Shown: positions 1 to 64,000 of the stretch, one piece after another
Layout: each line of letters starts with the position of its first letter
How positions within the stretch are numbered: position 1 is the stretch's first letter
Source of the DNA: Trypanosoma brucei
Taxonomy: Eukaryota
Direction: 5' to 3'
Assembly: GCA_000002445.1 (NCBI GenBank)
Contig: CP000071.1
Location: 448,001-512,000 of the forward strand
DNA length: 64,000 nucleotides
Position numbers and translations under genes: made by a program
Notes under the pieces: model-generated
The model's database searches: none
Told to the model about the DNA's origin: nothing
Seen by the model: only the letters and a program-made list of their open reading frames with translations

Positions 1-3000
1 TTTGGATAGTTGAACGATCTGCTGTCACGATGGGACATTAGTTCACATGTAACGAACGTCCCAGGATAACGACAACAAACGTGGGTCCGTGAAAAAACGA
101 GTTTTATACTGAGCGAAAGAATGTGCGTACATATCATCAGCATGAAATTATGTCCGACTCTCGTACAACTGACTATTTGGATGCGCCGCGGTTATACATA
201 TCCTCATCGAAATTTCTAAAGGGAGAGAACGGCTGGATCAGTGGCATGAAAATATTTGCAGCTTGTAGTGGGACGGAATGGCAATACTTCGCCCACAATG
301 CTTGGCTTTGAAGGTCGTCATAACAACGGGAAACTGTTAGGAGAGCCTAGCTCAATCAAACCAATGTAAATTAAGGCGGTGTGCTGATACGCCTGCGCAG
401 CGTACGGCCTTCTGAATATATACTTTTTAATTTCACTGTGTGGACACTGAGCAACTCACCATAGACGACTAGTTTACTTCGAGTCGTGTTAGCATTATGA
501 GGCGCCCTTCATTCTCTAGCCAGGTTATGTGGAGCAAAAACAAAAGCAACTGGGGGAGAAGTATGAAGGCGAAGTTTGGTGCTAGAACAGTATCAAATAC
601 AGTCGCGACGTTTGCGTCGGTTGCGCGCCAAAAACAGAAATTATATCATGCTAATAAACACTACTTAGCGGAAACGTCAGTATGACAGCGTGTCGACGTT
701 CCCGATGCGCGGGTAGACGGGATCGCCGTCAGATCGATTCCAGAAGAATCCCATCATTTACGTTCGGGGAAACTAAGACTCTGTTGACATGACGGTACGG
801 GGAATTGTGCGAAAGGGTACTGAGTTTGCAGCGTCTTTCCTCTGTGAGAGCTGGGTTGCGTATTCACCCTCACGGCAGTGGTGAGGAATCAGAGCACCTA
901 ACAGAGTGACCACCCTACTTCAGATACCAATACTACAAAAAAAGAAAAAGCAGGTATGTGAGAAGTGTCGATAAGAGTAACTTCCATATTTTTGCTTGAA
1001 GTTGAACATTGCGTCACATATGCACTTCTGGGAAGAACCCATACCTTTGTGAACCAACACAAACCGTGAGCAGTACTTTCAGACGTGGTGGGTGCATCCC
1101 CGGCACTGTTTTCTATTGTACGCCGCACAATAAGTAGCACCCCACCGAGCTACCAAATGCAGAACTGCGGCGGATCATCACGGACGAAAACACCAAAACG
1201 GCGTATGAATTCGCATTGCCTGGGCCCAGTAAACGCTGCAACCCATGGAGTCCTTTGATTCTTCCTTTGGAAATGTATAGAGGGGTGGAAACACTTGTTG
1301 CAGCTCTACTGCCCGGTTTGGGGTACGCCTCTGGTGTGAAGAAATAAACGGGTCGGGTTGGGAGCTTTCCATAGCGCGGTAAAAAACCATGACAGCTTCG
1401 TGTTAGTCGCTGCTCTCAGTACCGTTTAGCACAAAAGCCCGCTGTGGTGACGAACGCCCTCCAGGGCCATATGCGCCAGCATATACATGTTGTACTAACT
1501 CTTCTCGCTTCTATTGTAGCGGACATACACCCCATCTAGATTGATTCCATGCTTGGAAGTTCCGTGCATCAGCACGCCTGCGGCGTAGTATGACCTCTCC
1601 CTCTGCGCATTTGAGGGCGAACAAAAAATAGTTACAAAGCGTCAATGCTGACGCTCCTGGGCAGTGACTTGGAGGGGCGTCACTTTGGTAAGGGGCCGGT
1701 CTGCTTCTGATGGCTCGTTGTACCGCTGACGGATATGTGATTGAACATATGGTGACCGTTCTGTCGAACTGTAGGGCTTCTGTTTCTGAAAGATGATACT
1801 TCATACCACGGCAACTCTCGGGGGATAGCTTCTTATTGAGCCGGCCTCTGGTGTGGAGAGTTACTCCCCTTTTTTTCTGTCTTGGTGACAGAAGTGCGGT
1901 GCGTCCACTGTGGCAGTTGTGCACTGTATCGTACCTGAGTCTGGATGGGTAGAGGAATGATGTGCGGGAGCGCTTTCTCTGTTGCTTATGTGCTCGGCTT
2001 CGTACTGCCTTTTGACTGGGAAAGTCGGTGTTTGGAGTGTGCTGCCGTACTTTGGACGGTGGGGATTCTACTGTCCCGCGGCTTAACAAAAAAAAAAATC
2101 GTACGGTGGCACAGTCCCTGCCCACTACGGTGGATTTATGCGGTCATTACAGGGCAAAGGGTTTCTGGTTTGGATGCAGCGTGTCGCCGCTGTGTGCGCG
2201 TCGCAAACCTACTAAACGTTGTCACTTCAGCGCTACACAACGCGTAAGCCAACGCACGCAGGAAACACTTCTCATCATCTCCACTGTGTTTCCGCGGTCC
2301 TTTGCTTACCTTAGAGGGCGTGTCACGGTAGAATTTGTTGATGTGGTTCGCAATCTAATGAACTTGTCAAAAATGCTTAGCGGGGGCTGTTTTAGGGTTT
2401 GAGACAGGGGGTCAGGTGCGGTTTTAAGTTCTGTATCGTATCTTAATCGGCGTGGCATCCCGCTCTGACCTCTGTTCCGCATCCATTTCATGCGTTTCGC
2501 CTCATCTTCTTTAGCGGCGCACGCCTCCCTGGTATTGTCATGCAGGTGCCTTATTCCGCCCTGTGCGTCCCCGCCCCAAAAACGGAGCATAGCGCTATTG
2601 GCGCCTCTCTTGAAATGGCTTATCGACTCTTCGAAGCTTCCACCCATGTGAACCTGTTATCTCTTGCAACAATGCGGGTGCGCACACCTCCCCTCAAACT
2701 CAGCAGCATACCTTCTGTGGTGGGTTTCCGGCTCCAAGTTATTTCCGCAGAGTATGTGTGTGTTTAGTTGCATCAAGTGCGCCTTGTGTCGTCGTTTTGC
2801 CGGGGCGATGGTGTCGACCATTCACCCCACGTCCAGCTGCAGTTTTCTTTGGAGACTCACTCTTCGGTACGCAGCACGAGTTACATGCAAACGGCGAACA
2901 GACACAGGCGCGTAGCGTTCGAACGCGAAGGGGATCACTCATGTCCACTGCGCCAGGACCTGTCCCCTACGTCTCGAGAAATGAGCAAAAATCGACGAAG

Positions 3001-6000
3001 AGAAAGGCTTTTTGTTTGTGGTGCTTTCCTGCGCGTACGAAGCTACTCACTTTGGGAAGCCCACGTAGTATGACAACGCTGTCTTTCCGGTGCCTAAACG
3101 TCGTCGCTCAAGTCCCCTGATGGACGTTACCATCGCAATGCTAAGTGTGGCTGGTATATCTTAGTTAACTCTTCCTTCGGATGAAACTGCAGCCAGCTCC
3201 TCTTTTCGCATCATATGCGCTTCACCCCACAATATCGCACCATGCCACCGGGGTTTCATGGGAGAAATGACGTGGAATGGCAGATTGGGTGAAGGGTCAG
3301 GAAGGCATGACTCTTTCTGTGGCGGCGTATAGTGTTGATGTTTGGAAAGTTCTGCATGATCAGTCGATATCCTATACCCAGGTGCTGTGGGCGCAACGAA
3401 TGCCAGGGGCGATGGAGAGTGGAAATATCAGTTTGTGTTCACCGCCGTGCTCTTCCTCTGAGAGAAGGTGCCACAAAGCGCAGATCATCAATACTTCAAC
3501 GAAGAGAAGATAAGCTCAGTTTGAAGCGGCCGCCGAGTGTCGGCCGAGTGGTGATATCAAAATATCCCCCTACCCCACACTCCCTGCTTTCTTGGTGATT
3601 TAGCTCCGCAGCCACTCCGCCGAAACCTAATTCCGGTGGAGCGGAACGTTGACAGTTTGCCTCCCGTACCCAAAGGACTGCGAGACCTGGACACAACACT
3701 GAGGCGATAGGCATCGCCAGGAGAAAAGGCATTTGTCTTAGTTATCACTGCGTTTGGTTGGGGAAAGGGCGTGTTCCCAGTGCGGTGCTACCCAAGGCAC
3801 TTTTGTAGAACGCTGCTCATCGTTTGCTGTGCTTATCAAACCCGCCCCCTTACAAGCGAATGCCCACCAATCGGAGCCAGGGGCTGCAGGATCTCAAACC
3901 ACGTCGGCCGAAAGGTGGGGAACGCATTTCAAGGGATCACGACGCCGTTCGCTTGGAGACTTGTAACAGCGGGGGTTCAATGCCAAAAAGTTGCTCAGCG
4001 ATGCCTTTCTTAACCGACCGGAACGTCACAGAACATGAAACAGCGGCAGCGGCGCGTAGTGGTTGGCGAATAATAATAACCCCACCCCATTTTTAACATC
4101 TTTAGCAGTCCTCTCTGGGGCTATGGCTGCCAGGCGCCAACGATTTCACTATGAAGAACGGTTGTGAGGCTCGAAGTTAGTGTTTGTGAGTGTTTGAACC
4201 TCTTCGGCACGCTTCCGCACCCGGGATGAGGCAGAATAACCAGTGTGCCCACGGTGACAAAATGGCGGGACGTCGGCACAAGAGGCGGTTAAGGGATGCC
4301 AAATCGCCTGTCAAAACTAGTCGTTTTTTTTAAACCAAGGGTGCATCTCACTGAGGCCGACCAAGTGGCAGTGACGAGCCCCTTTACGAAGGCGCATTTA
4401 CCACAATGGTCCCTAAAAGAGGGCGCTAGCACACCCAAATACCAGCACCACCGAACTATAAGGCATCGATCAAACACTTTTTTGGCTGGTGGGAGCTTCT
4501 TGCCATCGACAGCTACGCCCCAGCCCACAAAGGTTTTTAAGGTAAATCCAGAAACGTTGGAAACGGGTACATTGTGCGAAGTACACGAGGAGGTCGTGCA
4601 CGCAGCCGTCGCACCGCGAGAGTTAAGGGCCTCACCTACAGATGGAGGACGACAAAAACAAACTTGCGGGAACCGGCTTTCCCAGATCGTCACAGTACGC
4701 GGGGCACGGAAAGCGAGTGCGCCGGAATGTCGGATGATGTTCAACCAGTGACCTCTCATCCACTTTGTGGAGCCCATTTGTCAGCGGCTTTATTGCCCAA
4801 CCGACCACACAACACCAATCCAAGGGTGGCACCTCCTTGCCCACTTCCGAGATGAAGACTACCACTTATAACAACGACCCTTTCCCTAAACCACCCTTGG
4901 TTTCCCAACACACGCACCTCCGAGGACATAAGCTAGGAAAATACAACCACCAATGTGCCGCACCCGGCAATACCACGGCATACCTACAAATATTCCAAGA
5001 CCTTCTGCATATCTGAACGAATAGCTGCCAGGTTGGACGCCCCAAAGGGCGGAAGTGCATCACACCACGAGGCACGCAACCTCTCGACACCAGTGCTGAA
5101 AAGCACAACCCTGTTGCCGGCACTTGCAAACCAACTGGTGTCACCACAAGCACTTCGACGAGCTGGTTTAAAAAAATCCGGCCAGCCGTCCGACAACACC
5201 TTTAAACATGAAGGGGGACGTCATGCCGCATCCATCAGTTAGAACATTTAGACAAAACATTGGGTTATTTGTTAAAAATAGATCCACAACAGCATAGTTA
5301 AAGTATAAACAAAAGATCGCCAAATACAGATTTTGGAGGGAAAACTTCGCGATGCACAAACATCAGAAACAACAGAGCTCCACACACACTCTTCAAACCA
5401 CTTCACAGTCAGCGCACCAGCGTCACATCGCAACCGTCACCCCTCCAATTGGGCATAACCCCGCTACAAACAACAATAAATTACCAGCCGCACGCGTACA
5501 AGATAAAACAACGACAACGATCACATATCACGCACTTCGACCGATCCCCACAAATCCGAAAAAAAAAAAATTACCTAAGCATATTCATTTAAAAACATGC
5601 AACAAAGAAACAAGTAAAATAAAACAATCACACAAGAGATCGCCCAATAACAGAAAAAAACGAAAATAATAATTCGATAACATCATTTAAATATCAAAAC
5701 AAAAAGGAAAAATAAACAAATAATTCAAAAGAATAATATATATAACAATTCCGATGCACATCTATTATTCCATACAAAAGGGTAGGAAAGCAAGTTATGA
5801 AGTTTCCCTGCCTCCTTCCCCATTTTTCCCTCCTTCCTTGCTGTCGTGTTGTCAGCCCTGTGCGCAAAAATTACCGTTATTGTATATGAGATCGGCCATG
5901 GTGGTAGCAACTTTTTCTGGGAGTATGGTCAGTGTGTGTTTCCTCTTGTATTTGCTTGTGTTTATGCGTGTGTGTGTTTGTGCTGGTGCCGAAGGGAGAG

Positions 6001-6097
6001 AAGGGGAACTTTTAACGGCAACCAGACAGTGAAGAAACTTAGAAACGGACGATTGGCATAGATTTAACACAAGTTGAATGACGGCTGCAGCTCTAGG

Positions 6098-6103
6098 AAA
6101 AAA
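6098..6103 (-). terminator. Pol III oligo(T) terminator downstream of 5S gene (present in every unit)
   Basis: The plus strand 'ggaaaaaagttt' gives CCAAACTTTTTTCC on the 5S strand, 4-5 nt past the 3' end of the 5S gene. The same run recurs at +735/736 in each unit. Confidence 0.7.
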
Positions 6104-6108
6104 GTTTG

Positions 6109-6229
6109 GGAGAGTACAACACCCCGGGTTCCAGCGCCATCACTGATCGCCGTACTAACGAGGCCTGTGGCCGCTTAACTTCACAAATCGGACGGGATAT
6201 GGTGCATTCGGCCAAGTATGGTCGTACCC
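6109..6229 (-). rRNA. 5S: 5S ribosomal RNA gene (copy 1)
   Basis: The reverse complement of 6109-6229 reads GGGTACGACCATACTTGGCCGAATGCACCATATCCCGTCCGATTTGTGAAGTTAAGCGGCCACAGGCCTCGTTAGTACGGCGATCAGTGATGGCGCTGGAACCCGGGGTGTTGTACTCTCC. This is a canonical kinetoplastid-type 5S rRNA of about 120 nt. A T6 run follows on the same strand as a Pol III terminator. The 3' end is uncertain by a few nt. Confidence 0.93.
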
Positions 6230-6843
6230 GACGTCCGGTAAACCGAATGCGTGCATTTATTCCGATACCCGTCAAACTTGTTCATGAGGGATTTGAAGTG
6301 TAGGAGACGCGAAAAAAAAAAAAAGAAAAGAAGAAAAGCACCTTTCTTACCACTCCATACCATCCCCCCTCCAGTACCTACAGACACCATTTCCATCACA
6401 CTACACGACACTAAAAAGTGGAAGAAAACATAACTTTCCTCTGAGTCCGGAGGGGGGGGGGTTGGGGGCGGATGAAACAGCCGTTCCGATGCACATCTAT
6501 TATTCCATACAAAAGGGTAGGAAAGCAAGTTATGAAGTTTCCCTGCCTCCTTCCCCATTTTTCCCTCCTTCCTTGCTGTCGTGTTGTCAGCCCTGTGCGC
6601 AAAAATTACCGTTATTGTATATGAGATCGGCCATGGTGGTAGCAACTTTTTCTGGGAGTATGGTCAGTGTGTGTTTCCTCTTGTATTTGCTTGTGTTTAT
6701 GCGTGTGTGTGTTTGTGCTGGTGCCGAAGGGAGAGAAGGGGAACTTTTAACGGCAACCAGACAGTGAAGAAACTTAGAAACGGACGATTGGCATAGATTT
6801 AACACAAGTTGAATGACGGCTGCAGCTCTAGGAAAAAAGTTTG

Positions 6844-6964
6844 GGAGAGTACAACACCCCGGGTTCCAGCGCCATCACTGATCGCCGTACTAACGAGGCC
6901 TGTGGCCGCTTAACTTCACAAATCGGACGGGATATGGTGCATTCGGCCAAGTATGGTCGTACCC
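6844..6964 (-). rRNA. 5S: 5S ribosomal RNA gene (copy 2)
   Basis: Same sequence as copy 1, offset by 735 bp. Confidence 0.92.
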
Positions 6965-7579
6965 GACGTCCGGTAAACCGAATGCGTGCATTTATTCCGA
7001 TACCCGTCAAACTTGTTCATGAGGGATTTGAAGTGTAGGAGACGCGAAAAAAAAAAAAAAGAAAAGAAGAAAAGCACCTTTCTTACCACTCCATACCATC
7101 CCCCCTCCAGTACCTACAGACACCATTTCCATCACACTACACGACACTAAAAAGTGGAAGAAAACATAACTTTCCTCTGAGTCCGGAGGGGGGGGGGTTG
7201 GGGGCGGATGAAACAGCCGTTCCGATGCACATCTATTATTCCATACAAAAGGGTAGGAAAGCAAGTTATGAAGTTTCCCTGCCTCCTTCCCCATTTTTCC
7301 CTCCTTCCTTGCTGTCGTGTTGTCAGCCCTGTGCGCAAAAATTACCGTTATTGTATATGAGATCGGCCATGGTGGTAGCAACTTTTTCTGGGAGTATGGT
7401 CAGTGTGTGTTTCCTCTTGTATTTGCTTGTGTTTATGCGTGTGTGTGTTTGTGCTGGTGCCGAAGGGAGAGAAGGGGAACTTTTAACGGCAACCAGACAG
7501 TGAAGAAACTTAGAAACGGACGATTGGCATAGATTTAACACAAGTTGAATGACGGCTGCAGCTCTAGGAAAAAAGTTTG

Positions 7580-7700
7580 GGAGAGTACAACACCCCGGGT
7601 TCCAGCGCCATCACTGATCGCCGTACTAACGAGGCCTGTGGCCGCTTAACTTCACAAATCGGACGGGATATGGTGCATTCGGCCAAGTATGGTCGTACCC
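7580..7700 (-). rRNA. 5S: 5S ribosomal RNA gene (copy 3)
   Basis: Same sequence as copy 1, at a 736 bp period. Confidence 0.92.
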
Positions 7701-8315
7701 GACGTCCGGTAAACCGAATGCGTGCATTTATTCCGATACCCGTCAAACTTGTTCATGAGGGATTTGAAGTGTAGGAGACGCGAAAAAAAAAAAAAAGAAA
7801 AGAAGAAAAGCACCTTTCTTACCACTCCATACCATCCCCCCTCCAGTACCTACAGACACCATTTCCATCACACTACACGACACTAAAAAGTGGAAGAAAA
7901 CATAACTTTCCTCTGAGTCCGGAGGGGGGGGGGTTGGGGGCGGATGAAACAGCCGTTCCGATGCACATCTATTATTCCATACAAAAGGGTAGGAAAGCAA
8001 GTTATGAAGTTTCCCTGCCTCCTTCCCCATTTTTCCCTCCTTCCTTGCTGTCGTGTTGTCAGCCCTGTGCGCAAAAATTACCGTTATTGTATATGAGATC
8101 GGCCATGGTGGTAGCAACTTTTTCTGGGAGTATGGTCAGTGTGTGTTTCCTCTTGTATTTGCTTGTGTTTATGCGTGTGTGTGTTTGTGCTGGTGCCGAA
8201 GGGAGAGAAGGGGAACTTTTAACGGCAACCAGACAGTGAAGAAACTTAGAAACGGACGATTGGCATAGATTTAACACAAGTTGAATGACGGCTGCAGCTC
8301 TAGGAAAAAAGTTTG

Positions 8316-8436
8316 GGAGAGTACAACACCCCGGGTTCCAGCGCCATCACTGATCGCCGTACTAACGAGGCCTGTGGCCGCTTAACTTCACAAATCGGAC
8401 GGGATATGGTGCATTCGGCCAAGTATGGTCGTACCC
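8316..8436 (-). rRNA. 5S: 5S ribosomal RNA gene (copy 4)
   Basis: Same sequence as copy 1, at a 736 bp period. Confidence 0.92.
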
Positions 8437-9051
8437 GACGTCCGGTAAACCGAATGCGTGCATTTATTCCGATACCCGTCAAACTTGTTCATGAGGGATT
8501 TGAAGTGTAGGAGACGCGAAAAAAAAAAAAAGAAAAGAAGAAAAGCACCTTTCTTACCACTCCATACCATCCCCCCTCCAGTACCTACAGACACCATTTC
8601 CATCACACTACACGACACTAAAAAGTGGAAGAAAACATAACTTTCCTCTGAGTCCGGAGGGGGGGGGGGTTGGGGGCGGATGAAACAGCCGTTCCGATGC
8701 ACATCTATTATTCCATACAAAAGGGTAGGAAAGCAAGTTATGAAGTTTCCCTGCCTCCTTCCCCATTTTTCCCTCCTTCCTTGCTGTCGTGTTGTCAGCC
8801 CTGTGCGCAAAAATTACCGTTATTGTATATGAGATCGGCCATGGTGGTAGCAACTTTTTCTGGGAGTATGGTCAGTGTGTGTTTCCTCTTGTATTTGCTT
8901 GTGTTTATGCGTGTGTGTGTTTGTGCTGGTGCCGAAGGGAGAGAAGGGGAACTTTTAACGGCAACCAGACAGTGAAGAAACTTAGAAACGGACGATTGGC
9001 ATAGATTTAACACAAGTTGAATGACGGCTGCAGCTCTAGGAAAAAAGTTTG

Positions 9052-9172
9052 GGAGAGTACAACACCCCGGGTTCCAGCGCCATCACTGATCGCCGTACTA
9101 ACGAGGCCTGTGGCCGCTTAACTTCACAAATCGGACGGGATATGGTGCATTCGGCCAAGTATGGTCGTACCC
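9052..9172 (-). rRNA. 5S: 5S ribosomal RNA gene (copy 5)
   Basis: Same sequence as copy 1, at a 736 bp period. Confidence 0.92.
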
Positions 9173-9787
9173 GACGTCCGGTAAACCGAATGCGTGCATT
9201 TATTCCGATACCCGTCAAACTTGTTCATGAGGGATTTGAAGTGTAGGAGACGCGAAAAAAAAAAAAAGAAAAGAAGAAAAGCACCTTTCTTACCACTCCA
9301 TACCATCCCCCCTCCAGTACCTACAGACACCATTTCCATCACACTACACGACACTAAAAAGTGGAAGAAAACATAACTTTCCTCTGAGTCCGGAGGGGGG
9401 GGGGGTTGGGGGCGGATGAAACAGCCGTTCCGATGCACATCTATTATTCCATACAAAAGGGTAGGAAAGCAAGTTATGAAGTTTCCCTGCCTCCTTCCCC
9501 ATTTTTCCCTCCTTCCTTGCTGTCGTGTTGTCAGCCCTGTGCGCAAAAATTACCGTTATTGTATATGAGATCGGCCATGGTGGTAGCAACTTTTTCTGGG
9601 AGTATGGTCAGTGTGTGTTTCCTCTTGTATTTGCTTGTGTTTATGCGTGTGTGTGTTTGTGCTGGTGCCGAAGGGAGAGAAGGGGAACTTTTAACGGCAA
9701 CCAGACAGTGAAGAAACTTAGAAACGGACGATTGGCATAGATTTAACACAAGTTGAATGACGGCTGCAGCTCTAGGAAAAAAGTTTG

Positions 9788-9908
9788 GGAGAGTACAACA
9801 CCCCGGGTTCCAGCGCCATCACTGATCGCCGTACTAACGAGGCCTGTGGCCGCTTAACTTCACAAATCGGACGGGATATGGTGCATTCGGCCAAGTATGG
9901 TCGTACCC
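9788..9908 (-). rRNA. 5S: 5S ribosomal RNA gene (copy 6)
   Basis: Same sequence as copy 1, at a 736 bp period. Confidence 0.92.
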
Positions 9909-10523
9909 GACGTCCGGTAAACCGAATGCGTGCATTTATTCCGATACCCGTCAAACTTGTTCATGAGGGATTTGAAGTGTAGGAGACGCGAAAAAAAAAA
10001 AAAGAAAAGAAGAAAAGCACCTTTCTTACCACTCCATACCATCCCCCCTCCAGTACCTACAGACACCATTTCCATCACACTACACGACACTAAAAAGTGG
10101 AAGAAAACATAACTTTCCTCTGAGTCCGGAGGGGGGGGGGGTTGGGGGCGGATGAAACAGCCGTTCCGATGCACATCTATTATTCCATACAAAAGGGTAG
10201 GAAAGCAAGTTATGAAGTTTCCCTGCCTCCTTCCCCATTTTTCCCTCCTTCCTTGCTGTCGTGTTGTCAGCCCTGTGCGCAAAAATTACCGTTATTGTAT
10301 ATGAGATCGGCCATGGTGGTAGCAACTTTTTCTGGGAGTATGGTCAGTGTGTGTTTCCTCTTGTATTTGCTTGTGTTTATGCGTGTGTGTGTTTGTGCTG
10401 GTGCCGAAGGGAGAGAAGGGGAACTTTTAACGGCAACCAGACAGTGAAGAAACTTAGAAACGGACGATTGGCATAGATTTAACACAAGTTGAATGACGGC
10501 TGCAGCTCTAGGAAAAAAGTTTG

Positions 10524-10644
10524 GGAGAGTACAACACCCCGGGTTCCAGCGCCATCACTGATCGCCGTACTAACGAGGCCTGTGGCCGCTTAACTTCACA
10601 AATCGGACGGGATATGGTGCATTCGGCCAAGTATGGTCGTACCC
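10524..10644 (-). rRNA. 5S: 5S ribosomal RNA gene (copy 7)
   Basis: Same sequence as copy 1, at a 736 bp period. Confidence 0.92.
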
Positions 10645-11258
10645 GACGTCCGGTAAACCGAATGCGTGCATTTATTCCGATACCCGTCAAACTTGTTCAT
10701 GAGGGATTTGAAGTGTAGGAGACGCGAAAAAAAAAAAAAGAAAAGAAGAAAAGCACCTTTCTTACCACTCCATACCATCCCCCCTCCAGTACCTACAGAC
10801 ACCATTTCCATCACACTACACGACACTAAAAAGTGGAAGAAAACATAACTTTCCTCTGAGTCCGGAGGGGGGGGGGTTGGGGGCGGATGAAACAGCCGTT
10901 CCGATGCACATCTATTATTCCATACAAAAGGGTAGGAAAGCAAGTTATGAAGTTTCCCTGCCTCCTTCCCCATTTTTCCCTCCTTCCTTNCTGTCGTGTT
11001 GTCAGCCCTGTGCGCAAAAATTACCGTTATTGTATATGAGATCGGCCATGGTGGTAGCAACTTTTTCTGGGAGTATGGTCAGTGTGTGTTTCCTCTTGTA
11101 TTTGCTTGTGTTTATGCGTGTGTGTGTTTGTGCTGGTGCCGAAGGGAGAGAAGGGGAACTTTTAACGGCAACCAGACAGTGAAGAAACTTAGAAACGGAC
11201 GATTGGCATAGATTTAACACAAGTTGAATGACGGCTGCAGCTCTAGGAAAAAAGTTTG

Positions 11259-11379
11259 GGAGAGTACAACACCCCGGGTTCCAGCGCCATCACTGATCGC
11301 CGTACTAACGAGGCCTGTGGCCGCTTAACTTCACAAATCGGACGGGATATGGTGCATTCGGCCAAGTATGGTCGTACCC
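11259..11379 (-). rRNA. 5S: 5S ribosomal RNA gene (copy 8)
   Basis: Same sequence as copy 1, at a 735 bp period. Confidence 0.92.
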
Positions 11380-11987
11380 GACGTCCGGTAAACCGAATGC
11401 GTGCATTTATTCCGATACCCGTCAAACTTGTTCATGAGGGATTTGAAGTGTAGGAGACGCGAAAAAAAAAAAAAGAAAAGAAGAAAAGCACCTTTCTTAC
11501 CACTCCATACCATCCCCCCTCCAGTACATACAGACACCATTTCCATCACACTACACGACACTAAAAAGTGGAAGAAAACATAACTTTCCTCTGAGTCCGG
11601 AGGGGGGGGGTTGGGGGCGGATGAAACAGCCGTTCCGATGCACATCTATTATTCCATACAAAAGGGTAGGAAAGCAAGTTATGAAGTTTCCCTGCCTCCT
11701 TCCCCATTTTTCCCTCCTTCCTTGCTGTCGTGTTGTCAGCCCTGTGCGCAAAAATTACCGTTATTGTATATGAGATCGGCCATGGTGGTAGCAACTTTTT
11801 CTGGGAGTATGGTCAGTGTGTGTTTCCTCTTGTATTTGCTTGTGTTTATGCGTGTGTGTGTTTGTGCTGGTGCCGAAGGGAGAGAAGGGGAACTTTTNAC
11901 GGCAACCAGACAGTGAAGAAACTTAGAAACGGACGATTGGCATAGATTTAACACAAGTTGAATGACGGCTGCAGCTCTAGGAAAAAA

Positions 11988-12047
11988 NNNNNNNNNNNNN
12001 NNNNNNNNNNNNNNNNNNNNNNNNNNNNNNNNNNNNNNNNNNNNNNN
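11988..12047. other. Assembly gap (60 N) inside the 5S array; it replaces the position where a 9th 5S copy is expected
   Basis: A run of n characters. The expected next 5S copy (about 11994-12114) falls entirely in the gap. Isolated n bases occur at 10990 and 11898. Confidence 0.95.
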
Positions 12048-12408
12048 GTTCCGATGCACATCTATTATTCCATACAAAAGGGTAGGAAAGCAAGTTATGA
12101 AGTTTCCCTGCCTCCTTCCCCATTTTTCCCTCCTTCCTTGCTGTCGTGTTGTCAGCCCTGTGCGCAAAAATTACCGTTATTGTATATGAGATCGGCCATG
12201 GTGGTAGCAACTTTTTCTGGGAGTATGGTCAGTGTGTGTTTCCTCTTGTATTTGCTTGTGTTTATGCGTGTGTGTGTTTGTGCTGGTGCCGAAGGGAGAG
12301 AAGGGGAACTTTTAACGGCAACCAGACAGTGAAGAAACTTAGAAACGGACGATTGGCATAGATTTAACACAAGTTGAATGACGGCTGCAGCTCTAGGAAA
12401 AAAGTTTG

Positions 12409-12441
12409 GGAGAGTACAACACCCCGGGTTCCAGCGCCATC
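12409..12441 (-). pseudogene. Truncated 5S rRNA gene fragment (3'-terminal about 33 nt only) at the right edge of the array
   Basis: The sequence 'gggagagtacaacaccccgggttccagcgccatc' matches the 3' part of 5S (minus strand). It diverges at 12442 into unrelated sequence. Confidence 0.8.
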
Positions 12442-12467
12442 TCGCATAAAGACGGAAAGGGATTCTC

Positions 12468-12714
12468 TTCCACATTACCGGAGAGCAGCATCTTATTGCG
12501 GATGATACTGCTGACAGCACGCTGGCACGTGCCCAGGGACCGAAAAATGAAAAACAGTGTCCCAACAAGACGCTGCTGATCCCTGTGCTGTATGATGCCG
12601 TATCCGGAGCAAAGCAGTGTTCCCCATGAAAGGAACGCTGCTGGCTCTTGGCTTCAGCCGATGAAAGTGGGTACTGGACCCTGGCACTCGTTGAGGTTGG
12701 CGGCGTCGGCAGGG
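12468..12714. repeat. Inverted-repeat arm A (about 247 bp), partner of 13928-14174
   Basis: The reverse complement of this segment is about 90% identical to 13928-14174. Examples are ccagggtccagtacc, agccagcagcgttcctttcatggggaacactgct and ggatcagcagcgtcttgttgggacactgtttttcatt. The two arms encode near-identical peptides in the ORF track (12152..12727 minus and 13734..14282 plus). Confidence 0.85.
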
Positions 12715-13927
12715 TATTCGCGAGCAAAACACCACAGAAGGTGAGGTGGTCGGCAACCTAAAAGGAATCATTACTCAAAGAAAATAACGCCTTGGGGCTG
12801 CCCGATGGACTCGCCCTTTCGGGTCGATGGTTGCGTATGAAAACCGTTTCTCCTTTCATATCGATCCTTTGCTGCGTATGCGGAGCCGAAAACGCCGAGG
12901 GGCCACCCTTGCAACATCCGTCAATTGCGCGCACATATATTACGGCAAATGTCCCACATCCCCGTTATGGATCAGTTTGCACATATTATCGATTCCACAG
13001 CAAATCCTTGGTCGATTAAGGCGTGTTGGCTTTGCATCGCGGCATTATGAATGAGTATTACGTATCCGCGTTGGCAGAAATTAGTGCACGCACAGAGCGT
13101 CTTGGCCAGCAAGCAGCGGTGATAAATTTGGGTCGATGAGTGTTGGACGTGATGGTCTTGCGGCTACAGAAGATTGTGGCGATAAGCGAGATCAAACAAG
13201 CAAGTCCCTTAACTAAAGGTCGGAATGGCTCAGATTATTACTTTTTGCTCGGATTGGAAGGAGTGTGTGGTTTTTGCGTTTGGTGTGGATTACGACAAGT
13301 CGTCTGCTGGAGATCCCGGCACTGATACGGAAGCATTTCTAATGGAACAGGGACAGTGTAGTGCCCCTCGATTGGTTGGTGACACCCAAGACAGCCAAGT
13401 CCAATTCACACCGAGCAAGTCGTTAAGTTCGCATTCGGGGATTAGGACGCTCTCGATATTACGCGACTACTCTCCACTTTGAAGCTCAAGGAACATGTAA
13501 CAACGCTCACAACAACCAAAGTCGAACATATTCTCGCTCCGTGGGAGATGATGACGCACCCCGTTAGGAGAGGAGGCTTTACAGCATGCTGCAGGCACAA
13601 TTTGTGGAAGAGCATGGCATGGATCCTCACATTATTTTCCAACCAATGAAACACATCTATCCGTTCCGCATGCCGAGGAACACTGTCAGCCACTTGGACA
13701 AATGCACCGCCATGTTGACTAATATGTAGAATAGTGTCCCTATGGTGTAAGCCATGTCTTAGACGAAGGATAAGAGCCATGGGAGCCGCCAGGGCGTTGT
13801 CCCTTCAAGACGCACGGTTATACGATAACAAGGAGGGCGCACGCCACACGCCTGTTGAATACGCAGGACAAGGCTTCCATTCCTTTACAGCAAGTGCACG
13901 TCCCGCTGCTGGAGATATATTGAATCC

Positions 13928-14174
13928 CCTGGCGATGCCGGCCACCTCAACGTGGTGCCAGGGTCCAGTACCCCGTATCACCGGGGAAAGCAAGAGCCAG
14001 CAGCGTTCCTTTCATGGGGAACACTGCTGTGCTCCGGCTACGGCATCATACAGCACAGGGATCAGCAGCGTCTTGTTGGGACACTGTTTTTCATTTGTCG
14101 GTCCCTGGGCACGTGCCAGCGTGCTGTCAGCAGTATCATCCGCAATAAGATGCTGCTGTCCGGTGATGTGGAAC
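13928..14174. repeat. Inverted-repeat arm B (about 247 bp), partner of 12468-12714
   Basis: See arm A. The arms are separated by about 1.2 kb of unique sequence. Confidence 0.85.
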
Positions 14175-15639
14175 TCCAAAAAAGGATTGCTAATTGACAT
14201 CTTTGGGAGAGTCCAGGGTGGGGGGCTTCTCGCCCCATCTGCTGTATTCCGTTCATCTGCGGAAATACAACAAGAGTTATAGAGGGTGTGTTAGGATGAA
14301 TAAAAAAAGGGAGGCTCTGCCACAGTTGCCAGACCGATAGCATCTCAGGGCTCTACGGTGATGGCTGATGGCCGCGCCAGTGGGGGGAAACTTTCACGAA
14401 GGCACGAAGAAAATTCCAAAAAAAAAATATTGAATCATTTCTCGCTTAAATTCGAGTGTGAAATGTAGATTTCAACATCTCTGGGGACTGATCGGAATGA
14501 GACCAAAAGGGACCAGTGAAAGGAGCCCTCATGTTATTTCCATCGGCGATGATCGTCTACTTTGGAAGGTCGGTATCGTAAAGGATGCCTCCTCCGCACC
14601 AACAGGAGCTCGGGTCATCCCTTTTCTCAGTTGCAGAGGATAAACCCTCCAACGAGCGTCGCTGGTGAATTGCGGGGCCTAAAGAGAAATAACAAAAGCG
14701 GATGAACCTTACGAGGCAATTGTTCCTTTTGGAACACATTTCAAAATACCTCCATGCGGTTACTATCCTGAGTTGTCGACTTTTTCTGTCTGTTTTTTTT
14801 ATTTTTTCTTAGAGGCGTTACGTCGTCGTCTTTTGCCTCGGACAGAGAACTTGTCCCCGCCACAGAGGCCGCTTTGTTGCCACTGTCCGCACTTGGTTTA
14901 GTAAGTGGGTATTACTTTCTTGCCTGTTTAAAAAGAAGAAACGCACGGTTACACCCAATTGGGAACCCGCAGTTGATTTGGTCACAGATGGCTCTTTGAG
15001 GGGTTGTGGGTCTGGGGCATGTCTTCTTATTGGATTCCGGTGAGGTGAAAGTAATGTTATGTGGTGTCGTTGGTTTAAGTTCCCTTTTCTTATCATGCAG
15101 GCTCAGGCCCGTGTCCTCTGACTCTCCTCAGTAGCATTCGTGGAATCCTTTCCCCCTGAGTATTGACATTTGGGTTGATAATACATTCCTGTAAGGCGCG
15201 GAACCAAAAGGAAACACAAAAGCCTACGGTCTTTCTGTGGCCATGGATGAGATGTTTATGATATTTGATTTCCACAACATTAGCACAAATTACTCGTTTA
15301 ACCGCTCCGTCAGCAAACCGGCGGTCGGCTCCCGCGGAGGCACACGGTTAAACTGTGCAAAGTTGGTGAAAGAGTTTAACTGACAAAAGGAAGTGGCGGT
15401 GTCCCGAGGCTTTTGGGGACCACAAGAACTGCCCTTTCACAGGTCTACTGTGAAATAAATATTCCGCTGCTGCTTGCCACCCAAGTTTGTGTCAGATGGG
15501 TATTGATGATTATATATGGTTATACATTTAGTTTATAATTCCTTGCTCCTCGCTTTAATTATATTTAATAAGTTGACCATTCGAACCGCACCGAAACTCG
15601 TATTTTTAAAAGATTTGTTTTCACTCGTCTTGGGGTTTT

Positions 15640-16032
15640 GTAGATTTTTTTGTATTTACACTCCTTTTTATTCGTTTCAAAGTCGATAATTCTGTTGATT
15701 TTCAATTTAAATGTTGTAAAAGTATTTTTTCTCTTAAATTTATGAGATTCTTCCGTGGAGCTTCAGTTTTTTCTTTGTTATTTGTTTTGTCTTTTATACC
15801 TAAAAATATTTGGAGAGAATCAGTGTGTTTGTGTTTTTTTGTGTAATATTTACCCATATATTTCAGTGGGGAGATTACAGAAGTAATATATATATATATA
15901 AAAGATCCTTTGTATTGCTTATGTGCTTTGTCTTTAAGCGGTTGTTGCTTTTCCTTTTTAACATATATTTTTGAAACATGATTTGGCCACATATTTTTTA
16001 TATTAGTTTTATTTAAATATTCTGTAGATTGA
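15640..16032 (+). promoter_or_regulatory. Pyrimidine-rich intergenic tract with candidate spliced-leader acceptor AGs upstream of TSR1 (trans-splicing / coupled polyadenylation signal region)
   Basis: T/C-rich runs (ttttttttgtatttacactcctttttattcgtttc ... ttttttatattagttttatttaaatattctgtag) lie immediately 5' of the ATG at 16033. This is typical of kinetoplastid polypyrimidine-tract/AG processing signals. The precise acceptor is not determinable from sequence. Confidence 0.4.
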
Positions 16033-18366
16033 ATGGCACGTAATAAGGCTCACAAGCAGAGGTTTGCATCTAAACGTGCTGTTTCGGGTTTGGCAAAGGG
16101 ACGCACTATTCCAACGAAAAAGGAGAGTGTAAAAGCGCTTCATCCGTTGGAGGCCAAAGAGAGATCAAGGCAGTCTTTAGCTGCCCTGCGGGACAAGAAA
16201 AGGGCCAATGCCCTTCAACAAAAGAGAATCGGGAAAATATCCGGGTTGCCTCGGGCTGTTGGTGTTCTACCAGCAAATGAATCGGCTAACACGAACGCGG
16301 TCATTCGGGGCTTGTGCTTTTCTTTGGGGAGTGAAGTTCGTGACACTTGCCTCCCGTTCACTGCAAGTTCGAAAGAAAAGAAGGCATCTTTTACATTTAT
16401 GTCAGAGCGGAATGGCAATCTTCAGAGTTGTGTTGACATCGGTAAGGTCGCTGACTTTTTGGTGTTAGCACTGGATGTCTCGCGATCCGTACAGGAAATG
16501 ATACGTAACGTGCAAGAATCTATGGAAGTAGAAGATTGTGATGATGTTGGCTCCGTTGTGGCTACTACATGGTACGGAGATATTGGTCTTTGTATCACTG
16601 CGTTCACAAGAGAGCTGATTGCAGCTCTTAATGCCCAAGGGGTGCCGAGTGTAGCTGTAGTACTGCAAAATCTTGATACGTTCACTGAAAAGCAGCGTCA
16701 TAAAGTTATTAAGGTTCACCAGCGTTACTTTTTATCTGTTCTCCCTGAAACGACGAAGGTATTTACTGTGATTGATCAGGGTGACTATGACCCGGTGCTT
16801 CGGCATCTCCATGTCGCTAAACTTCGTTCACTAGCATGGCGTGATCAACATCCGTATTTGATAGTGGAGGAGGGATATTTTGATGATGATGCTCAAAAAC
16901 TTGTCGTAGGTGGTTACCTTCGTGGCATGGCACTCTCGGCCGAGCAATTGATTCACCTCACAAACCACGGGACGTTTCAGATTGAGAACATATGCCGGGG
17001 GGACCCAAGGGGTGATGAAGCCCAGGTTATTGATTCGTGTGAGAAGGCACACAGAGAGTCACTTGACTACGTTCAAGTGAATGCCACTCTTGACGATGCA
17101 GACGGACCAACTGAGGAAGATATTGCCTATCACAAATCAATAGGATTCAAAAAGGTCAAAGTTCCAGAGGGTGTATCTGATTACCAGGCAGCATGGTATG
17201 AATTCGAGGGTAGTGATATAAACTCGGAGACAGATATTGGTGAATCGGTACCGGGGGACGATGAGTATGCTGCGTCTGATCACTTTTCTCAGGGGACTTT
17301 AAGAACAACAGTTGACTTTCTTAAGGTGGAGGATGTAATTCGTTTGGAGCGGATGAACGACGACGAACGAGCTGCGGAAATACAGAGACTTAAAGAGGAG
17401 AGTGAAGAAGATGCGTGGAATCCAGATATTGTAGACACACCTTTCAATCTACCAGCAAGGCAAAGATTTATGAAATATCGCGGACTCAAGAGCTTCCAAA
17501 CGGGTAAATGGGACGCGGCGGAGAATCTCCCGCCACATTACGCTTATATTTACAAGTTACAGGGCATAACCCGCATTCGTGAGGCAGCGCTAGCGAAATG
17601 CGCCAGTGGAAGTGTCGCAACTGAGCAATTTGTGTATATAACACTCGTGGATGTTCCAAGTAAGGTCTGGAGAAGCGCTGTCGAAGGCGGTTGCATTATT
17701 GCATCGGGTCAGCTGGAGCATGAGCAGAAATGGTCAGTCCTTCACTTTAGGATTCAAAGGAGCTCGGATTGCGATGAACCAATTAAGTCAAAAATACCTA
17801 TGCTCGCTCATATAGGTTTTAGGAAGTTTTACGTGTCACCCATCTTCAGTGACATTACTACCTCAGATCGTACGAAGTTTGCCCGCTTTTTTCATCCAAA
17901 CGAAAAATTTTGTATGGCGAGTTTTTTTGGCCCTATATCGTATCAGCCTTGCCCTATTCTTTTGTTTGAAGTTCCGTCACTGGAGGAGCAGAATGAGGAC
18001 AATTCATTGCATTTGGCTTGCTTTGGAGGGGCACTACCGCCAAATCCAGACCTGTTGGTGCTCAAGCGTGCGGTACTGACGGGAAGAGTAGCGACTATTC
18101 ACAAAAAACAAATTGTAGTCAAATACATGTTTTTCAACGACGAGGACGTGCAGTGGTTTCAATCTGTGGACCTTCGCACTCGGTTGGGGAGACGTGGGAA
18201 AATAATAAAGGCTGTGGGAACTCGTGGGCTGTTTAAAGCATCCTTGAACGATCAGGTAATGCAGCATGATCTTGTTTGCATGGATCTTTATAAGCGTGTC
18301 TTCCCGAAGTGGACAACTTTGCCGTTTTGCATTTCGGATGTTCCGAAAGTTGTTGCCGAAGAGTAG
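16033..18366 (+). CDS. TSR1: Ribosome biogenesis protein TSR1 (BMS1/TSR1 family, AARP2CN/DUF663 C-terminal domain, no P-loop)
   Basis: A 777-aa ORF with an ATG start. The N-terminus is basic (MARNKAHKQRFASKRAV...). No GxxxxGKS P-loop is present, which argues against BMS1. The C-terminal region (VLTGRVATIHKKQIVVKYMFFNDEDVQWFQSVDLRTRLGRRGKI) is typical of the BMS1/TSR1 C-terminal domain. Confidence 0.8.
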   Translation: MARNKAHKQRFASKRAVSGLAKGRTIPTKKESVKALHPLEAKERSRQSLAALRDKKRANALQQKRIGKISGLPRAVGVLPANESANTNAVIRGLCFSLGSEVRDTCLPFTASSKEKKASFTFMSERNGNLQSCVDIGKVADFLVLALDVSRSVQEMIRNVQESMEVEDCDDVGSVVATTWYGDIGLCITAFTRELIAALNAQGVPSVAVVLQNLDTFTEKQRHKVIKVHQRYFLSVLPETTKVFTVIDQGDYDPVLRHLHVAKLRSLAWRDQHPYLIVEEGYFDDDAQKLVVGGYLRGMALSAEQLIHLTNHGTFQIENICRGDPRGDEAQVIDSCEKAHRESLDYVQVNATLDDADGPTEEDIAYHKSIGFKKVKVPEGVSDYQAAWYEFEGSDINSETDIGESVPGDDEYAASDHFSQGTLRTTVDFLKVEDVIRLERMNDDERAAEIQRLKEESEEDAWNPDIVDTPFNLPARQRFMKYRGLKSFQTGKWDAAENLPPHYAYIYKLQGITRIREAALAKCASGSVATEQFVYITLVDVPSKVWRSAVEGGCIIASGQLEHEQKWSVLHFRIQRSSDCDEPIKSKIPMLAHIGFRKFYVSPIFSDITTSDRTKFARFFHPNEKFCMASFFGPISYQPCPILLFEVPSLEEQNEDNSLHLACFGGALPPNPDLLVLKRAVLTGRVATIHKKQIVVKYMFFNDEDVQWFQSVDLRTRLGRRGKIIKAVGTRGLFKASLNDQVMQHDLVCMDLYKRVFPKWTTLPFCISDVPKVVAEE

Positions 18367-18769
18367 CAATTCTAAATTTAAGGACGCTGGTGGGAGGGTA
18401 GCTTTCTTTTTTTTAAATAGTGGGTCGCATTAACAGGCAATGAAGTAACTAGTCGTTTAATCAGACTTTATTTGCTTAACCATCATTAGCTAAGTTAGAA
18501 AATTTCCCCCAGATAATACATTCGTGTTTATTTATTTGGATGTTCAATTTTTGCACTTGTCCCAACTTTCAAGTTAATCTGTAGTAAGGAGAAGGAGGGG
18601 GAGAATACTTAGATATTTTTTCCACCTTGAAAGGCATAACTTTTATCCTTTTGTGGGCAATCTCGACCAACATATACATAGGAAGGCAGATAAGTTTCAC
18701 TGTTAGAACAGTATCAATTAAGGGGTTAGCGTGGGAGAGAAACATTCGAATCAAAAAAAAAAAAAGGAA

Positions 18770-20329
18770 ATGAGACGTTTCATTTCTGTTTCTAAGCACA
18801 TGCCCGGCCGTCACTCGTCTTATGCGGCAGGTCTATTCAACTTCAAGATTGTGCCGGATGAGATGTTTCCATACCCCTGTCGTAAGGTTGATGGTGATGA
18901 AGCAGAGAACTTACAATTGTTGCTGGAAGACGTCCGAAAAAATGGCAGCACACTTACAAATCTTTATGGAGCCCGTATAAGTACGGAATATGGTGGGATG
19001 GATCTTGGTCACACCGCCCATGCTTTAATATATGAGGAAGTTGGTGCAAAGTGTAATGCTGACATGCTATCGCTAATAGGCCACAGTGGTATGTGTACTT
19101 ATCTCTTATCGGCAGTTGGGGACAAGTCGTTAAAGGGAGAGTATTTAACGGCGATGTCTGACGGTAGTGTAGTGATGGGGTGGGCGGTTGAAGAAAGCAA
19201 TGGGAGCGACTTTAGCATGACTTCAACTAAAGCCTCTCTCCGCGATGACAAGTACGTATTAACAGGGGAAAAACATTGTTTTAACGCCGCGAAAGCTACG
19301 CATTTTTTGGTCTTAGGTAAGACATTTACTCAAATTGTTGCGGAGGAGGGGGCTACTACAGTCGAACGCCTGTCATTTTTTATATGCGCCAAAGACGCCC
19401 CCGGTGTGAAGGTGGTCGGGAACTCCGTTGCCATGGAAAATACTCCAGCCCGCTGCGCAGTTGGTGTAGTGGGCGAAGGGTTTAAAAACGCGATGATAAC
19501 GTTGTTTACAGAACAATACCTATACACGGCCTCACTTCTTGGGATAATGAAGCGTATCCTTCAAATTCTGGGGGAGTCCAATGCTGGAGAGGGTGCTGGT
19601 GGGCTTATCGGTTCTTTTGCCTGCTTTGTATATGCTATGGAGTCCACTATTTACGCCCTGGCTGCTATAGCGGACACACCTGTGGAGGACAGTCTGCTGG
19701 AGTGTACGTTAACGGCTGCGTTTACCCAAAGCACTGTAACGAAACTATTAAAGGATTTGGAGATATCAATCCCACCAAGCGTGCAACTGGAGGAGTGTAT
19801 TTCTTGCGCGAGAAGCATCTTAAATCAAACGGAGCAGGATCATTTTTTATATGCCGCGGCTGTTTGCTGCGGCATCGAGGATTATGGCTTGTTTTTCCAA
19901 AATGCATCGACATTGCAAGTGATGCAGGCGAGGTTGCTTCGATCGTTGGGGGTGCGCGATCGTATTCCCATTAAGAATGTCAGGAATGCGTCACTGATTG
20001 ACGAGGTGGTTGTGACATTTGGGAATGCCGTGGAAACCACCTTTGTAAGAAGTGGTTCCCACGTTCAGTACCAGCAACTACTTCTTGATCGGTTGGGGGA
20101 AGCTGCATCTCTTATTTACGCAGCATCAGCTGTGGCCTCTCGGGCCTCGCTGTGTGTTGCAAAAGGCCTTCCTTCGTTGGAACTCGAGGAAAGTTTAGCG
20201 GCATGCTTTGTTTCTTCTGCTGTTAGTAGGTCTCGGGTCCTCTGCGAGGAGGTCTGTAACGTAGGTAAGACAGCTGATGATATATTGAGAAGAATTGCCC
20301 TCGATATTTGCGAAGATGCTTTACAGTAG
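18770..20329 (+). CDS. Acyl-CoA dehydrogenase family protein, VLCAD/ACAD9-like, divergent (putative mitochondrial)
   Basis: The track ORF 18731-20329 starts with GTG, and the first in-frame ATG is at 18770 ([18 protein letters not shown]..., a basic, presequence-like N-terminus). It aligns by eye to VLCAD/ACAD9. [14 protein letters not shown] matches [34 protein letters not shown] matches [38 protein letters not shown] matches [31 protein letters not shown] matches GEVGSGFKVAM. Confidence 0.75.
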   Translation: [519 protein letters not shown]

Positions 20330-20568
20330 CGATTTGCGCCAGAGTGTGGGGGAGGTGGGGAGGCTGGAGACGGGTAGTGAGGGTGATGTGGGGCTTAAGG
20401 TTTCGCGTTAAGAGGTATGTGCACGGTTACCGGCTAAGGCCGGAATGCTGTTAAGTTCGTTGGTTGTCATATCTGTACCGCAGAAGTGCAAATTCTCTTT
20501 CACCCACGTCTTTTCCTGGATCTACCCCTGTGTGACGGTCTTGAAGAAAATATTTATGCTGGGCATTG

Positions 20569-21069
20569 ATGTTCTGCTTCAGTAGAGGATTGTGGATGCG
20601 CCACATTGGTCAGGATGTGCCAAAGCGGCACACTCACTTTGTGCTTGAAAGTAGACTGATGTACGAAAAATCTTTTCGGGACTGTTGGCTTCACAGCGTC
20701 TGCCGGGCCATTTCTCAACTGGACGAACCGCTATCAAAAACTGTTGTGGGGACCCACCAAAAGATGCTTCAGCGAAAGGTCACATGCTTTCAGTACAACC
20801 AGTACGGGTTGTTTAAGACGCCGTACTATCGTTTAGCTAACGTTGATAGGTACCATGCGGTTCAGGGTGTTGCGGGAACGCGGGAGTGGGTTCCATACGT
20901 AAACGTCTCATACTGGACGATGAACAAAATGGTTCGTGGTGGTAACCTTTTGGTACACAGAGTCCACTACACTGGATGGGGAACAGATTCTCATCTCAAA
21001 AAGGGCGGTTGGGAGCATCGGTGGAATAAGGTCCTGCAGCGCAACGTTCTTCAGTATAGTCGGATTTAG
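20569..21069 (+). CDS. Hypothetical protein (166 aa)
   Basis: A sense-strand ORF in the same orientation as its neighbours. The track start is TTG, and the first ATG is at 20569. No recognisable domain. Confidence 0.45.
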   Translation: MFCFSRGLWMRHIGQDVPKRHTHFVLESRLMYEKSFRDCWLHSVCRAISQLDEPLSKTVVGTHQKMLQRKVTCFQYNQYGLFKTPYYRLANVDRYHAVQGVAGTREWVPYVNVSYWTMNKMVRGGNLLVHRVHYTGWGTDSHLKKGGWEHRWNKVLQRNVLQYSRI

Positions 21070-21240
21070 GTTAAGTATCGATGGTAGCATGCGGCGGCTG
21101 TCGATGCTTGTGAAGAGTTAATATTACGTCCTCGTTGTCTTGTTGCCATTGTATGCCACTACCTGTGGTAATGCTGCGCTCATAATATTTCCATTGTTGT
21201 CGTTTATGGACTCACTTTCGCTTTTTGTCGAACACTTAGT

Positions 21241-21729
21241 ATGTTAAAGGTAGGCCAGAGACACATGGGTCGTGTGATTCGGATCGGTGATTTTGCGTCC
21301 ACGCGGCGGGTCATTACGTTAGATGACGTTAAAGCGTTCGGGCCGCTTGTCGGCGATTCCAACCCTATTCATGTGGATGAAGCTGCGGCGAAGGCTGCTG
21401 GTTTTCAGTCTCCAGTTGTGCATGGGATGCTAGCCGGTTCTCTTTTCTCAGGGCTGTTGGGGTCAGAGCTCCCGGGGCCGCAGTCGATTTACATGAGCCA
21501 GACATTGCGCTTCGTGGTCCCTCTGTTTGTTGGCGACGAGGTGGAGGCGCGTATCGAGGTGACTCAATTCAGAAGAACGAAGTTTATGATAGCTTTCCGC
21601 ACGACCGTGTTCCGCATTGACAAGCAAACAGGGGAAAAAACCCTCTGTATCGAAGGCACTGCGGTGGGCATGAACAAGACAGTTACCTTTGAAGGTGAGA
21701 GCGAGTGGAATGTGCCCCGTGTCGAGTAG
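21241..21729 (+). CDS. MaoC-like (R)-specific enoyl-CoA hydratase / hotdog-fold dehydratase
   Basis: ATG start. The hallmark MaoC dehydratase motif DSNPIHVDEAAAKAAGFQSPVVHGML is present. Its 162 aa length is typical of single hotdog domains. Confidence 0.8.
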   Translation: MLKVGQRHMGRVIRIGDFASTRRVITLDDVKAFGPLVGDSNPIHVDEAAAKAAGFQSPVVHGMLAGSLFSGLLGSELPGPQSIYMSQTLRFVVPLFVGDEVEARIEVTQFRRTKFMIAFRTTVFRIDKQTGEKTLCIEGTAVGMNKTVTFEGESEWNVPRVE

Positions 21730-22463
21730 CGTTTGACGTTAACGAAGAAAGGAGGTTGTGCCGTACCGTTTTGCATTTTCTCGTCTTCTTGTTTTGGGAG
21801 CGTTGGGGGAGGCTGTGTGAGGGTTGTGACTGAGGCGATGAATGCGCATTCTAAGCAAACAAAAGGAAAAGGACAACTAAAAAGTTGAAACAATGGTGAG
21901 GTGGAGCGGGGATAAAAAGACGACTTGTCAACACTTCTTGTCCATGCCGTTTCAATGTTCTTACTTGTATCCACGATCAGCTTCTGTATCCAGGGCAAAC
22001 GCCCATCTAGTACGCGACCGATGGTGGACCCCACTTGAAAGGTGTGGGTATGGAACTCTAGGCGCTGTTGGAGAAAGGAAATTAAGGACGGAAAAAATAA
22101 GTGAGACCGAGCCGTAAATCATGAGCTCAGTAACTTGGGTATAGAGACTCTCCAAATTGAGAGGATTGAAGATAGTGAGTGCAGTACAGTACGCGGTGCG
22201 GATGGTTGTTGCTGCATCGTATCCGCGATTTCGAAGTGAGAGCCCGCTTTGCCGGGCGTGTGGTGACCTGTTTCTCCGGGATAAGAATCATTCTTCCGCG
22301 GTATTTCCCCCTTCCCTCTTCCGTTTGCTTTGTCGGACCAGAAGCTGCTGGTGTGCGTGTGTGTAGACACGGTGAGCGGCGAGACCCGAGAGGGGTCTGT
22401 TTTTGAATATATAAGGTACAAAAGTTGGTGAAAAGCCTTTTATTGCTCCTGATTTGGACTTCT

Positions 22464-23897
22464 ATGATCCGCTGGACTGTAAATCTCGCAGGTGTTGATG
22501 CAGAAGCGGACTTGCAACGCGATGATCGGATGAAAGCACCCGTCAATCCATCTTCGGGCCGTCGGGAATCCGGTAAGCCAGCTGACGCAGCGCGAGCAGG
22601 TGGGGGGACCCCACAGTCGCTGGGAACAGTTGCAACCCTTGCCATGAGCGAGCTCCTGGAGCTGCAACGAGCGAGGCGAGAGACAAGTCTCGCGGACAGC
22701 AGTCTTGGACAGTTCTGGATCGGCCCCCCCCTTTCTAAAGAAGAAGGCGGACATGCAAAGGGGAGCGAGATCCGCATTTTTAGTACCTTTACGAATGCAC
22801 AAGGTAGACGCACTGTGTGCACGGTTCAGGCGAGACAAGCTTTGTTCCGTGGGGTGGATGTAGTGAATGCTTTCCTTCAGCAAACACTTGTGCCCGATGA
22901 ACGTTTGTTTTCTCGCTTTTCGACGAACCCACGGCATTACAAACTGTACATAGCCGACGAGTTTACCGGTGAAGAGGACTTGGTATTTCAGCTAGACAGT
23001 GCCATTCAAAAGTTAACGTGCTTTGCGGTTCAACCCCTCCCCACCGCCAAACTGTTTCTTTTTCCGCAGAGGACTCGGCTGCTGCCAACAGCCGCGGAGG
23101 ACATCAACCTCTCCGTGGAGGTACGACCCTTAGACTCACAGGCCAAAGTTGTCAAGCGCCAGGTGCTTGTCCCAGCTGACATGCTTGCTGAGAGTCTGGA
23201 GCGGGTTATTTTTAGCCGACTCCCCGGCATTTGGCTAGTCGCGGGTTCCCTGCGTATTAAATATGGACCGGTTGAGCTGAATATTAATGAATATTACAAC
23301 TTTGGAACAGGGTGCGGACATATGGATATTCCTGTGGCGGAGCGTACTATACTGTCCCTCCATCGCTTTGGGGTCACGGAGGTTCTCGTACAGGGGCGTG
23401 TGACGGACGGTGCTGCGGATGTGCCAGCACCAGTGGAGGACATTGTTATAAACATTGATGCTGAAAAGGCCCAAACTCTTGAGCAGTTCGAAGTAATTCG
23501 CATTAACAAGCACGGGGCACGGCAGCAACGCATTCTCTGTGTGGATGGGGAGCGGCTGTATATGAAGCAGCCCTACAATGCTGGCAGAGAGGCTTCACAG
23601 GGATGTGAGGAAAAGTTGGTGAGAGACATCGAAGAGGTTCGCTCCTCGCCAACGAGACCCAAGTGTCTAGAAATTTGCTACAATCATGCGTCCAAACACG
23701 AGGATGACCATATTGAATGTACAACAGCATACTGTCGCGCTCTGCTGGACGAGAAGCTCCGCGTCGTTCAGCGGGAGTTGCGAAAGAGGGACGATTCTGA
23801 AAGGCAAAAGGTTGACAATGTGGCACTTTCTCGGCTATTCGGGTGGTTGAAGAGTGGTTTCGGTAAGTATGCACAGCACTCTGACGGTTCGGAGTGA
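22464..23897 (+). CDS. Hypothetical protein (about 477 aa)
   Basis: A long sense-strand ORF. The track start (22425) is TTG. The first ATG is at 22464, and another lies at 22527. No recognisable domain. Confidence 0.5.
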   Translation: MIRWTVNLAGVDAEADLQRDDRMKAPVNPSSGRRESGKPADAARAGGGTPQSLGTVATLAMSELLELQRARRETSLADSSLGQFWIGPPLSKEEGGHAKGSEIRIFSTFTNAQGRRTVCTVQARQALFRGVDVVNAFLQQTLVPDERLFSRFSTNPRHYKLYIADEFTGEEDLVFQLDSAIQKLTCFAVQPLPTAKLFLFPQRTRLLPTAAEDINLSVEVRPLDSQAKVVKRQVLVPADMLAESLERVIFSRLPGIWLVAGSLRIKYGPVELNINEYYNFGTGCGHMDIPVAERTILSLHRFGVTEVLVQGRVTDGAADVPAPVEDIVINIDAEKAQTLEQFEVIRINKHGARQQRILCVDGERLYMKQPYNAGREASQGCEEKLVRDIEEVRSSPTRPKCLEICYNHASKHEDDHIECTTAYCRALLDEKLRVVQRELRKRDDSERQKVDNVALSRLFGWLKSGFGKYAQHSDGSE

Positions 23898-24501
23898 CCC
23901 GTTTAGCGTGTAAATCTGTGGCTGTCTCCGGCTCCTGTGCTTTTCAAGGGGTGGAGAGAAGTACAGTGAAGCACGTGAAATAAAAGGTATCTCTATGTGC
24001 GGAGAGGTGGACCCGAAGTCGCTGCCATACCCAAGTGTGTCTTAATTCATGCTGGCTAGCGCCCCAGTTTGGGGTTGCCAGTGGGCTAACTTATTGAGTG
24101 GTTCTGTCGTCATACACCAGTATTCGTGCGTTTGTAGGTGCATTGAATGTGTATATTGTTCCTACTGTTCCAGCTTCGCGACCAGGAAGGGGTTGTGGTG
24201 CGTTCAAGTAATGGGGTGAGGTTTACTCGGCATTCCCATCATTTTGTTTCATTTTATTCCCTCTCCGCCACGTGTTTCACCACTTCCGTGTCTTCTGTTA
24301 CTCCGTCGTGGAGTTAAGGAGGCGGTGTGGAAGTTGCACATGGCTATTGTCTTTGAATGACGATCCTTTGCCTTTTATCCTCTGCATTGGGACACTTCTC
24401 TCCCTAATCTTATGGAGACGCGTGCACTGAAACGCGAGGTTTGCAACACATTCCTGGAGCAAAGCAACAAAATTCACAGCATTTAACAACACACAAGCAA
24501 G

Positions 24502-25725
24502 ATGGCATCCCAAAATGCAGCAACTAATGGCGATGGTGTAACCGCATACAGAACTGAGTCCGCATCCCTGATGAATGATAACAAACGAAGGAATGACAAG
24601 CAAACTGAGGACCAGCGCCCTCCCTTCACTGTCGGTTCCTATGCACTTGGTATTGTGATGATTCTTTGTGTCGCAGTTATATGGACATATGCTTCAGTGT
24701 TGATCCAGTACATATATGAGGCGGAAGAATATGAGAAGCCATACTTTATGACCTACTTTAACACTAATACGTTTGCTGTCAATAATATCGGGTTCCTTTT
24801 ACTGAGCTCGTGGCGCCGGCTACCGTGGAAAAATGGTGAGCGGACCTCGTCATTGGTTATATATGATGATGCTCTCAAAAGAACATTCGTCTCGGGTGCC
24901 TCGGCACCCGACAACGAGCCCGCGGATGGGGCGGATGTTTCGCGGGGTGGACCACAGAGTGAGGCGGAACGAATAAGGCCATACAGCAAGTTCAGGGTTT
25001 TCAAGTGCGCAGCCTTCTTTTGCCCAATTTGGTTCTTGGCGAATTCCCTGTTCAACGCCTCCCTTGCAGCCACTTCCGTTTCCTCTGTTACTGTTTTGAG
25101 CAATACGTCTGCCATCTGGACCTTTTTACTATCACTCATATTCTTTAATCAGAAGGCCACCTGGCCCTGTCTGCTTGCCATGACGATGACCATTATCGGT
25201 GCGTGTCTGGTTGGGTTCTCTGACGCGGAGAACACTGAAAACGAAACCGTTGGGGGGGATATTTATGCTCTACTAGCTGCTATCTTCTACGCCGTTTACA
25301 CAAGCATCATCAGGTGGCACGCTTCAGACGATGACCGGTATAGCATTTTAATGCTCTTTGGCTTTGTGGGCGCCCTGAACACCATTCTTTTTTGGCCACT
25401 TCTGCTTATTTTTCACTTTACCGACTTCGAGACCTTCCAGACCCCCGGTGGGATTCAATTTGCACTGCTCCTAGTGAACGCACTAGTGGGAACAAACCTC
25501 AGTGAGGTGTTGTGGGCGCGTGCGGTGCTGCTCACCTCGCCCACAGCTGCAACGTTGGGTCTCACTTTGACAACACCTTTGGCTATGACCTCAGACCTCC
25601 TCATAAAGCAGAAGTCCTTCAATGCGATGTACATAATAGGAGCTGTTTTGCTGACACTAGGATTCATTTGCTTTAATTTGGAGCAACAGCTCATGAAGTT
25701 GCTAAAGGGTTCGCGCTCCAGTTAG
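24502..25725 (+). CDS. EamA/DMT-superfamily transporter, SLC35F5 / THI74-like
   Basis: ATG start. About 10 predicted TM helices. The conserved SLC35F5-type motif EKPYFMTYFNTNTFAV and EamA-like hydrophobic repeats are present. Confidence 0.75.
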   Translation: MASQNAATNGDGVTAYRTESASLMNDNKRRNDKQTEDQRPPFTVGSYALGIVMILCVAVIWTYASVLIQYIYEAEEYEKPYFMTYFNTNTFAVNNIGFLLLSSWRRLPWKNGERTSSLVIYDDALKRTFVSGASAPDNEPADGADVSRGGPQSEAERIRPYSKFRVFKCAAFFCPIWFLANSLFNASLAATSVSSVTVLSNTSAIWTFLLSLIFFNQKATWPCLLAMTMTIIGACLVGFSDAENTENETVGGDIYALLAAIFYAVYTSIIRWHASDDDRYSILMLFGFVGALNTILFWPLLLIFHFTDFETFQTPGGIQFALLLVNALVGTNLSEVLWARAVLLTSPTAATLGLTLTTPLAMTSDLLIKQKSFNAMYIIGAVLLTLGFICFNLEQQLMKLLKGSRSS

Positions 25726-27213
25726 GGCTCATGGAGTGTGTCACTGAGGAATGTGATGGAAGGGCATAATTGAAGCTAAACATATAAATAATAATCAATT
25801 CGTGTCATAAAACATAAGTGTGCATATGTAAGTATGGTAAGAAATAAAGTGAAATTGGTTTCAAAAAAAAAAAGGAAAAAAAAACAACTAAAAAATAGTA
25901 ATTGACTAACGAGGAAAAACAAAAACTTCGTGGCTAAGTTTAATTGGCTTAGCGTGGGAGGCGGTAACGCTGCTAATATGAGAAGAGTGGGTAATGAGGA
26001 GGAGTGTCGTGCAGGACCCGTTACCCCTTTGGAGGATGGAGTAAAGTGCCCCTTTGCAAAGCACTGCAAGCTTCCGTCATCTGCGGGTTCCCTTTTGTCT
26101 ATCCAGCAAAAGAAGGAACAACGTCATGTGAGCGGCTTGCCGTTGAGTGAAACGGAAAGGGTAAAAATAATAACAGCGGTGAGAAGGAGCCGCAGTACTT
26201 CTGCAGCATCAGGAGGATAGATTCAAAGAGAGCTGGGAAAGCAATGGTAAACGAGGAATGTTAAGTGACAAATGCATGATTGTAAGTAAAGTGAAGTACA
26301 TCGTGTTTCCGTCTTTGTCTTTTTTTTGGTACGGCTACAACGCGAAGCTAGAAGTGGTAAATCCTGTTTGACCTTCATGGTTGCACATTTACACGTGAGC
26401 GAAGGCCGGGACGAGGTTATGTAAAGGGATGAATGACATGGGGAGACGGTGAAATATGTTAGGGAAATTAAGGAAAGAACGCAAAACAGCGAGAGGGCAT
26501 GTGCTGCATGAATTAGTGTGAGATGTGTCCTGATGAAGTGTCGAAAGGTAACAAAAGAAAAAGTGGCTTGTACTTGTGTTTATGGACGCATTTGTTTATG
26601 TATATGTTTGTGCTTATGGTCTTTAAACACTTTTTTTTTACTTTGTGGCTTCTAACCTCCCTACAGCGGTTGACTCGAAAAGTTGCCGTCATATGCACCC
26701 ATTGCTCACAAGCGTAAGGGAACCAACTGGCAATGGCACCTTCGTTTCCGTTTACAGGCCGCGTTTGGTCCTCCCGCTCTTCGTTCCCCGGTGTATCATG
26801 AGTGAAACTGGTGCGTGACTTGGGACGGGGAGAAGACGGGAGGGTAATACATGGTTTGGTTAGCGTAGGTACCTGCCCCTCCATTTATTTAAATTTGATA
26901 TTCGCTTCTGTACTTCAATTTTTCGGTGTTGCTCTTGCGTCATCATATGTCTTTACCCCAGCGGGCACTGTTCTGTATTTTATTTCCTCCCTCTCCTGCC
27001 TATCATCTTTTCCACAGCTTCTCCTTTTCGTTGCCGTGGGGCCCATGGAGTGGGGAGAGTGGGACCGGTACAGGGGGGGGGGGAGAAAATCAGATAAAAA
27101 CCGTGACCTCCAGTGGAGGAGACAGCGCGCGTGGTACCGTTGTTCGATTATATCACCGGAGAATCGACGATACAACACCCACATCTCTTGTCTGTCCTTG
27201 AGAAGTTAGTCTG

Positions 27214-27234
27214 ATGTGTGTGTGTGTGTGTGTG
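27214..27234. repeat. (TG)n microsatellite
   Basis: gtgtgtgtgtgtgtgtgtgtg, then cgcg. Confidence 0.9.
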
Positions 27235-27944
27235 CGCGAGGTAGGAATGGAGTGCCAATATTGGAAACATTAGGCTCGCCCGTTGGGTTCTATTGTGTGC
27301 GGGCTGTTCAACATTTGTTTGTTCTTCCACCCCACCGTAGGGTTTCAGAGGAAGGAAGCAGGCTTGCGGTTCCTTCCTAAAATTTGTTTTACTTGGTTAA
27401 CATCCCTTTCAATCCCGACCGCACACGGTATGTTTCAAAAGACAGAAAAGAACCAGAGATGTTGATTTTTACCCCACTAACTATGGGGGGATCATATAAG
27501 TCATTTGCTCTGCATCTTGGGATCTCCCTTATATGGGATGAAGTGCTGGGACTGATTGGTTTCCAAGGGGTGTTTTTTGTCTTCTTGTTTTTTGCTTGGA
27601 TGAAGACTGTGGTTAACGGGCTGAGTCACTCAAGCCACCCAATTGCTTTGAATATTGTCTGATTTAGTGTCGAAACTGACCAGGAGAGTGTCAGAGGAGT
27701 GCAGAGGGGGAGTGAGTGGGTGTGCATTGCTTAACATTGCCCTTTCTCACTGTTAGCTCTTTATTGATCTTTTTTTTCGTTCTGCTTTTGTTTCGAATCG
27801 TGTATACGAAATCCAACGCCGGTCCGATGAACTATGCAGTAGGGGGACGCTATTGGTCCGAGGCACCAATAACAAAAAGAGACAGGCCAAGAGTGTCGAT
27901 AGCGGGATCAGCGACAAGGAAGGGAGACATTGGGGGTGCCCCGG

Positions 27945-29681
27945 ATGGAAAGGGGTATGTGCCTCGTGGAGCGAGATGTTGACGGCCTCTCCTGCAAGAC
28001 GATGCTTGCTCCACAAGGGTGGGTGCAGCGCGTGCACCACGACGTGAGGGACAAGTGCTCGGTGAATGTTACACACTTCACGAGCCTTGATTCATTATCT
28101 ACGTCCCTTTATGTAACAGAATACTTTCTTCCACGTCCCACCTCGGTTGAGAGCGGTTCATCAGCGGGGGTGACACCCGAAGCGTTGGCCGCTTCCTTGG
28201 CACAGCTCTTAGATCCGTCTAAGTTCTCACTCTGCACTGCGTGGGAGGTCCCACAGTCTGCCCCCACTGAAAGCTGCGGCCCACTTGGGAAGTTGCTATG
28301 CAAGTATGTTCTTTTGGTTAGTGTTGCACTCTCTACAAGAGAGAGGGATGCTACATACGCGAGATGTAGTTTTGATGCAGTTGTTTATGACTTGAAGGAA
28401 CGCTACCTGCAGCTCTCAAGAGGGAGCGATGTGGTTGGGTTAAGTTCCACTGAGTGGGTTGCTGGAAATAGCGCTGTCTGTACGAGACGAGGCTGCTGTG
28501 TTATCCATGTCACCGCGCCTCCAGGAAGAAATATTTGTTGGCATCCACAACTAGGTGGTGAGGCCACCTGCAAACTCGGAGAGGCTGCGAAGGAGCTAGG
28601 TCTTGTATCTGAGAATTTGAACTTTCTCTTGTATGAGGACGCCGCTGGCAGTGTGGAAGTGATGTTTGCCCTCCTACCCCTCACTCCTGGTGTCTGCATA
28701 ATGAAACGCGGTGACTTGCAGCGTGCTTGGTTGCGGCGTACCCGCGGCAGTAGGTGGCGTTCGTTGCGACTTCCAACACCACGTCTTACCACGGGGGTTG
28801 TTGATCCGTGTAATTCCCTCTATGACGTGCGACCGCCCGGCTCCTTTTATTTGCTAGTGAGGGGTGAGGGCGGTACAGCGCGTAGCGTCATCGCATGGCT
28901 GATGGAGCCGCGTGTAGGAAGTGACAGCTCTATCGTTTTGCTGACCACCTTTCACACGGCCAGAGGCGGAGCTGTTTCCGCTACCGCTAGTGTCGTCGCT
29001 ACTGACGCGGCTATTACTGTTGATACTGCTGCCGTTGACCCGGCAACTGCAGCGCAGTGTCTAAAACACTGCAAATGGTTGCGCTCTACATTTTGCGCGT
29101 CTGTTGGGATGACTTTTTCGTGGTCTGCGCTATGCGTGGGAAAAAGTCCCGGATTATTGTTCCGCCAGGGGAACCTTGTGATCCAACTTCCCTCCGAGTC
29201 TACGCGGTATGCGAGCGCCAGCGCTGTAGCGGCCGCTTCTGCGGTCAGCAGAGGCAACGAAAGCGCAGCGTTGGGTTCCATCACGGTGGAAGCTGTAGAC
29301 CGTGCGGACGGAACGGAGCGGCGAGCAACGATTACACTGTTGCGTGAGTTCCGATGCGCCATCGACTTTATGGATTACGTTGTTACAGAGTTCACGTATG
29401 AAGCCCACGTTGACCGGCGTTCTGCAGTCATGCGGAGGTGTAAGGCTCCGTTGGCGCTTCTTCCCGGTGGAGGGCAGGGCACGGGTAAATGCCCGGAGGC
29501 ATACAGCTTTTGGATCCGCCTTGGGGAGAGGGATGCGATTCATTATGTTGTGCGTGAGTGTGGTATCGGCCGCCTTCTGCTAGCGCAGGCGTGTGTGACA
29601 GACTGCAGTCCCTTCAGTGATGTGGTGGCGGAGAGGTGGGAGAGCTGGGTGGGTGGTATTGGCGTCGCTTCCATTCTTTGA
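27945..29681 (+). CDS. Hypothetical protein (about 578 aa), Ala/Ser/Thr-rich
   Basis: A long sense-strand ORF. The track start (27930) is TTG, and the first ATG is at 27945. No recognisable domain. It lies immediately upstream of the Rav1-like gene. Confidence 0.5.
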   Translation: MERGMCLVERDVDGLSCKTMLAPQGWVQRVHHDVRDKCSVNVTHFTSLDSLSTSLYVTEYFLPRPTSVESGSSAGVTPEALAASLAQLLDPSKFSLCTAWEVPQSAPTESCGPLGKLLCKYVLLVSVALSTRERDATYARCSFDAVVYDLKERYLQLSRGSDVVGLSSTEWVAGNSAVCTRRGCCVIHVTAPPGRNICWHPQLGGEATCKLGEAAKELGLVSENLNFLLYEDAAGSVEVMFALLPLTPGVCIMKRGDLQRAWLRRTRGSRWRSLRLPTPRLTTGVVDPCNSLYDVRPPGSFYLLVRGEGGTARSVIAWLMEPRVGSDSSIVLLTTFHTARGGAVSATASVVATDAAITVDTAAVDPATAAQCLKHCKWLRSTFCASVGMTFSWSALCVGKSPGLLFRQGNLVIQLPSESTRYASASAVAAASAVSRGNESAALGSITVEAVDRADGTERRATITLLREFRCAIDFMDYVVTEFTYEAHVDRRSAVMRRCKAPLALLPGGGQGTGKCPEAYSFWIRLGERDAIHYVVRECGIGRLLLAQACVTDCSPFSDVVAERWESWVGGIGVASIL

Positions 29682-30122
29682 GGTTAGGGTTGAAGGGAGA
29701 AGGACGAGGCGCAGGGTAGAACGGAGGACGCCACGGCTAACTTGCACATCGCAGCGAGTTGTTGCAGTTTTCTGTTTTCGTTGTTTACTATCTTTTCGTG
29801 CGGCCTTTAGTGCACCGCTGACAAATCGTAAGACTTTAGTTACATCGCCCTTCGCTAAAGTATTAACCCTCGGGGCTGATCACAACCGCGTTTTCGTGAG
29901 TGCGAGCCTGTGTTGGGAAGTTTTCAATGGTGCTTATTCTTTTCCAACATGCTCCTCCCCCGAACATTTCTTTTGGTGTGTTTCGTTTGACGGGGAATGG
30001 TCCAGTATACATGAGGAGGTAGATTAACGACCCCCTTGTGCACATCGAAAAGGAAAGTATTGGTTTGTGTTTATATATAGGGTGGTAAGCAGTTCTCGTC
30101 AATTTTTGCGTACCTGTGCATC

Positions 30123-33100
30123 ATGTCACTTAGTGGTATTCTTTTCCCACAGAGATGTCATCATGCGGCACACGCGTTTAGTTCCCGTGGGGAACTGTGG
30201 ACAGCATTGGTTACCGATCACAATTTCTTAGTGCTACGCGGTGGGACGCTATGCGCAAGTGGGCCACTCTCTGCGCCGTGCGATGGTGATGGCGCTGGGT
30301 TTGAAGCTGAGGCCCATTCGGACTTGCCCGAGCCACCTCCAACCCCTTTGGCGTGCCGCATCTGCTGCAGCGAAAGGGATGATGACATTCGTGTTATCGT
30401 CATATCCATGAGTGGTGTGTACGTTGTTGATGTTACGGGGCCACGCATGCAGATGACGTATCATAGTTTGTGTGTGTGTGGAGGCATACCGGGATGTTCC
30501 CGTGCTACGGTCCATAGTTCCCCTAACGAGGCCCAGATGCCGGTTTGCCTCTCTGAGTGGTCTCATACACAGAAAGAAGAGTGTGCACGGAAGGCACTCG
30601 ATGCCGAGTTCGTGACGTCCACCGTTCTTGTGATTGCTTACAGTGATGCAGTTGAACTCATCGAGCTTAGTTGGAGAGGGCGGCAGTGGCACGAGCGGAG
30701 GGACCGGAATGAGGAGGAAAGGAGTAGGGGAGTAATGCGGTGGCGTGTGCGTGGATCCTATAGCAAACTGGCAGTATGCCGCGTGAGTATGTATCTGTCC
30801 GTTTCCCAGCGATCCTCTCTGGTGGAGGTATTTCCTCTGCAGCCGAGGTTAAGCGATCAGGAACAGAGGACGGAGCAAAGCACCGTTTCTTTTCCTCCGG
30901 TACTTCACGCTCCCCGAGAGGCTTGTGTCGATTCCTTCAGGTCGCTCTCTTATCGGACCCCCACCCCTTCACTCCTCGAAACAGCAGAGGGCAGTGCATA
31001 TGTGTGGCGGGGTGCATCTACGAGGTTGTGCAACTACAAGATTACATCTCTGGAGTGGCATCGTGTCTCAGGGTACTCTCTTTTGTGTGTCACGTGTCAT
31101 GAGTCGGATAGAGGACAACCCTTCATCGTATTTTTCATCGCGCAGCTGTGCCCAGTACATGAAGGGGCGCACGTGCGAGCGGGGTTGGAGACACAGCATG
31201 GAAGTGGTATGGTTGGGGTGAATTCTTCAACTGTTCACGAAGTCATGTTGACGCTTGTGCCCGCTGGGAAGGTGCCGCACAGCTCCATATCAGGCACCCC
31301 TCTTTCAGTTCACATTGTACCCAATTACATTTGTTCTCACAGCGAGGTACAGGGGAGTGACAAGTTGGAGCTTCTCTGCGTTGAAAAGGATGGATCTGTC
31401 TTTCGCTCTAGCTACTGCTACGACCCCCACCAAGGCAACTGTCTTGTGCGTTGCTCTTCCACTGAATGCTTGGTGCCGCAGCTACTAGGCCCAATCCAAA
31501 AACACTACGGTGATATAACTACCGTGGATGTGTTGCCCGCGTGGAGGCCCCGGGCTGTAGCGTTTGGCCCCTTAACTCCGGCTGTAGCGGCGCTATTGGA
31601 GGCACAGCGATACCGTCTTGTGTTGCGGTTCCGAAATGGTATGGTCGCGAGGGTCGTGGTGGATCTTGCAGCTGCGACAGTGCGTGTGGAAGCGTTTTTG
31701 ACGCTCGGCGTGGATGCGCACCCGCCACTTCTCGCTACGGCTGTTGTTGATGGTGTTTCTGGTCCGCAACAGATTGTGTTGGGCCTCACGCAGGACCGGC
31801 TGTTCGTGGTTCGTCGTACTTTGTTCTCTGGTGGTTTAACCGAGGCTTCAGTATCCGTTGTTGGACCACTTGCTCTGGAGCATCTCCAAAAGTTAGTTTG
31901 TGGTTCCTCTGTGTGTGGGGACGATGACGCTGGTAACGAAATGAAGGGGAACACTTGTGTGGAAGAAAGTGAAGCGTTGCGGTCTTTCATGCAAGCCAAG
32001 TGCCCTGAAAAGTTGCACATGCTTCCGGTGCTTTTGAAAGCTTGTGGCGGTGACGCGAGGAAGCTTCTGAGGCAGCTCACTGCAAAGTACGGCTCCCCTA
32101 CCCCCGCCGCTTTCTCGGACAAGACCATCCTTGACGAAGGGCGTAGCTGTGATGGTTCTGGAGATCGTTCAAAGAATGGGCGATTCAATTCTGTGACACC
32201 GTCGCTGCTCCCGTCGGCTTTGAAGGTAGGCGCGCTGAGGCTAACCACTGGGGGTATTCGTTGCTGTGTCGAAATGTCTGTGAAAGACACCGACAAGCCA
32301 CATCATCACCAATGGTGGTACATTCCCGCCACACCTCTTGCGAGTGTTGTGGGTGAGTGGGACAGTTTGATTGCTCACGGCGTGCTTCCACCCTCCACCG
32401 CGCTAGTGCAGTGCTTGGACGCCCCTCTTCCTGCTGAGCTCCTCCGTGAACGGCGACCCAGCCGAGACGGACTGGCGTGTGTGAGCTGGTCTACGAGCGC
32501 ACAGTCCCTTGTTGTGCAGTCTCGGCTGCTGCCGCACGAAACCCCACTGAAGTTCCGTCCATTCGAAAGTATGGCACAACCCTACAACCCCGTTCGAGTT
32601 GACTGTGTAAAGCTTGTGAACAACGTAATTGTTGTGTGTGTGATGGGTGCGACACGTGATGAGGAGATTAAGACTGTATTGATGGTTTATGTATTGGATG
32701 CTCTCCGCGACGTGGCAACGCAACCGGTGTTCGAGCAGGAGTTGGTAATACATAACGTGGCGACTTTTTTCATGTGTGATACCGGTGGTCTTTTTGTACT
32801 ACGGCGGGACTCGAAATCCATCGTGCGCTGGATGCGTGTTACCACCAATGGCGTTGGAAGCGGACACTGCTGGAGGGAGTATTGTGTTCGCGGAGGTTCT
32901 GAGTCACAAGAGGCCATTACCACGATGGCCCCGCTGTATACAAAAAGTTCCGGAATGAATTGTCATTGCTACGAGGGTGCTTCCTGTACGCACTTTGTGT
33001 ATGTTTCATCCGAGGAGGGATTGATCAAAGTGTGTGAAACGAGCCCTAAAAAGGACTTGCGGTCCGCTTTGAAGGGGGAGATCATCGTAGAAGAAGGTGG

Positions 33101-36100
33101 TAGCTGCCCATATACCGAGGTGGGTCGCACTAGCACCCGGTGTGCTAAGGTGGAATTGTATCATCCTACGGTAATAACACTACTGTTAGCCATGCACCGG
33201 CCTCGAGTGGCGCGGGCTGCACTCGAGGGTATATTGGAGAGTGCAGCTGAAGCATCGGTGGCTTCGCAGAGCGTGGACGACAGCGGACCACGGCGGGTGG
33301 CGGAAGTACTATGCCAAAATTCCACAAAAGGACCACTCGACGCTTGGCCCGTGCCTGCTGCCACCGAAGAGATCGCTGGGGTGGCGGTGAGGACCCACCA
33401 GCTGGAGGGAGGCGAGGAGGAAAATTTGTGTGATTATGCTGCAGCATTCGGGCTGGATATTCCGCTGGAGCTCCTTGATCAAATGACGGAGGTTGTCATG
33501 CATGCGAAACTGAGAGGTCTCAGCAGCCAGGAGCAGTTGACACTTCTTTGCACTGTGGAGAGTCTGCGGGCGGTTAGGGTGTCTGGCGTTGCTAACGACG
33601 CAGGGGCCTCTCGTTGTCTCTTTTCGCATAAGTTCCTCCAGCTTCAACAACGGAGGCGTGCTGCTGTAGCGTCCGCTGAAAGTCTTCCCGCGAACCACAC
33701 CAGTTTTTTGTGGGCAGCTCTCTCCGACTGCCAACCTCAGCTGCTGGATGTTCTGTCAGCCACAGATGGAAACGTTTTGTCATGGGCAAACGTGGAGGTT
33801 TCTGGGGTGCCATTTTGGTTGGATTCAGTTCATCGTCTCCGCGCAATTGCAGAACGCGTGGCCCGAGAGCAGTACCAGCGAAGTCGTGACGTGCGGGAAT
33901 GTGCACTTATGTATTGCCTTGCGCGGAAACCCGGCGTCATCTCTGCGCTCTGCAGAACTTGCGGGAACACCAAATTAGAGATGTTTTTCTCTCGTGACTT
34001 TAACGAGGCGAAAAATCGCTCTGCTGCGTCGGCCAACGCATTTGCTGCCGTCAGCAAGAATTTGATTGAGTACGGTGCTGCCTTTTTCGTGCTGGCCGCC
34101 GAACCGCGAAATGCAGCCCAGGTCTTGTTGCAGCGCGAAGGCAACGTCTCTCTTGCCCTCTTTCTTATACGTATCGCGACTGATGATAATCCCGATGATT
34201 TGTCTTGGTTCATCGAGCAGCGCAGGCTTGAGGAGACTTCTTGTGGAGCAATGAGTAAGTCAGAGGAGGCGTGCCTTCTCTGGCGAGGCGGCCGGAAGCA
34301 CGAAGCACTGTCGTTGCTCACAGTGCAAGCACCGCTCCACGTCTTGGAGGGCGCCGACCGACTCGCACTGCTCAAGTTTGCCAGGCGGCGTACCGGCGCA
34401 GAAAGAGGGCCTGCACAGCGGGAAATGCTCCGATTGTTGATGCACACCGTGCGACTGTCGCATGCTGCTGGGATGAGGTTGCCTACATCACTGTTTTGCC
34501 AGGAAGCATTATCGTGGTTACTGGGGTTGTCGAAAGAAGACGCCGGGGATGACCCAACAGCACAGGGGAACGGATCGGCTGCCAATAGGGTGGCCACCTC
34601 AGGGATTGTTGCTGATTTCAATTCAGGTACGCTAGCGTTCAACGCATTCGATATGGACGGTGACGACGGGGAGCGGGGAGAGATGGCGGCGTCATCGCAG
34701 TCACCTGAAGTAGCCGTCGCCTCCCCTATGTCTGAAGCAGTGTCAGTTCCAACGGTGAGGGCGGGTGCGGGGGAGATTTACCGCATTGATCCCGCCATTG
34801 TCTACTCATTGTTGCGAGAACTGGATTTCATTAGGGAGGAACTTCAGAATTCGGTGAGTACTCAGCCGCAGCAACAGGTGCAGAAGCACCAGAACACTGC
34901 AGTATGTGACATTCTATCGTGTGCGGCGCGCCTGCTGGTTGCCGTCGGTGGACGAGACCCGGCTGCCGGTGCGTTTTCCTGCTTACAACAGATGCTGGAA
35001 TGCCTACCGCAGGGACAGTGGGGTAAAAGTTGTGTTGACCGTCTTTCTGAATCCCCTCGTTATGCGGAGGGGGAAGGCAATGGGATGGGGCTGTGTACCG
35101 TTATCATCGCGTTGCGCGTGTCATTGATGTCTGTCGCCACCTATAATAAAGACTGTGCACTGGCAACTGCGCTTCTCGGTCTTCCGATGATAGATGACAT
35201 CCTATTGGTGGAGGGTGCGCAAACGGTAACAGTGAATACTATTGCTGTGTATGTGCGCACGGTATGCCACGTTCTGGAGAATCTGAGGTCGCAGACGGCA
35301 GAGTGGGCGCAGGAGGAAGAAAAGAGGGAAACATCTATGGGCAGTGACATGCATGGGGTAGATGGTTCCGAGTCGCTTAATTTTGCTCTATATAACCCGT
35401 TTGAGGGGAGCGGCAGCGCCGGCAGCGGCGTTAGACCTAACGATAATAGTGGGAGGCTACGAAATGACAAGTTGCGTGCGATGCTGCTGGTTTGGTGCAC
35501 TGCGCGCTTACATTTATCCGCGCTTAAAGAGTTGCTCCTGGAGGCATCCGGTCTGCGTTCAGCATCACAAGATTCACAATCAACCCAAGTAGCGTTGCAG
35601 CAATGGCTCGTGAGCTATATGCTCTGTCGCGTAACGCTAGACTTCAATGCTGCAGCTGTGCAATTTGTGGGTGATGTCGTTTCCGTCCTGCAGCTGCGTG
35701 ACCCTTTGCCAGCGGACCCTAACGGTGTTTTCATTGAGGTAGAGCAACAGCTCCTCCAGATAGCCGGGGTATTAGGGCACAGTTTGCCCACTGCCACCAG
35801 TTTGCTGGGCGATAATGGTGTGTGTGAGTCGTGTGGTCAGCAGCAACGCTACGTAGATTTGTTGAAGTTATGCGTTTCCCACTCCGAGGTTTTTTGTCAG
35901 ACTACAACGTGCAATACGAGTCTGTCGGGTATGACGGAGTCTGCGCTTACCCTTTTGAGCAATACCGTAGCTCCGCGCACCGTGGAAAATTTGCTGCACG
36001 GTCGCTTAGTTCAAGGCACGAAGGAGGCGCTGCGGTTTGTTGAAGCCACATGGTTACAGCGCCATTTAACGCGTCACAACTACCGTGAGCAGTTTCTTTC

Positions 36101-37529
36101 ACCCTTGCGTGAGGGTCCGTCAGTGCTTAGACGTGACGAGAGCCTCGTGCTCCAGCAGTGTGGCCGTGCTGTCACAAGTGTGGATTATGATCGATCCTCC
36201 CACGATGTGATTGTTTGGGCAACGGCAGCAGACGTCTCTGTACGAGGTGGCTATTGTGGTATGCTTTCAAGACCCAATGACACTTCTCCTGTGGTGCGAC
36301 CACGGGCTGATAATGGCGGCCCATCCTTTCACCCGACACGTGAGGGAGGTGTGACGGGTTTGAGTCCGGGGGGATCTTCGAGGGAAGGAGTTTTGTTTGG
36401 ATCTCCGATACGATCCCTCACGAAACCGGCCGCTAGTCCAAATAGCACTCCGGGGAGTGACCGCAAACTACTTTCAAGGCGACCCAGTCTTCCGCTCCTG
36501 GATGGCAGCCGCGTTGCTGCACACCCGCGGCTGCCCTTTTTTTCCGCACCGCACTTGGATGGTTGCATCGACTTTTACTCGTTCACCGCTGCGGAGTGCG
36601 TAAAAACTTTTGATTGTGGAGACAGTCGGGCGGTGACAGGTGTCGCATACTCAACTGACGGTTGCACTTTTGTGGCCGGGTTGGAAGACGGCAGTGTTCG
36701 TGGTTGGCGTTTTGATCTGCAACCCGTGGACCGCGCTGTCCAACCCCTCTTTGTGTACCATGTGCTGCCCACCGGCGGTATCCGAACGGTGATGTTCTGC
36801 GGGGCGTCGCAGTCACATATTGCGGTTATTGGATTTTCCTATGATAGCCTTGCAACTGGCCAGCGGAATCCAGAGGAGGAAGAAGGTGTGTGTGGCCTGA
36901 GGGGTGAGCCTAAGCCAGCATCAGCAAAGCCTAAATCGAAGAAGGGTTTGCTCGGGTTTCCACGGTTTGGAAATTATGAGCGTAACACGACTGAACTCTT
37001 GCTGCTGGTAGACCTTGTCCTGCGTCCCGGAACTTTCGCATGGCAGGAGCTATCAGTTGTGCCTGAACACGCGGTGTACATAAAAGGCTTGGATAGCATC
37101 ATGTGCATATCAACTAATGGGGCCGTTGCCCTGTATGACATGTGGAGCTCCCGATTGTACACTTTTGTGCGGACGCCTAACGTAACTGTAACGTGCGTGG
37201 CCGCAAGTTATCATGATGATATTGTTGCTGTGGGTCTTGTGGACGGTGCTGTACTGCTTCTCCACTCCAACTCCATTCGCGGCGCGGTGCAGGCTTGTAA
37301 TGGGTCTACCTCACATGTGGCCTCAGAATGTGTGGCTGAGAAGGCGCTTGCATCGAAAGAGAGTCTGTTGCTCAAGGCATCCAGGTTGCAACTGATACCT
37401 TCGACTTCCCCTCGCTGTGATGTACACAGTGTCGTGTTCACGCCTTCCGTTATGCTCGCTGGTCTCGGAGACGGGAGAGTACTCGCGGTTGGTTTTCCAT
37501 TTAGTACCATCAAGTTCGGAAAGGCGTGA
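30123..37529 (+). CDS. Rav1/DmX-like (rabconnectin-3 alpha family) giant WD40 protein, putative RAVE-complex V-ATPase regulator
   Basis: A 2468-aa ORF with an ATG start. The central block (RDVRECALMYCLARKPGVISALCRTC ... FFSRDFNEAKNRSAASANAFAAVSKNLIEYGAAFFVLAAEPRNAAQVLLQREGNVSLALFLIRIA) matches the conserved Rav1p_C region. In DMXL proteins this is CALLYLAL...F..DF.E.RW..AA.KNAY.L..K.RYE.AAAFFLLAG...A..VC...L.D.QLA..I.R. WD-repeat-like segments occur near the C-terminus (GVAYSTDGCTFVAGLEDGSVRGWRF and VAVGLVDGAVLLLHSNS). Confidence 0.75.
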   Translation: MSLSGILFPQRCHHAAHAFSSRGELWTALVTDHNFLVLRGGTLCASGPLSAPCDGDGAGFEAEAHSDLPEPPPTPLACRICCSERDDDIRVIVISMSGVYVVDVTGPRMQMTYHSLCVCGGIPGCSRATVHSSPNEAQMPVCLSEWSHTQKEECARKALDAEFVTSTVLVIAYSDAVELIELSWRGRQWHERRDRNEEERSRGVMRWRVRGSYSKLAVCRVSMYLSVSQRSSLVEVFPLQPRLSDQEQRTEQSTVSFPPVLHAPREACVDSFRSLSYRTPTPSLLETAEGSAYVWRGASTRLCNYKITSLEWHRVSGYSLLCVTCHESDRGQPFIVFFIAQLCPVHEGAHVRAGLETQHGSGMVGVNSSTVHEVMLTLVPAGKVPHSSISGTPLSVHIVPNYICSHSEVQGSDKLELLCVEKDGSVFRSSYCYDPHQGNCLVRCSSTECLVPQLLGPIQKHYGDITTVDVLPAWRPRAVAFGPLTPAVAALLEAQRYRLVLRFRNGMVARVVVDLAAATVRVEAFLTLGVDAHPPLLATAVVDGVSGPQQIVLGLTQDRLFVVRRTLFSGGLTEASVSVVGPLALEHLQKLVCGSSVCGDDDAGNEMKGNTCVEESEALRSFMQAKCPEKLHMLPVLLKACGGDARKLLRQLTAKYGSPTPAAFSDKTILDEGRSCDGSGDRSKNGRFNSVTPSLLPSALKVGALRLTTGGIRCCVEMSVKDTDKPHHHQWWYIPATPLASVVGEWDSLIAHGVLPPSTALVQCLDAPLPAELLRERRPSRDGLACVSWSTSAQSLVVQSRLLPHETPLKFRPFESMAQPYNPVRVDCVKLVNNVIVVCVMGATRDEEIKTVLMVYVLDALRDVATQPVFEQELVIHNVATFFMCDTGGLFVLRRDSKSIVRWMRVTTNGVGSGHCWREYCVRGGSESQEAITTMAPLYTKSSGMNCHCYEGASCTHFVYVSSEEGLIKVCETSPKKDLRSALKGEIIVEEGGSCPYTEVGRTSTRCAKVELYHPTVITLLLAMHRPRVARAALEGILESAAEASVASQSVDDSGPRRVAEVLCQNSTKGPLDAWPVPAATEEIAGVAVRTHQLEGGEEENLCDYAAAFGLDIPLELLDQMTEVVMHAKLRGLSSQEQLTLLCTVESLRAVRVSGVANDAGASRCLFSHKFLQLQQRRRAAVASAESLPANHTSFLWAALSDCQPQLLDVLSATDGNVLSWANVEVSGVPFWLDSVHRLRAIAERVAREQYQRSRDVRECALMYCLARKPGVISALCRTCGNTKLEMFFSRDFNEAKNRSAASANAFAAVSKNLIEYGAAFFVLAAEPRNAAQVLLQREGNVSLALFLIRIATDDNPDDLSWFIEQRRLEETSCGAMSKSEEACLLWRGGRKHEALSLLTVQAPLHVLEGADRLALLKFARRRTGAERGPAQREMLRLLMHTVRLSHAAGMRLPTSLFCQEALSWLLGLSKEDAGDDPTAQGNGSAANRVATSGIVADFNSGTLAFNAFDMDGDDGERGEMAASSQSPEVAVASPMSEAVSVPTVRAGAGEIYRIDPAIVYSLLRELDFIREELQNSVSTQPQQQVQKHQNTAVCDILSCAARLLVAVGGRDPAAGAFSCLQQMLECLPQGQWGKSCVDRLSESPRYAEGEGNGMGLCTVIIALRVSLMSVATYNKDCALATALLGLPMIDDILLVEGAQTVTVNTIAVYVRTVCHVLENLRSQTAEWAQEEEKRETSMGSDMHGVDGSESLNFALYNPFEGSGSAGSGVRPNDNSGRLRNDKLRAMLLVWCTARLHLSALKELLLEASGLRSASQDSQSTQVALQQWLVSYMLCRVTLDFNAAAVQFVGDVVSVLQLRDPLPADPNGVFIEVEQQLLQIAGVLGHSLPTATSLLGDNGVCESCGQQQRYVDLLKLCVSHSEVFCQTTTCNTSLSGMTESALTLLSNTVAPRTVENLLHGRLVQGTKEALRFVEATWLQRHLTRHNYREQFLSPLREGPSVLRRDESLVLQQCGRAVTSVDYDRSSHDVIVWATAADVSVRGGYCGMLSRPNDTSPVVRPRADNGGPSFHPTREGGVTGLSPGGSSREGVLFGSPIRSLTKPAASPNSTPGSDRKLLSRRPSLPLLDGSRVAAHPRLPFFSAPHLDGCIDFYSFTAAECVKTFDCGDSRAVTGVAYSTDGCTFVAGLEDGSVRGWRFDLQPVDRAVQPLFVYHVLPTGGIRTVMFCGASQSHIAVIGFSYDSLATGQRNPEEEEGVCGLRGEPKPASAKPKSKKGLLGFPRFGNYERNTTELLLLVDLVLRPGTFAWQELSVVPEHAVYIKGLDSIMCISTNGAVALYDMWSSRLYTFVRTPNVTVTCVAASYHDDIVAVGLVDGAVLLLHSNSIRGAVQACNGSTSHVASECVAEKALASKESLLLKASRLQLIPSTSPRCDVHSVVFTPSVMLAGLGDGRVLAVGFPFSTIKFGKA

Positions 37530-39357
37530 TCGTGAAGGGAAGCACTTGCGGTAATTTTCGACACTGATCTTTTGCCCCCATATTTTCTGTTCGGTGGGTT
37601 GTCGCGAACCTCTGCGTTTCGCATTCGCCGATACCTGTGTTGCTTTATCTGACTTTCCTCGATGGTGATATATATTTTGCCTTCCACGAGGCGAACGCGA
37701 CATCCTTTATTGGTGCTTTCCCTATTAGGCTGCCATTTTGTGCTTCTTTTTTCTTTTCGTGGGATTGACGCAGAGAAGACCCACTGCTGCTGCTTGTTTG
37801 AACGTTTCCGTGCCTATGATTCTATTTTTTTTTAAAATTCTTTCCTGTGATCCACATGTCCTTAGTGTGAGGTGTGTTGCTCGGAGCGCTGTGTTTTCCT
37901 TCTTTTCCACCAACTATCACCTTATTATTCTCGTTGCCTGAAATGTTCACTGTCAAAAAAAAGTACCACCAGGCAAGCCAACCCAACCGAACATTGGTGT
38001 AAGAACACGCAAAAGCACGTGTACGAATACGAATTCAGTCGCCTCAATTTACGTCTGGGCGCGCGTTCATCAACCGTGGTAGGCATTGGAAAAAGGACAT
38101 AGCCAAACAGGGAGGAGGGTGGAACAATAGGATCAGGTGTGAGGTTTCCTTGAGTTTTGCTTTTTCTCATTATTAGTTCGATTCAAAAGCCGCGATGCGT
38201 CGTTCATTCTCACGCCTCATTGGGGCTGACGGCGGCATCTTCATGTCAGCTGTGCACGATAAGCAGTATCTTCAGCACCGTCTTGCTACGCTTGGAAAGG
38301 CAGAACAACAACAACCTCTGTCAGAGGAGACAATTCAACGACTCACCACTTCCACTGGCAGCGCAGAATCCCTCTTTAACAAAGCCGCGGGCGCTCAGCC
38401 AACGAATATTGTGGATGAAGCGACAGGTGTGCCGGTGGGGAGTGTGCAACTCGATCCGGTGCGGTACGGCGATTGGGAGAGTAACGGACGCTGCCACGAT
38501 TTCTGAGCAGCACGAGAGGTATTTTGTGTGTCCAGGATAAATGAGGTTGTAGTGGATTATTTAGTTTTTCGTAACTTCTGCATATATGATCACGCTTTTT
38601 GTGTTGTACTATCAAATATCGACTGTTGTGCGTGTCCTATTCGGCCTGGGTAGTTCCTATCATGCTTTAGTGTGTTGTGCCTCACTGCATCTGAGACGTC
38701 GCAAACGCAGTGGGGGATTGGAGTGGCTGTGTGACAAAGGGAGTGAGGTTGACCATGAGTAGCGAGCAGCCCCACCCTATGAGTTGGAATATGTGTATTG
38801 TCTGGTAGTACAAGTTTAAGCGGCATCAACAGCGAGTGGGGGAAAGGTGAGATGAATTCATCTTTGTCCACATTTTCACACATATACTTTTTTGCAAGTG
38901 CGCACAACGGGGGTTGTCAGCACCAGCAGGCACAGCAAATGGTAGGCGGATGCATTTTCTTCTTTTGGGCGCGTGGGGGGGGGGAGAAGAGGATCGTCCG
39001 CACACTTCTTTAAGCATCTCTCTGTAGTAGGGTTATGTGGCCAATATATGCTGTGGTTTGGATGTGCGTGTTTGTGTGTGGAGGCCGACTCGAGCACGAA
39101 GTGTTAAGGTGGAGAGAAATTGATAAAATAAAGGAAGCAAGGGCCAAAGGAGTGATTCGGCAAAATATATTAAGTACGTTGTTCTGTTTCTTCTTTTTAT
39201 CTCTTGGCCGAAGAAAGAGAAACTAGTGTGAGCAGAGGAAGTGTATACATACATTGTGTAGGGTGTGAGAGGGGACGACAAAACGTAGGTGGAAGCAGGA
39301 GTGCAGCAATAATCTCATTTTTTTTTCTACTACAGCGGATACAGCATCTTCTGGGCA

Positions 39358-41163
39358 ATGGCAATGCAGTTATTTACCTTTGGACACCCCTGCGAGCATC
39401 AGCTACGCCGTCAGTGCATCGGAGGAAAAAGTTGTCCGCTGTGTGGCTACCCGAATGAATGGTGCTGCAGCTACATAAAGGGGAAAATCAACTTCAAACG
39501 AGATAAGCCATGTGAGGGTTCGCGCTGCCGCTGGAACTACCAGCACCCTCCCCAGTCGCTGTTCGACGCCGTGACGCAAGTTCTCAATGAGAGCCGCCCC
39601 ATCGCCTTGAAGATTGACGAAGGTGATGATAAGGAGATCCTTGCACTTAGCATAGACAACCACCACATCGTGGACACAGTGCAGTGCGCACTGCAGATGC
39701 TGCGCAACCCACCAAGCACTTACAGTGCCCGTGTGGGCCAACTGCTTGCTTACGCGGCACTACGGGCTCGTGATACAAAGGTGTTCATGCAGCTTCTCAA
39801 GACGATGAAGAAACCTGTTGACGGGTATATACTAGGTGCATATGACTATCTGATGAGGGGCACAATACCTGCTCCTTTGAACAGCAGCAGTAACACCGTC
39901 GGTGGCAATGCTAACAATAATAGCGTCAACAGTGGTAATAACAATTCGGCCGGCTCCAATCAGGGGCGAGCGGCGGCAAAAAAGGCCGGTACTGGAAGCA
40001 ACGGCAACAATAGCAGCAACAACAATAACAATGACAAGAAGGAAGACATCGCAGATGAACTAAAGAGTGACATGGTGGACCTCATGAACGCTGCGCTCAG
40101 CTCCGGTGGGCAGCTGGTCGACAGGGAAGATCAGCATACCTTACAGGCAGTTTTCATACAGTCGCTTCGAAGCTACCCGAAAAGCAATAAGAAACGGCAG
40201 GAGATGCTGGAATCGGCCGTTGCTATGTTTGGCTCTAAACCAGGACCCAGAAGCACAACGGCTGCGGTGACTGCAGTGGAGCAAACGCCGCCAAACAATA
40301 TAAGTGGTAATTCCAACAGTCCCCCAACAACAGCAGCCGTCGTGACTAATGCCACCAATAACAATAATAATAACAATAACAATTCTGCTGCCTCAAGGGC
40401 AGGCTCAGTTGCCGCCGCGACAGGGGGTGCTGTACCCGGGGCCAGGACGGTGGCACGAGTGGTGGAGGCGGCACAGGATGAAAATGTCAGCGTCCCGCAG
40501 CGGTCCGGCAGTTTCAGCAATACCAACAATAGCAGTGGCAATAGTGGAAATGCTAGTTACGTCAATGTGTGCAGTGCCGGCGCTGGTGCCACTACTGCCG
40601 CTGCCGTCGTGGCCGCTGCTGTGGCTGCCGCGGGAGCTCCGTCCCGCCGACCTCAGGGCACCACCGGATCCACAACTCCCGTCACCCCGGTCTCCACGCG
40701 TTCGAAGGAGCCATGCGTCCCTACGACAACCATCGCCCCCACCACTACAGTCCAACCCACCCGGCAGCAGCAACAACAGCAACAACAACAACGGCCCCCG
40801 CCACCCATTGTCGGTATTAGTCAGTTGGTTCAGCAGCCGAGGCAACCTGCGGCCTGCCGTTACGAGCCAATCCGCACAGATTTGCCGCTACCGAATATCA
40901 CTTTGTTTGGCGGTCTCTTCGGCCTTACGACCCAGTCCGCTGCATGGGCGCCGCTTGGTGCCGCAACGTCACGCAAAACCTCACCACCGTCCCTCCCGGG
41001 TGTTGTGGTGGGTAGCGGGGCCGCGACCCCGGGTTTGGCCGCAGATATGGATGAGAAGGCATTTCGCTTTCTTTCCCCCACAACCTCCGGGGTGAACTTC
41101 TTCGGTGGCATCGATTCGCTGCCGCCAGAGCATCAATTACTCAAGGGAATCTGCGATGACTGA
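39358..41163 (+). CDS. Cys/His-rich (zinc-finger-like) N-terminal domain protein with long Asn/Gln/Ala/Thr low-complexity region
   Basis: ATG start. The N-terminus FGHPCEHQLRRQCIGGKSCPLCGYPNEWCCSYIKGKINFKRDKPCEGSRCRWNYQHP is Cys/His-dense. Residues about 170-500 are N/Q/A/T/S homopolymeric (poly-N, poly-Q QQQQQQQQQ). Overlapping alternative-frame ORFs here are attributed to the low-complexity GC-rich repeats. Confidence 0.6.
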   Translation: MAMQLFTFGHPCEHQLRRQCIGGKSCPLCGYPNEWCCSYIKGKINFKRDKPCEGSRCRWNYQHPPQSLFDAVTQVLNESRPIALKIDEGDDKEILALSIDNHHIVDTVQCALQMLRNPPSTYSARVGQLLAYAALRARDTKVFMQLLKTMKKPVDGYILGAYDYLMRGTIPAPLNSSSNTVGGNANNNSVNSGNNNSAGSNQGRAAAKKAGTGSNGNNSSNNNNNDKKEDIADELKSDMVDLMNAALSSGGQLVDREDQHTLQAVFIQSLRSYPKSNKKRQEMLESAVAMFGSKPGPRSTTAAVTAVEQTPPNNISGNSNSPPTTAAVVTNATNNNNNNNNNSAASRAGSVAAATGGAVPGARTVARVVEAAQDENVSVPQRSGSFSNTNNSSGNSGNASYVNVCSAGAGATTAAAVVAAAVAAAGAPSRRPQGTTGSTTPVTPVSTRSKEPCVPTTTIAPTTTVQPTRQQQQQQQQQRPPPPIVGISQLVQQPRQPAACRYEPIRTDLPLPNITLFGGLFGLTTQSAAWAPLGAATSRKTSPPSLPGVVVGSGAATPGLAADMDEKAFRFLSPTTSGVNFFGGIDSLPPEHQLLKGICDD

Positions 41164-42032
41164 GTGCCAGTGACTCGTAACGACGGAATGTTAGGAAAGA
41201 AGGGGTGAGATGATGTCATCGGAATCGAAGTGGGTGTGATGAAGAGGTGAATGGGGAAAGAAGTTGGCGAGTAGAGACAGACGTAATGGGAGATGAAAAA
41301 GGTTTCATGATAATGGGGAGCTGTTTGAGTCACCGTAGGCTTTTCTTTGACCTTCTTGATGCTTAACTAATCTGCTAGAGGAAGTGTGGTGCTTCCTGAA
41401 GGGAAGTTCTTGTTTGTGGTCAGCGCTTTCACACCCATTTTTTCCCGTTTGCGTTTCTACAATGTCCGTTGGGCAGTGTAAGCGGTTCTTATTCACCCAT
41501 TTTGACTTTTTTTCCTTTTATGAGAGTGGAGCATGCGTGTATCCATATATTGGGGCGGGAGGGGGCCGGTGTATGAAGGGGGGAAGGGGGGAGGTGAGCG
41601 ACGGAGAAGAAGGAATGAGGAGGGGCAATGAAGGCAGTATTGTCAAGGCCAGTATTTAGAACCGAATTTTGTTCTGGCATTTCCATTCCGTTAGAGAGTC
41701 CGTATTGCGGTGTCACTGTGCAGTGGTGCCTCTAGTTCTCTTTTTCCTGTTTTCGCTGACTTCGTTGTAAATACTACTGTACTATGCAAATGCATCTGGG
41801 CTTTTCAGCATCTTCTTCCCCACAAAATGTCATACCAACACCACGAATCAGTCTCACTGCTTCCCCCTTTTGTGCTCTTTCATGTGTTTGACTGCCTCCG
41901 AAAGCCATGCTCGAGGTTACCCAAATGTGTGACAAAATGCAGGAGAGTATATATATACATATACATATAATTGTTGGTCGTTCCTTCTTACATTATTGCA
42001 CCTGAGGTGACCCGTTTAGGTACTCGTGTTTT

Positions 42033-42037
<5 letters not shown>

Positions 42038-42069
<32 letters not shown>
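42038..42069. repeat. (GT)16 microsatellite
   Basis: gtgtgtgt... x16 in the intergenic region upstream of the helicase gene. Confidence 0.9.
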
Positions 42070-42071
<2 letters not shown>

Positions 42072-42828
42072 GCGGCTGTAGGGAGTAAGGCAGCGAACTA
42101 CCTGAATGACTGCGTGTTCGTTTGTGGAATTTACATTGGCGTACCTACCACTCGTGTCTGGTGGACGAAAACACTCATTTTATATTCCTACGTTTCCGTA
42201 TTTTTCTCTTTGACATTTCCTCTCCTCTTACCACACCCACAACTTTTAGAGAGTGACGGGGGACCAACCCAGTTGACAAGCTTCACGCGTTTTTTTTTCG
42301 CCATCATTATTACAATATAATTGAAGTGGTACCATCCATCGCAGGTAACCGCTGAAGTATTAGAAGCAGGGGAGCAGAAGGCCCACATCGGCGCGTACTG
42401 GCAGAAGAAAAAGCAACTAAATAATTAATTAATTTTAAATAACAAATAATAGGTAGTAGGTGGGTGTGGCTTAACTTTGCACTGTTTTCCTTTGGAAACG
42501 TGACAACAGGTTCAGCTAGTCCTCGGGGACGAGGAATTAAAAGGCACAGGGTCGAAAGACGGGCAGGGTGAATATAATAGGCGATTAAGGAGAGTAAAAC
42601 TAATATAAGTAAACAGAAATAAAAAGGAGGCGCCACTAAGAACTTGTCAGGAGAGGGCGACATACACACGCGTGCGTTCACTCATACACGTAAAACACGA
42701 TAGGGCCATCCGTTACACCGACATCGATAAAGACAACACCTGCGACGTGAAGTTAGGAGGATAGCCAGCAGAAACCGAGAAAAAAAGGTCAAAAAGGAGG
42801 CTGGGGAGTACTTGGAAGTAGAGAGAGA

Positions 42829-44053
42829 ATGTATGGGATGAACAGAGGAGGAGGCGGTGGATACCGCAACGACCGGATGGGTGCACTCGGTGCCAACCTA
42901 CAGGATGTAAAGTGGGACCAGGTGAATGTTGTGGCTCCTCAGTGGAACTATTACAAACCCCAGGAGCGTTGCAGTGACGAGGAGGTGGCACAATACATGC
43001 GCGACAACCACATTACTATTTATGGTGATTCCGTGCCCCAGCCAATGCTCAAGTTCTCTGACCTCGTTGCGCCGGACACCATTCATCAGGCATTCATAGA
43101 CCTCGGCTACAAGAGCCCGACCCCAATTCAGTCTATCGCCTGGCCAATCCTTCTCAACTCACGCGACCTTGTCGGCGTGGCGAAGACCGGATCCGGCAAG
43201 ACCATGGGTTTCATGGTCCCTGCCGCCCTTCATATAATGGCGCAGCCGCCCATCCGCGTGGGTGAGGGTCCCATTGCTTTGGTGCTCGCGCCGACGAGGG
43301 AACTTGCGGTGCAGATCGAAGAGGAGACGCGTAAGGTGCTACGACGTGTGCCGACCATCACGACGGCGTGTTTGTATGGCGGTACACCAAAGGGGCCGCA
43401 AATCCGTGCCCTTCGAGCTGGGGTACATGTCTGCATTGCAACTCCCGGCCGCCTCATCGACCTGCTGGAGATTCGCGCTGCCAATCTTCTGCGCGTGACG
43501 TTCCTTGTGCTTGACGAAGCGGACCGTATGCTTGATATGGGGTTCGAGGTGCAAATTCGAAAGATTTGCCAGCAGATTCGCAAGGATCGGCAGACGCTTA
43601 TGTTCTCGGCAACGTGGCCCCAAGAAATAAGGAACCTCGCTGCTAGTTTTCAACGTGACTTCATCCGTGTTCATGTTGGATCTGAGGACCTAATTGCGAA
43701 CGCTGATGTTACTCAGCACGTGAGTGTGGTGGAAGATTACGACAAACAGCGGCGGCTGGAGGAGATTCTGCAAAAGGTTGGCAAGCAGAGGGTTCTCATC
43801 TTTGTAAAGACGAAGCGTACCGCTGATTCCCTGCACCATTCGCTACAGCGCCTCATTGGAGGCTCAGTGATGGCCATCCATGGTGATAAGGAACAATCGC
43901 AGCGCGATTATGTGCTTGACCGCTTCCGTCGCGACGAAAGGTCCGTGCTGGTAGCAACGGACGTTGCCGCCCGCGGGCTTGACATTAAGAACCTCGATGT
44001 GGTGATTAACTTCGACATGCCCACAAACATAGAAGATTACGTGCATCGTATTG
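42829..44053 (+). CDS. DBP2B: ATP-dependent DEAD-box RNA helicase (DDX5/Dbp2 family), exon 1
   Basis: ATG start. Helicase motifs are present: Q motif / GSGKT (motif I), PTRELA, DEAD (LVLDEADRMLDMGF), SAT, and the C-terminal-domain motifs up to HRIG. The unspliced reading frame terminates at HRIGM* (tga at 44059-61), in the middle of motif VI. A GTATGT donor follows immediately after 44053. Confidence 0.85.
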
Positions 44054-44178
44054 GTATGTGAATTGCAATCCGGTTGAGTTCAACTACGTGCTTTCCCCTC
44101 TTCGCTTTGCTTCCCCTTCTCTCACCCCCTCTCCACTGCATAGGCGCAAAACATAGGCACATTCCACAACGCCAGAAG

Positions 44179-44180
<2 letters not shown>

Positions 44181-44227
<47 letters not shown>
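44181..44227. repeat. (AC)n microsatellite (about 23 units) inside the helicase intron
   Basis: acacacac... run. Confidence 0.9.
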
Positions 44228-44232
<5 letters not shown>

Positions 44233-44430
44233 TTACACGTATGTACAGTGGTGTGTAAACCTATATATGGGTTTCTGCCACTGTATTCTTCTCTGTTTTC
44301 GGTTGTGCGTTTTGTTCTTACCCCCGATTTGGTTCTCATGTCTTCCATGCACACGTGCAGCAGGCACTAGGGGAATTAGACGTAAATACTGGTAGGTTAA
44401 CGCAATAGGAAGCTTCTACTGATTTTTTTG

Positions 44431-44450
44431 ATATATATATATATATATAT
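44431..44450. repeat. (AT)10 microsatellite inside the helicase intron
   Basis: atatatatatatatatatat, followed by gtatatgcgtatgtgtgtg. Confidence 0.85.
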
Positions 44451-45377
44451 GTATATGCGTATGTGTGTGCTGCCTATCTCTGTATATAGGGTGTGACGCG
44501 GGGATAGCCAAAGAAGTAGTGTGTTTCGACGCGTGTGTAGGATGTGCCTTTATGTTTGTGTTTGTGTATGTGTCTTTCCCCTCCCCGCCTCCTCTCTCCG
44601 TGGCAGTCGGCTAACGGCAGGCGACTCACTTTCGCTTCAGTGCAGCGCGTTGTGCACGCGCAATGGGTTAGTGGTAGTTGCCAGGCGCTTAGGGAGTAAA
44701 TTGTTGCACATCTATCGTTTTGGTACTTCAGTTATACATGTGTGTGTGTGGAGATAGTTTCTCCCACTTTACGTATGTAGGGATGCTTCCACGTGGGAAT
44801 ATACGTGCGAACGTACCGTGCCTGAAGTAGTGCGGTAGCAACAATCCCTTTGTTCGTGCATGTGTGCGTGTTTGGTACATCTGAATGAATGAATTCTCTG
44901 AAGTGGCTATACGCAAGGAAGTGTCCCATAGGTTTGCAAGGATGAGGGTCGCTCGGGCCTGTACCTGTGGCACATTTCCCTCTGTGTGTGTGTGTATGCG
45001 TTTTTGTTTTGCGTCGGCCACAGAACCAGAGTTCACATGTACCATTAATGCGCAAGCACATATGGCACTCCGCTCTCTTTCCGCTTGTTGGATACAGAGT
45101 CTCCCCCTGCGCGGCGCAGCGAAGTGAGGTAGTACGCTGGTGTCGCCGGCTGTCACGATGCTCCCTTCTTCAACAACTTTTAGAAGTTGGTTACTTCTGT
45201 ACATTTGCTGAAAACTTTCTTTTCTCTTCTCCTTTCTCTAATTTCACTTCCCCTTGACATTGCCGTTGCTCTCATTGTGATGTGGTGTTGTTGTGCGCAA
45301 CGATACCATTTCAATTGGCGACATGTTTGACAAACTGCCGCACATCAATGTCAACTTCCTTACTGTCATATGAAAAG

Positions 45378-45862
45378 GGCGTACCGGTCGTGCCGGGCAG
45401 CGTGGTGATGCTTACACATTTGTTAGCGGTGCCGATCCGTCCAAGACTGTTCGTGACTTGATCGACATTCTTCGCCGCGCCAATCAGGAGATTCCACCAG
45501 GGCTTCACTCGCTTGCTGGCCGCGGTGGCGGTGGCAGTGGCGGTGGCGGCTTCCGTGGGGGCCGTCGCGGAGGGTACGGTGGGGGCGGTGGCGGTTACGG
45601 CTACGGCCGCTCTGGTGCGCAGTACGGCTCTGGGCCCACATACGGCAGGGATTACCGTGGCGCTCCATCCCACCATCAATCGGGTATTTCTGTTGGTGGC
45701 AATACATCTGATGCCTATTGGAGAGGGGGAGCGCCACCGCCTGGTCAACAGCCTTACTATCCGGTGTGCGGAGGTAATAAACGGACCCGTGAGGTGTCCG
45801 GCGGCTTTCACTCAGATCCTCAGAACTCGTACCGTCAGCAACCGACGGGTGGTTCTTATTAG
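45378..45862 (+). CDS. DBP2B: DEAD-box RNA helicase exon 2: end of motif VI plus Gly/Arg/Tyr-rich (RGG/GYG) C-terminal tail
   Basis: After the acceptor the frame reads (G)[83 protein letters not shown]...QQPTGGSY*. The spliced product is about 569 aa. Confidence 0.85.
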
Positions 45863-47040
45863 ACTTTTTCTTTAGGGTCTTGATGACATTATAGGATTTT
45901 TTTTTAGTGTACCGAAAGAGAGATGACGGTGAAAGGGGAAGTGGACATCAACTCCTTTGCTTATTCCCTGATGCCAATGGCACTACCACTGTTTCTGACA
46001 CTAGCTTTTGCTCGCACCGAAAGGCATTGCCAAGGTTGGCAATGAATTGAGGTAGTTGCGGTGCCGAGGTTAGTGGTTGGCCGCGTGTGTGGCGTGTTAG
46101 AGAAGGGAAAGGGAGATATTAAATGACAGGTAATAATTGTATGGACGATACGCATGCATATATCTCTATTTACCTATGTTAGTGCGTTTGCGCGCTTAGC
46201 ATGTCCGTCCCTTTCGGCTGTAAGGATGCGGAGAGGCAAGATGTGGGTTAGGCAGAAGCTTCAGTTATGCTACCTTTTTGGGTGCGGTTTGTTGTCTGGA
46301 AGCTTACCAACCCTTGCCCAACTTTTCGTATGCTTTTAATTTATTTTTCCAAATTAAAGTTGTGCGCCCTTTTGTTTTGCGTTTGTCCCCGTTCCATTCC
46401 ACTCGGCTTCACCTCGTTTTTGTTTTCAATTTTACTCTCGTCGGCGGCCGTCGCTGCATCTAGCAGACTCCACATACCTGCGGGAAGGGCGCAGTCTTTT
46501 TGCTTCCACACACTCACTCAAAACAGGCGATGAAAGGGATGAAAAACAAAGTTGGGAAAGCAAAACGTGTGTGTGTTTGCGCTCTTTAAAAATCATTCTG
46601 CGTTCATTCTGTTGACAACCAATTTTGTAAGCGGAAGAGAGTAGCTTGAATTTTGGCTGATGCAAATCCTTGTTCACGTACAACCCTCCGCTTTTTTTGA
46701 CTAAATATATATTTATTCTTTTCCCATTGACTCGTTAACTCTTTGTAGGTGCTGGGGGAGTATGGTAAAGCGTGACGCCGCTACTGTGTGAAGGTGCGGG
46801 GGAGGGTTATTTCTTATTCCCCATTTCTTTTGCGTGCCGTGAATATCTTCAATCTATTTTCCCTTCCCTCTCCTTCATTTATCTCTTTGTGCGGCTGTGC
46901 GATCTTCCGTTTCACTTCTTCACCGTCATTTGGGCCGTGATGTTATCGGATATTGAAGGGAGCGGCCGAGTGGAACCGCGTGAAGAAGGGACAGTAGGAA
47001 GGACCTGATACAAGGGAGGAAGAGTAGGTGAGGGAAAGTG

Positions 47041-48219
47041 ATGTCGCTCCCCGCTGTGGATCTTAAGTTCCTTTCGAACGTTTCCCGACGGCTGCAGGAA
47101 CGCGCTCTCCACGTTTACGTGCCGGGGGATTCGCGATCTTCCGTCGCCATCATCTTCCGCTTCGGAGATGACCGGCAGCAGCACGCCGTACGCCGCCTAC
47201 TTGCGGGTGCAAAGGAAGTGCAACAGGTGTTCCAACGACATTTATCGGCTGGTATAGGTATGGACCTCCCATCAACATTACAAGTACTGCTGGTAAGGCG
47301 ATTAGATTTAGTTAAGGACCGGTGGAGTGGGAGTGTTACGTACCCGGGCGGACGTCGCGACAGGGGTGACGCAGACGACTACAGCGCACTGTGCGCAAGG
47401 GTGAATGAAATGCTTGGAATTCCTCTGACTTCCTCAGAGTTTCTTCTTCTTGGTCGTCTCCGTGACTATCCGATCCGGAGCCGCCGCTTGCAGTTGGGAG
47501 GTATGGTGCAGTCCCGCTTCGTATTCTTGCACATTGGTGAGCTTGCCCCAACACTGCGTTTCGCCTCGCATATGGTAGAGGCTGCACGGTGGATTCCCTT
47601 CAGTGCTTTAGAGGTGAATCAGCGTTGCGCGCGAAGCACCGTGTCTCATCCGTTAAGGTCTTTTGTCCACCCCTCTGATGCTGAGACACGTTTGTTATTG
47701 ACGGAGCTGTTCCCTCATGCGTGTCTGTCTTTTCCCGCTGTGCAGGTGCCGGACCAGCAATGGAAGGTGTGGGGTTTGGCTCTGCGTTCCGCAAGTGAGT
47801 TGATGGCTCTCGATGACCGCTCAACCGCGGACTGGCCACTGGTATCATCAAATAATGCCCTCCTACAGCATTTTGTTATTGACCCGTTGCATGGGTACTA
47901 TGAACTTCTGTACACTTACCACCGTGTGAGGGGGCAGTGGGGGCGCAAAGGTAATGAGCTGCGAAACCTCTCGAGGTGCGACGTGATTCCGCCCACTTGC
48001 CACCCGATTCTTTGGGCCGTATCGGATGAGGCGAACCCACGGCACGTTTTTTTTCTGCTCCTATGTGCAGCCTTTGTGACTATGATGGCGTATGCCATTG
48101 CTACTGTCGTTCATGGTGCATGCACTGTGGTCCGCTTGGCTTTTGGTTGTAACGAGGGGGATGGGTTTGAGAGGACGTTGGGGTATTGCACAGCATCAAA
48201 CAATGATGGAGAGGTGTAG
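47041..48219 (+). CDS. Nudix-hydrolase-like protein, NUDT7/NUDT8 (CoA pyrophosphatase) type with degenerate Nudix box and C-terminal hydrophobic segment
   Basis: The track start at 47038 is GTG, and the first ATG is at 47041. VAIIFRF...LQVLLVRRLDLVKDRWSGSVTYPGGRRDRGDADDYSALCARVNEMLGI resembles the NUDT7/8 pattern V.VL..L...LLLTKRS..L..H.G.VSFPGG..D..D.....ALRE..EE.GL. The Nudix box REUxEExGU is replaced by RVNEMLGI, so the catalytic Glu residues are partly lost. The C-terminal region FFLLLCAAFVTMMAYAIATVVHGACTVV is TM-like. Confidence 0.65.
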   Translation: MSLPAVDLKFLSNVSRRLQERALHVYVPGDSRSSVAIIFRFGDDRQQHAVRRLLAGAKEVQQVFQRHLSAGIGMDLPSTLQVLLVRRLDLVKDRWSGSVTYPGGRRDRGDADDYSALCARVNEMLGIPLTSSEFLLLGRLRDYPIRSRRLQLGGMVQSRFVFLHIGELAPTLRFASHMVEAARWIPFSALEVNQRCARSTVSHPLRSFVHPSDAETRLLLTELFPHACLSFPAVQVPDQQWKVWGLALRSASELMALDDRSTADWPLVSSNNALLQHFVIDPLHGYYELLYTYHRVRGQWGRKGNELRNLSRCDVIPPTCHPILWAVSDEANPRHVFFLLLCAAFVTMMAYAIATVVHGACTVVRLAFGCNEGDGFERTLGYCTASNNDGEV

Positions 48220-48661
48220 CGAGTCGTTTTTTTTTTTTGTCATGTCCGAACACATATATGAGTGTTGGTGTAGCCGTGGGGTACATCTTTTCCTCCGGGC
48301 TTGTTTTGGGCGTCTAGTACGGAGATGAGGAGGGTGTCCACTTCTCCCCTCTACCCGTTGTCGCATTACTGAGCCTACATGGGCCTTCGGGTAGTCGCCA
48401 ATCTTCACAGATATGTACGGAGTAATAACCACCAATGCTTTCTTCTTTGCTCACTGTCTTTTCTGGTCGATAATTCTCAACGTGGATTATTATTGCCATC
48501 TCACTGTTTCTCTTCTTCTACACTTTCTTCACATGCTTCGCCCGTTTCGTGTGGTTTAGTCGCTCAGCATCCACCGATAGGCTTGTGGTGGATTACACAA
48601 CAGCTAAGCGTGGCAAAGCGTGTGAGTGAGCTGGGCTGGCTGGCTGGCGTCCCCCACGGCT

Positions 48662-50110
48662 ATGCTGTTGAAGCTTGGCGCTGTGTTACTTCTTCTTGTG
48701 CTGTATCATGTCGGCTCACTCTTTAGCCGGCTGGTGTTTGTGTACACAATTCAGCAGGGCACCACGAAATTTTGCTTTCGTTTTGTCTTCGCTTTATCGA
48801 CGTACGCGTTCATCCTGCTGCTGCTGGACGCCTCTCAGGTTAGTGAGCGCATCAAGAGCAACTTTAGTATCCAGACACTGCGCTGCGTGCTCGCGGTGGA
48901 TTTGGTCCTCATCGCACTCTTTTGTCCCTTTCTGGTAGTCCGGTCATTGCTGCCTAATGTGCGGTTGTATTATTTCTTTCTGGTGCTGCTTGCCTGTGGG
49001 CTGGTGAAGATGCTTTTTGGCGCTTCGGTGGCGGCATGGAGTTGGACGTTGAGTAGCACGCAGGGCATTCCCACCCTGTTTTCTTGGGATGTCGTGAGTG
49101 TAGCTGTTTCCACTACCGGGGTTGTTGTTGTGGGTCTCCTCTCAGGTTACGCTGCTGTTACAACGCCACTGGCATTTGTTGAGCCGCTGTTCGAGCATGG
49201 GAGTGGGGACCAGGCCCGCCTCGCCGTTGGTGTGTTGGCAAAACGACAAAAGCACCTCTTGGAACTATGGATGTTAAAACGGCAGCAAATTGCACGGGCG
49301 TATGGCGCGGTGTCGAGGGCAGATGGGGGTCGTGACGGTAGCAACCGTGGCTCGATAGCCGCTGGCCGCCGCATGTGGAATTGGGTCGCAAATTCCATTT
49401 ATTCAAGTGTTCGCGCGAGTGGCGCCGATATCGCAGCGATGGAGACGGAGAGTGATGGCATTCGGGCCGTCAGCATGGCGGTGTTTTTGCAGATGAGTGA
49501 GATGGACACATTGGTGCGGTCGGCGGGGAGTGGAGAAACGTGGCGCAGGCGGTTCAACGCACTGTTTGGCCTCATTCTGTTTACGCATGCTCTCGTTAAG
49601 TTTCTTTCTACCGTCATTAGTCTTCTAAGGTGGGGTGTGCTTGCAGCTGAAAACGCCGCCCCGCATAGGGAGGACACCGCCACCAAGGTGATGAACTTCT
49701 TAGAAGCGTATGGGCTTGCAACTCCTCATGGGGATGGGGCGGAGCAGCGAGTTGTGTGGGTGTCTATAGCGCTCAACGCCTGGATGATTGCCAGTGCGAT
49801 TCGAGGTTTCTTCCTGCTGGTGTTTCGGCTCACGACCCACATTGCATTTATTAGCCTGGACACTACCGTAACAATTTTGACGGCGGGAATGGGAGCCTTC
49901 TTCGTCGGGCAGTTAGTGCTGTTACGCTTAACTCCTTCACTCGAGCGAGAGAGTGTGCTGTACACCGCCCTGCGTGAACAACTGCCGCAGCACGGGGCAT
50001 ATTGCCATCTTAACGATTTAGTGTTTGTTGTAGCGGCCGCCCTTGTTGCCATGATGCGGCGATGCATGTTCTCATCTTCTGCCACTGCTTTGTGTGCCGC
50101 CGCAGATTAA
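48662..50110 (+). CDS. GPR89 / Golgi pH regulator (GPHR) family multi-pass membrane protein
   Basis: The track start at 48626 is GTG, and the first ATG is at 48662 ([17 protein letters not shown], TM1). [27 protein letters not shown] aligns to GPR89 [49 protein letters not shown] aligns to [39 protein letters not shown] aligns to IVTSIRGLLITLTKFFYAI. Confidence 0.75.
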   Translation: [482 protein letters not shown]

Positions 50111-50860
50111 TGGGGAATAACATTTCACGTTGTGTGTATAAGTTCTTCGCAGCGATATATGCTTATATGTGCTTGTGAGGGATGAAGGCCACAACAAGTA
50201 TTACTGGCGAAGCAACCACAGCTGGAAATGTCGTTTCTGGCCATCACTGTGCCGGGGGCTCATACGCCACTCTCTCTTACCGTATGGCGTCTTGCGGTCG
50301 TTGTTGTGTTCGCTGCTGTGCTGTTGTGTTTGTGGGTAGTTAGTAACAGCAGCGGGTACGTGGTGAAGATGGGAATGGCGGCGCTTATGTCCGTGGGTGG
50401 CCAGAGACAACAGCACCAATCGATGCACAAAGACGAGGAGGAGGAGGGAAGGGGGGCGTAAGCGGTTACCGGCAACAACTTCCCTAACTTCTTCCAATCT
50501 GTGATAAGTAGCTGCATTTATGGTTACCACATTCTTCTTGTAATTTATTGTTGAGGGGCTATAAGACCCCGACGCATGTGCGCGTATAGAAGGGGAGTGC
50601 CACATATGGATTCAGGCCACTGTACGGGCCACGTTGGAGTTTCGGTTCCGCCATTGGCTAGTGGTTTGCATACATCCAGTGGGCACAACATTCAGGTGGG
50701 TGTCGTTTCGTGTTGAAACATTACTTATTTCCCCTTCTTTGTTTGGTTTCTGAGTGCTGTCCCTCCTTTTCCTTTTCCTTTACAAAGAAATGAAATGGCC
50801 CAGCCCCCTTTGTTTATCTTCAAATGCCGCTCTCTTCTTGAAGGGTGACCGCGCGTTATC

Positions 50861-51130
50861 ACTTTTACTTTTTTTTTTTTTGAAGATGTCTTAGTGTTAT
50901 CTCTTCTCGTTTGAGGTGCAGGCGTCGTTTTTTTTTTTCGTTTCGGTGTTCATTCGTTGTATTGCTTTCGGACCTTCGGTGTTGGTTCCGTTGAAGTGGT
51001 ACACCCGTAGCGAGTTGGTGTCTGACCTTCTCTTTGTTGTCGCTTTCCTCTTTCACATGATATTTATGTATCCCCTTTTTTCTGCTTTTCTCTTTCGGCC
51101 TGGCTCCGTTTGTTACTGATTTTAACAATC
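50861..51130 (+). promoter_or_regulatory. Pyrimidine-rich intergenic tract (candidate trans-splicing / polyadenylation signal region) upstream of the 51315 gene
   Basis: cacttttactttttttttttttgaagatg ... cgtcgtttttttttttcgtttcggtgttcattcgttg. Poly-T/CT runs on the coding strand. Confidence 0.4.
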
Positions 51131-51314
51131 TTTTTCCCTTCATCCTTTTTGTTTCCTTTGGGCTCGCTACGAGCTTGCGTGAAGCGCACGTGCTGTTACA
51201 CATACACAAAAACACACAAACACGTGAGCACATCGTATCCAGGCCTTTATATATCACAAACAAAGGAACCATCGGCGGTTGGGGTTGTACCTGAAAGCTG
51301 ATAGACAGGCTCTA

Positions 51315-53987
51315 ATGTCAACTCCATCTGTGGTCGGTTCAGAGCAGCAACAGGACCGCAACCGAGTTGCGTACGGCATGCGCCGTGAGTGGAAGTTTTC
51401 CCTCACATTTGCTCATCAGGCCGCCCGCATTATTTTGCACTTGTCACCATATTGGGAAAGCACGTTTATTGACCCCCGTGAGCTTGAGCAGCTCAATCGT
51501 TTAGACCGCGACGTAAAGCACTGCCCAATGAGGCCTGCCCTCCGTTACAACGACCTCGGAACCACTCCGACGCGGATGGAGGAGGTGTGGACAGAAAATC
51601 TAAAGAAAGTGACGATTCTTTACTCTCACATCCCACCGGACACGACGCTCGTCGGGTATTGCGTTCGCAGCGTCCAGCACGTGCTTTCCGATCCACAGGT
51701 CGTTGACGTGGATGGGTGCACCGATTTTTCGCGTCTCCAGGTTGGAAACAAGCTTCGTTGTCGGCACAAGTTGGGGGGCCGGCGGAGCTTCCACTTCCGC
51801 TACACAACCTCGTCCAAGACGAAGACGAAGAGCACTGTGTATGTCATCGGCACGATCATCAACCAGCGCGGTTACCTCTGTACAGTGGAGAGTACGGGCG
51901 GCGAAGACTTAGACTCATATGTGAAGAAACACTTTTTACCTCATTACACGGACAAGGATAAGTTTATGATAGATCAAGACCTCGTCTACTCTGATGTTTC
52001 CAGTACTATCCTCAAGGAACAACAGGAGCTCTTCGGTGAGTTACGCTATTCAGACACAGACGCTGCTGTAGCCTTTACAATACCCATGCATCCTATGAGC
52101 ATCCGACCGGATTACTCACCGACGCAAACGGTTGGCGTTGGCTCTATAGCATGTATGACGTTGGAACTCAACGTGTACCAGAGGCCCGTTGAGAGCGATG
52201 AGATCGATATTGCTGGAGTAATAAATTTTAAGGTTAATCAGGCGCTTCTATTCCTCGACGTGGAGGACATGGTACGGATGGGTTACCCGCGCATTATGTC
52301 TACTGAGCAGTACAGTAACATGAAGATAAACCGTCTTCTCGACATTTTCAGCGATGCCAAAGTTGTAGGAACCCCTGGCACGAGTTACTTGGGCGTTCGC
52401 ACGGGCCGTAGCCGCACTTTGACATTTACATATGAACCCTTTAATGCAGTGGTAAAGGTAATGATGACTTCTGCCATCGTTTGTGGCCTCGGGGTGACGG
52501 CAGTGTTTATTACAAAGCTGGGTGGTGGCATCTTCGATGCTCATTTGTATCTCTACCAGCAGCTGCTGAGGGGGATTAAGTTTATGGAGTCTGACATCCC
52601 TCGAGGCTGTCTGAGTCGCTTCAATTCCACGTGTGTGCGTCTTGTTGAGCAGAACATAACCCGTTGTTACGCTGCGGCCCCAGCAGATGGGCGACACACG
52701 ATGGAACAGCACCTGAAGTTGTTGCGGGAGTCCTGCGACACCCGTGTAGAGGGTGGAATATCTGTCAACGTTCCGGTAAAGGAGGGTGGCCTCGGGAAGT
52801 TGCCAGGGGAGGGCCAACGTTGCTCTTCGGCCTCCGATGGCAATTTACGGACTGCGACACCCACCGAGGAGCTGGCCAGTGAGCAGGAGAAGGTTTCTTG
52901 TCATGAGGGCGACGCGACGGAGGATACTCCCACTTCTCCGGTGGGTTCGTCCACTGGGGGCTCACACTCTTCGTTCCATAGCACGCTTTCCATCAGTGTG
53001 ACGGGTATACGGACGAAACAGGAGGTGGTAGGGGGTGATGGTACCCCCACATACGGCAGGTCGCACCCGCAGCGGGCGAGCATTCTTGCGTCAGCGACGC
53101 CGGATGTAACGGATCTTAACGTCGAACCACCTGCAAGCCCTACCGTAACGGTGTTATTGCCGTCACCGCAGCCACCAACTTCGGCAGCTGCAATACCTTC
53201 ACCTGCCCAGGCAGTGGCGGCCGCGTCAGGCTCGCCAAGAACCAGTTCTGAGCAGGTGTCTGGCGGGGCCGATATGAGCCGCCAACTTTCAGTGGCAGTG
53301 CCTCCCTCCAGCAGTGTGGAGAGCAACGTCCGTGTTCCTTCCCCCGCAAGAAGCCCTGCAGATGGTGTAGAGGCAAATGTTGCGGGATCTCCGTCTTCCG
53401 TTGTGTTCCCGCAGATGCCGAAAGATGAGCTTGAAGAAGATCAAGATAGCAAAGTACAGGCGGTGCTCAAGGCGGACGATGCCGACGCATACTTCGGGCT
53501 CTCTATGTACGACGCGTACGTGCACAGTTGTGATATGCTGAAGTGCAAACCAAACAGTTATCTTCTGAAGAAGTTTCCAACGAACCCGCGTTTCTCCAAC
53601 CTTATCCACGAGGTAGACATAAGTTCCAATTACCTTGGACATGGTGGTTTCGTCGCAGTGCTCAACATTCTTCCGAACTTCCCTAATGTACATACGCTTC
53701 ACTTCAATGACATGTCACTTGACAACGAAGATGTTGAGCATCTATGTGAGGTACTGAAAGATAACAAGTCTGTTCGTGAGGTGCATTTGCGGGACAACGA
53801 CAAGATAACCCTCCCCTCCACGCGCTTCTTTTCGCGGTTGCTGAAAGTGAACCCGAACATTGTGACACTGTCACTGGAAGGCACGCGTTTGGGGCCTTCC
53901 GTTATTGGTCGGTTGCAGGAGGACGTAAAGAAAAACGCGGAAAAAAAGGGTGACGCTGAAGCGGCCAGCGTTTCCGACTCAAAGTAG
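51315..53987 (+). CDS. Leucine-rich-repeat (RNI-like) protein with central Ser/Pro/Thr-rich region, hypothetical
   Basis: The track start at 51279 is TTG, and the first ATG is at 51315. The C-terminus carries RNI-type LRRs (ISSNYLGHGGFVAVLNILPNFPNVHTLHFNDMSLDNEDVEHLCEVLKDNKSVREVHLRDNDKIT ... NPNIVTLSLEGTRLG). The middle about 300 aa is S/P/T/A low complexity. Confidence 0.6.
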   Translation: MSTPSVVGSEQQQDRNRVAYGMRREWKFSLTFAHQAARIILHLSPYWESTFIDPRELEQLNRLDRDVKHCPMRPALRYNDLGTTPTRMEEVWTENLKKVTILYSHIPPDTTLVGYCVRSVQHVLSDPQVVDVDGCTDFSRLQVGNKLRCRHKLGGRRSFHFRYTTSSKTKTKSTVYVIGTIINQRGYLCTVESTGGEDLDSYVKKHFLPHYTDKDKFMIDQDLVYSDVSSTILKEQQELFGELRYSDTDAAVAFTIPMHPMSIRPDYSPTQTVGVGSIACMTLELNVYQRPVESDEIDIAGVINFKVNQALLFLDVEDMVRMGYPRIMSTEQYSNMKINRLLDIFSDAKVVGTPGTSYLGVRTGRSRTLTFTYEPFNAVVKVMMTSAIVCGLGVTAVFITKLGGGIFDAHLYLYQQLLRGIKFMESDIPRGCLSRFNSTCVRLVEQNITRCYAAAPADGRHTMEQHLKLLRESCDTRVEGGISVNVPVKEGGLGKLPGEGQRCSSASDGNLRTATPTEELASEQEKVSCHEGDATEDTPTSPVGSSTGGSHSSFHSTLSISVTGIRTKQEVVGGDGTPTYGRSHPQRASILASATPDVTDLNVEPPASPTVTVLLPSPQPPTSAAAIPSPAQAVAAASGSPRTSSEQVSGGADMSRQLSVAVPPSSSVESNVRVPSPARSPADGVEANVAGSPSSVVFPQMPKDELEEDQDSKVQAVLKADDADAYFGLSMYDAYVHSCDMLKCKPNSYLLKKFPTNPRFSNLIHEVDISSNYLGHGGFVAVLNILPNFPNVHTLHFNDMSLDNEDVEHLCEVLKDNKSVREVHLRDNDKITLPSTRFFSRLLKVNPNIVTLSLEGTRLGPSVIGRLQEDVKKNAEKKGDAEAASVSDSK

Positions 53988-54438
53988 GGACGTCCCAACT
54001 TCTTTTTGCCTTTGGAAGTTAGAGTGTACATTTTGTTTTGTTTCCCGTCCGTTTTGTTTATTTAACTTTCCCTCAGCGTCACTTGCGCTTGTGCCTTCAT
54101 TACTTCCTCGTTTTATGCGCGAGGAGGCACCCAAGGAAACGTGGAAAGGCAACTGCGTGTTGTGTAGGGGTTTCTGAGATGTAAATAGCCTATTTTGCGT
54201 GCTGGGGTGCTGTGTCTTTGATTGTGTGTTACTTGCCTTTATTGCCGGCGGTGGCACAAAGGGGCACATGATTTGTGTTATAAGCCTAGCAGAGGGCTTT
54301 TATGTTTGCCCTCTTTTCACACAGCTGTTATTGTACATATCGCTTTTCCTCTCCAACTATCGTTGCGCACTGCCGCCGTTTTTTGACGATAGATGTGAGG
54401 TCGCTCTTTTTTTTTTTCTGCACACCTGCCTCACTACA

Positions 54439-54465
54439 CATATATATATATATATATATATATAT
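54439..54465. repeat. (TA)n microsatellite
   Basis: tatatatatatatatatatatatatat. Confidence 0.9.
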
Positions 54466-55215
54466 GTGCGGGCAATCATAAAAGGCAGCTAGGCAGATCT
54501 CTTCACGCTGTATTGTTCTGGTGTTTTCCCTGAAGTGAATGAGTGTGGAGGTGCGAATACGAATTTTTATGTGGGAAGGGATTGTGTCTTGAGTGTGCCG
54601 CTTGTCACTCTCTACTTCGTACTACCTTGCCTTCATAACAGGGCCCTTCTTCTTATTCCCCACAGCAGTAGCTCAGGGTTTTTCTTTTTTCCGCCTGGTT
54701 GATGTGTTTTGGGTGTGCTTGCCCTCTGCGACGGGAGGTGGGACAGTGGCTTTGTTTTCTGTGGTAATGTTGCCAGACGTTGGCATATTCCCACGCATTA
54801 CGTTTACCTCTTGGCCTTTGTGTGTATCCCCGTCTCGTCTTATTGTTCCATACTCCTGCCTTTGTCGCTGCCACTGCTGACGTGCCCTGCTGTTGCTATT
54901 GCTCCCCTTTTCATTTTATTTTTCCCCTTTCGGTTATACTTAGTTCACTTCACATAATTGTGATTGTGATTGCAATTGTGTTTTTAACAACAATCACAAA
55001 GCATAAGCGAGGTGTGAAAGGGAATTCGGCTCTAGAAAACGAACTGAGGGGGGAAAGTAGAGAAGAGATAGTGGGTGACTGAGGGAAGGTAAGAGTCAGC
55101 GGAGTTAAGTGAAACGCACCATTATCATTGCCGTCCTCTTAAACATTTAAGTTGACTTAGGGGACAAAGTACGTCAGCCAGAAACTTTTCCTGCCTTTGC
55201 CGCGCTTGTTAAGGT

Positions 55216-57552
55216 ATGTCGGCCACTTATCCAGAGCGGCGGCCATACGCCACCACAGTACCGCATAGTGGTTATCTTTCCAAGCCTACGCTGCCGCCCG
55301 TCGAGGCACTTCGTATCCTCAGCAGCACTGTTGGCATTGACCTGCCGCGTAGCGTTCGCCACAGTGCGAACACTCTCCTGCGGCGCTCCCCGACACCAAG
55401 AAGTGTATCACCGACTCGCGGTGTGCAACTCTTTAAGCCGCCTACGCTTGAGACCGCCACACCTTTCGAGTTCCAGGAGAAGGACTACCACAAGTCTCAG
55501 CAATCTGTGCTTAACGTGCAGCTAAGCAACGCGGTAGAGGAACTCTTCAAGGTGTGGCGTGTGAAGGTGAGGGATTTAATGCACTATCTCGATTCCTTTC
55601 CGTGTGAAGCAGGCCACTCATTTTCACGAACAAACGGCGCACTGAGCTCCTTCTTTGAAGGCTACCGCACCACTGACATCACTCCGATGACGGCCCATCA
55701 GCTTGTGAACGACTTTAAGCTTTGTACCTCGGTATCGATGCTTGACGAAATTCAGAACAGCCCCGAAGTCTTGGGAGATCAGGTTCGTGCTGCGCTCGAT
55801 GCGCTGCTGAATGCAAAGCATTTCCTCGCGCCACTTGAGAACTTTGTGGACCGGCTGGAGCCCATAGCAGCGTTCGCGCTGCCCGACAAGCGACCAGAGT
55901 GCTTAGACGGCACCCGCGGCCCGGTATGGCCAAGCAAGGTGGCCGTTGCCCTTCACGAGAAGTTTCACTACGACCCCTCAGAGTATGTTCTTGCTGAGCT
56001 CCGGAAGAGTGACCAACCGATAGAACGGCTGGAAAACCGCGTGCTGCAGGTGAAGGAAAGGAAGGAGGATGCAATCGATCGTGAGATACCGGGAGATGCA
56101 CTCAACTACCTCACTACGCAGGTGGACCTCAGTAATGACCTCCTCTTGATGAATAAAGCCCGTATGGAGTTGGTGTATCTACACGGCAAGGACATACAGG
56201 AGATGAAGAGGATGCTGGAAGATCTCATTGTGGATGCGCGACACAGCGTAGAGTTATTGAAGGGGCGTGTGGAGCGTGACATGCCGTTGGTAAAGAAGGA
56301 CATCGACGGTGTTTATCAGGATGTAGAGAATACTCAGAAGCACATTAAGGACTTAGATCAAAAGAACGCTGAGGCAAACAAAGCCGCCCACGAGGCGTAC
56401 TCAAAGCTGAACGACACAGAGGTTGAGCTGTGGGTCCTGTTAACAGACACGATACGCAAGTTGGTAGACATTGCTGGTGAGAAGGAAGCATTTGTCCGCA
56501 ACGAAATGCGCCTCCGTGAGCTCCGAGGTCGAGATATGGCAATTGCCGAGGAGCTACTCGCCGCACAGCAAAGCTACTTTTCTCGCCTTCGCAAGAGTGA
56601 GGACGTACTTAAGAGGTGGGAGAACGCAGCGGAGACGTATGAAGCCTACGTGCAGGCGTACGTGCCAACTCTGTTGAAGAAGATCCACGACGCTGAGGAG
56701 GCCGACAAGGATTTGTACAATCGTGAGGCACAAAACTATGTCCGACGGTACGAGATGTTCGAGTACGCCGTGGAAGAGGGCCGCGCGACCCGCAGCGTTC
56801 ATGTGGATCGTCTACAGACATTACAGCGGTCGAAATTGTTGGATGTGGAGCGGGCATTGTCGACCCTCGACCCCTTCGCAGACAAGTACCGAAAGGAGCT
56901 TGATGAGGCTCAAGCGCAGCTGGACGAAGGTTTGGCATTCATCCAGCTTGTCGAAAACCTTGCCAAGGAGCGTCGCGGGGAGGTGGAACCGATTCTGCAG
57001 CACGTCATCTCGTATAACCGCACACTGCAGACCAAAACATTGGAGATTGAAGCCGAGGCTGAAGCACAGGCGCTGCTGCTGCGTGATGGACCTGCAACGG
57101 AGGGCGCTCCATCCACGATGAACACTGTGGACGCCAAGGTGGACACAAGCCTTCTGCAGAGCGCACGTGGAAGCAGCGGCAAGCGTCCCGCAACGGCAGC
57201 AGTTTCCGAAGTAACGCACTTCTGCGATGCCCCACCAACGTCGGCTGCACTAAGACTGCGCAGTGTTGTTGATGCCAATAACATGATGTGCACCGTTTCG
57301 CACCCGCATGTCATGGCGCGCACTGTTGGAATTAATCATGAGGAGGCCTTCCTCGAGAAGTACCGTCGCTTCACAGATGAGGAACAGGTGGCTGTGGAGG
57401 GCGTGGCCGGTCGTGTTCGGCAGTCAAACACCAGTTTGGAGATGCTCGGTGAGAAGTACAACAATAAGGATTACATCCGAATGTTGCTTCTGAGCCCAGG
57501 GGCGAAACAAAGCAACAGCGCAACCGAGGCTGCTGTAGAGGAGTGCGCATAA
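55216..57552 (+). CDS. Long coiled-coil protein (778 aa), possibly paraflagellar-rod-family-like
   Basis: ATG start. Residues about 250-650 are heptad-rich with charged repeats (LRKSEDVLKRWENAAETYEAYVQAYVPTLLKKIHDAEEADKDLYNREAQNYVRRYEMFEYAVEEGR...). Family assignment is tentative. Confidence 0.6.
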   Translation: MSATYPERRPYATTVPHSGYLSKPTLPPVEALRILSSTVGIDLPRSVRHSANTLLRRSPTPRSVSPTRGVQLFKPPTLETATPFEFQEKDYHKSQQSVLNVQLSNAVEELFKVWRVKVRDLMHYLDSFPCEAGHSFSRTNGALSSFFEGYRTTDITPMTAHQLVNDFKLCTSVSMLDEIQNSPEVLGDQVRAALDALLNAKHFLAPLENFVDRLEPIAAFALPDKRPECLDGTRGPVWPSKVAVALHEKFHYDPSEYVLAELRKSDQPIERLENRVLQVKERKEDAIDREIPGDALNYLTTQVDLSNDLLLMNKARMELVYLHGKDIQEMKRMLEDLIVDARHSVELLKGRVERDMPLVKKDIDGVYQDVENTQKHIKDLDQKNAEANKAAHEAYSKLNDTEVELWVLLTDTIRKLVDIAGEKEAFVRNEMRLRELRGRDMAIAEELLAAQQSYFSRLRKSEDVLKRWENAAETYEAYVQAYVPTLLKKIHDAEEADKDLYNREAQNYVRRYEMFEYAVEEGRATRSVHVDRLQTLQRSKLLDVERALSTLDPFADKYRKELDEAQAQLDEGLAFIQLVENLAKERRGEVEPILQHVISYNRTLQTKTLEIEAEAEAQALLLRDGPATEGAPSTMNTVDAKVDTSLLQSARGSSGKRPATAAVSEVTHFCDAPPTSAALRLRSVVDANNMMCTVSHPHVMARTVGINHEEAFLEKYRRFTDEEQVAVEGVAGRVRQSNTSLEMLGEKYNNKDYIRMLLLSPGAKQSNSATEAAVEECA

Positions 57553-58487
57553 AAAGAAGAAACTCGGTAAGGTTTATATGTTTCTTCCACAGGAGTATTT
57601 CCTTCCATTCCCCTTCCTTTTTTTTTTTTTTACCAAAGTATGCACTTGTTGGTGTTGAAGCACTGGAAGAAGAATAAAAAAAAACCAGAGGCAAGAAAGC
57701 AAGAATATGGGGACCAGAATGGTATTATGAAGCTGTGACTGTGCTATTTGACTTGAGCTCTCTTTTCCTCTTGTCCTTTTGTTATCCAGTTCGCCCTCGT
57801 CTCCCATTTTATTTCATGCGGTTGTGATTATGTTTTAGCTTTATTCTTTGCAAAGCGTTTCCTACTTTTATGTTATTTGTCTCATCTTTAGATATGATTT
57901 ACATATTTCCCTCTCTTACTTTTTCTGCCTCTTTTTTTTTTCCTTCCTTCGCCCTTCAGTTCATCTTCTCATTCTCCTGATTCTTTTCGAACTTCCTCCG
58001 ATGGCCACCGTACGACTGGAGTGCTGCTTTTTAGCATGATTGTTCTTCTTCTTGTTTTTTTTCTTTATTTGTTTATTTGTTGCCGCTCTGCCAATGGTTC
58101 GGGAGGAGTGAAGCAAAGCAATGAAAGTTAATCATTAGACGCAACGGGCTAAAAAAAAAAAAGAGAGAAAGAGAGGGGGGGGGGAAAAAAAAAAGAAGGA
58201 ATAATTAAAGATTTACGCCAGGCAAATGAAATGAGGTGCAAAGAGGGATGAGGAGGAACACGGGGGAGTTGTGAGGAAAATTGAAGAGAGGCATTTGAGA
58301 ATATGTTGAGTTGATGTTGCACTGAGGTAACACAACAAAACAGCGTCAGAAATAAAAAGAAAGATGTTAAATGCATGAAAGAAGGTGAGAAGTGTGGAGA
58401 GTTGTGAGAACAGAAGCAAAGGTATATGAGGAAGAGAGATAACGAGAGGAAGGAAAGAACAAAAAGACTGTTGAGTACGTTACAGGC

Positions 58488-58488
<1 letters not shown>

Positions 58489-58520
<32 letters not shown>
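58489..58520. repeat. (TA)n(TG)n compound microsatellite
   Basis: atatatatatatatatgtgtgtgtgtgtgtgtctgtg. Confidence 0.85.
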
Positions 58521-58521
<1 letters not shown>

Positions 58522-58939
58522 CTGTGTTTAATTGTGTCTGTAAGGGGAAAATGTATTTCCCTCTCGCCAACTGTGCCACAGTGAGTTCAAATATTTTAAA
58601 AAGAAAGTGAAGGAGGTTACGGAAATAAACCCCTTTCCTCATTTTCTTAATTTTTATCATTTTTGTTGTCATTATTCTCAGTGCGTGTGCTTTGAGCGCT
58701 CGCCAGCTAGAAACGTGGCTGTGCTTCACTTTTCTATTCATCTGTCTTTTTTTTTCTTTTTTCCCTCTCTTACCTCCTTCTCTCTGCTTCAATTTTCGTT
58801 TCCCTCCTCCTTTAACTCCCCAGTATCTGAAAAAGAAGGGAGTGAAAGGGGGAGATAGAGTTGACCCAACACTGCAGAGCAACCAGAGAAAAGAAAAAAG
58901 ATTAAAAAAAACAGTTTCTTTCTTTTTGGTCCCTTATAC

Positions 58940-58980
58940 ATATATATATGTGTGTGTGTGTGCGTGTGTGCATGTGTGTG
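58940..58980. repeat. (TA)n(TG)n compound microsatellite
   Basis: catatatatatgtgtgtgtgtgtgcgtgtgtgcatgtgtgtg. Confidence 0.85.
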
Positions 58981-59480
58981 TTTAATTGTGTTTGTATGTC
59001 TTTCTCTTTTAGAGAGAAAGAGGGGGCATGTAGGGAGAAGGAAGAGAGAGAGAGAAAGAGGAAGAAACAAGATGAAGACAAAGTAGATTGTTAAGGAGGT
59101 CAGGGACGCGCCTCCTTTTTTTTTTTTAAAAAAAAGATAATCAAAGAAGAGAAACGTTTCTTCCGTTTCTAACCACGCGCGCATATGCCTGTCCGTATGC
59201 AAGCGTGCCTCCGTAACGTGTATTTGACCCAAAAGCAAGAAGAAAAGATAAAGGGAGACGAGGAGGGCTGAGATGACGGAGTACAAGTAGAAAATAAGTA
59301 TGTTTGTGTGTTTGTATGTTTGAGGAAGAGGGGCTTGGAGCGCTTCTTATTTCATTTTTCAATGTATTTGTGACGATGTACAAAATCAGTTCTCACGTTT
59401 GCGTGCATGTATTCGTATACGTCTTCGTCTGTTTGTTCGTTTGTGCCTTAACTAGGGAGCGGGTGCGTTCATGTACATAC

Positions 59481-59633
59481 CACATTATCTATATCTATAT
59501 ATGCATACACGCATACATCTACACATATACGCACACAAACGTATATGCATGTACATATACATATGCGTGCGTGCGTCTCTCTGTGTGTGTGTGTGTGTAT
59601 GTGTATGTATGTATGTATGTATGTTAACGCAGA
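59481..59633. repeat. Complex purine/pyrimidine-alternating low-complexity tract (TATC/TACA/TGTA units)
   Basis: atctatatctatatatgcatacacgcatacatctacacatatacgcacacaaacgtatatgcatgtacatatacatatgcgtgcgtg...gtgtgtgtgtgtgtatgtgtatgtatgtatgtatgtatg. Confidence 0.8.
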
Positions 59634-60256
59634 TTCCCCAATCCATTGTGCTTTACTCTGTAACGCTTATTAGAAGCAGTGAGAAATAAGGAGAGTCTGT
59701 GAGGGATGTTTATGCGCGTGGAAGGGGGGAACGCGATGCCGATTCATCCCATTTTTCGCCAAATCTGCTTGTGATCGCTGTTCATCTTTTCCATTGACTC
59801 TTTATGCTTCCTCCCCTTATTTATCCTTTGTTCTCCATTTTTTTGTTTCTATTTTCATCAAGTTCACATCGAATCTAGAATTGAGGAAGCGGCCAGGATT
59901 TCCTGATCCACAACCCCAACCTCAACCCCCTTTCTCTTCTTTTTTTTTTCCTTGACGTGTTCGCGTACTTTTCCCTGCGGAACTGGAGCTGATCAGGTTT
60001 CGGAGCCTCAACGGGTTAAGGTGAAGTACGGGCGCGGACGACACAGAGAAAAGGTGGGAGGGTGCAGCAACGCCCTCCGGCACTTTGCGTTATAATAATT
60101 ATTTGTGCAGTTTGCATTCGTTAGACACCGCAGTTTTGAATTTCTTTGGGGTAGTCAATATTTTTATACGGGATCAAAAGGGTGGGGGCAAAAAGCGCGC
60201 TCGCGTGATCTTTCCAACCGCGGGTTTGAAGTTCTATCATTTAGTACAGTGCTGTA

Positions 60257-62107
60257 ATGGAGTTTGAGCAGCTGGAGATTGGCAAGAAGTCGATTACCAA
60301 CGCCATCGCGCGGCAGGAGGTTACAGACTATTATGACTTGCTGCACCCCAACGTCCTGCTCGTTTCCCACTTCCGCTACCCTCCTCTGTCGCCCGTTATT
60401 GCCGATACCATCCCCGCATTAGACCGTGTGTTGCGCAAGGAAAACAAAAACCTGTCAGGCGTGACTAAGGGCCATAACCCGTGGAAGGTGCCCGAGTTCC
60501 TGCAAACCGGCGCGGTCACAAAATCAGCACCTGTGGCAGCTCCAGCAGTTACAGCCACATCACCGACTACCACGTCAACGACAGTAACTACCCGAGCGAA
60601 TTCACCACACTTAGCAGGAACACCCACGAGAGCGTCGATTGTGCCTAAAGCGCCTGGGGGAAGGCCTGTTGCCCGTGGGTTTGCGGCTCGGAAGAGGAGG
60701 GGTACTTCCACGAATGGAAGATCCACTGCTACGGGTGATAGATCCACTTCTGCTGCCACACGGGAAAGGCGTGAGGATCCCAACAAAAAGAAGCAGCGGC
60801 AGTCCACCATTACGGGGCCATATGAGGCCGATATTGTCGAAGGCCCGCTCCTTGTTACGGCACGCTTTTACGCTATATTGCAATGGATGAATCAAGGTGC
60901 CCATATTGCAGATACGGTCTTTGATATGGAGGCACGAAAGGTTGTGCTACAGGAATCGGATGTCGTTTTACAGCTTCCAGCTCCGAAGACTGAGGCGGAG
61001 TGGTATGCGCAGCTTGGGCGGCAGCATACAGACCGTAACCAGCGGCTTAGCAGACTTACTGTAACTTATGGCCGCGATTTGTTACTGTTTCGTGACGAGT
61101 GCTACTTCGAGGATGGGTTCATTGTCACGATACACCGCTTTATGTTGACACAGCAGGAGATGCTCGACCTATCGTCCCTTGTTGAATACCACCAACAGGC
61201 GGAAATTAACCGTCGCATTGAGGCGATGAAAGTGGAGCGTGACAACTTCTACGCTGCTGAACAGAGGCGTGTGAACGCATTTCGTAGGTCAGTGGAACCG
61301 TTGCTTGACTTTACCTTCTGTGATGTGAGTGACCCCATTTTGCTTCTTTCTGTGGAGCCCGTTGCAGGGAAGCGTCATATCTGTAAGGATGTGCGGCCCA
61401 AAAATGTTACCGCACTGCCGCCGATGGGTTACGGAGCCCAGCAGAATGACGCACAACGCGGAAAAGATCAGCGCATTGTCGTGAAGGCACGCAACAAGGC
61501 TGGCGACGAGGAGGTGTATGAGTTCGTTGATAATTCCAAACCTCGCTACGACTTTCTCTACGACCCTAAGACCAATGCAGAGAGCACCTTGCAGAATCTT
61601 GCAGACAAGATGAAGTCGATGTTTTGCACCTCTAGTGTGCGTATCAGTAGCTGTGGCATGAGGTCAACAGATCAATTGGTGCCAGTCCTCCGGCGCCTTG
61701 TGGCAAATGCCATTATGACGATACGTGCGCTGGATCTAAGCGACAACGAGATCAGCACACTGCCGGACTTGTCGCTTCTTCCACTGCAGCGTCTACTGCT
61801 TCACAAAAACAAAATATCCGACTGGATGGAGGTAGAGAATCGCGTGTGTGTGCTTCCGCTGCTGGAGGTGGTGACACTGCACGGCAATCCCATTTCCGAA
61901 AGCAACGAGCAGTACCGGCAGGAGCTGCTGGCGAGGCTCTTACGGCACCCAAGGCGTGCAGCGCGTGTGCGACAAGTAGACTTCGTGACTCTGACAGCGC
62001 AGGACCTTAACATTGCAGGGACGTTTGAAATGTTCACCACAGGGAACACAAGTGTTTTGGAGAAGGCGCGGAAGTTCAATGTTTCTGACGTTAGGAAAAA
62101 AATATAG
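60257..62107 (+). CDS. Leucine-rich-repeat protein (C-terminal SDS22/U2A'-type LRRs with LRRcap), hypothetical
   Basis: ATG start. The C-terminus reads LDLSDNEISTLPDLSLLPLQRLLLHKNKISDWMEVENRVCVLPLLEVVTLHGNPISESNEQYRQELLARL. This is the LxxLxLxxNxI pattern followed by a cap-like YR..L..LP.L motif. Confidence 0.6.
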   Translation: MEFEQLEIGKKSITNAIARQEVTDYYDLLHPNVLLVSHFRYPPLSPVIADTIPALDRVLRKENKNLSGVTKGHNPWKVPEFLQTGAVTKSAPVAAPAVTATSPTTTSTTVTTRANSPHLAGTPTRASIVPKAPGGRPVARGFAARKRRGTSTNGRSTATGDRSTSAATRERREDPNKKKQRQSTITGPYEADIVEGPLLVTARFYAILQWMNQGAHIADTVFDMEARKVVLQESDVVLQLPAPKTEAEWYAQLGRQHTDRNQRLSRLTVTYGRDLLLFRDECYFEDGFIVTIHRFMLTQQEMLDLSSLVEYHQQAEINRRIEAMKVERDNFYAAEQRRVNAFRRSVEPLLDFTFCDVSDPILLLSVEPVAGKRHICKDVRPKNVTALPPMGYGAQQNDAQRGKDQRIVVKARNKAGDEEVYEFVDNSKPRYDFLYDPKTNAESTLQNLADKMKSMFCTSSVRISSCGMRSTDQLVPVLRRLVANAIMTIRALDLSDNEISTLPDLSLLPLQRLLLHKNKISDWMEVENRVCVLPLLEVVTLHGNPISESNEQYRQELLARLLRHPRRAARVRQVDFVTLTAQDLNIAGTFEMFTTGNTSVLEKARKFNVSDVRKKI

Positions 62108-63165
62108 GGCTGCTTAGTTACGTACACGGTGTGTGCGTGTGCATGTTTCTGGGTGGCTACACCTACATATGTTTATATGCGTTTGTACACCATCTTGTCG
62201 CATTAGACTAGTGTTAATTTCTCTCGTTTCTTCCTCATTTTTTATCTCTTTAAAACATTCCGTTTGTGCGCGCCTTCCCTTTTCGCTATGCGCGTTTTTT
62301 TTTTTTGGTGGGTTGTCGTCGCAATGGTTGGTTTGTATAGTGCTGAATGGCCCATGTAAAGTTCTTCACTAAAGGAGGAAATGGACGGGGTGATGTAAAG
62401 GGATGTGGGGAGCGAATGGGGACTTCCCACTATCGTCCCGTTTCTTCCCGTCGTACAGGTGAACACTGTTAACTTCACCAAGTTAAAAGAACAAAGCAAC
62501 GAAAATGTTCAACTCTGTATTCTAAGGGCGTGCTGCCGGTAGGTGGCTAGTGCCTTGTTCTTATTGCTGTGCCGCGTCTTGGCAAACATCAATTTCTGAT
62601 TTTTCCCCCTTTTCATTTTCTCGTTGTTGCTGTTTTAATGTGCTGCATTTACGCTTGACAACCTCCCGCCTTGCGCTGATACGTTGTCCCGACCCGCAGA
62701 GAAACAGGAGGCGTTCGTGTACGGAGTTTGGAAGAGGTTTTATAAGGGGAACAATAAAGGAAAGAAGCAAAAAGTGTAATAGAAAGGAAGAGTTAGCTTA
62801 TCTGGTGGTTTTGTAATCATTTACTTGGTAAATAGGAGAGGCATAAATATCTTACTCTGTAGGATTGTGAGGGTGCGTAGAAGCTCCACCGGTTAGTCGC
62901 AGGGAGCCTGTCTGCACACGTATACATTTAAAAAAAGAACATATATATATATATATATACAAGCAAATACGCAAGCAGTCAACGGAGTGCAGTGTTTGCG
63001 AGGTACGTCAGCATCGTTACGTTTTATTCGCTGCTAGTGGCAGTTCTTTTGTTTTTCCAGCGGTACGGGACGCAGGAAGGACTTGTAGTTTCTTTTCAAT
63101 CTGGATAAGGGTTCAGGAGCTCACAGCAGTAACTGTAACTGCAGGATCAGCGTTAGTAAAGCAGA

Positions 63166-63984
63166 ATGCCCGGGCAGGTTTCTTCAGCGTCCTTGCCACC
63201 GGTCATTTCCTCCGTTCAGGCGTACGTTAAGGCGTTGCTCCATTGCCACAAGTACCCAACGCAGGCGGTTTCCGGTTTCCTCATCGGTAAACGCATCAGC
63301 GCCACCAGCAACACCAACGCCAGCAGTCCTGCTTCCAACAGCTCCGCCGCCGCAACGCCAACGACTGTACTTGGTGCTAATGCGATCCCTAACTTCACAG
63401 CCAATGCGATTAGTGCTACCAATGCTGACGGTAATAACGTTAACAGCTCCGGTAGCAGCAGTGACGAAGCTGAATGTATTTTTGTGGCAGATGCCGTGCC
63501 GCTTTTCCACACCATCATAATGACAGATCCACACCCAATGATGACGGTTGCATATGCGCAGGTTTCCAGCTACGCCCGTACAAAGGGTCTTGTACTCTTG
63601 GGATATTACATCGCAAATGAACGTACGGGCGATACGGCTGTCTGTTCCCTCACGGAAAATGTACTGCGTATGCTTCACAGCAGAAAATCCGGTGTTCATG
63701 AGCCCCTGCTATGGAGAATTGTTAGCACACCGTCTGGTGACAGCGTGGATGTTCGTGGGGCCTACTACAACAGCGGCAGCAGCTCCTTCACAGACGCGCC
63801 GTCGCTCACGTTTGGTCGCTGGAACTCCGACACGCTTTCGTGTGAAACGACAGAGCCTAAAGCAGCTGCGGTTGAGGCGTTTGAGAACTCAATGGATGCA
63901 TTAAAACAATTTCAGTTAGTGGACTTTGAGGATCATTTGGAGAGCGTACAATTGAACTACCTCGACCAAACAGTCTCCGCCTGA
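63166..63984 (+). CDS. ER membrane protein complex subunit 8/9-like (UPF0172 / MPN-like) protein
   Basis: ATG start. [24 protein letters not shown] aligns to EMC8 [36 protein letters not shown] aligns to [23 protein letters not shown] aligns to [24 protein letters not shown] aligns to TLVDFDNHLDDI. An extra S/N/A-rich insertion is present (residues about 45-100). Confidence 0.75.
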   Translation: [272 protein letters not shown]

Positions 63985-64000
63985 GGTGCCCCTTCTTTAG

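What the first reader, a model, noticed from the sequence alone, without database searches (positions are those of the whole stretch)
5749..12441. Tandem 5S rRNA gene array (Pol III) oriented opposite to the downstream Pol II gene block
There are 8 complete 5S genes plus a fragment, one per 735-736 bp unit, all on the minus strand and each followed by a T6 terminator. The units are virtually identical, consistent with concerted evolution. The array lies directly upstream of a long same-strand protein-coding block on the opposite strand, and the block's first gene, TSR1, encodes a ribosome-biogenesis factor. Pol III loci commonly sit at boundaries of Pol II transcription units in kinetoplastids.
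Basis: partly seen in the sequence, partly recalled or inferred. Interest (0 to 1): 0.55.

Follow-up and report, generated by a model that had tools for sequence, protein, structure and literature searches.

The report
Known Trypanosoma brucei 5S rRNA array

Summary
Rfam finds eight full-length, identical 5S rRNA genes (89.1 bits, cut-off 38), all on the minus strand. There is one per 734-736 bp unit, each followed by a T6 run 7 nt downstream. The array spans exactly 5749-12441 and ends in a 33-nt 5S 3' fragment.

It hides at least one more gene, so eight is an assembly number; the literature estimates several hundred copies.

Tsr1 (16033-18366) is 100% identical to the T. brucei-group protein. 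Published work already describes this single chromosome 8 cluster, its positioned nucleosomes, and Pol III (RPC1, C82) and TBP occupancy.

Concerted evolution is supported. The spacers carry 7 fixed substitutions and an indel against T. b. equiperdum, each uniform within its own array.

The Tsr1 adjacency looks coincidental. T. theileri, T. vivax, T. rangeli and L. major keep the downstream gene order but have no 5S gene upstream.

One extra finding: the 3.6 kb between array and Tsr1 holds two inverted ~245-nt 5' ends of ingi/L1Tc-type retroposons, and one abuts the truncated 5S.

Verdict: already known, low interest.

The parts
5749..12441 (-). Tandem 5S rDNA array as assembled: 10 copies of the spacer, 8 complete 5S genes, one assembly gap and one terminal 5S fragment. 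The unit is 734-736 bp.
   Evidence: the repeat finder, unit comparison, boundary register comparison.
6111..6229 (-). 5S rRNA gene 1. T6 terminator at 6098-6103; TATA-like AATAAAT at 6255-6261 (-26 to -32).
   Evidence: Rfam RF00001 89.1 bits; T6 and AATAAAT positions.
6846..6964 (-). 5S rRNA gene 2. T6 at 6833-6838; AATAAAT at 6990-6996.
7582..7700 (-). 5S rRNA gene 3. T6 at 7569-7574; AATAAAT at 7726-7732.
8318..8436 (-). 5S rRNA gene 4. T6 at 8305-8310; AATAAAT at 8462-8468.
9054..9172 (-). 5S rRNA gene 5. T6 at 9041-9046; AATAAAT at 9198-9204.
9790..9908 (-). 5S rRNA gene 6. T6 at 9777-9782; AATAAAT at 9934-9940.
10526..10644 (-). 5S rRNA gene 7. T6 at 10513-10518; AATAAAT at 10670-10676.
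11261..11379 (-). 5S rRNA gene 8. T6 at 11248-11253; AATAAAT at 11405-11411.
11988..12047 (.). Assembly gap (60 N) inside the array. It replaces at least unit positions 356-735, which include a whole 5S gene, plus an unknown number of further units.
   Evidence: Sequence read; N-run coordinates.
12409..12441 (-). Terminal 5S fragment: the 3' 31 nt of the Rfam-defined gene plus 2 nt of trailer. The gene is cut at about position 88, and its T6 run lies at 12398-12403.
   Evidence: Exact match to the same 33 nt in all 8 genes; homology ends at 12441. Not scored by Rfam at E<=1.
12450..12700 (-). Left arm of an inverted repeat: a ~245-nt 5' segment of an ingi/L1Tc-clade retroposon. It has the same sense as the 5S genes and abuts the truncated 5S.
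   Evidence: Inverted repeat I1/I2, 188 nt at 96%; alignments A1 and A2; blastn 68% over 208 nt to T. theileri L005:2097-2301.
13928..14168 (+). Right arm of the inverted repeat: the same retroposon 5' segment, sense strand plus, pointing towards Tsr1. It starts CCCTGGCGATGCCGG (Pr77-like).
   Evidence: blastn 70.8% over 236 nt to L005:2069-2302; 12/15 match to the L1Tc Pr77 5' primer quoted in PMC4748587.
16033..18366 (+). Tsr1 (40S ribosome biogenesis factor), the first gene of the plus-strand gene block. It is not part of the array; it is listed because the finding refers to it.
   Evidence: Pfam; 100% identity to the T. brucei-group protein P0001.

Best explanation
The region is the chromosome 8 5S ribosomal RNA gene array of a Trypanosoma brucei-group genome. 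It consists of head-to-tail repeats of a ~736-bp unit, each carrying one 119-nt 5S gene on the minus strand.

**How it works (inferred, except where noted).**
- Each gene is an independent RNA polymerase III unit of the classical type 1 kind.
- Internal box A, intermediate element and box C lie within the gene. This is inferred from conservation with the 5S consensus.
- A TATA-like AATAAAT sits at -32 to -26. This is inferred.
- Termination occurs in the T6 run 7 nt past the mature 3' end, followed by 3' trimming. This is inferred from general Pol III biology.

**Evolution and copy number.** The units are kept uniform by concerted evolution through unequal exchange or gene conversion; this was tested here. 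The eight genes in the window are a collapsed representation of a much longer array.

**Context.** The array lies in an ORF-free boundary region at the head of a plus-strand polycistronic Pol II unit that starts with Tsr1. Its upstream edge is a junction between a truncated 5S gene and a retroposon 5' fragment. The neighbourhood with Tsr1 is positional, not functional.
For: - **Gene identity:** eight full-length RF00001 hits at 89.1 bits, identical in sequence, with only 2 non-canonical pairs flagged in the alignment.
- **Array structure:** exact tandem structure and edges; T6 and AATAAAT at fixed offsets in all eight genes.
- **Organism:** Tsr1 is 100% identical to the T. brucei-group protein, with T. 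congolense next at 74%. The same array and the same right-hand junction are present in T. b. equiperdum CM010679.1.
- **Concerted evolution:** 7 substitutions and a 3-nt indel are fixed between the two arrays and uniform within each.
- **Literature on the locus:** a single cluster on chromosome 8, eight identical genes in the Lister 427 reference, ~620-bp spacers and three positioned nucleosomes per unit (PMC5359979); clustered on chromosome 8 (PMC8311968); several hundred copies, and box A/IE/box C present but not functionally characterised (PMC6562600).
- **Literature on Pol III:** RPC1 and TBP ChIP-seq enrichment (PMC8559703); C82 ChIP and RNAi (PMC11894013).
Against: Nothing contradicts the identification. 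The limits are:
- Uniformity of the units could be partly exaggerated by assembly collapse or consensus polishing. The only within-array differences are homopolymer lengths.
- The T. congolense locus could not be retrieved and the T. grayi contig ends inside Tsr1. The age of the array's position is therefore only bounded, not dated.
Confidence: 0.97

Rival explanations
1. The 5S array and Tsr1 are placed side by side for a functional reason: co-ordinated control of ribosome biogenesis through a shared divergent regulatory region.
For: Tsr1 is a ribosome biogenesis factor. It is the first gene after the array, in divergent orientation.
Against: - The order Tsr1, acyl-CoA dehydrogenase, MaoC-dehydratase, SIN1-PH, EamA is conserved in T. 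theileri, T. vivax, T. rangeli and L. major. None of them has a 5S gene (Rfam gathering threshold) or a tRNA gene in the 6.6-10 kb upstream of Tsr1.
- Tsr1 serves the 40S subunit (Pfam description), whereas 5S is a large-subunit RNA.
- Trypanosomatid Pol II units are constitutively transcribed with little control at initiation (PMC8311968).
- 3.6 kb of retroposon-bearing DNA separates the two.
Confidence: 0.03
2. The repeat is a composite unit that also encodes another small RNA or a protein. For example, it could be a spliced-leader/5S linked repeat, as reported for some other kinetoplastids (own knowledge, not checked here).
For: The spacer is long (~617 bp) and strongly homogenised. It contains mechanical ORFs of up to 154 aa.
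Against: - No match to the conserved spliced-leader 3' half, even with 3 mismatches.
- No other Rfam family at E<=1 in 5000-16100, and no tRNA.
- The ATG ORF of the spacer (5754-6032) is absent from a 15-billion-protein collection.
- The spacer, not the gene, accumulates substitutions between T. brucei lineages.
Confidence: 0.03
3. The array in the window is a short relic or a mis-assembled copy, and the 8-gene count is the true biological number.
For: The Lister 427 reference is described as having eight 5S genes (PMC5359979).
Against: - A 60-N gap sits inside the array and removes at least one gene.
- The independent T. b. equiperdum assembly also breaks in the array, with 100 N.
- The literature estimate is several hundred copies (PMC6562600).
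Confidence: 0.05

Closest known systems
Trypanosoma brucei chromosome 8 5S rRNA gene cluster (Cordingley 1985 repeat; Tb927.8.1381 and neighbours; Lister 427 chr8:454,171-460,512)
   Same: - Same organism group.
- Same gene count as the 427 reference: eight identical genes.
- Same ~620-bp spacers and a similar ~6.3-kb span (PMC5359979).
- Tandem, and not linked to tRNA genes (PMC2695483).
   Different: Nothing of substance. This is the same locus. I could not verify which strain or assembly the window comes from. It differs from T. b. equiperdum CM010679.1 by 0.55% in the coding block and by ~1.4% in the spacer.
Trypanosoma cruzi tandem 5S rRNA gene array
   Same: Tandem head-to-tail organisation, several hundred copies, not linked to tRNA genes (PMC6562600; PMC2695483).
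   Different: Different species, and a different unit length according to my own recollection (not checked here). Chromosomal context was not compared because no T. cruzi contig long enough was available (P0006 lies on a 4,964-nt contig).
Leishmania dispersed 5S rRNA genes
   Same: Same RNA family, with the same presumed internal type 1 promoter (PMC6562600).
   Different: Leishmania has only 9-11 copies, dispersed and always next to tRNA genes (PMC2695483). The L. major Tsr1 locus has a 7.6-kb divergent strand-switch region with no 5S or tRNA gene.
Classical eukaryotic 5S rDNA arrays (Xenopus, plants, most animals) with type 1 Pol III promoters and concerted evolution
   Same: One ~120-nt gene per short repeat, a T-run terminator, near-identical units within a genome, and spacer divergence between lineages.
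   Different: The transcription factor requirements in trypanosomatids are only partly known. Box A/IE/box C are present but have not been functionally characterised (PMC6562600).
ingi/RIME/L1Tc-clade retroposons with the Pr77 hallmark (for the inverted-repeat arms next to the array)
   Same: - The arms share ~70% identity over ~235 nt with the segment directly 5' of a T. theileri endonuclease/RT/RNase H element.
- They start with a Pr77-like CCCTGGC...GCCGG.
- Such elements accumulate in strand-switch regions (PMC4748587; PMC4035085).
   Different: Only the 5' ~245 nt are present. No ORFs, poly(A) tail or target-site duplications were identified. No T. brucei ingi/RIME reference sequence was available for direct comparison.

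Membership tests
5S rRNA (Rfam RF00001) | Covariance-model score at or above the curated gathering cut-off over the full model | tested here: met
   Eight hits, 89.1 bits against a cut-off of 38, model positions 1-120 of 120, E = 9e-18.
5S rRNA (Rfam RF00001) | About 120 nt with a three-helix-junction secondary structure (helices I-V) | tested here: met
   119 nt. The alignment to the consensus structure has posterior probability '*' throughout and only two non-canonical pairs flagged.
Pol III type 1 transcription unit | Internal control region (box A, intermediate element, box C) within the gene | tested here: inconclusive
   The corresponding segments (GAAGUUAAGCGGCC, GUUAGUAC) align with conserved consensus positions. 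The literature says the three elements are present in trypanosomatid 5S genes but have not been functionally characterised (PMC6562600). There is no functional test.
Pol III type 1 transcription unit | Run of four or more T shortly downstream of the gene on the coding strand | tested here: met
   T6 lies 7 nt after the Rfam 3' end in all eight genes, and also after the gap-cut unit and the terminal fragment.
Pol III type 1 transcription unit | Occupancy by and dependence on RNA polymerase III | not testable with these tools
   Literature for this locus in T. brucei: RPC1 and TBP ChIP-seq enrichment (PMC8559703); C82 ChIP and RNAi reducing 5S rRNA to 18% (PMC11894013).
Concertedly evolving tandem rDNA array | Head-to-tail units of constant length | tested here: met
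   Ten unit starts with spacing of 734-736 bp.
Concertedly evolving tandem rDNA array | Units more alike within a genome than between related genomes (fixed, homogenised differences) | tested here: met
   Seven window units against six T. b. equiperdum units: 7 fixed substitutions plus a 3-nt indel, all in the spacer and none in the gene. Five further variants are only partly spread in T. b. equiperdum. Caveat: both arrays are collapsed assemblies.
Spliced-leader/5S linked repeat | A spliced-leader (mini-exon) gene inside the same repeat unit | tested here: not met
   No match to CAGTTTCTGTACTATATTG with up to 3 mismatches anywhere in the window. No other Rfam family at E<=1.
Pr77-bearing ingi/L1Tc-clade retroposon (inverted-repeat arms) | Conserved 5' hallmark at the element start, and homology to the 5' end of an autonomous element | tested here: met
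   12/15 match to the L1Tc Pr77 5' primer. 68-71% identity over 208-236 nt to the region immediately 5' of the T. theileri endonuclease/RT/RNase H ORFs.
Pr77-bearing ingi/L1Tc-clade retroposon (inverted-repeat arms) | 3' poly(A) tail, target-site duplications, and coding or RIME-type 3' half | tested here: not met
   There is no significant tblastn match of the T. theileri element ORFs in either flank (best E = 0.05-0.4). The arms end after ~245 nt without a poly(A) tail. They are fragments, not complete elements.

The most novel reading that the evidence does not exclude
The position of the T. brucei 5S array may be a lineage-specific acquisition. On this reading the array, or its seed, was placed into an ancestral Pol II start region upstream of Tsr1 by a rearrangement involving ingi/RIME-type retroposons.

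The conserved junction of a 3'-truncated retroposon 5' end with a 5'-truncated 5S gene would be the scar of that event. The head-to-head pair of Pr77-type promoter segments between array and Tsr1, possibly together with the GT-rich plus-strand tract in every spacer, would contribute to Pol II initiation of the Tsr1 unit or to insulation between Pol III and Pol II domains.

My evidence does not exclude this. It does not test it beyond the sequence anatomy and the absence of the array at the orthologous site in four other species.
Probability: 0.12. Interest if true: 0.35.

Novelty: already known. Interest (0 to 1): 0.07.

Why it matters
It matters little as a discovery. The locus has been known since the 1980s and has been studied by nucleosome mapping, ChIP-seq and Micro-C.

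Its practical value is as a caution. Copy number, unit uniformity and any read-mapping signal at this locus come from a collapsed, gapped assembly. The adjacency to a ribosome-biogenesis gene should not be over-read.

The retroposon-to-5S junction at the array edge is a small, concrete marker. It could be used to date when the array settled at this site in salivarian trypanosomes.

Tried and rejected
- **Tandem Repeats Finder** did not report the array because its longest period is 500. The repeat finder did.
In its place I used tblastn with the ORFs found upstream of Tsr1 in T. theileri, T. vivax, T. rangeli and L. major. Nothing was significant (best E about 0.05).
- **Exact look-up of ten ATG ORFs (85-167 aa)** from both flanks and the spacer: none is in the protein collection. 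I treat the flanks and the spacer as non-coding.
- **Spliced-leader linkage:** rejected.
- **Association with tRNA genes:** rejected.
- **Other RNA families in or near the array:** none at E<=1. The 33-nt 5S fragment is too short to score.
- **Dispersed repeats shared between the flanks and the rest of the window:** none. No repeats within the left flank.
- **T. congolense orthologous locus:** not on record. **T. grayi:** the contig ends inside Tsr1, so it is uninformative.
- **Strand switch to the left of the array:** composition skew is clearly positive only from ~16 kb onwards and is weakly negative at 4-6 kb. With no genes in 1-5748 I could not establish the orientation of the neighbouring unit on the left.


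Full report

Yes. An Rfam scan of the whole window at gathering thresholds returns exactly eight hits, all to 5S_rRNA (RF00001) and all on the minus strand. Each covers the full model and scores 89.1 bits against a cut-off of 38. A more permissive scan of 5000-16100 (E<=1) adds nothing else. The eight 119-nt sequences are identical.

The repeat finder shows ten in-register copies of the spacer starting at 5749, 6484, 7220, 7956, 8692, 9428, 10164, 10899, 11633 and 12049, with spacing of 734-736 bp. Complete units differ only by one base in an A-run and one in a G-run.

Similarity to the unit begins at 5749, after an A-rich tract, and stops at 12441. The last 33 nt of the array equal the 3' end of a 5S gene. 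Each gene is followed on its own strand by CCCAAAC and then T6, for example 6098-6103.

Tandem Repeats Finder missed the array only because its longest period is 500.

**2.

A run of 60 N at 11988-12047, and single Ns at 10990 and 11898, lie inside the array. The gap starts immediately after the T6 position of unit 9 and ends at the first base of unit 10. It therefore hides at least 380 nt, including a complete gene, and possibly any number of whole units.

The independent T. b. equiperdum assembly (GCA_003543875.1, CM010679.1; locus L001) also has a 100-N gap in its copy of the array and shows only six genes.

So 'eight genes plus a fragment' is an assembly count. A review citing Cordingley 1985 gives several hundred 5S genes for T. 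brucei (PMC6562600).

**3. Whose genome is this, and is the locus known?**

The ORF at 16033-18366 has the Tsr1 domains (RIBIOP_C 3e-90, AARP2CN, Tsr1_G-like). It is 100% identical to the T. brucei-group protein, and the next best match is T. congolense at 74%.

The literature describes this locus in detail:
- 5S genes clustered on chromosome 8 (PMC8311968).
- Tandem, and not associated with tRNA genes (PMC2695483). This agrees with zero tRNA genes in the window.
- Minimal contacts with the Pol I rDNA loci in Micro-C (PMC11666725).

RPC1 and TBP are enriched over the 5S cluster (PMC8559703). C82 binds RNAP III-dependent genes, and its knock-down lowers 5S rRNA to 18% (PMC11894013).

**4. How it most likely works.**

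Each unit is an autonomous Pol III type 1 gene.

*Shown here:*
- The RNA family and its structure.
- The fixed T6 run 7 nt beyond the Rfam 3' end.
- A TATA-like AATAAAT at -32 to -26 of every gene.
- A T13-14 tract about 80-110 nt upstream on the gene strand.

*Inferred from general Pol III knowledge and the cited review:*
- Internal box A, intermediate element and box C direct initiation.
- Pol III stops in the T6 run, giving a precursor a few nucleotides longer than the mature RNA, which is then trimmed.

The AATAAAT lies inside the nucleosome-depleted region reported upstream of the gene (PMC5359979). Its role is untested.

**5. Concerted evolution.**

I aligned seven complete units from the window with six from T. 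b. equiperdum.
- The 5S gene is invariant.
- The spacer carries seven substitutions and a 3-nt indel that are fixed between the two arrays and uniform within each.
- Five further variants are present in only some T. b. equiperdum units.

This is the expected signature of homogenisation within arrays. The caveat is that both arrays are collapsed assemblies.

For scale, the two genomes are 99.45% identical over 12 kb of the coding block, 97.7% in the left flank and 96.5% in the right flank.

**6. Context and the Tsr1 question.**

From 16033 to the end of the window all long ORFs are on the plus strand. Their order (Tsr1, acyl-CoA dehydrogenase, a 166-aa protein, MaoC dehydratase, SIN1-PH protein, EamA transporter) matches the called genes in T. 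theileri, T. vivax, T. rangeli, T. grayi and L. major.

No gene is called, and no ORF is known, between the array and Tsr1. Tsr1 is therefore the first gene of the block, but it lies 3.6 kb from the array.

In T. theileri, T. vivax, T. rangeli and L. major there is no 5S gene and no tRNA gene within 6.6-10 kb upstream of Tsr1. In L. major, Tsr1 is the first gene after a 7.6-kb divergent strand-switch region. In T. theileri a retroelement sits there.

The site is thus an old boundary of a Pol II unit, while the 5S array at that site is seen only in the T. brucei group among the genomes I could read. T. congolense was not retrievable. Tsr1 is a 40S factor and 5S is a large-subunit RNA. I see no support for a functional link.

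The left flank (1-5748) has no ORF longer than 204 aa, no known protein and no internal repeats. The orientation of the next unit to the left lies outside the window.

**7. Something extra at the array edge.**

The stretch between array and Tsr1 contains an inverted repeat: 188 nt at 96%, extendable to ~235-245 nt, with arms at about 12450-12700 and 13928-14168.

Both arms match (68-71% over 208-236 nt) a segment of the T. theileri locus that lies immediately 5' of ORFs with endonuclease, reverse transcriptase and RNase H domains. The shared segment starts CC(C/T)TGGC(G/A)ATGCC. The published 5' primer for the L1Tc Pr77 hallmark is CCCTGGCTCAGCCGG (PMC4748587), a 12/15 match.

I therefore read the arms as 5' fragments of ingi/L1Tc-clade retroposons. 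These elements are known to accumulate in strand-switch regions (PMC4748587, PMC4035085).

The right arm points towards Tsr1. The left arm has the same sense as the 5S genes, and homology to the T. theileri element continues to within about 10-25 nt of the truncated 5S gene. The array's upstream edge is therefore a junction between a 3'-truncated retroposon 5' end and a 5'-truncated 5S gene. That fits a deletion or recombination event better than a simple retroposition.

The junction is conserved in T. b. equiperdum, so it is not an assembly artefact. No retroposon ORFs, poly(A) tail or target-site duplications were found.

**8. Verdict.**

The finding is correct and its interpretation is supported, but the object is a textbook, already annotated locus. 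The useful corrections are:
- the assembly gap, and hence the meaningless copy number;
- the 119-nt gene length by Rfam;
- the 3.6-kb retroposon-bearing separation from Tsr1;
- the lack of conserved 5S-Tsr1 synteny.

Novelty: already known. Interest: low.

Noticed in passing
window 12450-12700 (minus sense) and 13928-14168 (plus sense): Inverted repeat of ~245 nt (188 nt at 96%) between the 5S array and Tsr1. Both arms resemble the 5' end of an ingi/L1Tc-type retroposon with a Pr77-like start. The left arm abuts the truncated terminal 5S gene in the same sense.
   Followed up: yes
window 11988-12047; also 10990 and 11898: A 60-N assembly gap and two single Ns inside the array. The T. b. equiperdum assembly has a 100-N gap in its array too (L001:1437-1536).
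   Followed up: yes
window 1-5748: 5.7 kb to the left of the array has no ORF above 204 aa, no protein known to a 15-billion-sequence collection and no internal repeats. It ends in a ~190-nt A-rich tract (about 5560-5748) that directly abuts the array. Whether that tract is a retroposon tail was not tested.
   Followed up: partly
window 14203-14213: The 11-mer TTTGGGAGAGT recurs about 35 nt beyond the right inverted-repeat arm. It is the plus-strand reading of the 5S 3' end plus trailer. It may be chance or a relic of another 5S fragment. There is no Rfam hit there at E<=1.
   Followed up: no
window 12300-16100 versus L001:6277-10068; window 16033-28000 versus L001:10001-21967: Between the window and T. 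b. equiperdum, the non-coding stretch next to the array is only 96.5% identical (left flank 97.7%), against 99.45% for the adjacent 12-kb coding block.
   Followed up: partly
L005:2069-8250 (T. theileri NBCO01000027.1): A LINE-like element with endonuclease, reverse transcriptase and RNase H ORFs in several broken frames sits directly upstream of the T. theileri Tsr1 gene. This is the position where T. brucei has the retroposon fragments and the 5S array.
   Followed up: partly
L008:16349-16822 and 17940-18413 (L. major FR796403.1): The MaoC-dehydratase gene downstream of Tsr1 is duplicated in tandem in L. major but single in the Trypanosoma loci.
   Followed up: no
window 6111-6229 (5S gene) versus primers quoted in PMC11894013: The qPCR primers listed in that paper for the T. 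brucei 5S gene Tb927.8.1381 differ from the 5S sequence in this window at 2, 5 and 6 positions. They resemble the paper's L. major primers. I could not check the TREU927 sequence itself.
   Followed up: partly
window 42037-42069, 44181-44238, 54440-54465, 59582-59624: Simple dinucleotide microsatellites lie between genes of the plus-strand block: (TG)16, (AC)26, (AT)13 and a TG-rich 8-mer repeat.
   Followed up: no
window 5901-6000 and the same position in every unit: Each spacer has a ~100-nt tract that is about 75% G+T on the plus strand, the strand of the Tsr1 gene block. GT-rich elements have been reported to drive Pol II initiation in T. brucei (PMC5579346, title and abstract only). The relevance here is untested.
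   Followed up: no

What the first reader, a model, noticed from the sequence alone, without database searches (positions are those of the whole stretch)
12409..14174. Array terminates in a truncated 5S gene abutting a 247-bp inverted-repeat pair that brackets 1.2 kb of unique DNA
The right edge of the array cuts a 5S gene after its 3' 33 nt. Only 27 bp later begins arm A of an inverted repeat (12468-12714). Its partner, about 90% identical, is at 13928-14174. Inverted repeats flanking about 1.2 kb resemble the footprint of a foldback or mobile element, a palindromic recombination junction, or a hairpin-forming boundary element. No transposase or RT-like ORF is present inside; the internal ORFs are short and unrecognisable. 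This structure sits exactly at the junction between a Pol III array and the presumptive start of a Pol II unit.
Basis: seen in the sequence. Interest (0 to 1): 0.55.

Follow-up and report, generated by a model that had tools for sequence, protein, structure and literature searches.

The report
Two ingi/RIME retroposon copies head-to-head
The "inverted repeat" beside the Trypanosoma brucei 5S rRNA gene array is two separate copies of the well-known ingi/RIME retroposon family facing each other: a complete 501-bp RIME and a broken-off 5' end of an ingi, so it is ordinary, already-described mobile DNA rather than a new element or boundary device.

Summary
Window 12468-12714 and 13927-14173 are 247-nt inverted copies, 92% identical, found nowhere else in the window. 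A 31-nt 5S remnant (12411-12441) lies 26 nt from arm A.

The interpretation needs changing. The window is T. brucei chromosome 8. A 5,256-bp ingi non-LTR retrotransposon from T. equiperdum matches the window in exactly three places:
- ingi nt 1-248 = arm B (95.6%)
- ingi nt 5010-5256 = 14180-14428 (92.4%), directly after arm B
- ingi nt 1-287 = arm A and beyond, on the minus strand (88.9%)

Arm B is therefore the 5' half of a complete 501-bp RIME (13927-14427), with an A10 tail and the canonical 12-bp target-site duplication (11 of 12 bases match). Arm A is the first ~275 nt of an ingi, joined to 5S nt 89-119 at a short microhomology.

The repeat ends where it does because RIME lacks the ingi interior. 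The 1.2 kb between the arms is host DNA lying between two independent insertions.

Two minor extras: the ingi/5S crossover point differs between strains, and some sites suggest gene conversion between the arms.

Verdict: an already known kind of element, of low interest. A role for the RIME Pr77 promoter, or a hairpin siRNA role, remains untested.

The parts
6111..11379 (-). Eight complete 5S rRNA genes in a ~736-bp tandem repeat (the array body)
   Evidence: Rfam RF00001, 89.1 bits for each copy. This matches the single 5S cluster with eight genes on chromosome 8 of the T. brucei 427 reference described in PMC5359979.
11988..12047 (.). 60-N assembly gap inside the array; true copy number is unresolved
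   Evidence: N-run listing. Sequence after the gap (12048-12441) is 5S spacer, 100% identical to the earlier repeats.
12411..12441 (-). Truncated 5S gene: the 3' 31 nt only (5S nt 89-119)
   Evidence: Exact match to positions 89-119 of the full copies. Identity to the neighbouring repeat stops after 12441.
12428..12441 (-). ingi/5S junction inside an imperfect microhomology (ingi GATGCAGTGGAAC vs 5S GATGGCGCTGGAAC). The window crosses over at GATG (12438-12441); T. equiperdum and T. b. gambiense cross over at TGGAAC.
   Evidence: Three-way alignment of ingi, arm A and 5S. Direct print of the junctions in three genomes.
12442..12714 (-). 5' fragment of an ingi retroposon (element nt 1 to about 273, or 277 if the shared GATG is counted), 3'-truncated at the 5S junction. 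It includes arm A (12468-12714).
   Evidence: BLAST to T. equiperdum ingi nt 1-287, 88.9%, E = 2e-103. It continues past the RIME deletion point with ingi-specific GAGAATCCC...GCG.GATG.
12639..12714 (-). Degenerate Pr77 hallmark of the ingi fragment. The downstream promoter element at +25..+28 reads CGAG instead of CGTG, there is a 1-nt deletion, and 14 of 77 positions differ from the RIME copy.
   Evidence: The DPE definition comes from PMC4748587.
12715..13914 (.). 1.2 kb of single-copy host DNA between the two element 5' ends; no recognisable gene or retroposon remnant
   Evidence: Only a self-hit in the window. 97.5% identical to T. equiperdum. No Pfam hits for its ORFs. No tblastx match to ingi or to the T. 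theileri element.
13915..13926 (+). Left copy of the RIME target-site duplication, ATATATTGAATC
   Evidence: A 12-bp duplication is characteristic of Tbingi/TbRIME (PMC3820030).
13927..14427 (+). Complete RIME, 501 bp: 5' half 13927-14173 (arm B), a 6-nt junction 14174-14179, 3' half from 14180 (the ingi match runs to 14428), A10 tail 14418-14427
   Evidence: ingi nt 1-248 at 95.6% and ingi nt 5010-5256 at 92.4%. RIME is defined as ingi minus its central 4.7 kb (PMC2323293).
13927..14003 (+). Near-consensus Pr77 hallmark of the RIME, pointing toward TSR1, with the DPE CGTG intact at 13951-13954
   Evidence: The first 15 nt (CCCTGGCGATGCCGG) compare with the L1Tc 5'Pr77 primer CCCTGGCTCAGCCGG (PMC4748587).
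14425..14436 (+). Right copy of the target-site duplication, AAATATTGAATC (11 of 12; a 10-nt exact core ATATTGAATC at 14427-14436, overlapping the end of the A tail)
16033..18366 (+). TSR1 (pre-rRNA-processing protein), the first long ORF (>=180 aa) of the + strand gene cluster, 1.6 kb downstream of the RIME
   Evidence: ORF list. 100% identical to T. b. equiperdum TSR1, with Pfam AARP2CN and RIBIOP_C domains.

Best explanation
The inverted repeat is a by-product of two independent copies of the Trypanosoma brucei ingi/RIME retroposon family lying head to head.

(1) Shown. Window 13927-14427 is a complete RIME, the 0.5-kb non-autonomous deletion derivative of ingi. It carries the features expected of target-primed reverse transcription: it starts at element nucleotide 1, ends in an A10 tail, and is flanked by a 12-bp target-site duplication.

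(2) Shown. Window 12714 to 12442 on the minus strand is the first ~275 nt of an ingi. It carries ingi-specific sequence beyond the point where RIME's internal deletion begins.

(3) Follows directly from (1) and (2). Homology between the two copies can extend only over the ~247 nt that ingi and RIME share at their 5' ends. This fixes the arm length and the abrupt outer ends of the repeat.

(4) Inferred. The rest of the ingi was lost in a microhomology-mediated deletion or recombination. This joined ingi nt ~274-287 to nt 89-102 of a terminal 5S gene and produced the "truncated 5S".

(5) Inferred from site patterns. The two arms have since exchanged short tracts by gene conversion in individual T. 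brucei lineages.

The structure has no demonstrated function of its own. It could have side effects. The intact Pr77 promoter of the RIME points at the TSR1 gene cluster. A transcript spanning both arms could also fold into a ~247-bp double-stranded RNA.
For: Organism. TSR1 at 16033 is 100% identical to the T. b. equiperdum protein. The same layout is present in T. equiperdum (L001) and in T. b. gambiense DAL972 (L008).

Reference element. L007 7501-12756 is 5,256 bp and encodes an APE endonuclease, an RNase H domain and a weak, below-cutoff C2H2 zinc-finger match. Published ingi length is 5.25 kb (PMC2323293).

Matches to the window. The reference element hits the window in exactly three places: nt 1-248 = 13927-14173 (95.6%), nt 5010-5256 = 14180-14428 (92.4%), and nt 1-287 = 12714-12428 (88.9%).

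RIME features. A10 tail, and duplication ATATATTGAATC / AAATATTGAATC placed exactly at both ends. A 12-bp duplication is the family rule (PMC3820030).

Arm A is ingi, not RIME. After ...GATGTGGAA it continues GAGAATCCC..., as ingi does. The RIME continues CTCCAAAAAAGGATTGC, as the ingi 3' end does.

Related species. The T. theileri ingi-like element starts at the same nucleotide 1, with 71% identity and E = 3e-22.

Junction. GATG or TGGAAC is shared by ingi and 5S, and the crossover point differs between strains.

Gene conversion.
- Both window arms carry T, G, A at element nt 200, 201, 220, where all four arms of the other two genomes and the reference ingi carry C, A, C.
- T. equiperdum arm B carries arm A's states at nt 72, 90, 160, 162, while T. 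b. gambiense arm B keeps the ingi state.
Against: - Only one full ingi copy was available as a reference, not a family consensus. Divergence figures and "ancestral" states are therefore approximate.
- The deletion mechanism is inferred from a 4-6-nt perfect microhomology (13-14 nt imperfect). A microhomology that short could be chance.
- The shared-site patterns could also come from conversion by a third ingi/RIME copy elsewhere in the genome. They could also be cross-arm read mis-mapping during assembly polishing.
- The window junction lies 394 bp from a 60-N gap in a collapsed repeat. Its exact sequence, which differs from the other two genomes, might be an assembly effect.
- No empty (pre-insertion) site was recovered for the RIME.
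Confidence: 0.93

Rival explanations
1. A single foldback, MITE-like or DNA-type element whose terminal inverted repeats are the two 247-bp arms and whose cargo is the 1.2-kb interior.
For: The geometry fits: two 92%-identical inverted arms bracket 1.2 kb. A 3-nt CTC is present on both outer flanks, read directly from the sequence.
Against: - The arms start at nucleotide 1 of a non-LTR retroposon at their inner ends, so in a TIR element they would face the wrong way.
- Arm B is continuous with a RIME 3' half, a poly(A) tail and its own 12-bp duplication. Arm A is continuous with ingi interior.
- The CTC on the left flank is itself ingi sequence.
- No DNA transposons or MITEs have been described in trypanosomatids (PMC3820030).
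Confidence: 0.02
2. A local inverted duplication (palindromic recombination junction) that copied one 250-bp segment next to the 5S array.
For: The arms share derived states within a genome, which shows they do exchange sequence. The array edge is clearly a recombination junction.
Against: - The homology limits coincide exactly with retroposon landmarks: element nt 1 and the RIME deletion point.
- Each arm is embedded in a different element type.
- The RIME has an intact duplication showing independent retroposition.
- Six arm-specific differences are shared by orthologous arms across genomes; all six recur in the third genome, T. b. gambiense. The arms are therefore old, separate lineages.
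Confidence: 0.03
3. The pair has been co-opted. Either read-through transcripts fold into a hairpin that feeds the RNAi pathway against ingi/RIME, or the RIME's Pr77 promoter helps launch Pol II transcription of the TSR1 gene cluster. These are functions added on top of the retroposon origin.
For: - The arms can form a duplex of about -484 kcal/mol with perfect runs of 60, 58 and 38 bp.
- T. brucei inverted repeats and ingi/RIME are documented siRNA sources (PMC3447711).
- The RIME Pr77 is near consensus with an intact DPE, and it points at TSR1, which starts 1.6 kb past the RIME's 3' end.
- Pr77 elements at polycistron starts have been proposed to fire Pol II (PMC3383444, PMC4748587).
Against: - This locus is not among the seven siRNA-producing inverted repeats, nor among the "miscellaneous" loci, of Tschudi et al. 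2012. Those repeats are 422 bp or longer and at least 99% identical.
- The arms are only 92% alike, and arm A's Pr77 is decayed.
- No expression data are available here.
- Reads from about 150 genomic ingi/RIME copies cannot be assigned to this locus.
- Pr77 promoter activity was shown for T. cruzi L1Tc, not for this RIME.
Confidence: 0.12

Closest known systems
TbRIME (ribosomal mobile element), the non-autonomous partner of ingi in T. brucei
   Same: Window 13927-14427 has the full RIME anatomy:
- ingi 5' ~250 nt fused to ingi 3' ~250 nt
- about 0.5 kb in total
- Pr77/79-bp signature at nt 1
- A-rich tail
- 12-bp target-site duplication
(PMC2323293, PMC3820030)
   Different: Nothing structural. 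It is 4-8% diverged from the single ingi copy used as reference, against a published median RIME divergence of 4% from consensus. One duplication base has mutated.
Tbingi (5.25-kb autonomous non-LTR retrotransposon, ingi clade)
   Same: Window 12714 to 12442 (minus strand) matches ingi nt 1 to ~275, including sequence beyond the RIME deletion point.
   Different: Only the first ~5% of the element is present. There is no APE/RT/RNase H coding region, no poly(A) tail and no duplication. The 3' boundary is a junction with a 5S gene, not an insertion end. Its Pr77 is degenerate, with the DPE reading CGAG.
Pr77 hallmark / L1TcRz (internal Pol II promoter plus HDV-like ribozyme at the 5' end of L1Tc/ingi-clade elements)
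   Same: Both arms begin with the hallmark. The RIME copy has CCCTGGC... and CGTG at +25..+28, as described for ingi/RIME in PMC4748587.
   Different: Activity was demonstrated for T. cruzi L1Tc and for several SIDER and L1Tco copies, not for this locus. Arm A's copy carries mutations in the DPE.
siRNA-producing long inverted repeats IR1-IR7 of T. brucei (Tschudi et al. 2012, PMC3447711)
   Same: An inverted repeat in T. brucei chromosomal DNA that could give a fold-back RNA. There is some evidence that the arms are homogenised.
   Different: Those repeats are 422-10,011 bp and 99-100% identical. This one is 247 bp and 92% identical, is built from dispersed retroposon sequence, and is not in their list.

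Membership tests
TbRIME | The 5' half equals the first ~250 nt of ingi | tested here: met
   13927-14173 vs ingi nt 1-248, 95.6%, E = 6e-111
TbRIME | The 3' half equals the last ~250 nt of ingi; the central 4.7 kb is absent; total length is ~0.5 kb | tested here: met
   14180-14428 vs ingi nt 5010-5256, 92.4%. The element is 501 bp. Definition from PMC2323293.
TbRIME | A 3' A-rich tail and a 12-bp target-site duplication | tested here: met
   A10 at 14418-14427. ATATATTGAATC vs AAATATTGAATC, 11 of 12, exactly at both ends. The 12-bp rule is from PMC3820030.
TbRIME | Dispersed multicopy family | tested here: met
   Further copies were found at a distant chromosome 8 locus of T. equiperdum: L007, one full ingi plus a separate inverted 3'-half fragment. 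Whole-genome copy number was not counted here; the literature gives about 70-86 RIME copies.
Tbingi (arm A element) | 5' signature followed by ingi-specific sequence past the RIME deletion point | tested here: met
   88.9% over ingi nt 1-287. There is an exact GAGAATCCC right after the point where the RIME diverges. The T. equiperdum and T. b. gambiense orthologues follow ingi closely (36 of 39 positions) through GATGCAGTGGAAC.
Tbingi (arm A element) | APE / RT / RNase H coding region, poly(A) tail and duplication | tested here: not met
   No other ingi homology in the window by blastn or tblastx. The element ends at a 5S junction. It is therefore a fragment, not a complete member.
Pr77 hallmark | A 77-79-nt signature at element nt 1, with the DPE CGTG at +25..+28 | tested here: met
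   Met for the RIME copy (CGTG at 13951-13954). Not met for arm A (CGAG plus a 1-nt deletion) (PMC4748587).
HDV-like ribozyme (L1TcRz type) | Nested double-pseudoknot fold with self-cleavage upstream of nt 1 | tested here: inconclusive
   MFE folding of the first 80 nt gives z-scores from -0.74 to +1.07, which is not informative because the fold is pseudoknotted. Rfam has no hit. Cleavage needs an in vitro assay.
Foldback / TIR (DNA-type or MITE) element | Inverted repeats at the outer termini of one unit, with a duplication flanking the whole unit | tested here: not met
   The duplication flanks the RIME only (13915-26 / 14425-36). The arm outer ends coincide with the RIME deletion point, and the arm inner ends are element nt 1.
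T. brucei siRNA-producing long inverted repeats (IR1-7) | Arms of at least 422 bp, 99-100% identical, yielding AGO1-bound small RNAs | tested here: not met
   The arms are 247 bp and 92% identical. The locus is absent from Table 3 and from the miscellaneous list. Small-RNA output is not testable with these tools.

The most novel reading that the evidence does not exclude
The head-to-head ingi/RIME pair at the 5S/TSR1 boundary is kept partly homogenised by gene conversion because it is used. It could be a natural hairpin locus that primes RNAi against ingi/RIME. Alternatively, the intact Pr77 of the RIME could be a start site for Pol II transcription of the downstream polycistron.
Probability: 0.1. 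Interest if true: 0.45.

Novelty: already known. Interest (0 to 1): 0.14.

Why it matters
Mostly as a clarification. A feature that looks like a novel foldback or boundary element is two copies of the best-known T. brucei retroposons. This is consistent with the published picture that ingi-clade elements gather at polycistron boundaries.

The small new points are the microhomology junction between an ingi and a 5S gene, its strain-specific crossover point, and possible arm-to-arm gene conversion. These illustrate how repeat edges are remodelled in a genome that (from general knowledge) relies on microhomology-mediated joining, but they do not change current understanding.

The locus would become interesting only if the RIME's Pr77 were shown to initiate the TSR1 polycistron, or if the pair were shown to seed siRNAs.

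Tried and rejected
- Rfam at gathering threshold and at E <= 10 on 12300-16100: only the 5S genes and two chance-level snoRNA-like hits. No ribozyme family matched.
- ARAGORN: no tRNAs in the window.
- Pseudogene hypothesis: I asked whether the 1.2-kb interior or the arms are relics of the genes that lie upstream of TSR1 in T. vivax (F-box protein, amino-acid transporter). tblastn found nothing below E = 0.3.
- Pfam on the 191-aa and 182-aa ORFs that run through the arms, and on two interior ORFs: no hits. The two long ORFs are mirror images created by the repeat.
- TbSIDER1/TbSIDER2: considered because of their ~570-bp size. Their published sequences (supplement of PMC4035085) share only the signature, whereas ingi/RIME match at 92-96%.
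- Tschudi 2012 siRNA locus lists: this locus is not there.
- MFE folding of Pr77: uninformative.
- Exact-protein look-ups for the window TSR1, the T. congolense orthologue and the TREU927 orthologue returned no contig. The T. equiperdum OVI contig starts only 545 bp upstream of TSR1. The closest outgroup and a fourth T. brucei genome could therefore not be compared.
- The 11-mer TTTGGGAGAGT, shared by the RIME 3' half and the 5S 3' flank, was judged to be chance, because it is part of the conserved ingi 3' end.
Full report
**What was checked first**

The inverted repeat is real.
- The repeat finder reports arms 12468-12655 / 13986-14173 at 96% identity, with two weaker inner extensions.
- BLAST of the arm against the whole window gives 12468-12719 vs 14173-13922 at 92.1% over 253 columns, E = 6e-102. 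There is no other copy in the 64 kb, and the 1.2-kb interior is single copy.
- Rfam finds eight complete 5S rRNA genes on the minus strand, 6111 to 11379.
- After a 60-N assembly gap (11988-12047), one more repeat unit runs into a 5S remnant. The remnant is 31 nt long (12411-12441, equal to 5S nt 89-119).

**Organism and context**

- The first long ORF to the right (16033-18366) is the ribosome-biogenesis protein TSR1. It is 100% identical to the Trypanosoma brucei equiperdum protein.
- All large ORFs from there to the end of the window are on the + strand. No ORF of 205 aa or longer lies in 1-5700.
- The literature places the single T. brucei 5S cluster on chromosome 8, with eight genes in the Lister 427 reference (PMC5359979). 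This matches the window.
- The same array edge, both arms and the same interior are present in T. equiperdum (L001, 97% identity) and in T. b. gambiense DAL972 (L008, 96.7%).

**The lead**

I compared the region upstream of TSR1 in other trypanosomes.
- T. vivax has ordinary genes there.
- T. theileri has a degenerate non-LTR retrotransposon with endonuclease, RT and RNase H ORFs.
- The 234 nt just upstream of the T. theileri endonuclease ORF match arm B at 71% (E = 3e-22), and match arm A in reverse.

That pointed to the 5' end of the ingi/L1Tc clade.

**The decisive test**

Using the T. theileri endonuclease ORF as a query, I retrieved a T. equiperdum endonuclease-RT protein and its locus.
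- L007 7501-12756 is a 5,256-bp element that encodes an APE endonuclease, an RNase H domain and a weak C2H2 zinc-finger match below the Pfam cutoff. This is the published size of ingi (5.25 kb; PMC2323293).
- This ingi matches the window in exactly three places:

| ingi nt | window | identity |
|---|---|---|
| 1-248 | 13927-14173 (arm B) | 95.6% |
| 5010-5256 | 14180-14428 | 92.4% |
| 1-287 | 12714-12428, minus strand (arm A and 39 nt beyond) | 88.9% |

**Anatomy of arm B**

- 13927-14427 is ingi's first ~250 nt fused to its last ~250 nt, 501 bp in all, ending in an A10 tail. [quoted passage not shown]
- It is flanked by ATATATTGAATC (13915-13926) and AAATATTGAATC (14425-14436), with a 10-nt exact core sitting precisely at both ends.
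- A 12-bp target-site duplication is characteristic of Tbingi/TbRIME (PMC3820030).
- Arm B is therefore part of an independent, complete retroposition event.

**Anatomy of arm A**

- In element orientation, arm A starts at nt 1 (window 12714). After ...GATGTGGAA, where the RIME switches to the ingi 3' end, it carries on with GAGAATCCC..CCGTC.TT..GCG.GATG, as ingi does. It therefore derives from an ingi, not from a RIME.
- It ends at a junction with the 5S remnant.
- Ingi reads GATGCAGTGGAAC at this point, and 5S nt 89-102 reads GATGGCGCTGGAAC. The window sequence switches from ingi to 5S at the shared GATG.
- T. equiperdum and T. b. gambiense keep ingi sequence up to the shared TGGAAC and switch there.
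- I infer that the ingi was truncated by a microhomology-mediated deletion or recombination with a terminal 5S gene. From general knowledge, T. brucei lacks classical end joining and repairs breaks by microhomology-mediated joining.
- I also infer that the few bases between the two microhomology blocks were later overwritten in one lineage, most simply by conversion from neighbouring 5S repeats in the window strain. An assembly effect near the gap cannot be excluded.

**Why the repeat looks the way it does**

- The two copies can be homologous only over the stretch that ingi and RIME share at their 5' ends.
- The arms are therefore 247 nt long. Their inner ends are element nucleotide 1, and their outer ends coincide with RIME's deletion point.
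- The 26 nt between arm A and the 5S remnant are ingi interior.
- The 1.2 kb between the arms is host DNA between two insertions. It has no match to ingi, to the T. theileri element, or to the T. vivax genes upstream of TSR1, and its ORFs have no Pfam hit.
- This rules out a single foldback or TIR element, and it rules out a simple inverted duplication.

**State of the two Pr77 hallmarks**

- The first 77 nt of ingi-clade elements form the Pr77 hallmark. It is an internal Pol II promoter whose essential downstream element CGTG lies at +25..+28. At the RNA level it is an HDV-like ribozyme (PMC4748587, PMC4035085, PMC3383444).
- The RIME copy is near consensus, with CGTG at 13951-13954, and it points toward TSR1.
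- Arm A's copy reads CGAG, has a 1-nt deletion, and holds 14 of the 19 differences between the arms (Fisher p = 1e-4).
- MFE folding cannot assess the pseudoknotted ribozyme, and Rfam has no matching model.

**Exchange between the arms**

I aligned both arms from three genomes.
- Six sites separate A-type from B-type arms in all genomes. These are old, arm-specific differences.
- At element nt 200, 201 and 220, both window arms carry T, G, A. All four arms of the other genomes, and the reference ingi, carry C, A, C.
- At nt 72, 90, 160 and 162, T. equiperdum arm B carries arm A's states, while T. b. gambiense arm B keeps the ingi state.
- Parallel identical mutations at this many sites are not expected by chance: roughly 0.03 sites per comparison, from the private-change rates.
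- The simplest reading is short gene-conversion tracts between the arms in separate lineages. Two alternatives cannot be excluded here: conversion from a third ingi/RIME copy, and cross-mapping of reads between the arms during assembly polishing.

**Possible function**

- If one transcript spanned both arms, it could form a ~247-bp duplex (about -484 kcal/mol, with perfect runs of 60, 58 and 38 bp).
- T. brucei inverted repeats and ingi/RIME are known siRNA sources (PMC3447711).
- However, this locus is absent from that study's list of seven inverted repeats, which are 422 bp or longer and at least 99% identical. It is also absent from its miscellaneous loci.
- The idea that Pr77 elements at polycistron starts launch Pol II has been proposed (PMC3383444, PMC4748587) but has not been shown for T. 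brucei RIME.
- Both roles are untested add-ons, not needed to explain the structure.

**Verdict**

The feature is a complete RIME and a 5' ingi fragment in opposite orientation at the edge of the 5S array. These are members of a family described since the 1980s, in a genomic setting already known to collect such elements. Novelty: already known. Interest: low.

Noticed in passing
window 11988-12047 and 12048-12441: A 60-N scaffold gap sits inside the 5S array. The contig after the gap restarts at the same repeat phase as the array's left boundary (5749). The 5S copy number is therefore unresolved or collapsed, and the terminal unit is joined to the array only by scaffolding. T. equiperdum and T. 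b. gambiense each have a 100-N gap in their arrays.
   Followed up: partly
window 12428-12441 vs L001 ~6385-6400 and the L008 equivalent: The ingi/5S crossover point differs between genomes. The window crosses at GATG, leaving a 31-nt 5S remnant. T. equiperdum and T. b. gambiense cross at TGGAAC, leaving about 17-23 nt. This suggests a short conversion tract from neighbouring 5S repeats, or an assembly effect.
   Followed up: yes
window 12468-12714 / 13927-14173 and orthologous arms in L001 and L008: Site patterns are consistent with gene conversion between the two arms in separate lineages (element nt 72, 90, 160, 162 in T. equiperdum; nt 200, 201, 220 in the window strain). Orthologous arms differ by 5-8% between genomes, against 2.5-3% for the flanks.
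   Followed up: yes
L006 2069-~7300 (T. theileri) and L005 1666-7262 (T. vivax): The region just upstream of TSR1 is not syntenic among trypanosomes. T. theileri has a degenerate ingi-like element in the same orientation as the RIME. T. vivax has an F-box-like gene and an amino-acid transporter gene. Neither locus has 5S genes. The site looks like a synteny breakpoint that has been occupied independently by retroposons.
   Followed up: partly
window 1-5748: About 5.7 kb to the left of the 5S array has no ORF longer than 204 aa, and no gene is called in the equivalent T. equiperdum stretch. It ends in a very A-rich tract (about 5560-5750) abutting the array. It was not determined whether this is a strand-switch region or decayed sequence.
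   Followed up: no
L007 6812-7056 (T. equiperdum chr 8, ~1.285 Mb): An inverted ingi/RIME 3'-half fragment (88% to the window RIME 3' half) lies about 450 bp upstream of the full ingi used as reference. This is another example of opposed retroposon pieces sitting close together.
   Followed up: no
window 12152-12727 (-) and 13734-14282 (+): Two of the longest ORFs in the region (191 and 182 aa) run through the arms and share a mirror-image peptide segment. They have no Pfam hits and are best regarded as artefacts of the repeated retroposon sequence.
   Followed up: yes
window 14456-14534: A weak SNORD2-like Rfam match (20.2 bits against a gathering score of 37, E = 2.1) lies just downstream of the RIME. 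It is treated as chance.
   Followed up: no

What the first reader, a model, noticed from the sequence alone, without database searches (positions are those of the whole stretch)
42829..45862. DEAD-box helicase gene interrupted by a 1.3 kb cis-spliced intron (GUAUGU donor) inside motif VI
In this organismal context genes are essentially intron-less, but the helicase ORF stops at HRIGM* exactly where HRIGRTGRAG is expected. The rest of motif VI and an RGG/GYG tail sit 1324 bp downstream in frame-compatible phase. The donor is the canonical GTATGT and the acceptor is aaaag|g. Kinetoplastids are known to have only two cis-spliced genes, poly(A) polymerase and a DBP2-type DEAD-box helicase, and this locus matches the latter. 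At about 1.3 kb, packed with (AC)23 and (AT)10 microsatellites, it is large for a kinetoplastid intron. That size and content may be lineage- or strain-variable.
Basis: partly seen in the sequence, partly recalled or inferred. Interest (0 to 1): 0.85.

Follow-up and report, generated by a model that had tools for sequence, protein, structure and literature searches.

The report
Known trypanosome DBP2B helicase intron

Summary
The ORF 42829..44061 ends HRIGM*. GTATGT starts at 44054 and AAAAG|G ends at 45377. Removing the 1324-nt phase-1 intron restores motif VI (HRIGRTGRAG) and gives a 569-aa protein.

[quoted passage not shown] The window is T. brucei chromosome 8, 98.7% identical to DAL972.

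Seven other trypanosomatid genomes carry an intron at the same codon and phase, in the same gene neighbourhood. Between the two T. brucei strains, all eight exon differences are synonymous, while the intron carries about 3% substitutions plus microsatellite indels (1324 vs 1301 nt).

The papers read here report RNA-seq junctions, RT-PCR, U1C/U1-70K crosslinks at the 5' splice site and dependence on DRBD3 for Tb927.8.1510.

Two side claims fail:
- Three cis-spliced genes are now known, with RBP20 added in 2024.
- This intron is not large. It is the shortest of the eight species' DBP2B introns measured here, and the published median is about 3350 nt.

Verdict: real, correctly interpreted, already known, low interest. 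One minor lead is an intron block at +14..+26 that is conserved within the genus Trypanosoma.

The parts
42829..44053 (+). DBP2B exon 1. It encodes residues 1-408 plus the first base of Gly409. It covers the N-terminal G-rich segment, the whole DEAD domain and Helicase_C up to HRI-G.
   Evidence: ORF listing and translation. Pfam DEAD 98-269 and Helicase_C 306-409. All seven differences from DAL972 in this exon are synonymous.
44054..45377 (+). Cis-spliced spliceosomal intron: 1324 nt, phase 1, GT...AG.
   Evidence: 13-16 stops in each frame and GC 0.47, against 0.55 and 0.62 in the exons. Versus DAL972 it has 39 substitutions and 33 indel columns. An intron sits at the same codon and phase in seven other trypanosomatids.
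44054..44059 (+). 5' splice site GTATGT, preceded by exonic A at -4 and T at -2.
   Evidence: Sequence. GTATG was found at this position in all nine orthologous sequences read. It matches the kinetoplastid 5' splice-site motif described in PMC11613528.
44067..44079 (+). Intron block AATCCGGTTGAGT at +14..+26, conserved within the genus Trypanosoma. Its role is unknown. It lies near the published U1C/U1-70K crosslinks at +11 and +22.
   Evidence: Ten of 13 columns are invariant across T. brucei, T. cruzi, T. vivax and T. theileri. The block is also present in T. melophagium and in a Logan contig from an unidentified trypanosome. The U1 duplex energy is not above the intron background.
44181..44226 (+). 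Perfect (AC)23 microsatellite inside the intron.
   Evidence: A 14-nt deletion and several substitutions fall in this tract in DAL972.
44431..44450 (+). Perfect (AT)10 microsatellite inside the intron.
   Evidence: A 10-nt deletion falls here in DAL972.
45215..45255 (+). Main 3' polypyrimidine tract of the intron: two adjacent runs, 45215-45239 and 45242-45255.
   Evidence: Comparable tracts lie upstream of the acceptor in T. vivax, T. theileri, T. cruzi and Leptomonas.
45187..45375 (+). AG-free zone between the last upstream AG (45185) and the acceptor AG. The acceptor is the first AG downstream of the polypyrimidine tract.
   Evidence: The gap is 191 nt, against a mean AG spacing of 24.5 nt in the intron. 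The equivalent gap is 213 nt in L. donovani and about 118 nt in T. vivax, the latter read by eye.
45376..45377 (+). 3' splice-site AG, in the context gaaaAG|G, with A at -3.
   Evidence: Sequence and a unique pattern match. T. vivax also has A at -3. T. cruzi, T. theileri, Leptomonas and L. donovani have C.
45378..45862 (+). DBP2B exon 2. It carries the last two bases of Gly409, RTGRAG (the rest of motif VI), the end of the helicase core, the Gly/Arg/Tyr-rich tail and the TAG stop.
   Evidence: Translation. It aligns to Dbp2 residues 449-533. The frame is open only from 45374 and has no in-frame ATG, so it cannot be a separate gene. It has one synonymous difference from DAL972.

Best explanation
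The locus is the T. brucei gene DBP2B (Tb927.8.1510), a nuclear DDX5/Dbp2-family DEAD-box RNA helicase. A single GT-AG spliceosomal intron of 1324 nt, in phase 1, sits inside the Gly codon of motif VI (HRI-G|RTGRAG).

Proposed mechanism:
1. The gene is transcribed within a polycistron, and the 5' end of the mRNA receives the spliced leader.
2. U1 snRNP recognises the extended 5' splice site G|GUAUGU. This step comes from the literature.
3. The spliceosome uses the first AG downstream of the 3' polypyrimidine tract, at the end of a 191-nt AG-free zone. The sequence is shown here; the mechanism is inferred.
4. Exon ligation restores motif VI and attaches the Gly/Arg/Tyr-rich tail, giving the 569-aa enzyme.

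Unspliced RNA terminates one codon into the intron (HRIGM*). The product would be a 410-aa protein lacking the arginines of motif VI, and presumably inactive.

The amount of active helicase can therefore be set by splicing efficiency, and by competition with spliced-leader trans-splicing at the same acceptor. Published T. brucei work points this way: depleting U1C or DRBD3 lowers the cis-spliced product. A dedicated regulatory role is inferred, not shown.
For: Sequence anatomy:
- The donor and acceptor patterns are unique in the window.
- The Helicase_C match becomes complete only after splicing.
- The spliced protein aligns without a break across the junction to Dbp2 (8ark, E = 2.5e-139) and DDX17.
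- The spliced product is 100% identical over 569 aa to the annotated T. b. gambiense DAL972 protein. The DAL972 gene span of 3011 nt is annotated as a spliced gene.

Strain comparison:
- The window is 98.7% identical to DAL972 chromosome 8.
- Exons differ at 8 sites in 1710 nt, all synonymous. The intron has 39 substitutions and 33 indel columns in 1324 nt.

Species comparison:
- The intron sits at the same codon and phase with GTATG...AG in T. cruzi (1451 nt), T. vivax (1501), Phytomonas (1634), T. theileri (1795), T. melophagium (1814), Leptomonas seymouri (2833) and L. donovani (4457).
- Gene order is conserved: Rav1-like, DUF1674, hypothetical, DBP2B, NUDIX, GPHR.
- Angomonas deanei has a contiguous intronless orthologue containing HRIGRTGRAG.
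- The AG-free zone and polypyrimidine tract precede the acceptor.

Literature:
- TopHat junctions for Tb927.8.1510 (PMC2936537).
- U1C/U1-70K iCLIP at the 5' splice site, and a cis-splicing defect on U1C knockdown (PMC4041458).
- Phase 1, the GTATG motif, A at -4 and T at -2, and split reads across species (PMC11613528).
- DRBD3-dependent split reads and SL-exon2 isoforms (PMC12592628).
- smFISH of the DBP2B intron (PMC11888146).
Against: - No transcript data for this exact strain were examined here. My attempt to recover T. brucei cDNA contigs spanning the junction from the protein database failed.
- The acceptor has A at -3, whereas C is the commonest base in DBP2B introns. T. vivax shares the A.
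- The predicted U1 duplex at the 5' splice site is modest, at -6.8 kcal/mol, and within the range of random intron windows.
- The regulatory role of the intron is not demonstrated. RNAi of the gene gave no severe growth defect in the work cited.
Confidence: 0.97

Rival explanations
1. Exon 1 is a complete, naturally truncated helicase gene ending HRIGM*, and the downstream G-rich ORF is a separate gene or non-coding DNA. Automatic annotation of several orthologues implies this reading.
For: Public annotations of T. cruzi (406 aa), T. vivax (400 aa), T. congolense (409 aa) and Phytomonas (419 aa) stop at or just after the donor. Separate ORFs of 165, 129 and 118 aa are called inside exon 2 in T. 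cruzi, T. vivax and T. theileri.
Against: - The truncated product lacks RTGRAG of motif VI.
- The exon 2 frame opens only 4 nt upstream of the acceptor and has no in-frame ATG.
- The separately called ORFs in other species lie in frame with exon 2, by my arithmetic.
- The donor and acceptor are conserved at the same codon in eight species.
- Angomonas has the two parts fused with no intron.
- Published split reads join the exons.
Confidence: 0.01
2. The acceptor at 45377 serves mainly as a spliced-leader trans-splice site. Exon 2 is then released as its own SL-capped RNA, and exon 1 is polyadenylated within the intron. Cis-splicing would be a minor outcome.
For: - SL-exon2 isoforms were found for all three intron genes in L. 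mexicana and for PAP1 and RBP20 in T. brucei.
- DBP2B coverage plots indicate SL-exon2 isoforms in T. brucei.
- The polypyrimidine tract followed by the first AG is also the signal for trans-splicing.
Against: - An SL-exon2 RNA cannot encode the tail, because exon 2 has no in-frame AUG.
- Both exons are under purifying selection as a single reading frame.
- Cis-spliced split reads and tagged full-length DBP2B protein are reported.
- This isoform is better seen as a competing by-product than as an alternative explanation.
Confidence: 0.02
3. The interruption is an assembly artefact, or a recent insertion of repeat-rich DNA that has made this copy a pseudogene.
For: The interrupting sequence is rich in microsatellites: (AC)23, (AT)10 and two (TG)6 runs.
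Against: - An independent assembly (DAL972) has the same interruption at the same nucleotide.
- Seven other species have it too.
- No target-site duplication or terminal repeats are needed to explain the precise GT...AG boundaries.
- The exons show only synonymous change.
Confidence: 0.005

Closest known systems
Kinetoplastid DBP2B intron (T. brucei Tb927.8.1510; Berriman/Ivens 2005 annotation, Kolev 2010, Preusser 2014, Kostygov 2024)
   Same: It is the same gene. The protein is identical to the annotated DAL972 orthologue. The intron site (HRI|G), phase 1, the GTATG donor with A at -4 and T at -2, the G-rich second exon and the gene neighbourhood all match.
   Different: Nothing of substance differs. 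This strain's intron is 23 nt longer than DAL972's, through microsatellite indels. The acceptor has A at -3 rather than the commoner C.
The other kinetoplastid cis-introns: PAP1 (Tb927.3.3160) and RBP20 (Tb927.8.6440)
   Same: They share the GTATG 5' motif, recognition by U1 snRNP, dependence on DRBD3 and competition with SL trans-splicing at exon 2. All three encode nuclear proteins that act on RNA.
   Different: The genes, phases (PAP1 phase 2, RBP20 phase 0) and typical lengths differ. PAP1 has a median of about 440 nt and RBP20 about 1300 nt. The DBP2B intron has been lost several times within the Trypanosomatidae, whereas the other two have not.
Conserved long intron of fungal and animal DBP2/DDX5 (Iggo 1991; Barta & Iggo 1995; Kilchert 2015, PMC4695336)
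   Same: It belongs to the same helicase subfamily. It is a single, unusually long intron late in the C-terminal RecA domain and is also phase 1. It is poorly spliced and used for negative or auto-regulation in yeasts.
   Different: It is not at the same position. In the fungus Protomyces lactucae-debilis the only intron (512 nt) splits SRGI|D of motif V, 24 codons upstream of the trypanosomatid site. My recollection of the S. cerevisiae coordinates agrees, but that is from memory and untested. Autoregulation has not been shown for the trypanosome gene.
Intronless paralogue DBP2A / HEL64 (Tb927.10.6630)
   Same: It is a DDX5/Dbp2-type helicase, about 53% identical to this protein (P0109).
   Different: It has no intron and sits at a different locus. 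It arose by a duplication early in the kinetoplastids.

Membership tests
Kinetoplastid DBP2B cis-spliced gene | Orthology to DBP2B rather than to the intronless DBP2A | tested here: met
   100% identity to the annotated DAL972 protein, and 71-90% identity over the aligned part to DBP2B orthologues, against about 53% to HEL64/DBP2A. Synteny is conserved in six other species.
Kinetoplastid DBP2B cis-spliced gene | Intron in phase 1 between the helicase core and the Gly-rich second exon, at HRI|G | tested here: met
   PMC11613528 gives phase 1.
Kinetoplastid DBP2B cis-spliced gene | 5' intron motif GTATG, with exonic A at -4 and usually T at -2 | tested here: met
   The sequence is cgtATTG|GTATGT. 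The motif is described.
Kinetoplastid DBP2B cis-spliced gene | Spliced junction present in mRNA | not testable with these tools
   No reads are available here, and the search for T. brucei cDNA-derived proteins failed. Published RNA-seq, RT-PCR and split-read data report the junction.
U2-type GT-AG spliceosomal intron | GT...AG termini, a polypyrimidine tract, and use of the first AG downstream of it | tested here: met
   GT at 44054 and AG at 45376. The polypyrimidine tract is at 45215-45255, followed by a 191-nt AG-free zone.
U2-type GT-AG spliceosomal intron | Complementarity of the 5' splice site to the 5' end of U1 snRNA | tested here: inconclusive
   The duplex with the kinetoplastid U1 consensus AACUCACCUGCA is -6.8 kcal/mol. 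This is within the spread of random intron windows (mean -4.4, sd 2.9). The T. brucei U1 sequence itself was not available.
U2-type GT-AG spliceosomal intron | Branch point adenosine | not testable with these tools
   Kinetoplastids have no branch-point consensus. Lariat mapping would be needed.
DDX5/Dbp2 subfamily of DEAD-box helicases | Full set of core motifs (AKTGSGKT, PTRELA, DEAD, SAT, HRIGRTGRAG), best match to Dbp2/DDX5/DDX17, and a Gly/Arg-rich tail | tested here: met
   The motifs are visible in the translation. Pfam DEAD and Helicase_C both match. The best solved relatives are Dbp2 (2.5e-139) and DDX17 (1.9e-124).
Conserved fungal/animal DBP2/DDX5 intron | Same intron position in the protein alignment | tested here: not met
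   The Protomyces intron lies in SRGI|D, phase 1, codon 452. HRIG begins at residue 473. That is 24 codons upstream of the trypanosome site. Only one fungus was tested.

The most novel reading that the evidence does not exclude
The block AATCCGGTTGAGT at +14..+26 is conserved in six Trypanosoma lineages; only TTCC is kept in Leishmaniinae and Phytomonas. It contains UGAGUU, which is complementary to the U1 5' end AACUCA. It also lies between the published U1C/U1-70K crosslinks at +11 and +22.

It could be a second U1-binding site or a pseudo-5' splice site that sets how efficiently the DBP2B intron is removed. That would make the intron a regulatory, possibly autoregulatory, switch. It would be functionally convergent with the yeast DBP2 intron, which lies 24 codons upstream.
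Probability: 0.15. Interest if true: 0.4.

Novelty: already known. Interest (0 to 1): 0.12.

Why it matters
It matters little as a discovery. The intron has been annotated since the TriTryp genome papers and has been studied repeatedly, through RNA-seq, U1 iCLIP, DRBD3 knockdown, smFISH and a 2024 survey across the kinetoplastids.

The result is useful in three smaller ways:
- It shows that the first-stage reader can recognise a genuine rare cis-intron from raw sequence.
- It flags that many public annotations of the orthologues are wrong. They are truncated at the donor, read through into the intron, or call exon 2 as a separate ORF.
- It gives a concrete intron-length series of 1301 to 4457 nt across eight species, plus a conserved element near the donor that could be tested for a role in splicing control.

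Tried and rejected
- **cDNA evidence.** A second database search with the C-terminal 206 aa spanning the junction was meant to recover T. brucei cDNA-derived fragments. It returned only generic helicases, not even the DAL972 protein, so no direct transcript evidence was obtained.
- **Published intron table.** Supplementary Table S1 of PMC11613528, which lists intron lengths per species, is not held. I measured the lengths myself instead.
- **Fungal intron position.** Iggo 1991 and Barta & Iggo 1995 are not held. Moore 2011 was not found. I mapped the fungal intron empirically in Protomyces. Look-ups for Cryptococcus and Batrachochytrium failed, so only one fungus was tested.
- **ncRNA in the intron.** The Rfam gathering-threshold scan of the whole window found only 5S rRNA. 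A permissive scan of the intron gave only sub-threshold hits on the microsatellites. I reject a known ncRNA in the intron.
- **U1 pairing.** The duplex energies of the 5' splice site and of the +14..+26 block are not distinguishable from random intron windows. The idea is kept only as a lead.
- **Local hairpin.** I considered a small GTTG/CAAC hairpin at the conserved block. I rejected it because the pairing is not kept in T. cruzi or T. vivax, judged by eye.
- **Read-through or frameshifting.** Rejected, because the intron has 13-16 stops in each frame.
- **Technical note.** Locus files fetched in parallel calls did not reach the script machine. Those loci were read with the sequence tools instead.
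Full report
**1. What is in the sequence**

The region was read directly and ORFs were listed. An ATG ORF runs from 42829 to 44061 on the + strand and encodes 410 aa ending ...NIEDYVHRIGM*. The last sense codons read CAT CGT ATT G|GT ATG TGA, so GTATGT begins at 44054.

Downstream, the sequence ...catatgaaaAG|GG CGT ACC GGT CGT GCC GGG at 45376-45396 encodes G-RTGRAG when the G at 44053 is joined to 45378. A script confirmed the arithmetic:
- Exon 1 is 1225 nt, the intron 1324 nt and exon 2 485 nt. The exon sum is divisible by three.
- The joined product is 569 aa with HRIGRTGRAG restored, followed by a Gly/Arg/Tyr-rich tail.
- The intron has 13-16 stops in each forward frame and a lower GC content (0.47) than the exons (0.55 and 0.62).
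- The exon 2 frame is open only from 45374. It contains no in-frame ATG and no Met at all, so it cannot be a gene of its own.

Degenerate patterns for the donor and for the acceptor each occur once in the 64 kb window, against 0.00-0.01 expected in shuffles.

**2. What the protein is**

Pfam finds DEAD and Helicase_C. In the unspliced product the Helicase_C match is cut off at profile position 104 of 110. In the spliced product it is complete.

Against solved structures, the best hits are yeast Dbp2 (8ark, E = 2.5e-139) and human DDX17 (E = 1.9e-124). The Dbp2 alignment runs straight across the junction (...[19 protein letters not shown]...) and into the RGG tail.

**3. Where the window comes from, and whether the gene model is known**

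A database search with the spliced protein returns a 569-aa entry that is 100% identical over its full length. [quoted passage not shown] Its genomic locus is on FN554971.1, chromosome 8, where the gene spans 3011 nt and is therefore annotated as spliced.

The window aligns to that locus at 98.7% identity over 23 kb. It is thus T. brucei, but not the DAL972 assembly itself.

The published papers read here are explicit:
- Kolev et al. 2010 detected by RNA-seq only 'the experimentally validated introns' in poly(A) polymerase (Tb927.3.3160) and the DEAD/H helicase Tb927.8.1510 (PMC2936537).
- Preusser et al. 2014 found U1C and U1-70K crosslinks at its 5' splice site, at +11 and +22. They also saw a cis-splicing defect after U1C knockdown (PMC4041458).
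- Kostygov et al. 2024 surveyed all kinetoplastids and named the gene DBP2B. They report phase 1, a GTATG motif with exonic A at -4 and T at -2, and split reads (PMC11613528).
- A 2025 study shows that DRBD3 depletion lowers DBP2B split reads and protein, and notes SL-exon2 isoforms (PMC12592628).
- Another 2025 study images the DBP2B intron by smFISH (PMC11888146).

The finding is therefore already known.

**4. Independent support obtained here**

*Strain comparison.* Versus DAL972 the two exons differ at 8 of 1710 positions, and the proteins are identical, so every difference is synonymous. The intron carries 39 substitutions and 33 indel columns in 1324 nt. The largest indels are a 14-nt one in the (AC)n tract and a 10-nt one in the (AT)n tract, giving 1324 nt here against 1301 nt in DAL972. 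This is the pattern expected of two coding exons flanking a non-coding intron.

*Species comparison.* I fetched the orthologous loci and located the donor and acceptor in each. All have ...CAY CGN ATT G|GTATG and AG|G(N) CGN ACN GGN at the same codon and phase.

| Species | Intron length (nt) |
|---|---|
| T. brucei (this window / DAL972) | 1324 / 1301 |
| T. cruzi | 1451 |
| T. vivax | 1501 |
| Phytomonas Hart1 | 1634 |
| T. theileri | 1795 |
| T. melophagium | 1814 |
| Leptomonas seymouri | 2833 |
| L. donovani | 4457 |

Gene order is conserved throughout: a Rav1-like gene, DUF1674, a hypothetical gene, DBP2B, NUDIX and GPHR. Angomonas deanei, reported to have lost the intron, has a contiguous HRIGRTGRAG.

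*Acceptor architecture.* The last AG before the acceptor lies 191 nt upstream, against a mean AG spacing of 24.5 nt in the intron. The main polypyrimidine tract (45215-45255) lies inside this AG-free zone. The acceptor is therefore the first AG after the tract. The same layout is seen in L. donovani, with 213 nt AG-free, and by eye in T. vivax.

**5. How it most likely works**

- *Shown in the literature:* U1 snRNP proteins contact the 5' splice site, the exons are joined in mRNA, and splicing depends on U1C and DRBD3.
- *Shown here:* only splicing yields an intact motif VI and a complete helicase C-terminal domain. Unspliced RNA stops one codon into the intron. Exon 2 alone has no start codon.
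- *Inferred:* intron retention, or spliced-leader trans-splicing at the same acceptor, gives non-productive RNAs. The intron is then a point at which helicase output can be tuned. A dedicated regulatory or autoregulatory role remains unproven, and RNAi of the gene gives no severe growth phenotype.

**6.

- 'Only two cis-spliced genes' is out of date. RBP20 is a third.
- 'Large for a kinetoplastid intron' is wrong for this gene. The published DBP2B median is about 3350 nt, and the T. brucei intron is the shortest of the eight species measured here. It is long only relative to PAP1.

**7. Comparison with the yeast and human DBP2/DDX5 intron**

That family is known for a long, position-conserved, poorly spliced regulatory intron (PMC4695336). 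I tested whether the trypanosome intron sits at the same site.

In the fungus Protomyces lactucae-debilis the single intron (512 nt, GTAAGT...TTTAG) is phase 1 within SRGI|D of motif V. That is codon 452, whereas HRIG starts at residue 473. The site is 24 codons upstream of the trypanosome position.

The two introns share a phase and a general location but are not positionally homologous. Only one fungus could be tested (searches failed). My recollection that S. cerevisiae DBP2 is split at the same ARGI|D site is from memory only.

**8. Things looked for and not found**

- No Rfam family lies in the intron. The only hits are sub-threshold matches on the microsatellites.
- There are no tRNAs in the window.
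- U1 duplex energies are not distinguishable from background.

**9. A minor lead**

The first 26 nt of the intron are far better conserved among Trypanosoma species than the rest. After GTATG(T)GA there is a block ATTCCGGTTGAGT at +14..+26. Ten of its 13 columns are invariant in four species. It is also present in T. melophagium and in an unidentified trypanosome contig.

Leishmaniinae and Phytomonas keep only TTCC at about the same distance. The block contains UGAGUU, complementary to the U1 5' end AACUCA (consensus taken). It lies by the reported +22 crosslink.

The predicted duplexes are -8 to -11.6 kcal/mol, stronger than at the true splice site but not unusual for this intron. Kostygov et al. 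mention conserved pyrimidines downstream of the motif, so even this may be partly known.

**10. Verdict**

It is the textbook DBP2B intron of T. brucei: already annotated, experimentally validated, and the subject of a dedicated 2024 comparative study. Interest is low.

Noticed in passing
window 6111-11379, minus strand: A tandem array of eight 5S rRNA genes, each scoring 89.1 bits over the full-length model, spaced about 736 nt apart. They lie on the opposite strand to the protein-coding ORFs that start at 16033.
   Followed up: no
window 44067-44079; L002 about 9227-9239; L003 about 9209-9221; L004 about 9224-9236; L009 about 1298-1310; L010 about 7224-7236: An intron block, ATTCCGGTTGAGT, at +14..+26 is conserved in six Trypanosoma lineages. 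Only TTCC survives in Leptomonas, Leishmania and Phytomonas. It contains UGAGUU, complementary to the U1 5' end, and sits next to the published U1C/U1-70K crosslink at +22. The U1 duplex energy is not above background.
   Followed up: partly
L002 8001-9221 and 10799-11296; L003 8001-9203 and 10834-11223; L004 8001-9560 and 11326-11682; L005 10001-11500; L008 10001-11260: Public annotations of DBP2B orthologues are wrong in several genomes. In T. cruzi, T. vivax and Phytomonas the protein stops at or shortly after the donor. In T. theileri and Leptomonas it reads through into the intron. In the T. cruzi, T. vivax and T. theileri assemblies the exon 2 tail is called as a separate hypothetical ORF that lies in frame with exon 2.
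   Followed up: partly
window 45187-45375; L007 about 16000-16212: There is an unusually long AG-free zone before the acceptor: 191 nt here, against a mean AG spacing of 24.5 nt, and 213 nt in L. donovani. The polypyrimidine tract lies 120-160 nt upstream of the AG. This suggests a distant branch point and scanning to the first AG.
   Followed up: partly
L006 2355-2866 (Protomyces lactucae-debilis DBP2): The single intron of this fungal DBP2 is also phase 1, but it splits SRGI|D of motif V, 24 codons upstream of the trypanosomatid site. Two long, late, phase-1 introns in the same helicase subfamily therefore sit at different positions.
   Followed up: partly
window 45378-45862: Exon 2 contains no Met codon in frame. 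The spliced-leader-exon2 transcripts reported in the literature therefore cannot encode the Gly/Arg/Tyr-rich tail from an AUG.
   Followed up: yes
window 45376-45377; L003 10695-10696: The two salivarian trypanosomes, T. brucei and T. vivax, share the acceptor context GAAAAG|G with A at -3. T. cruzi, T. theileri, Leptomonas and L. donovani have CAG|G.
   Followed up: no
window 42037-42069 and 41948-41969: A (TG)16 and a (TA)11-like microsatellite lie in the intergenic region upstream of DBP2B. Dinucleotide repeats are therefore not particular to the intron.
   Followed up: no
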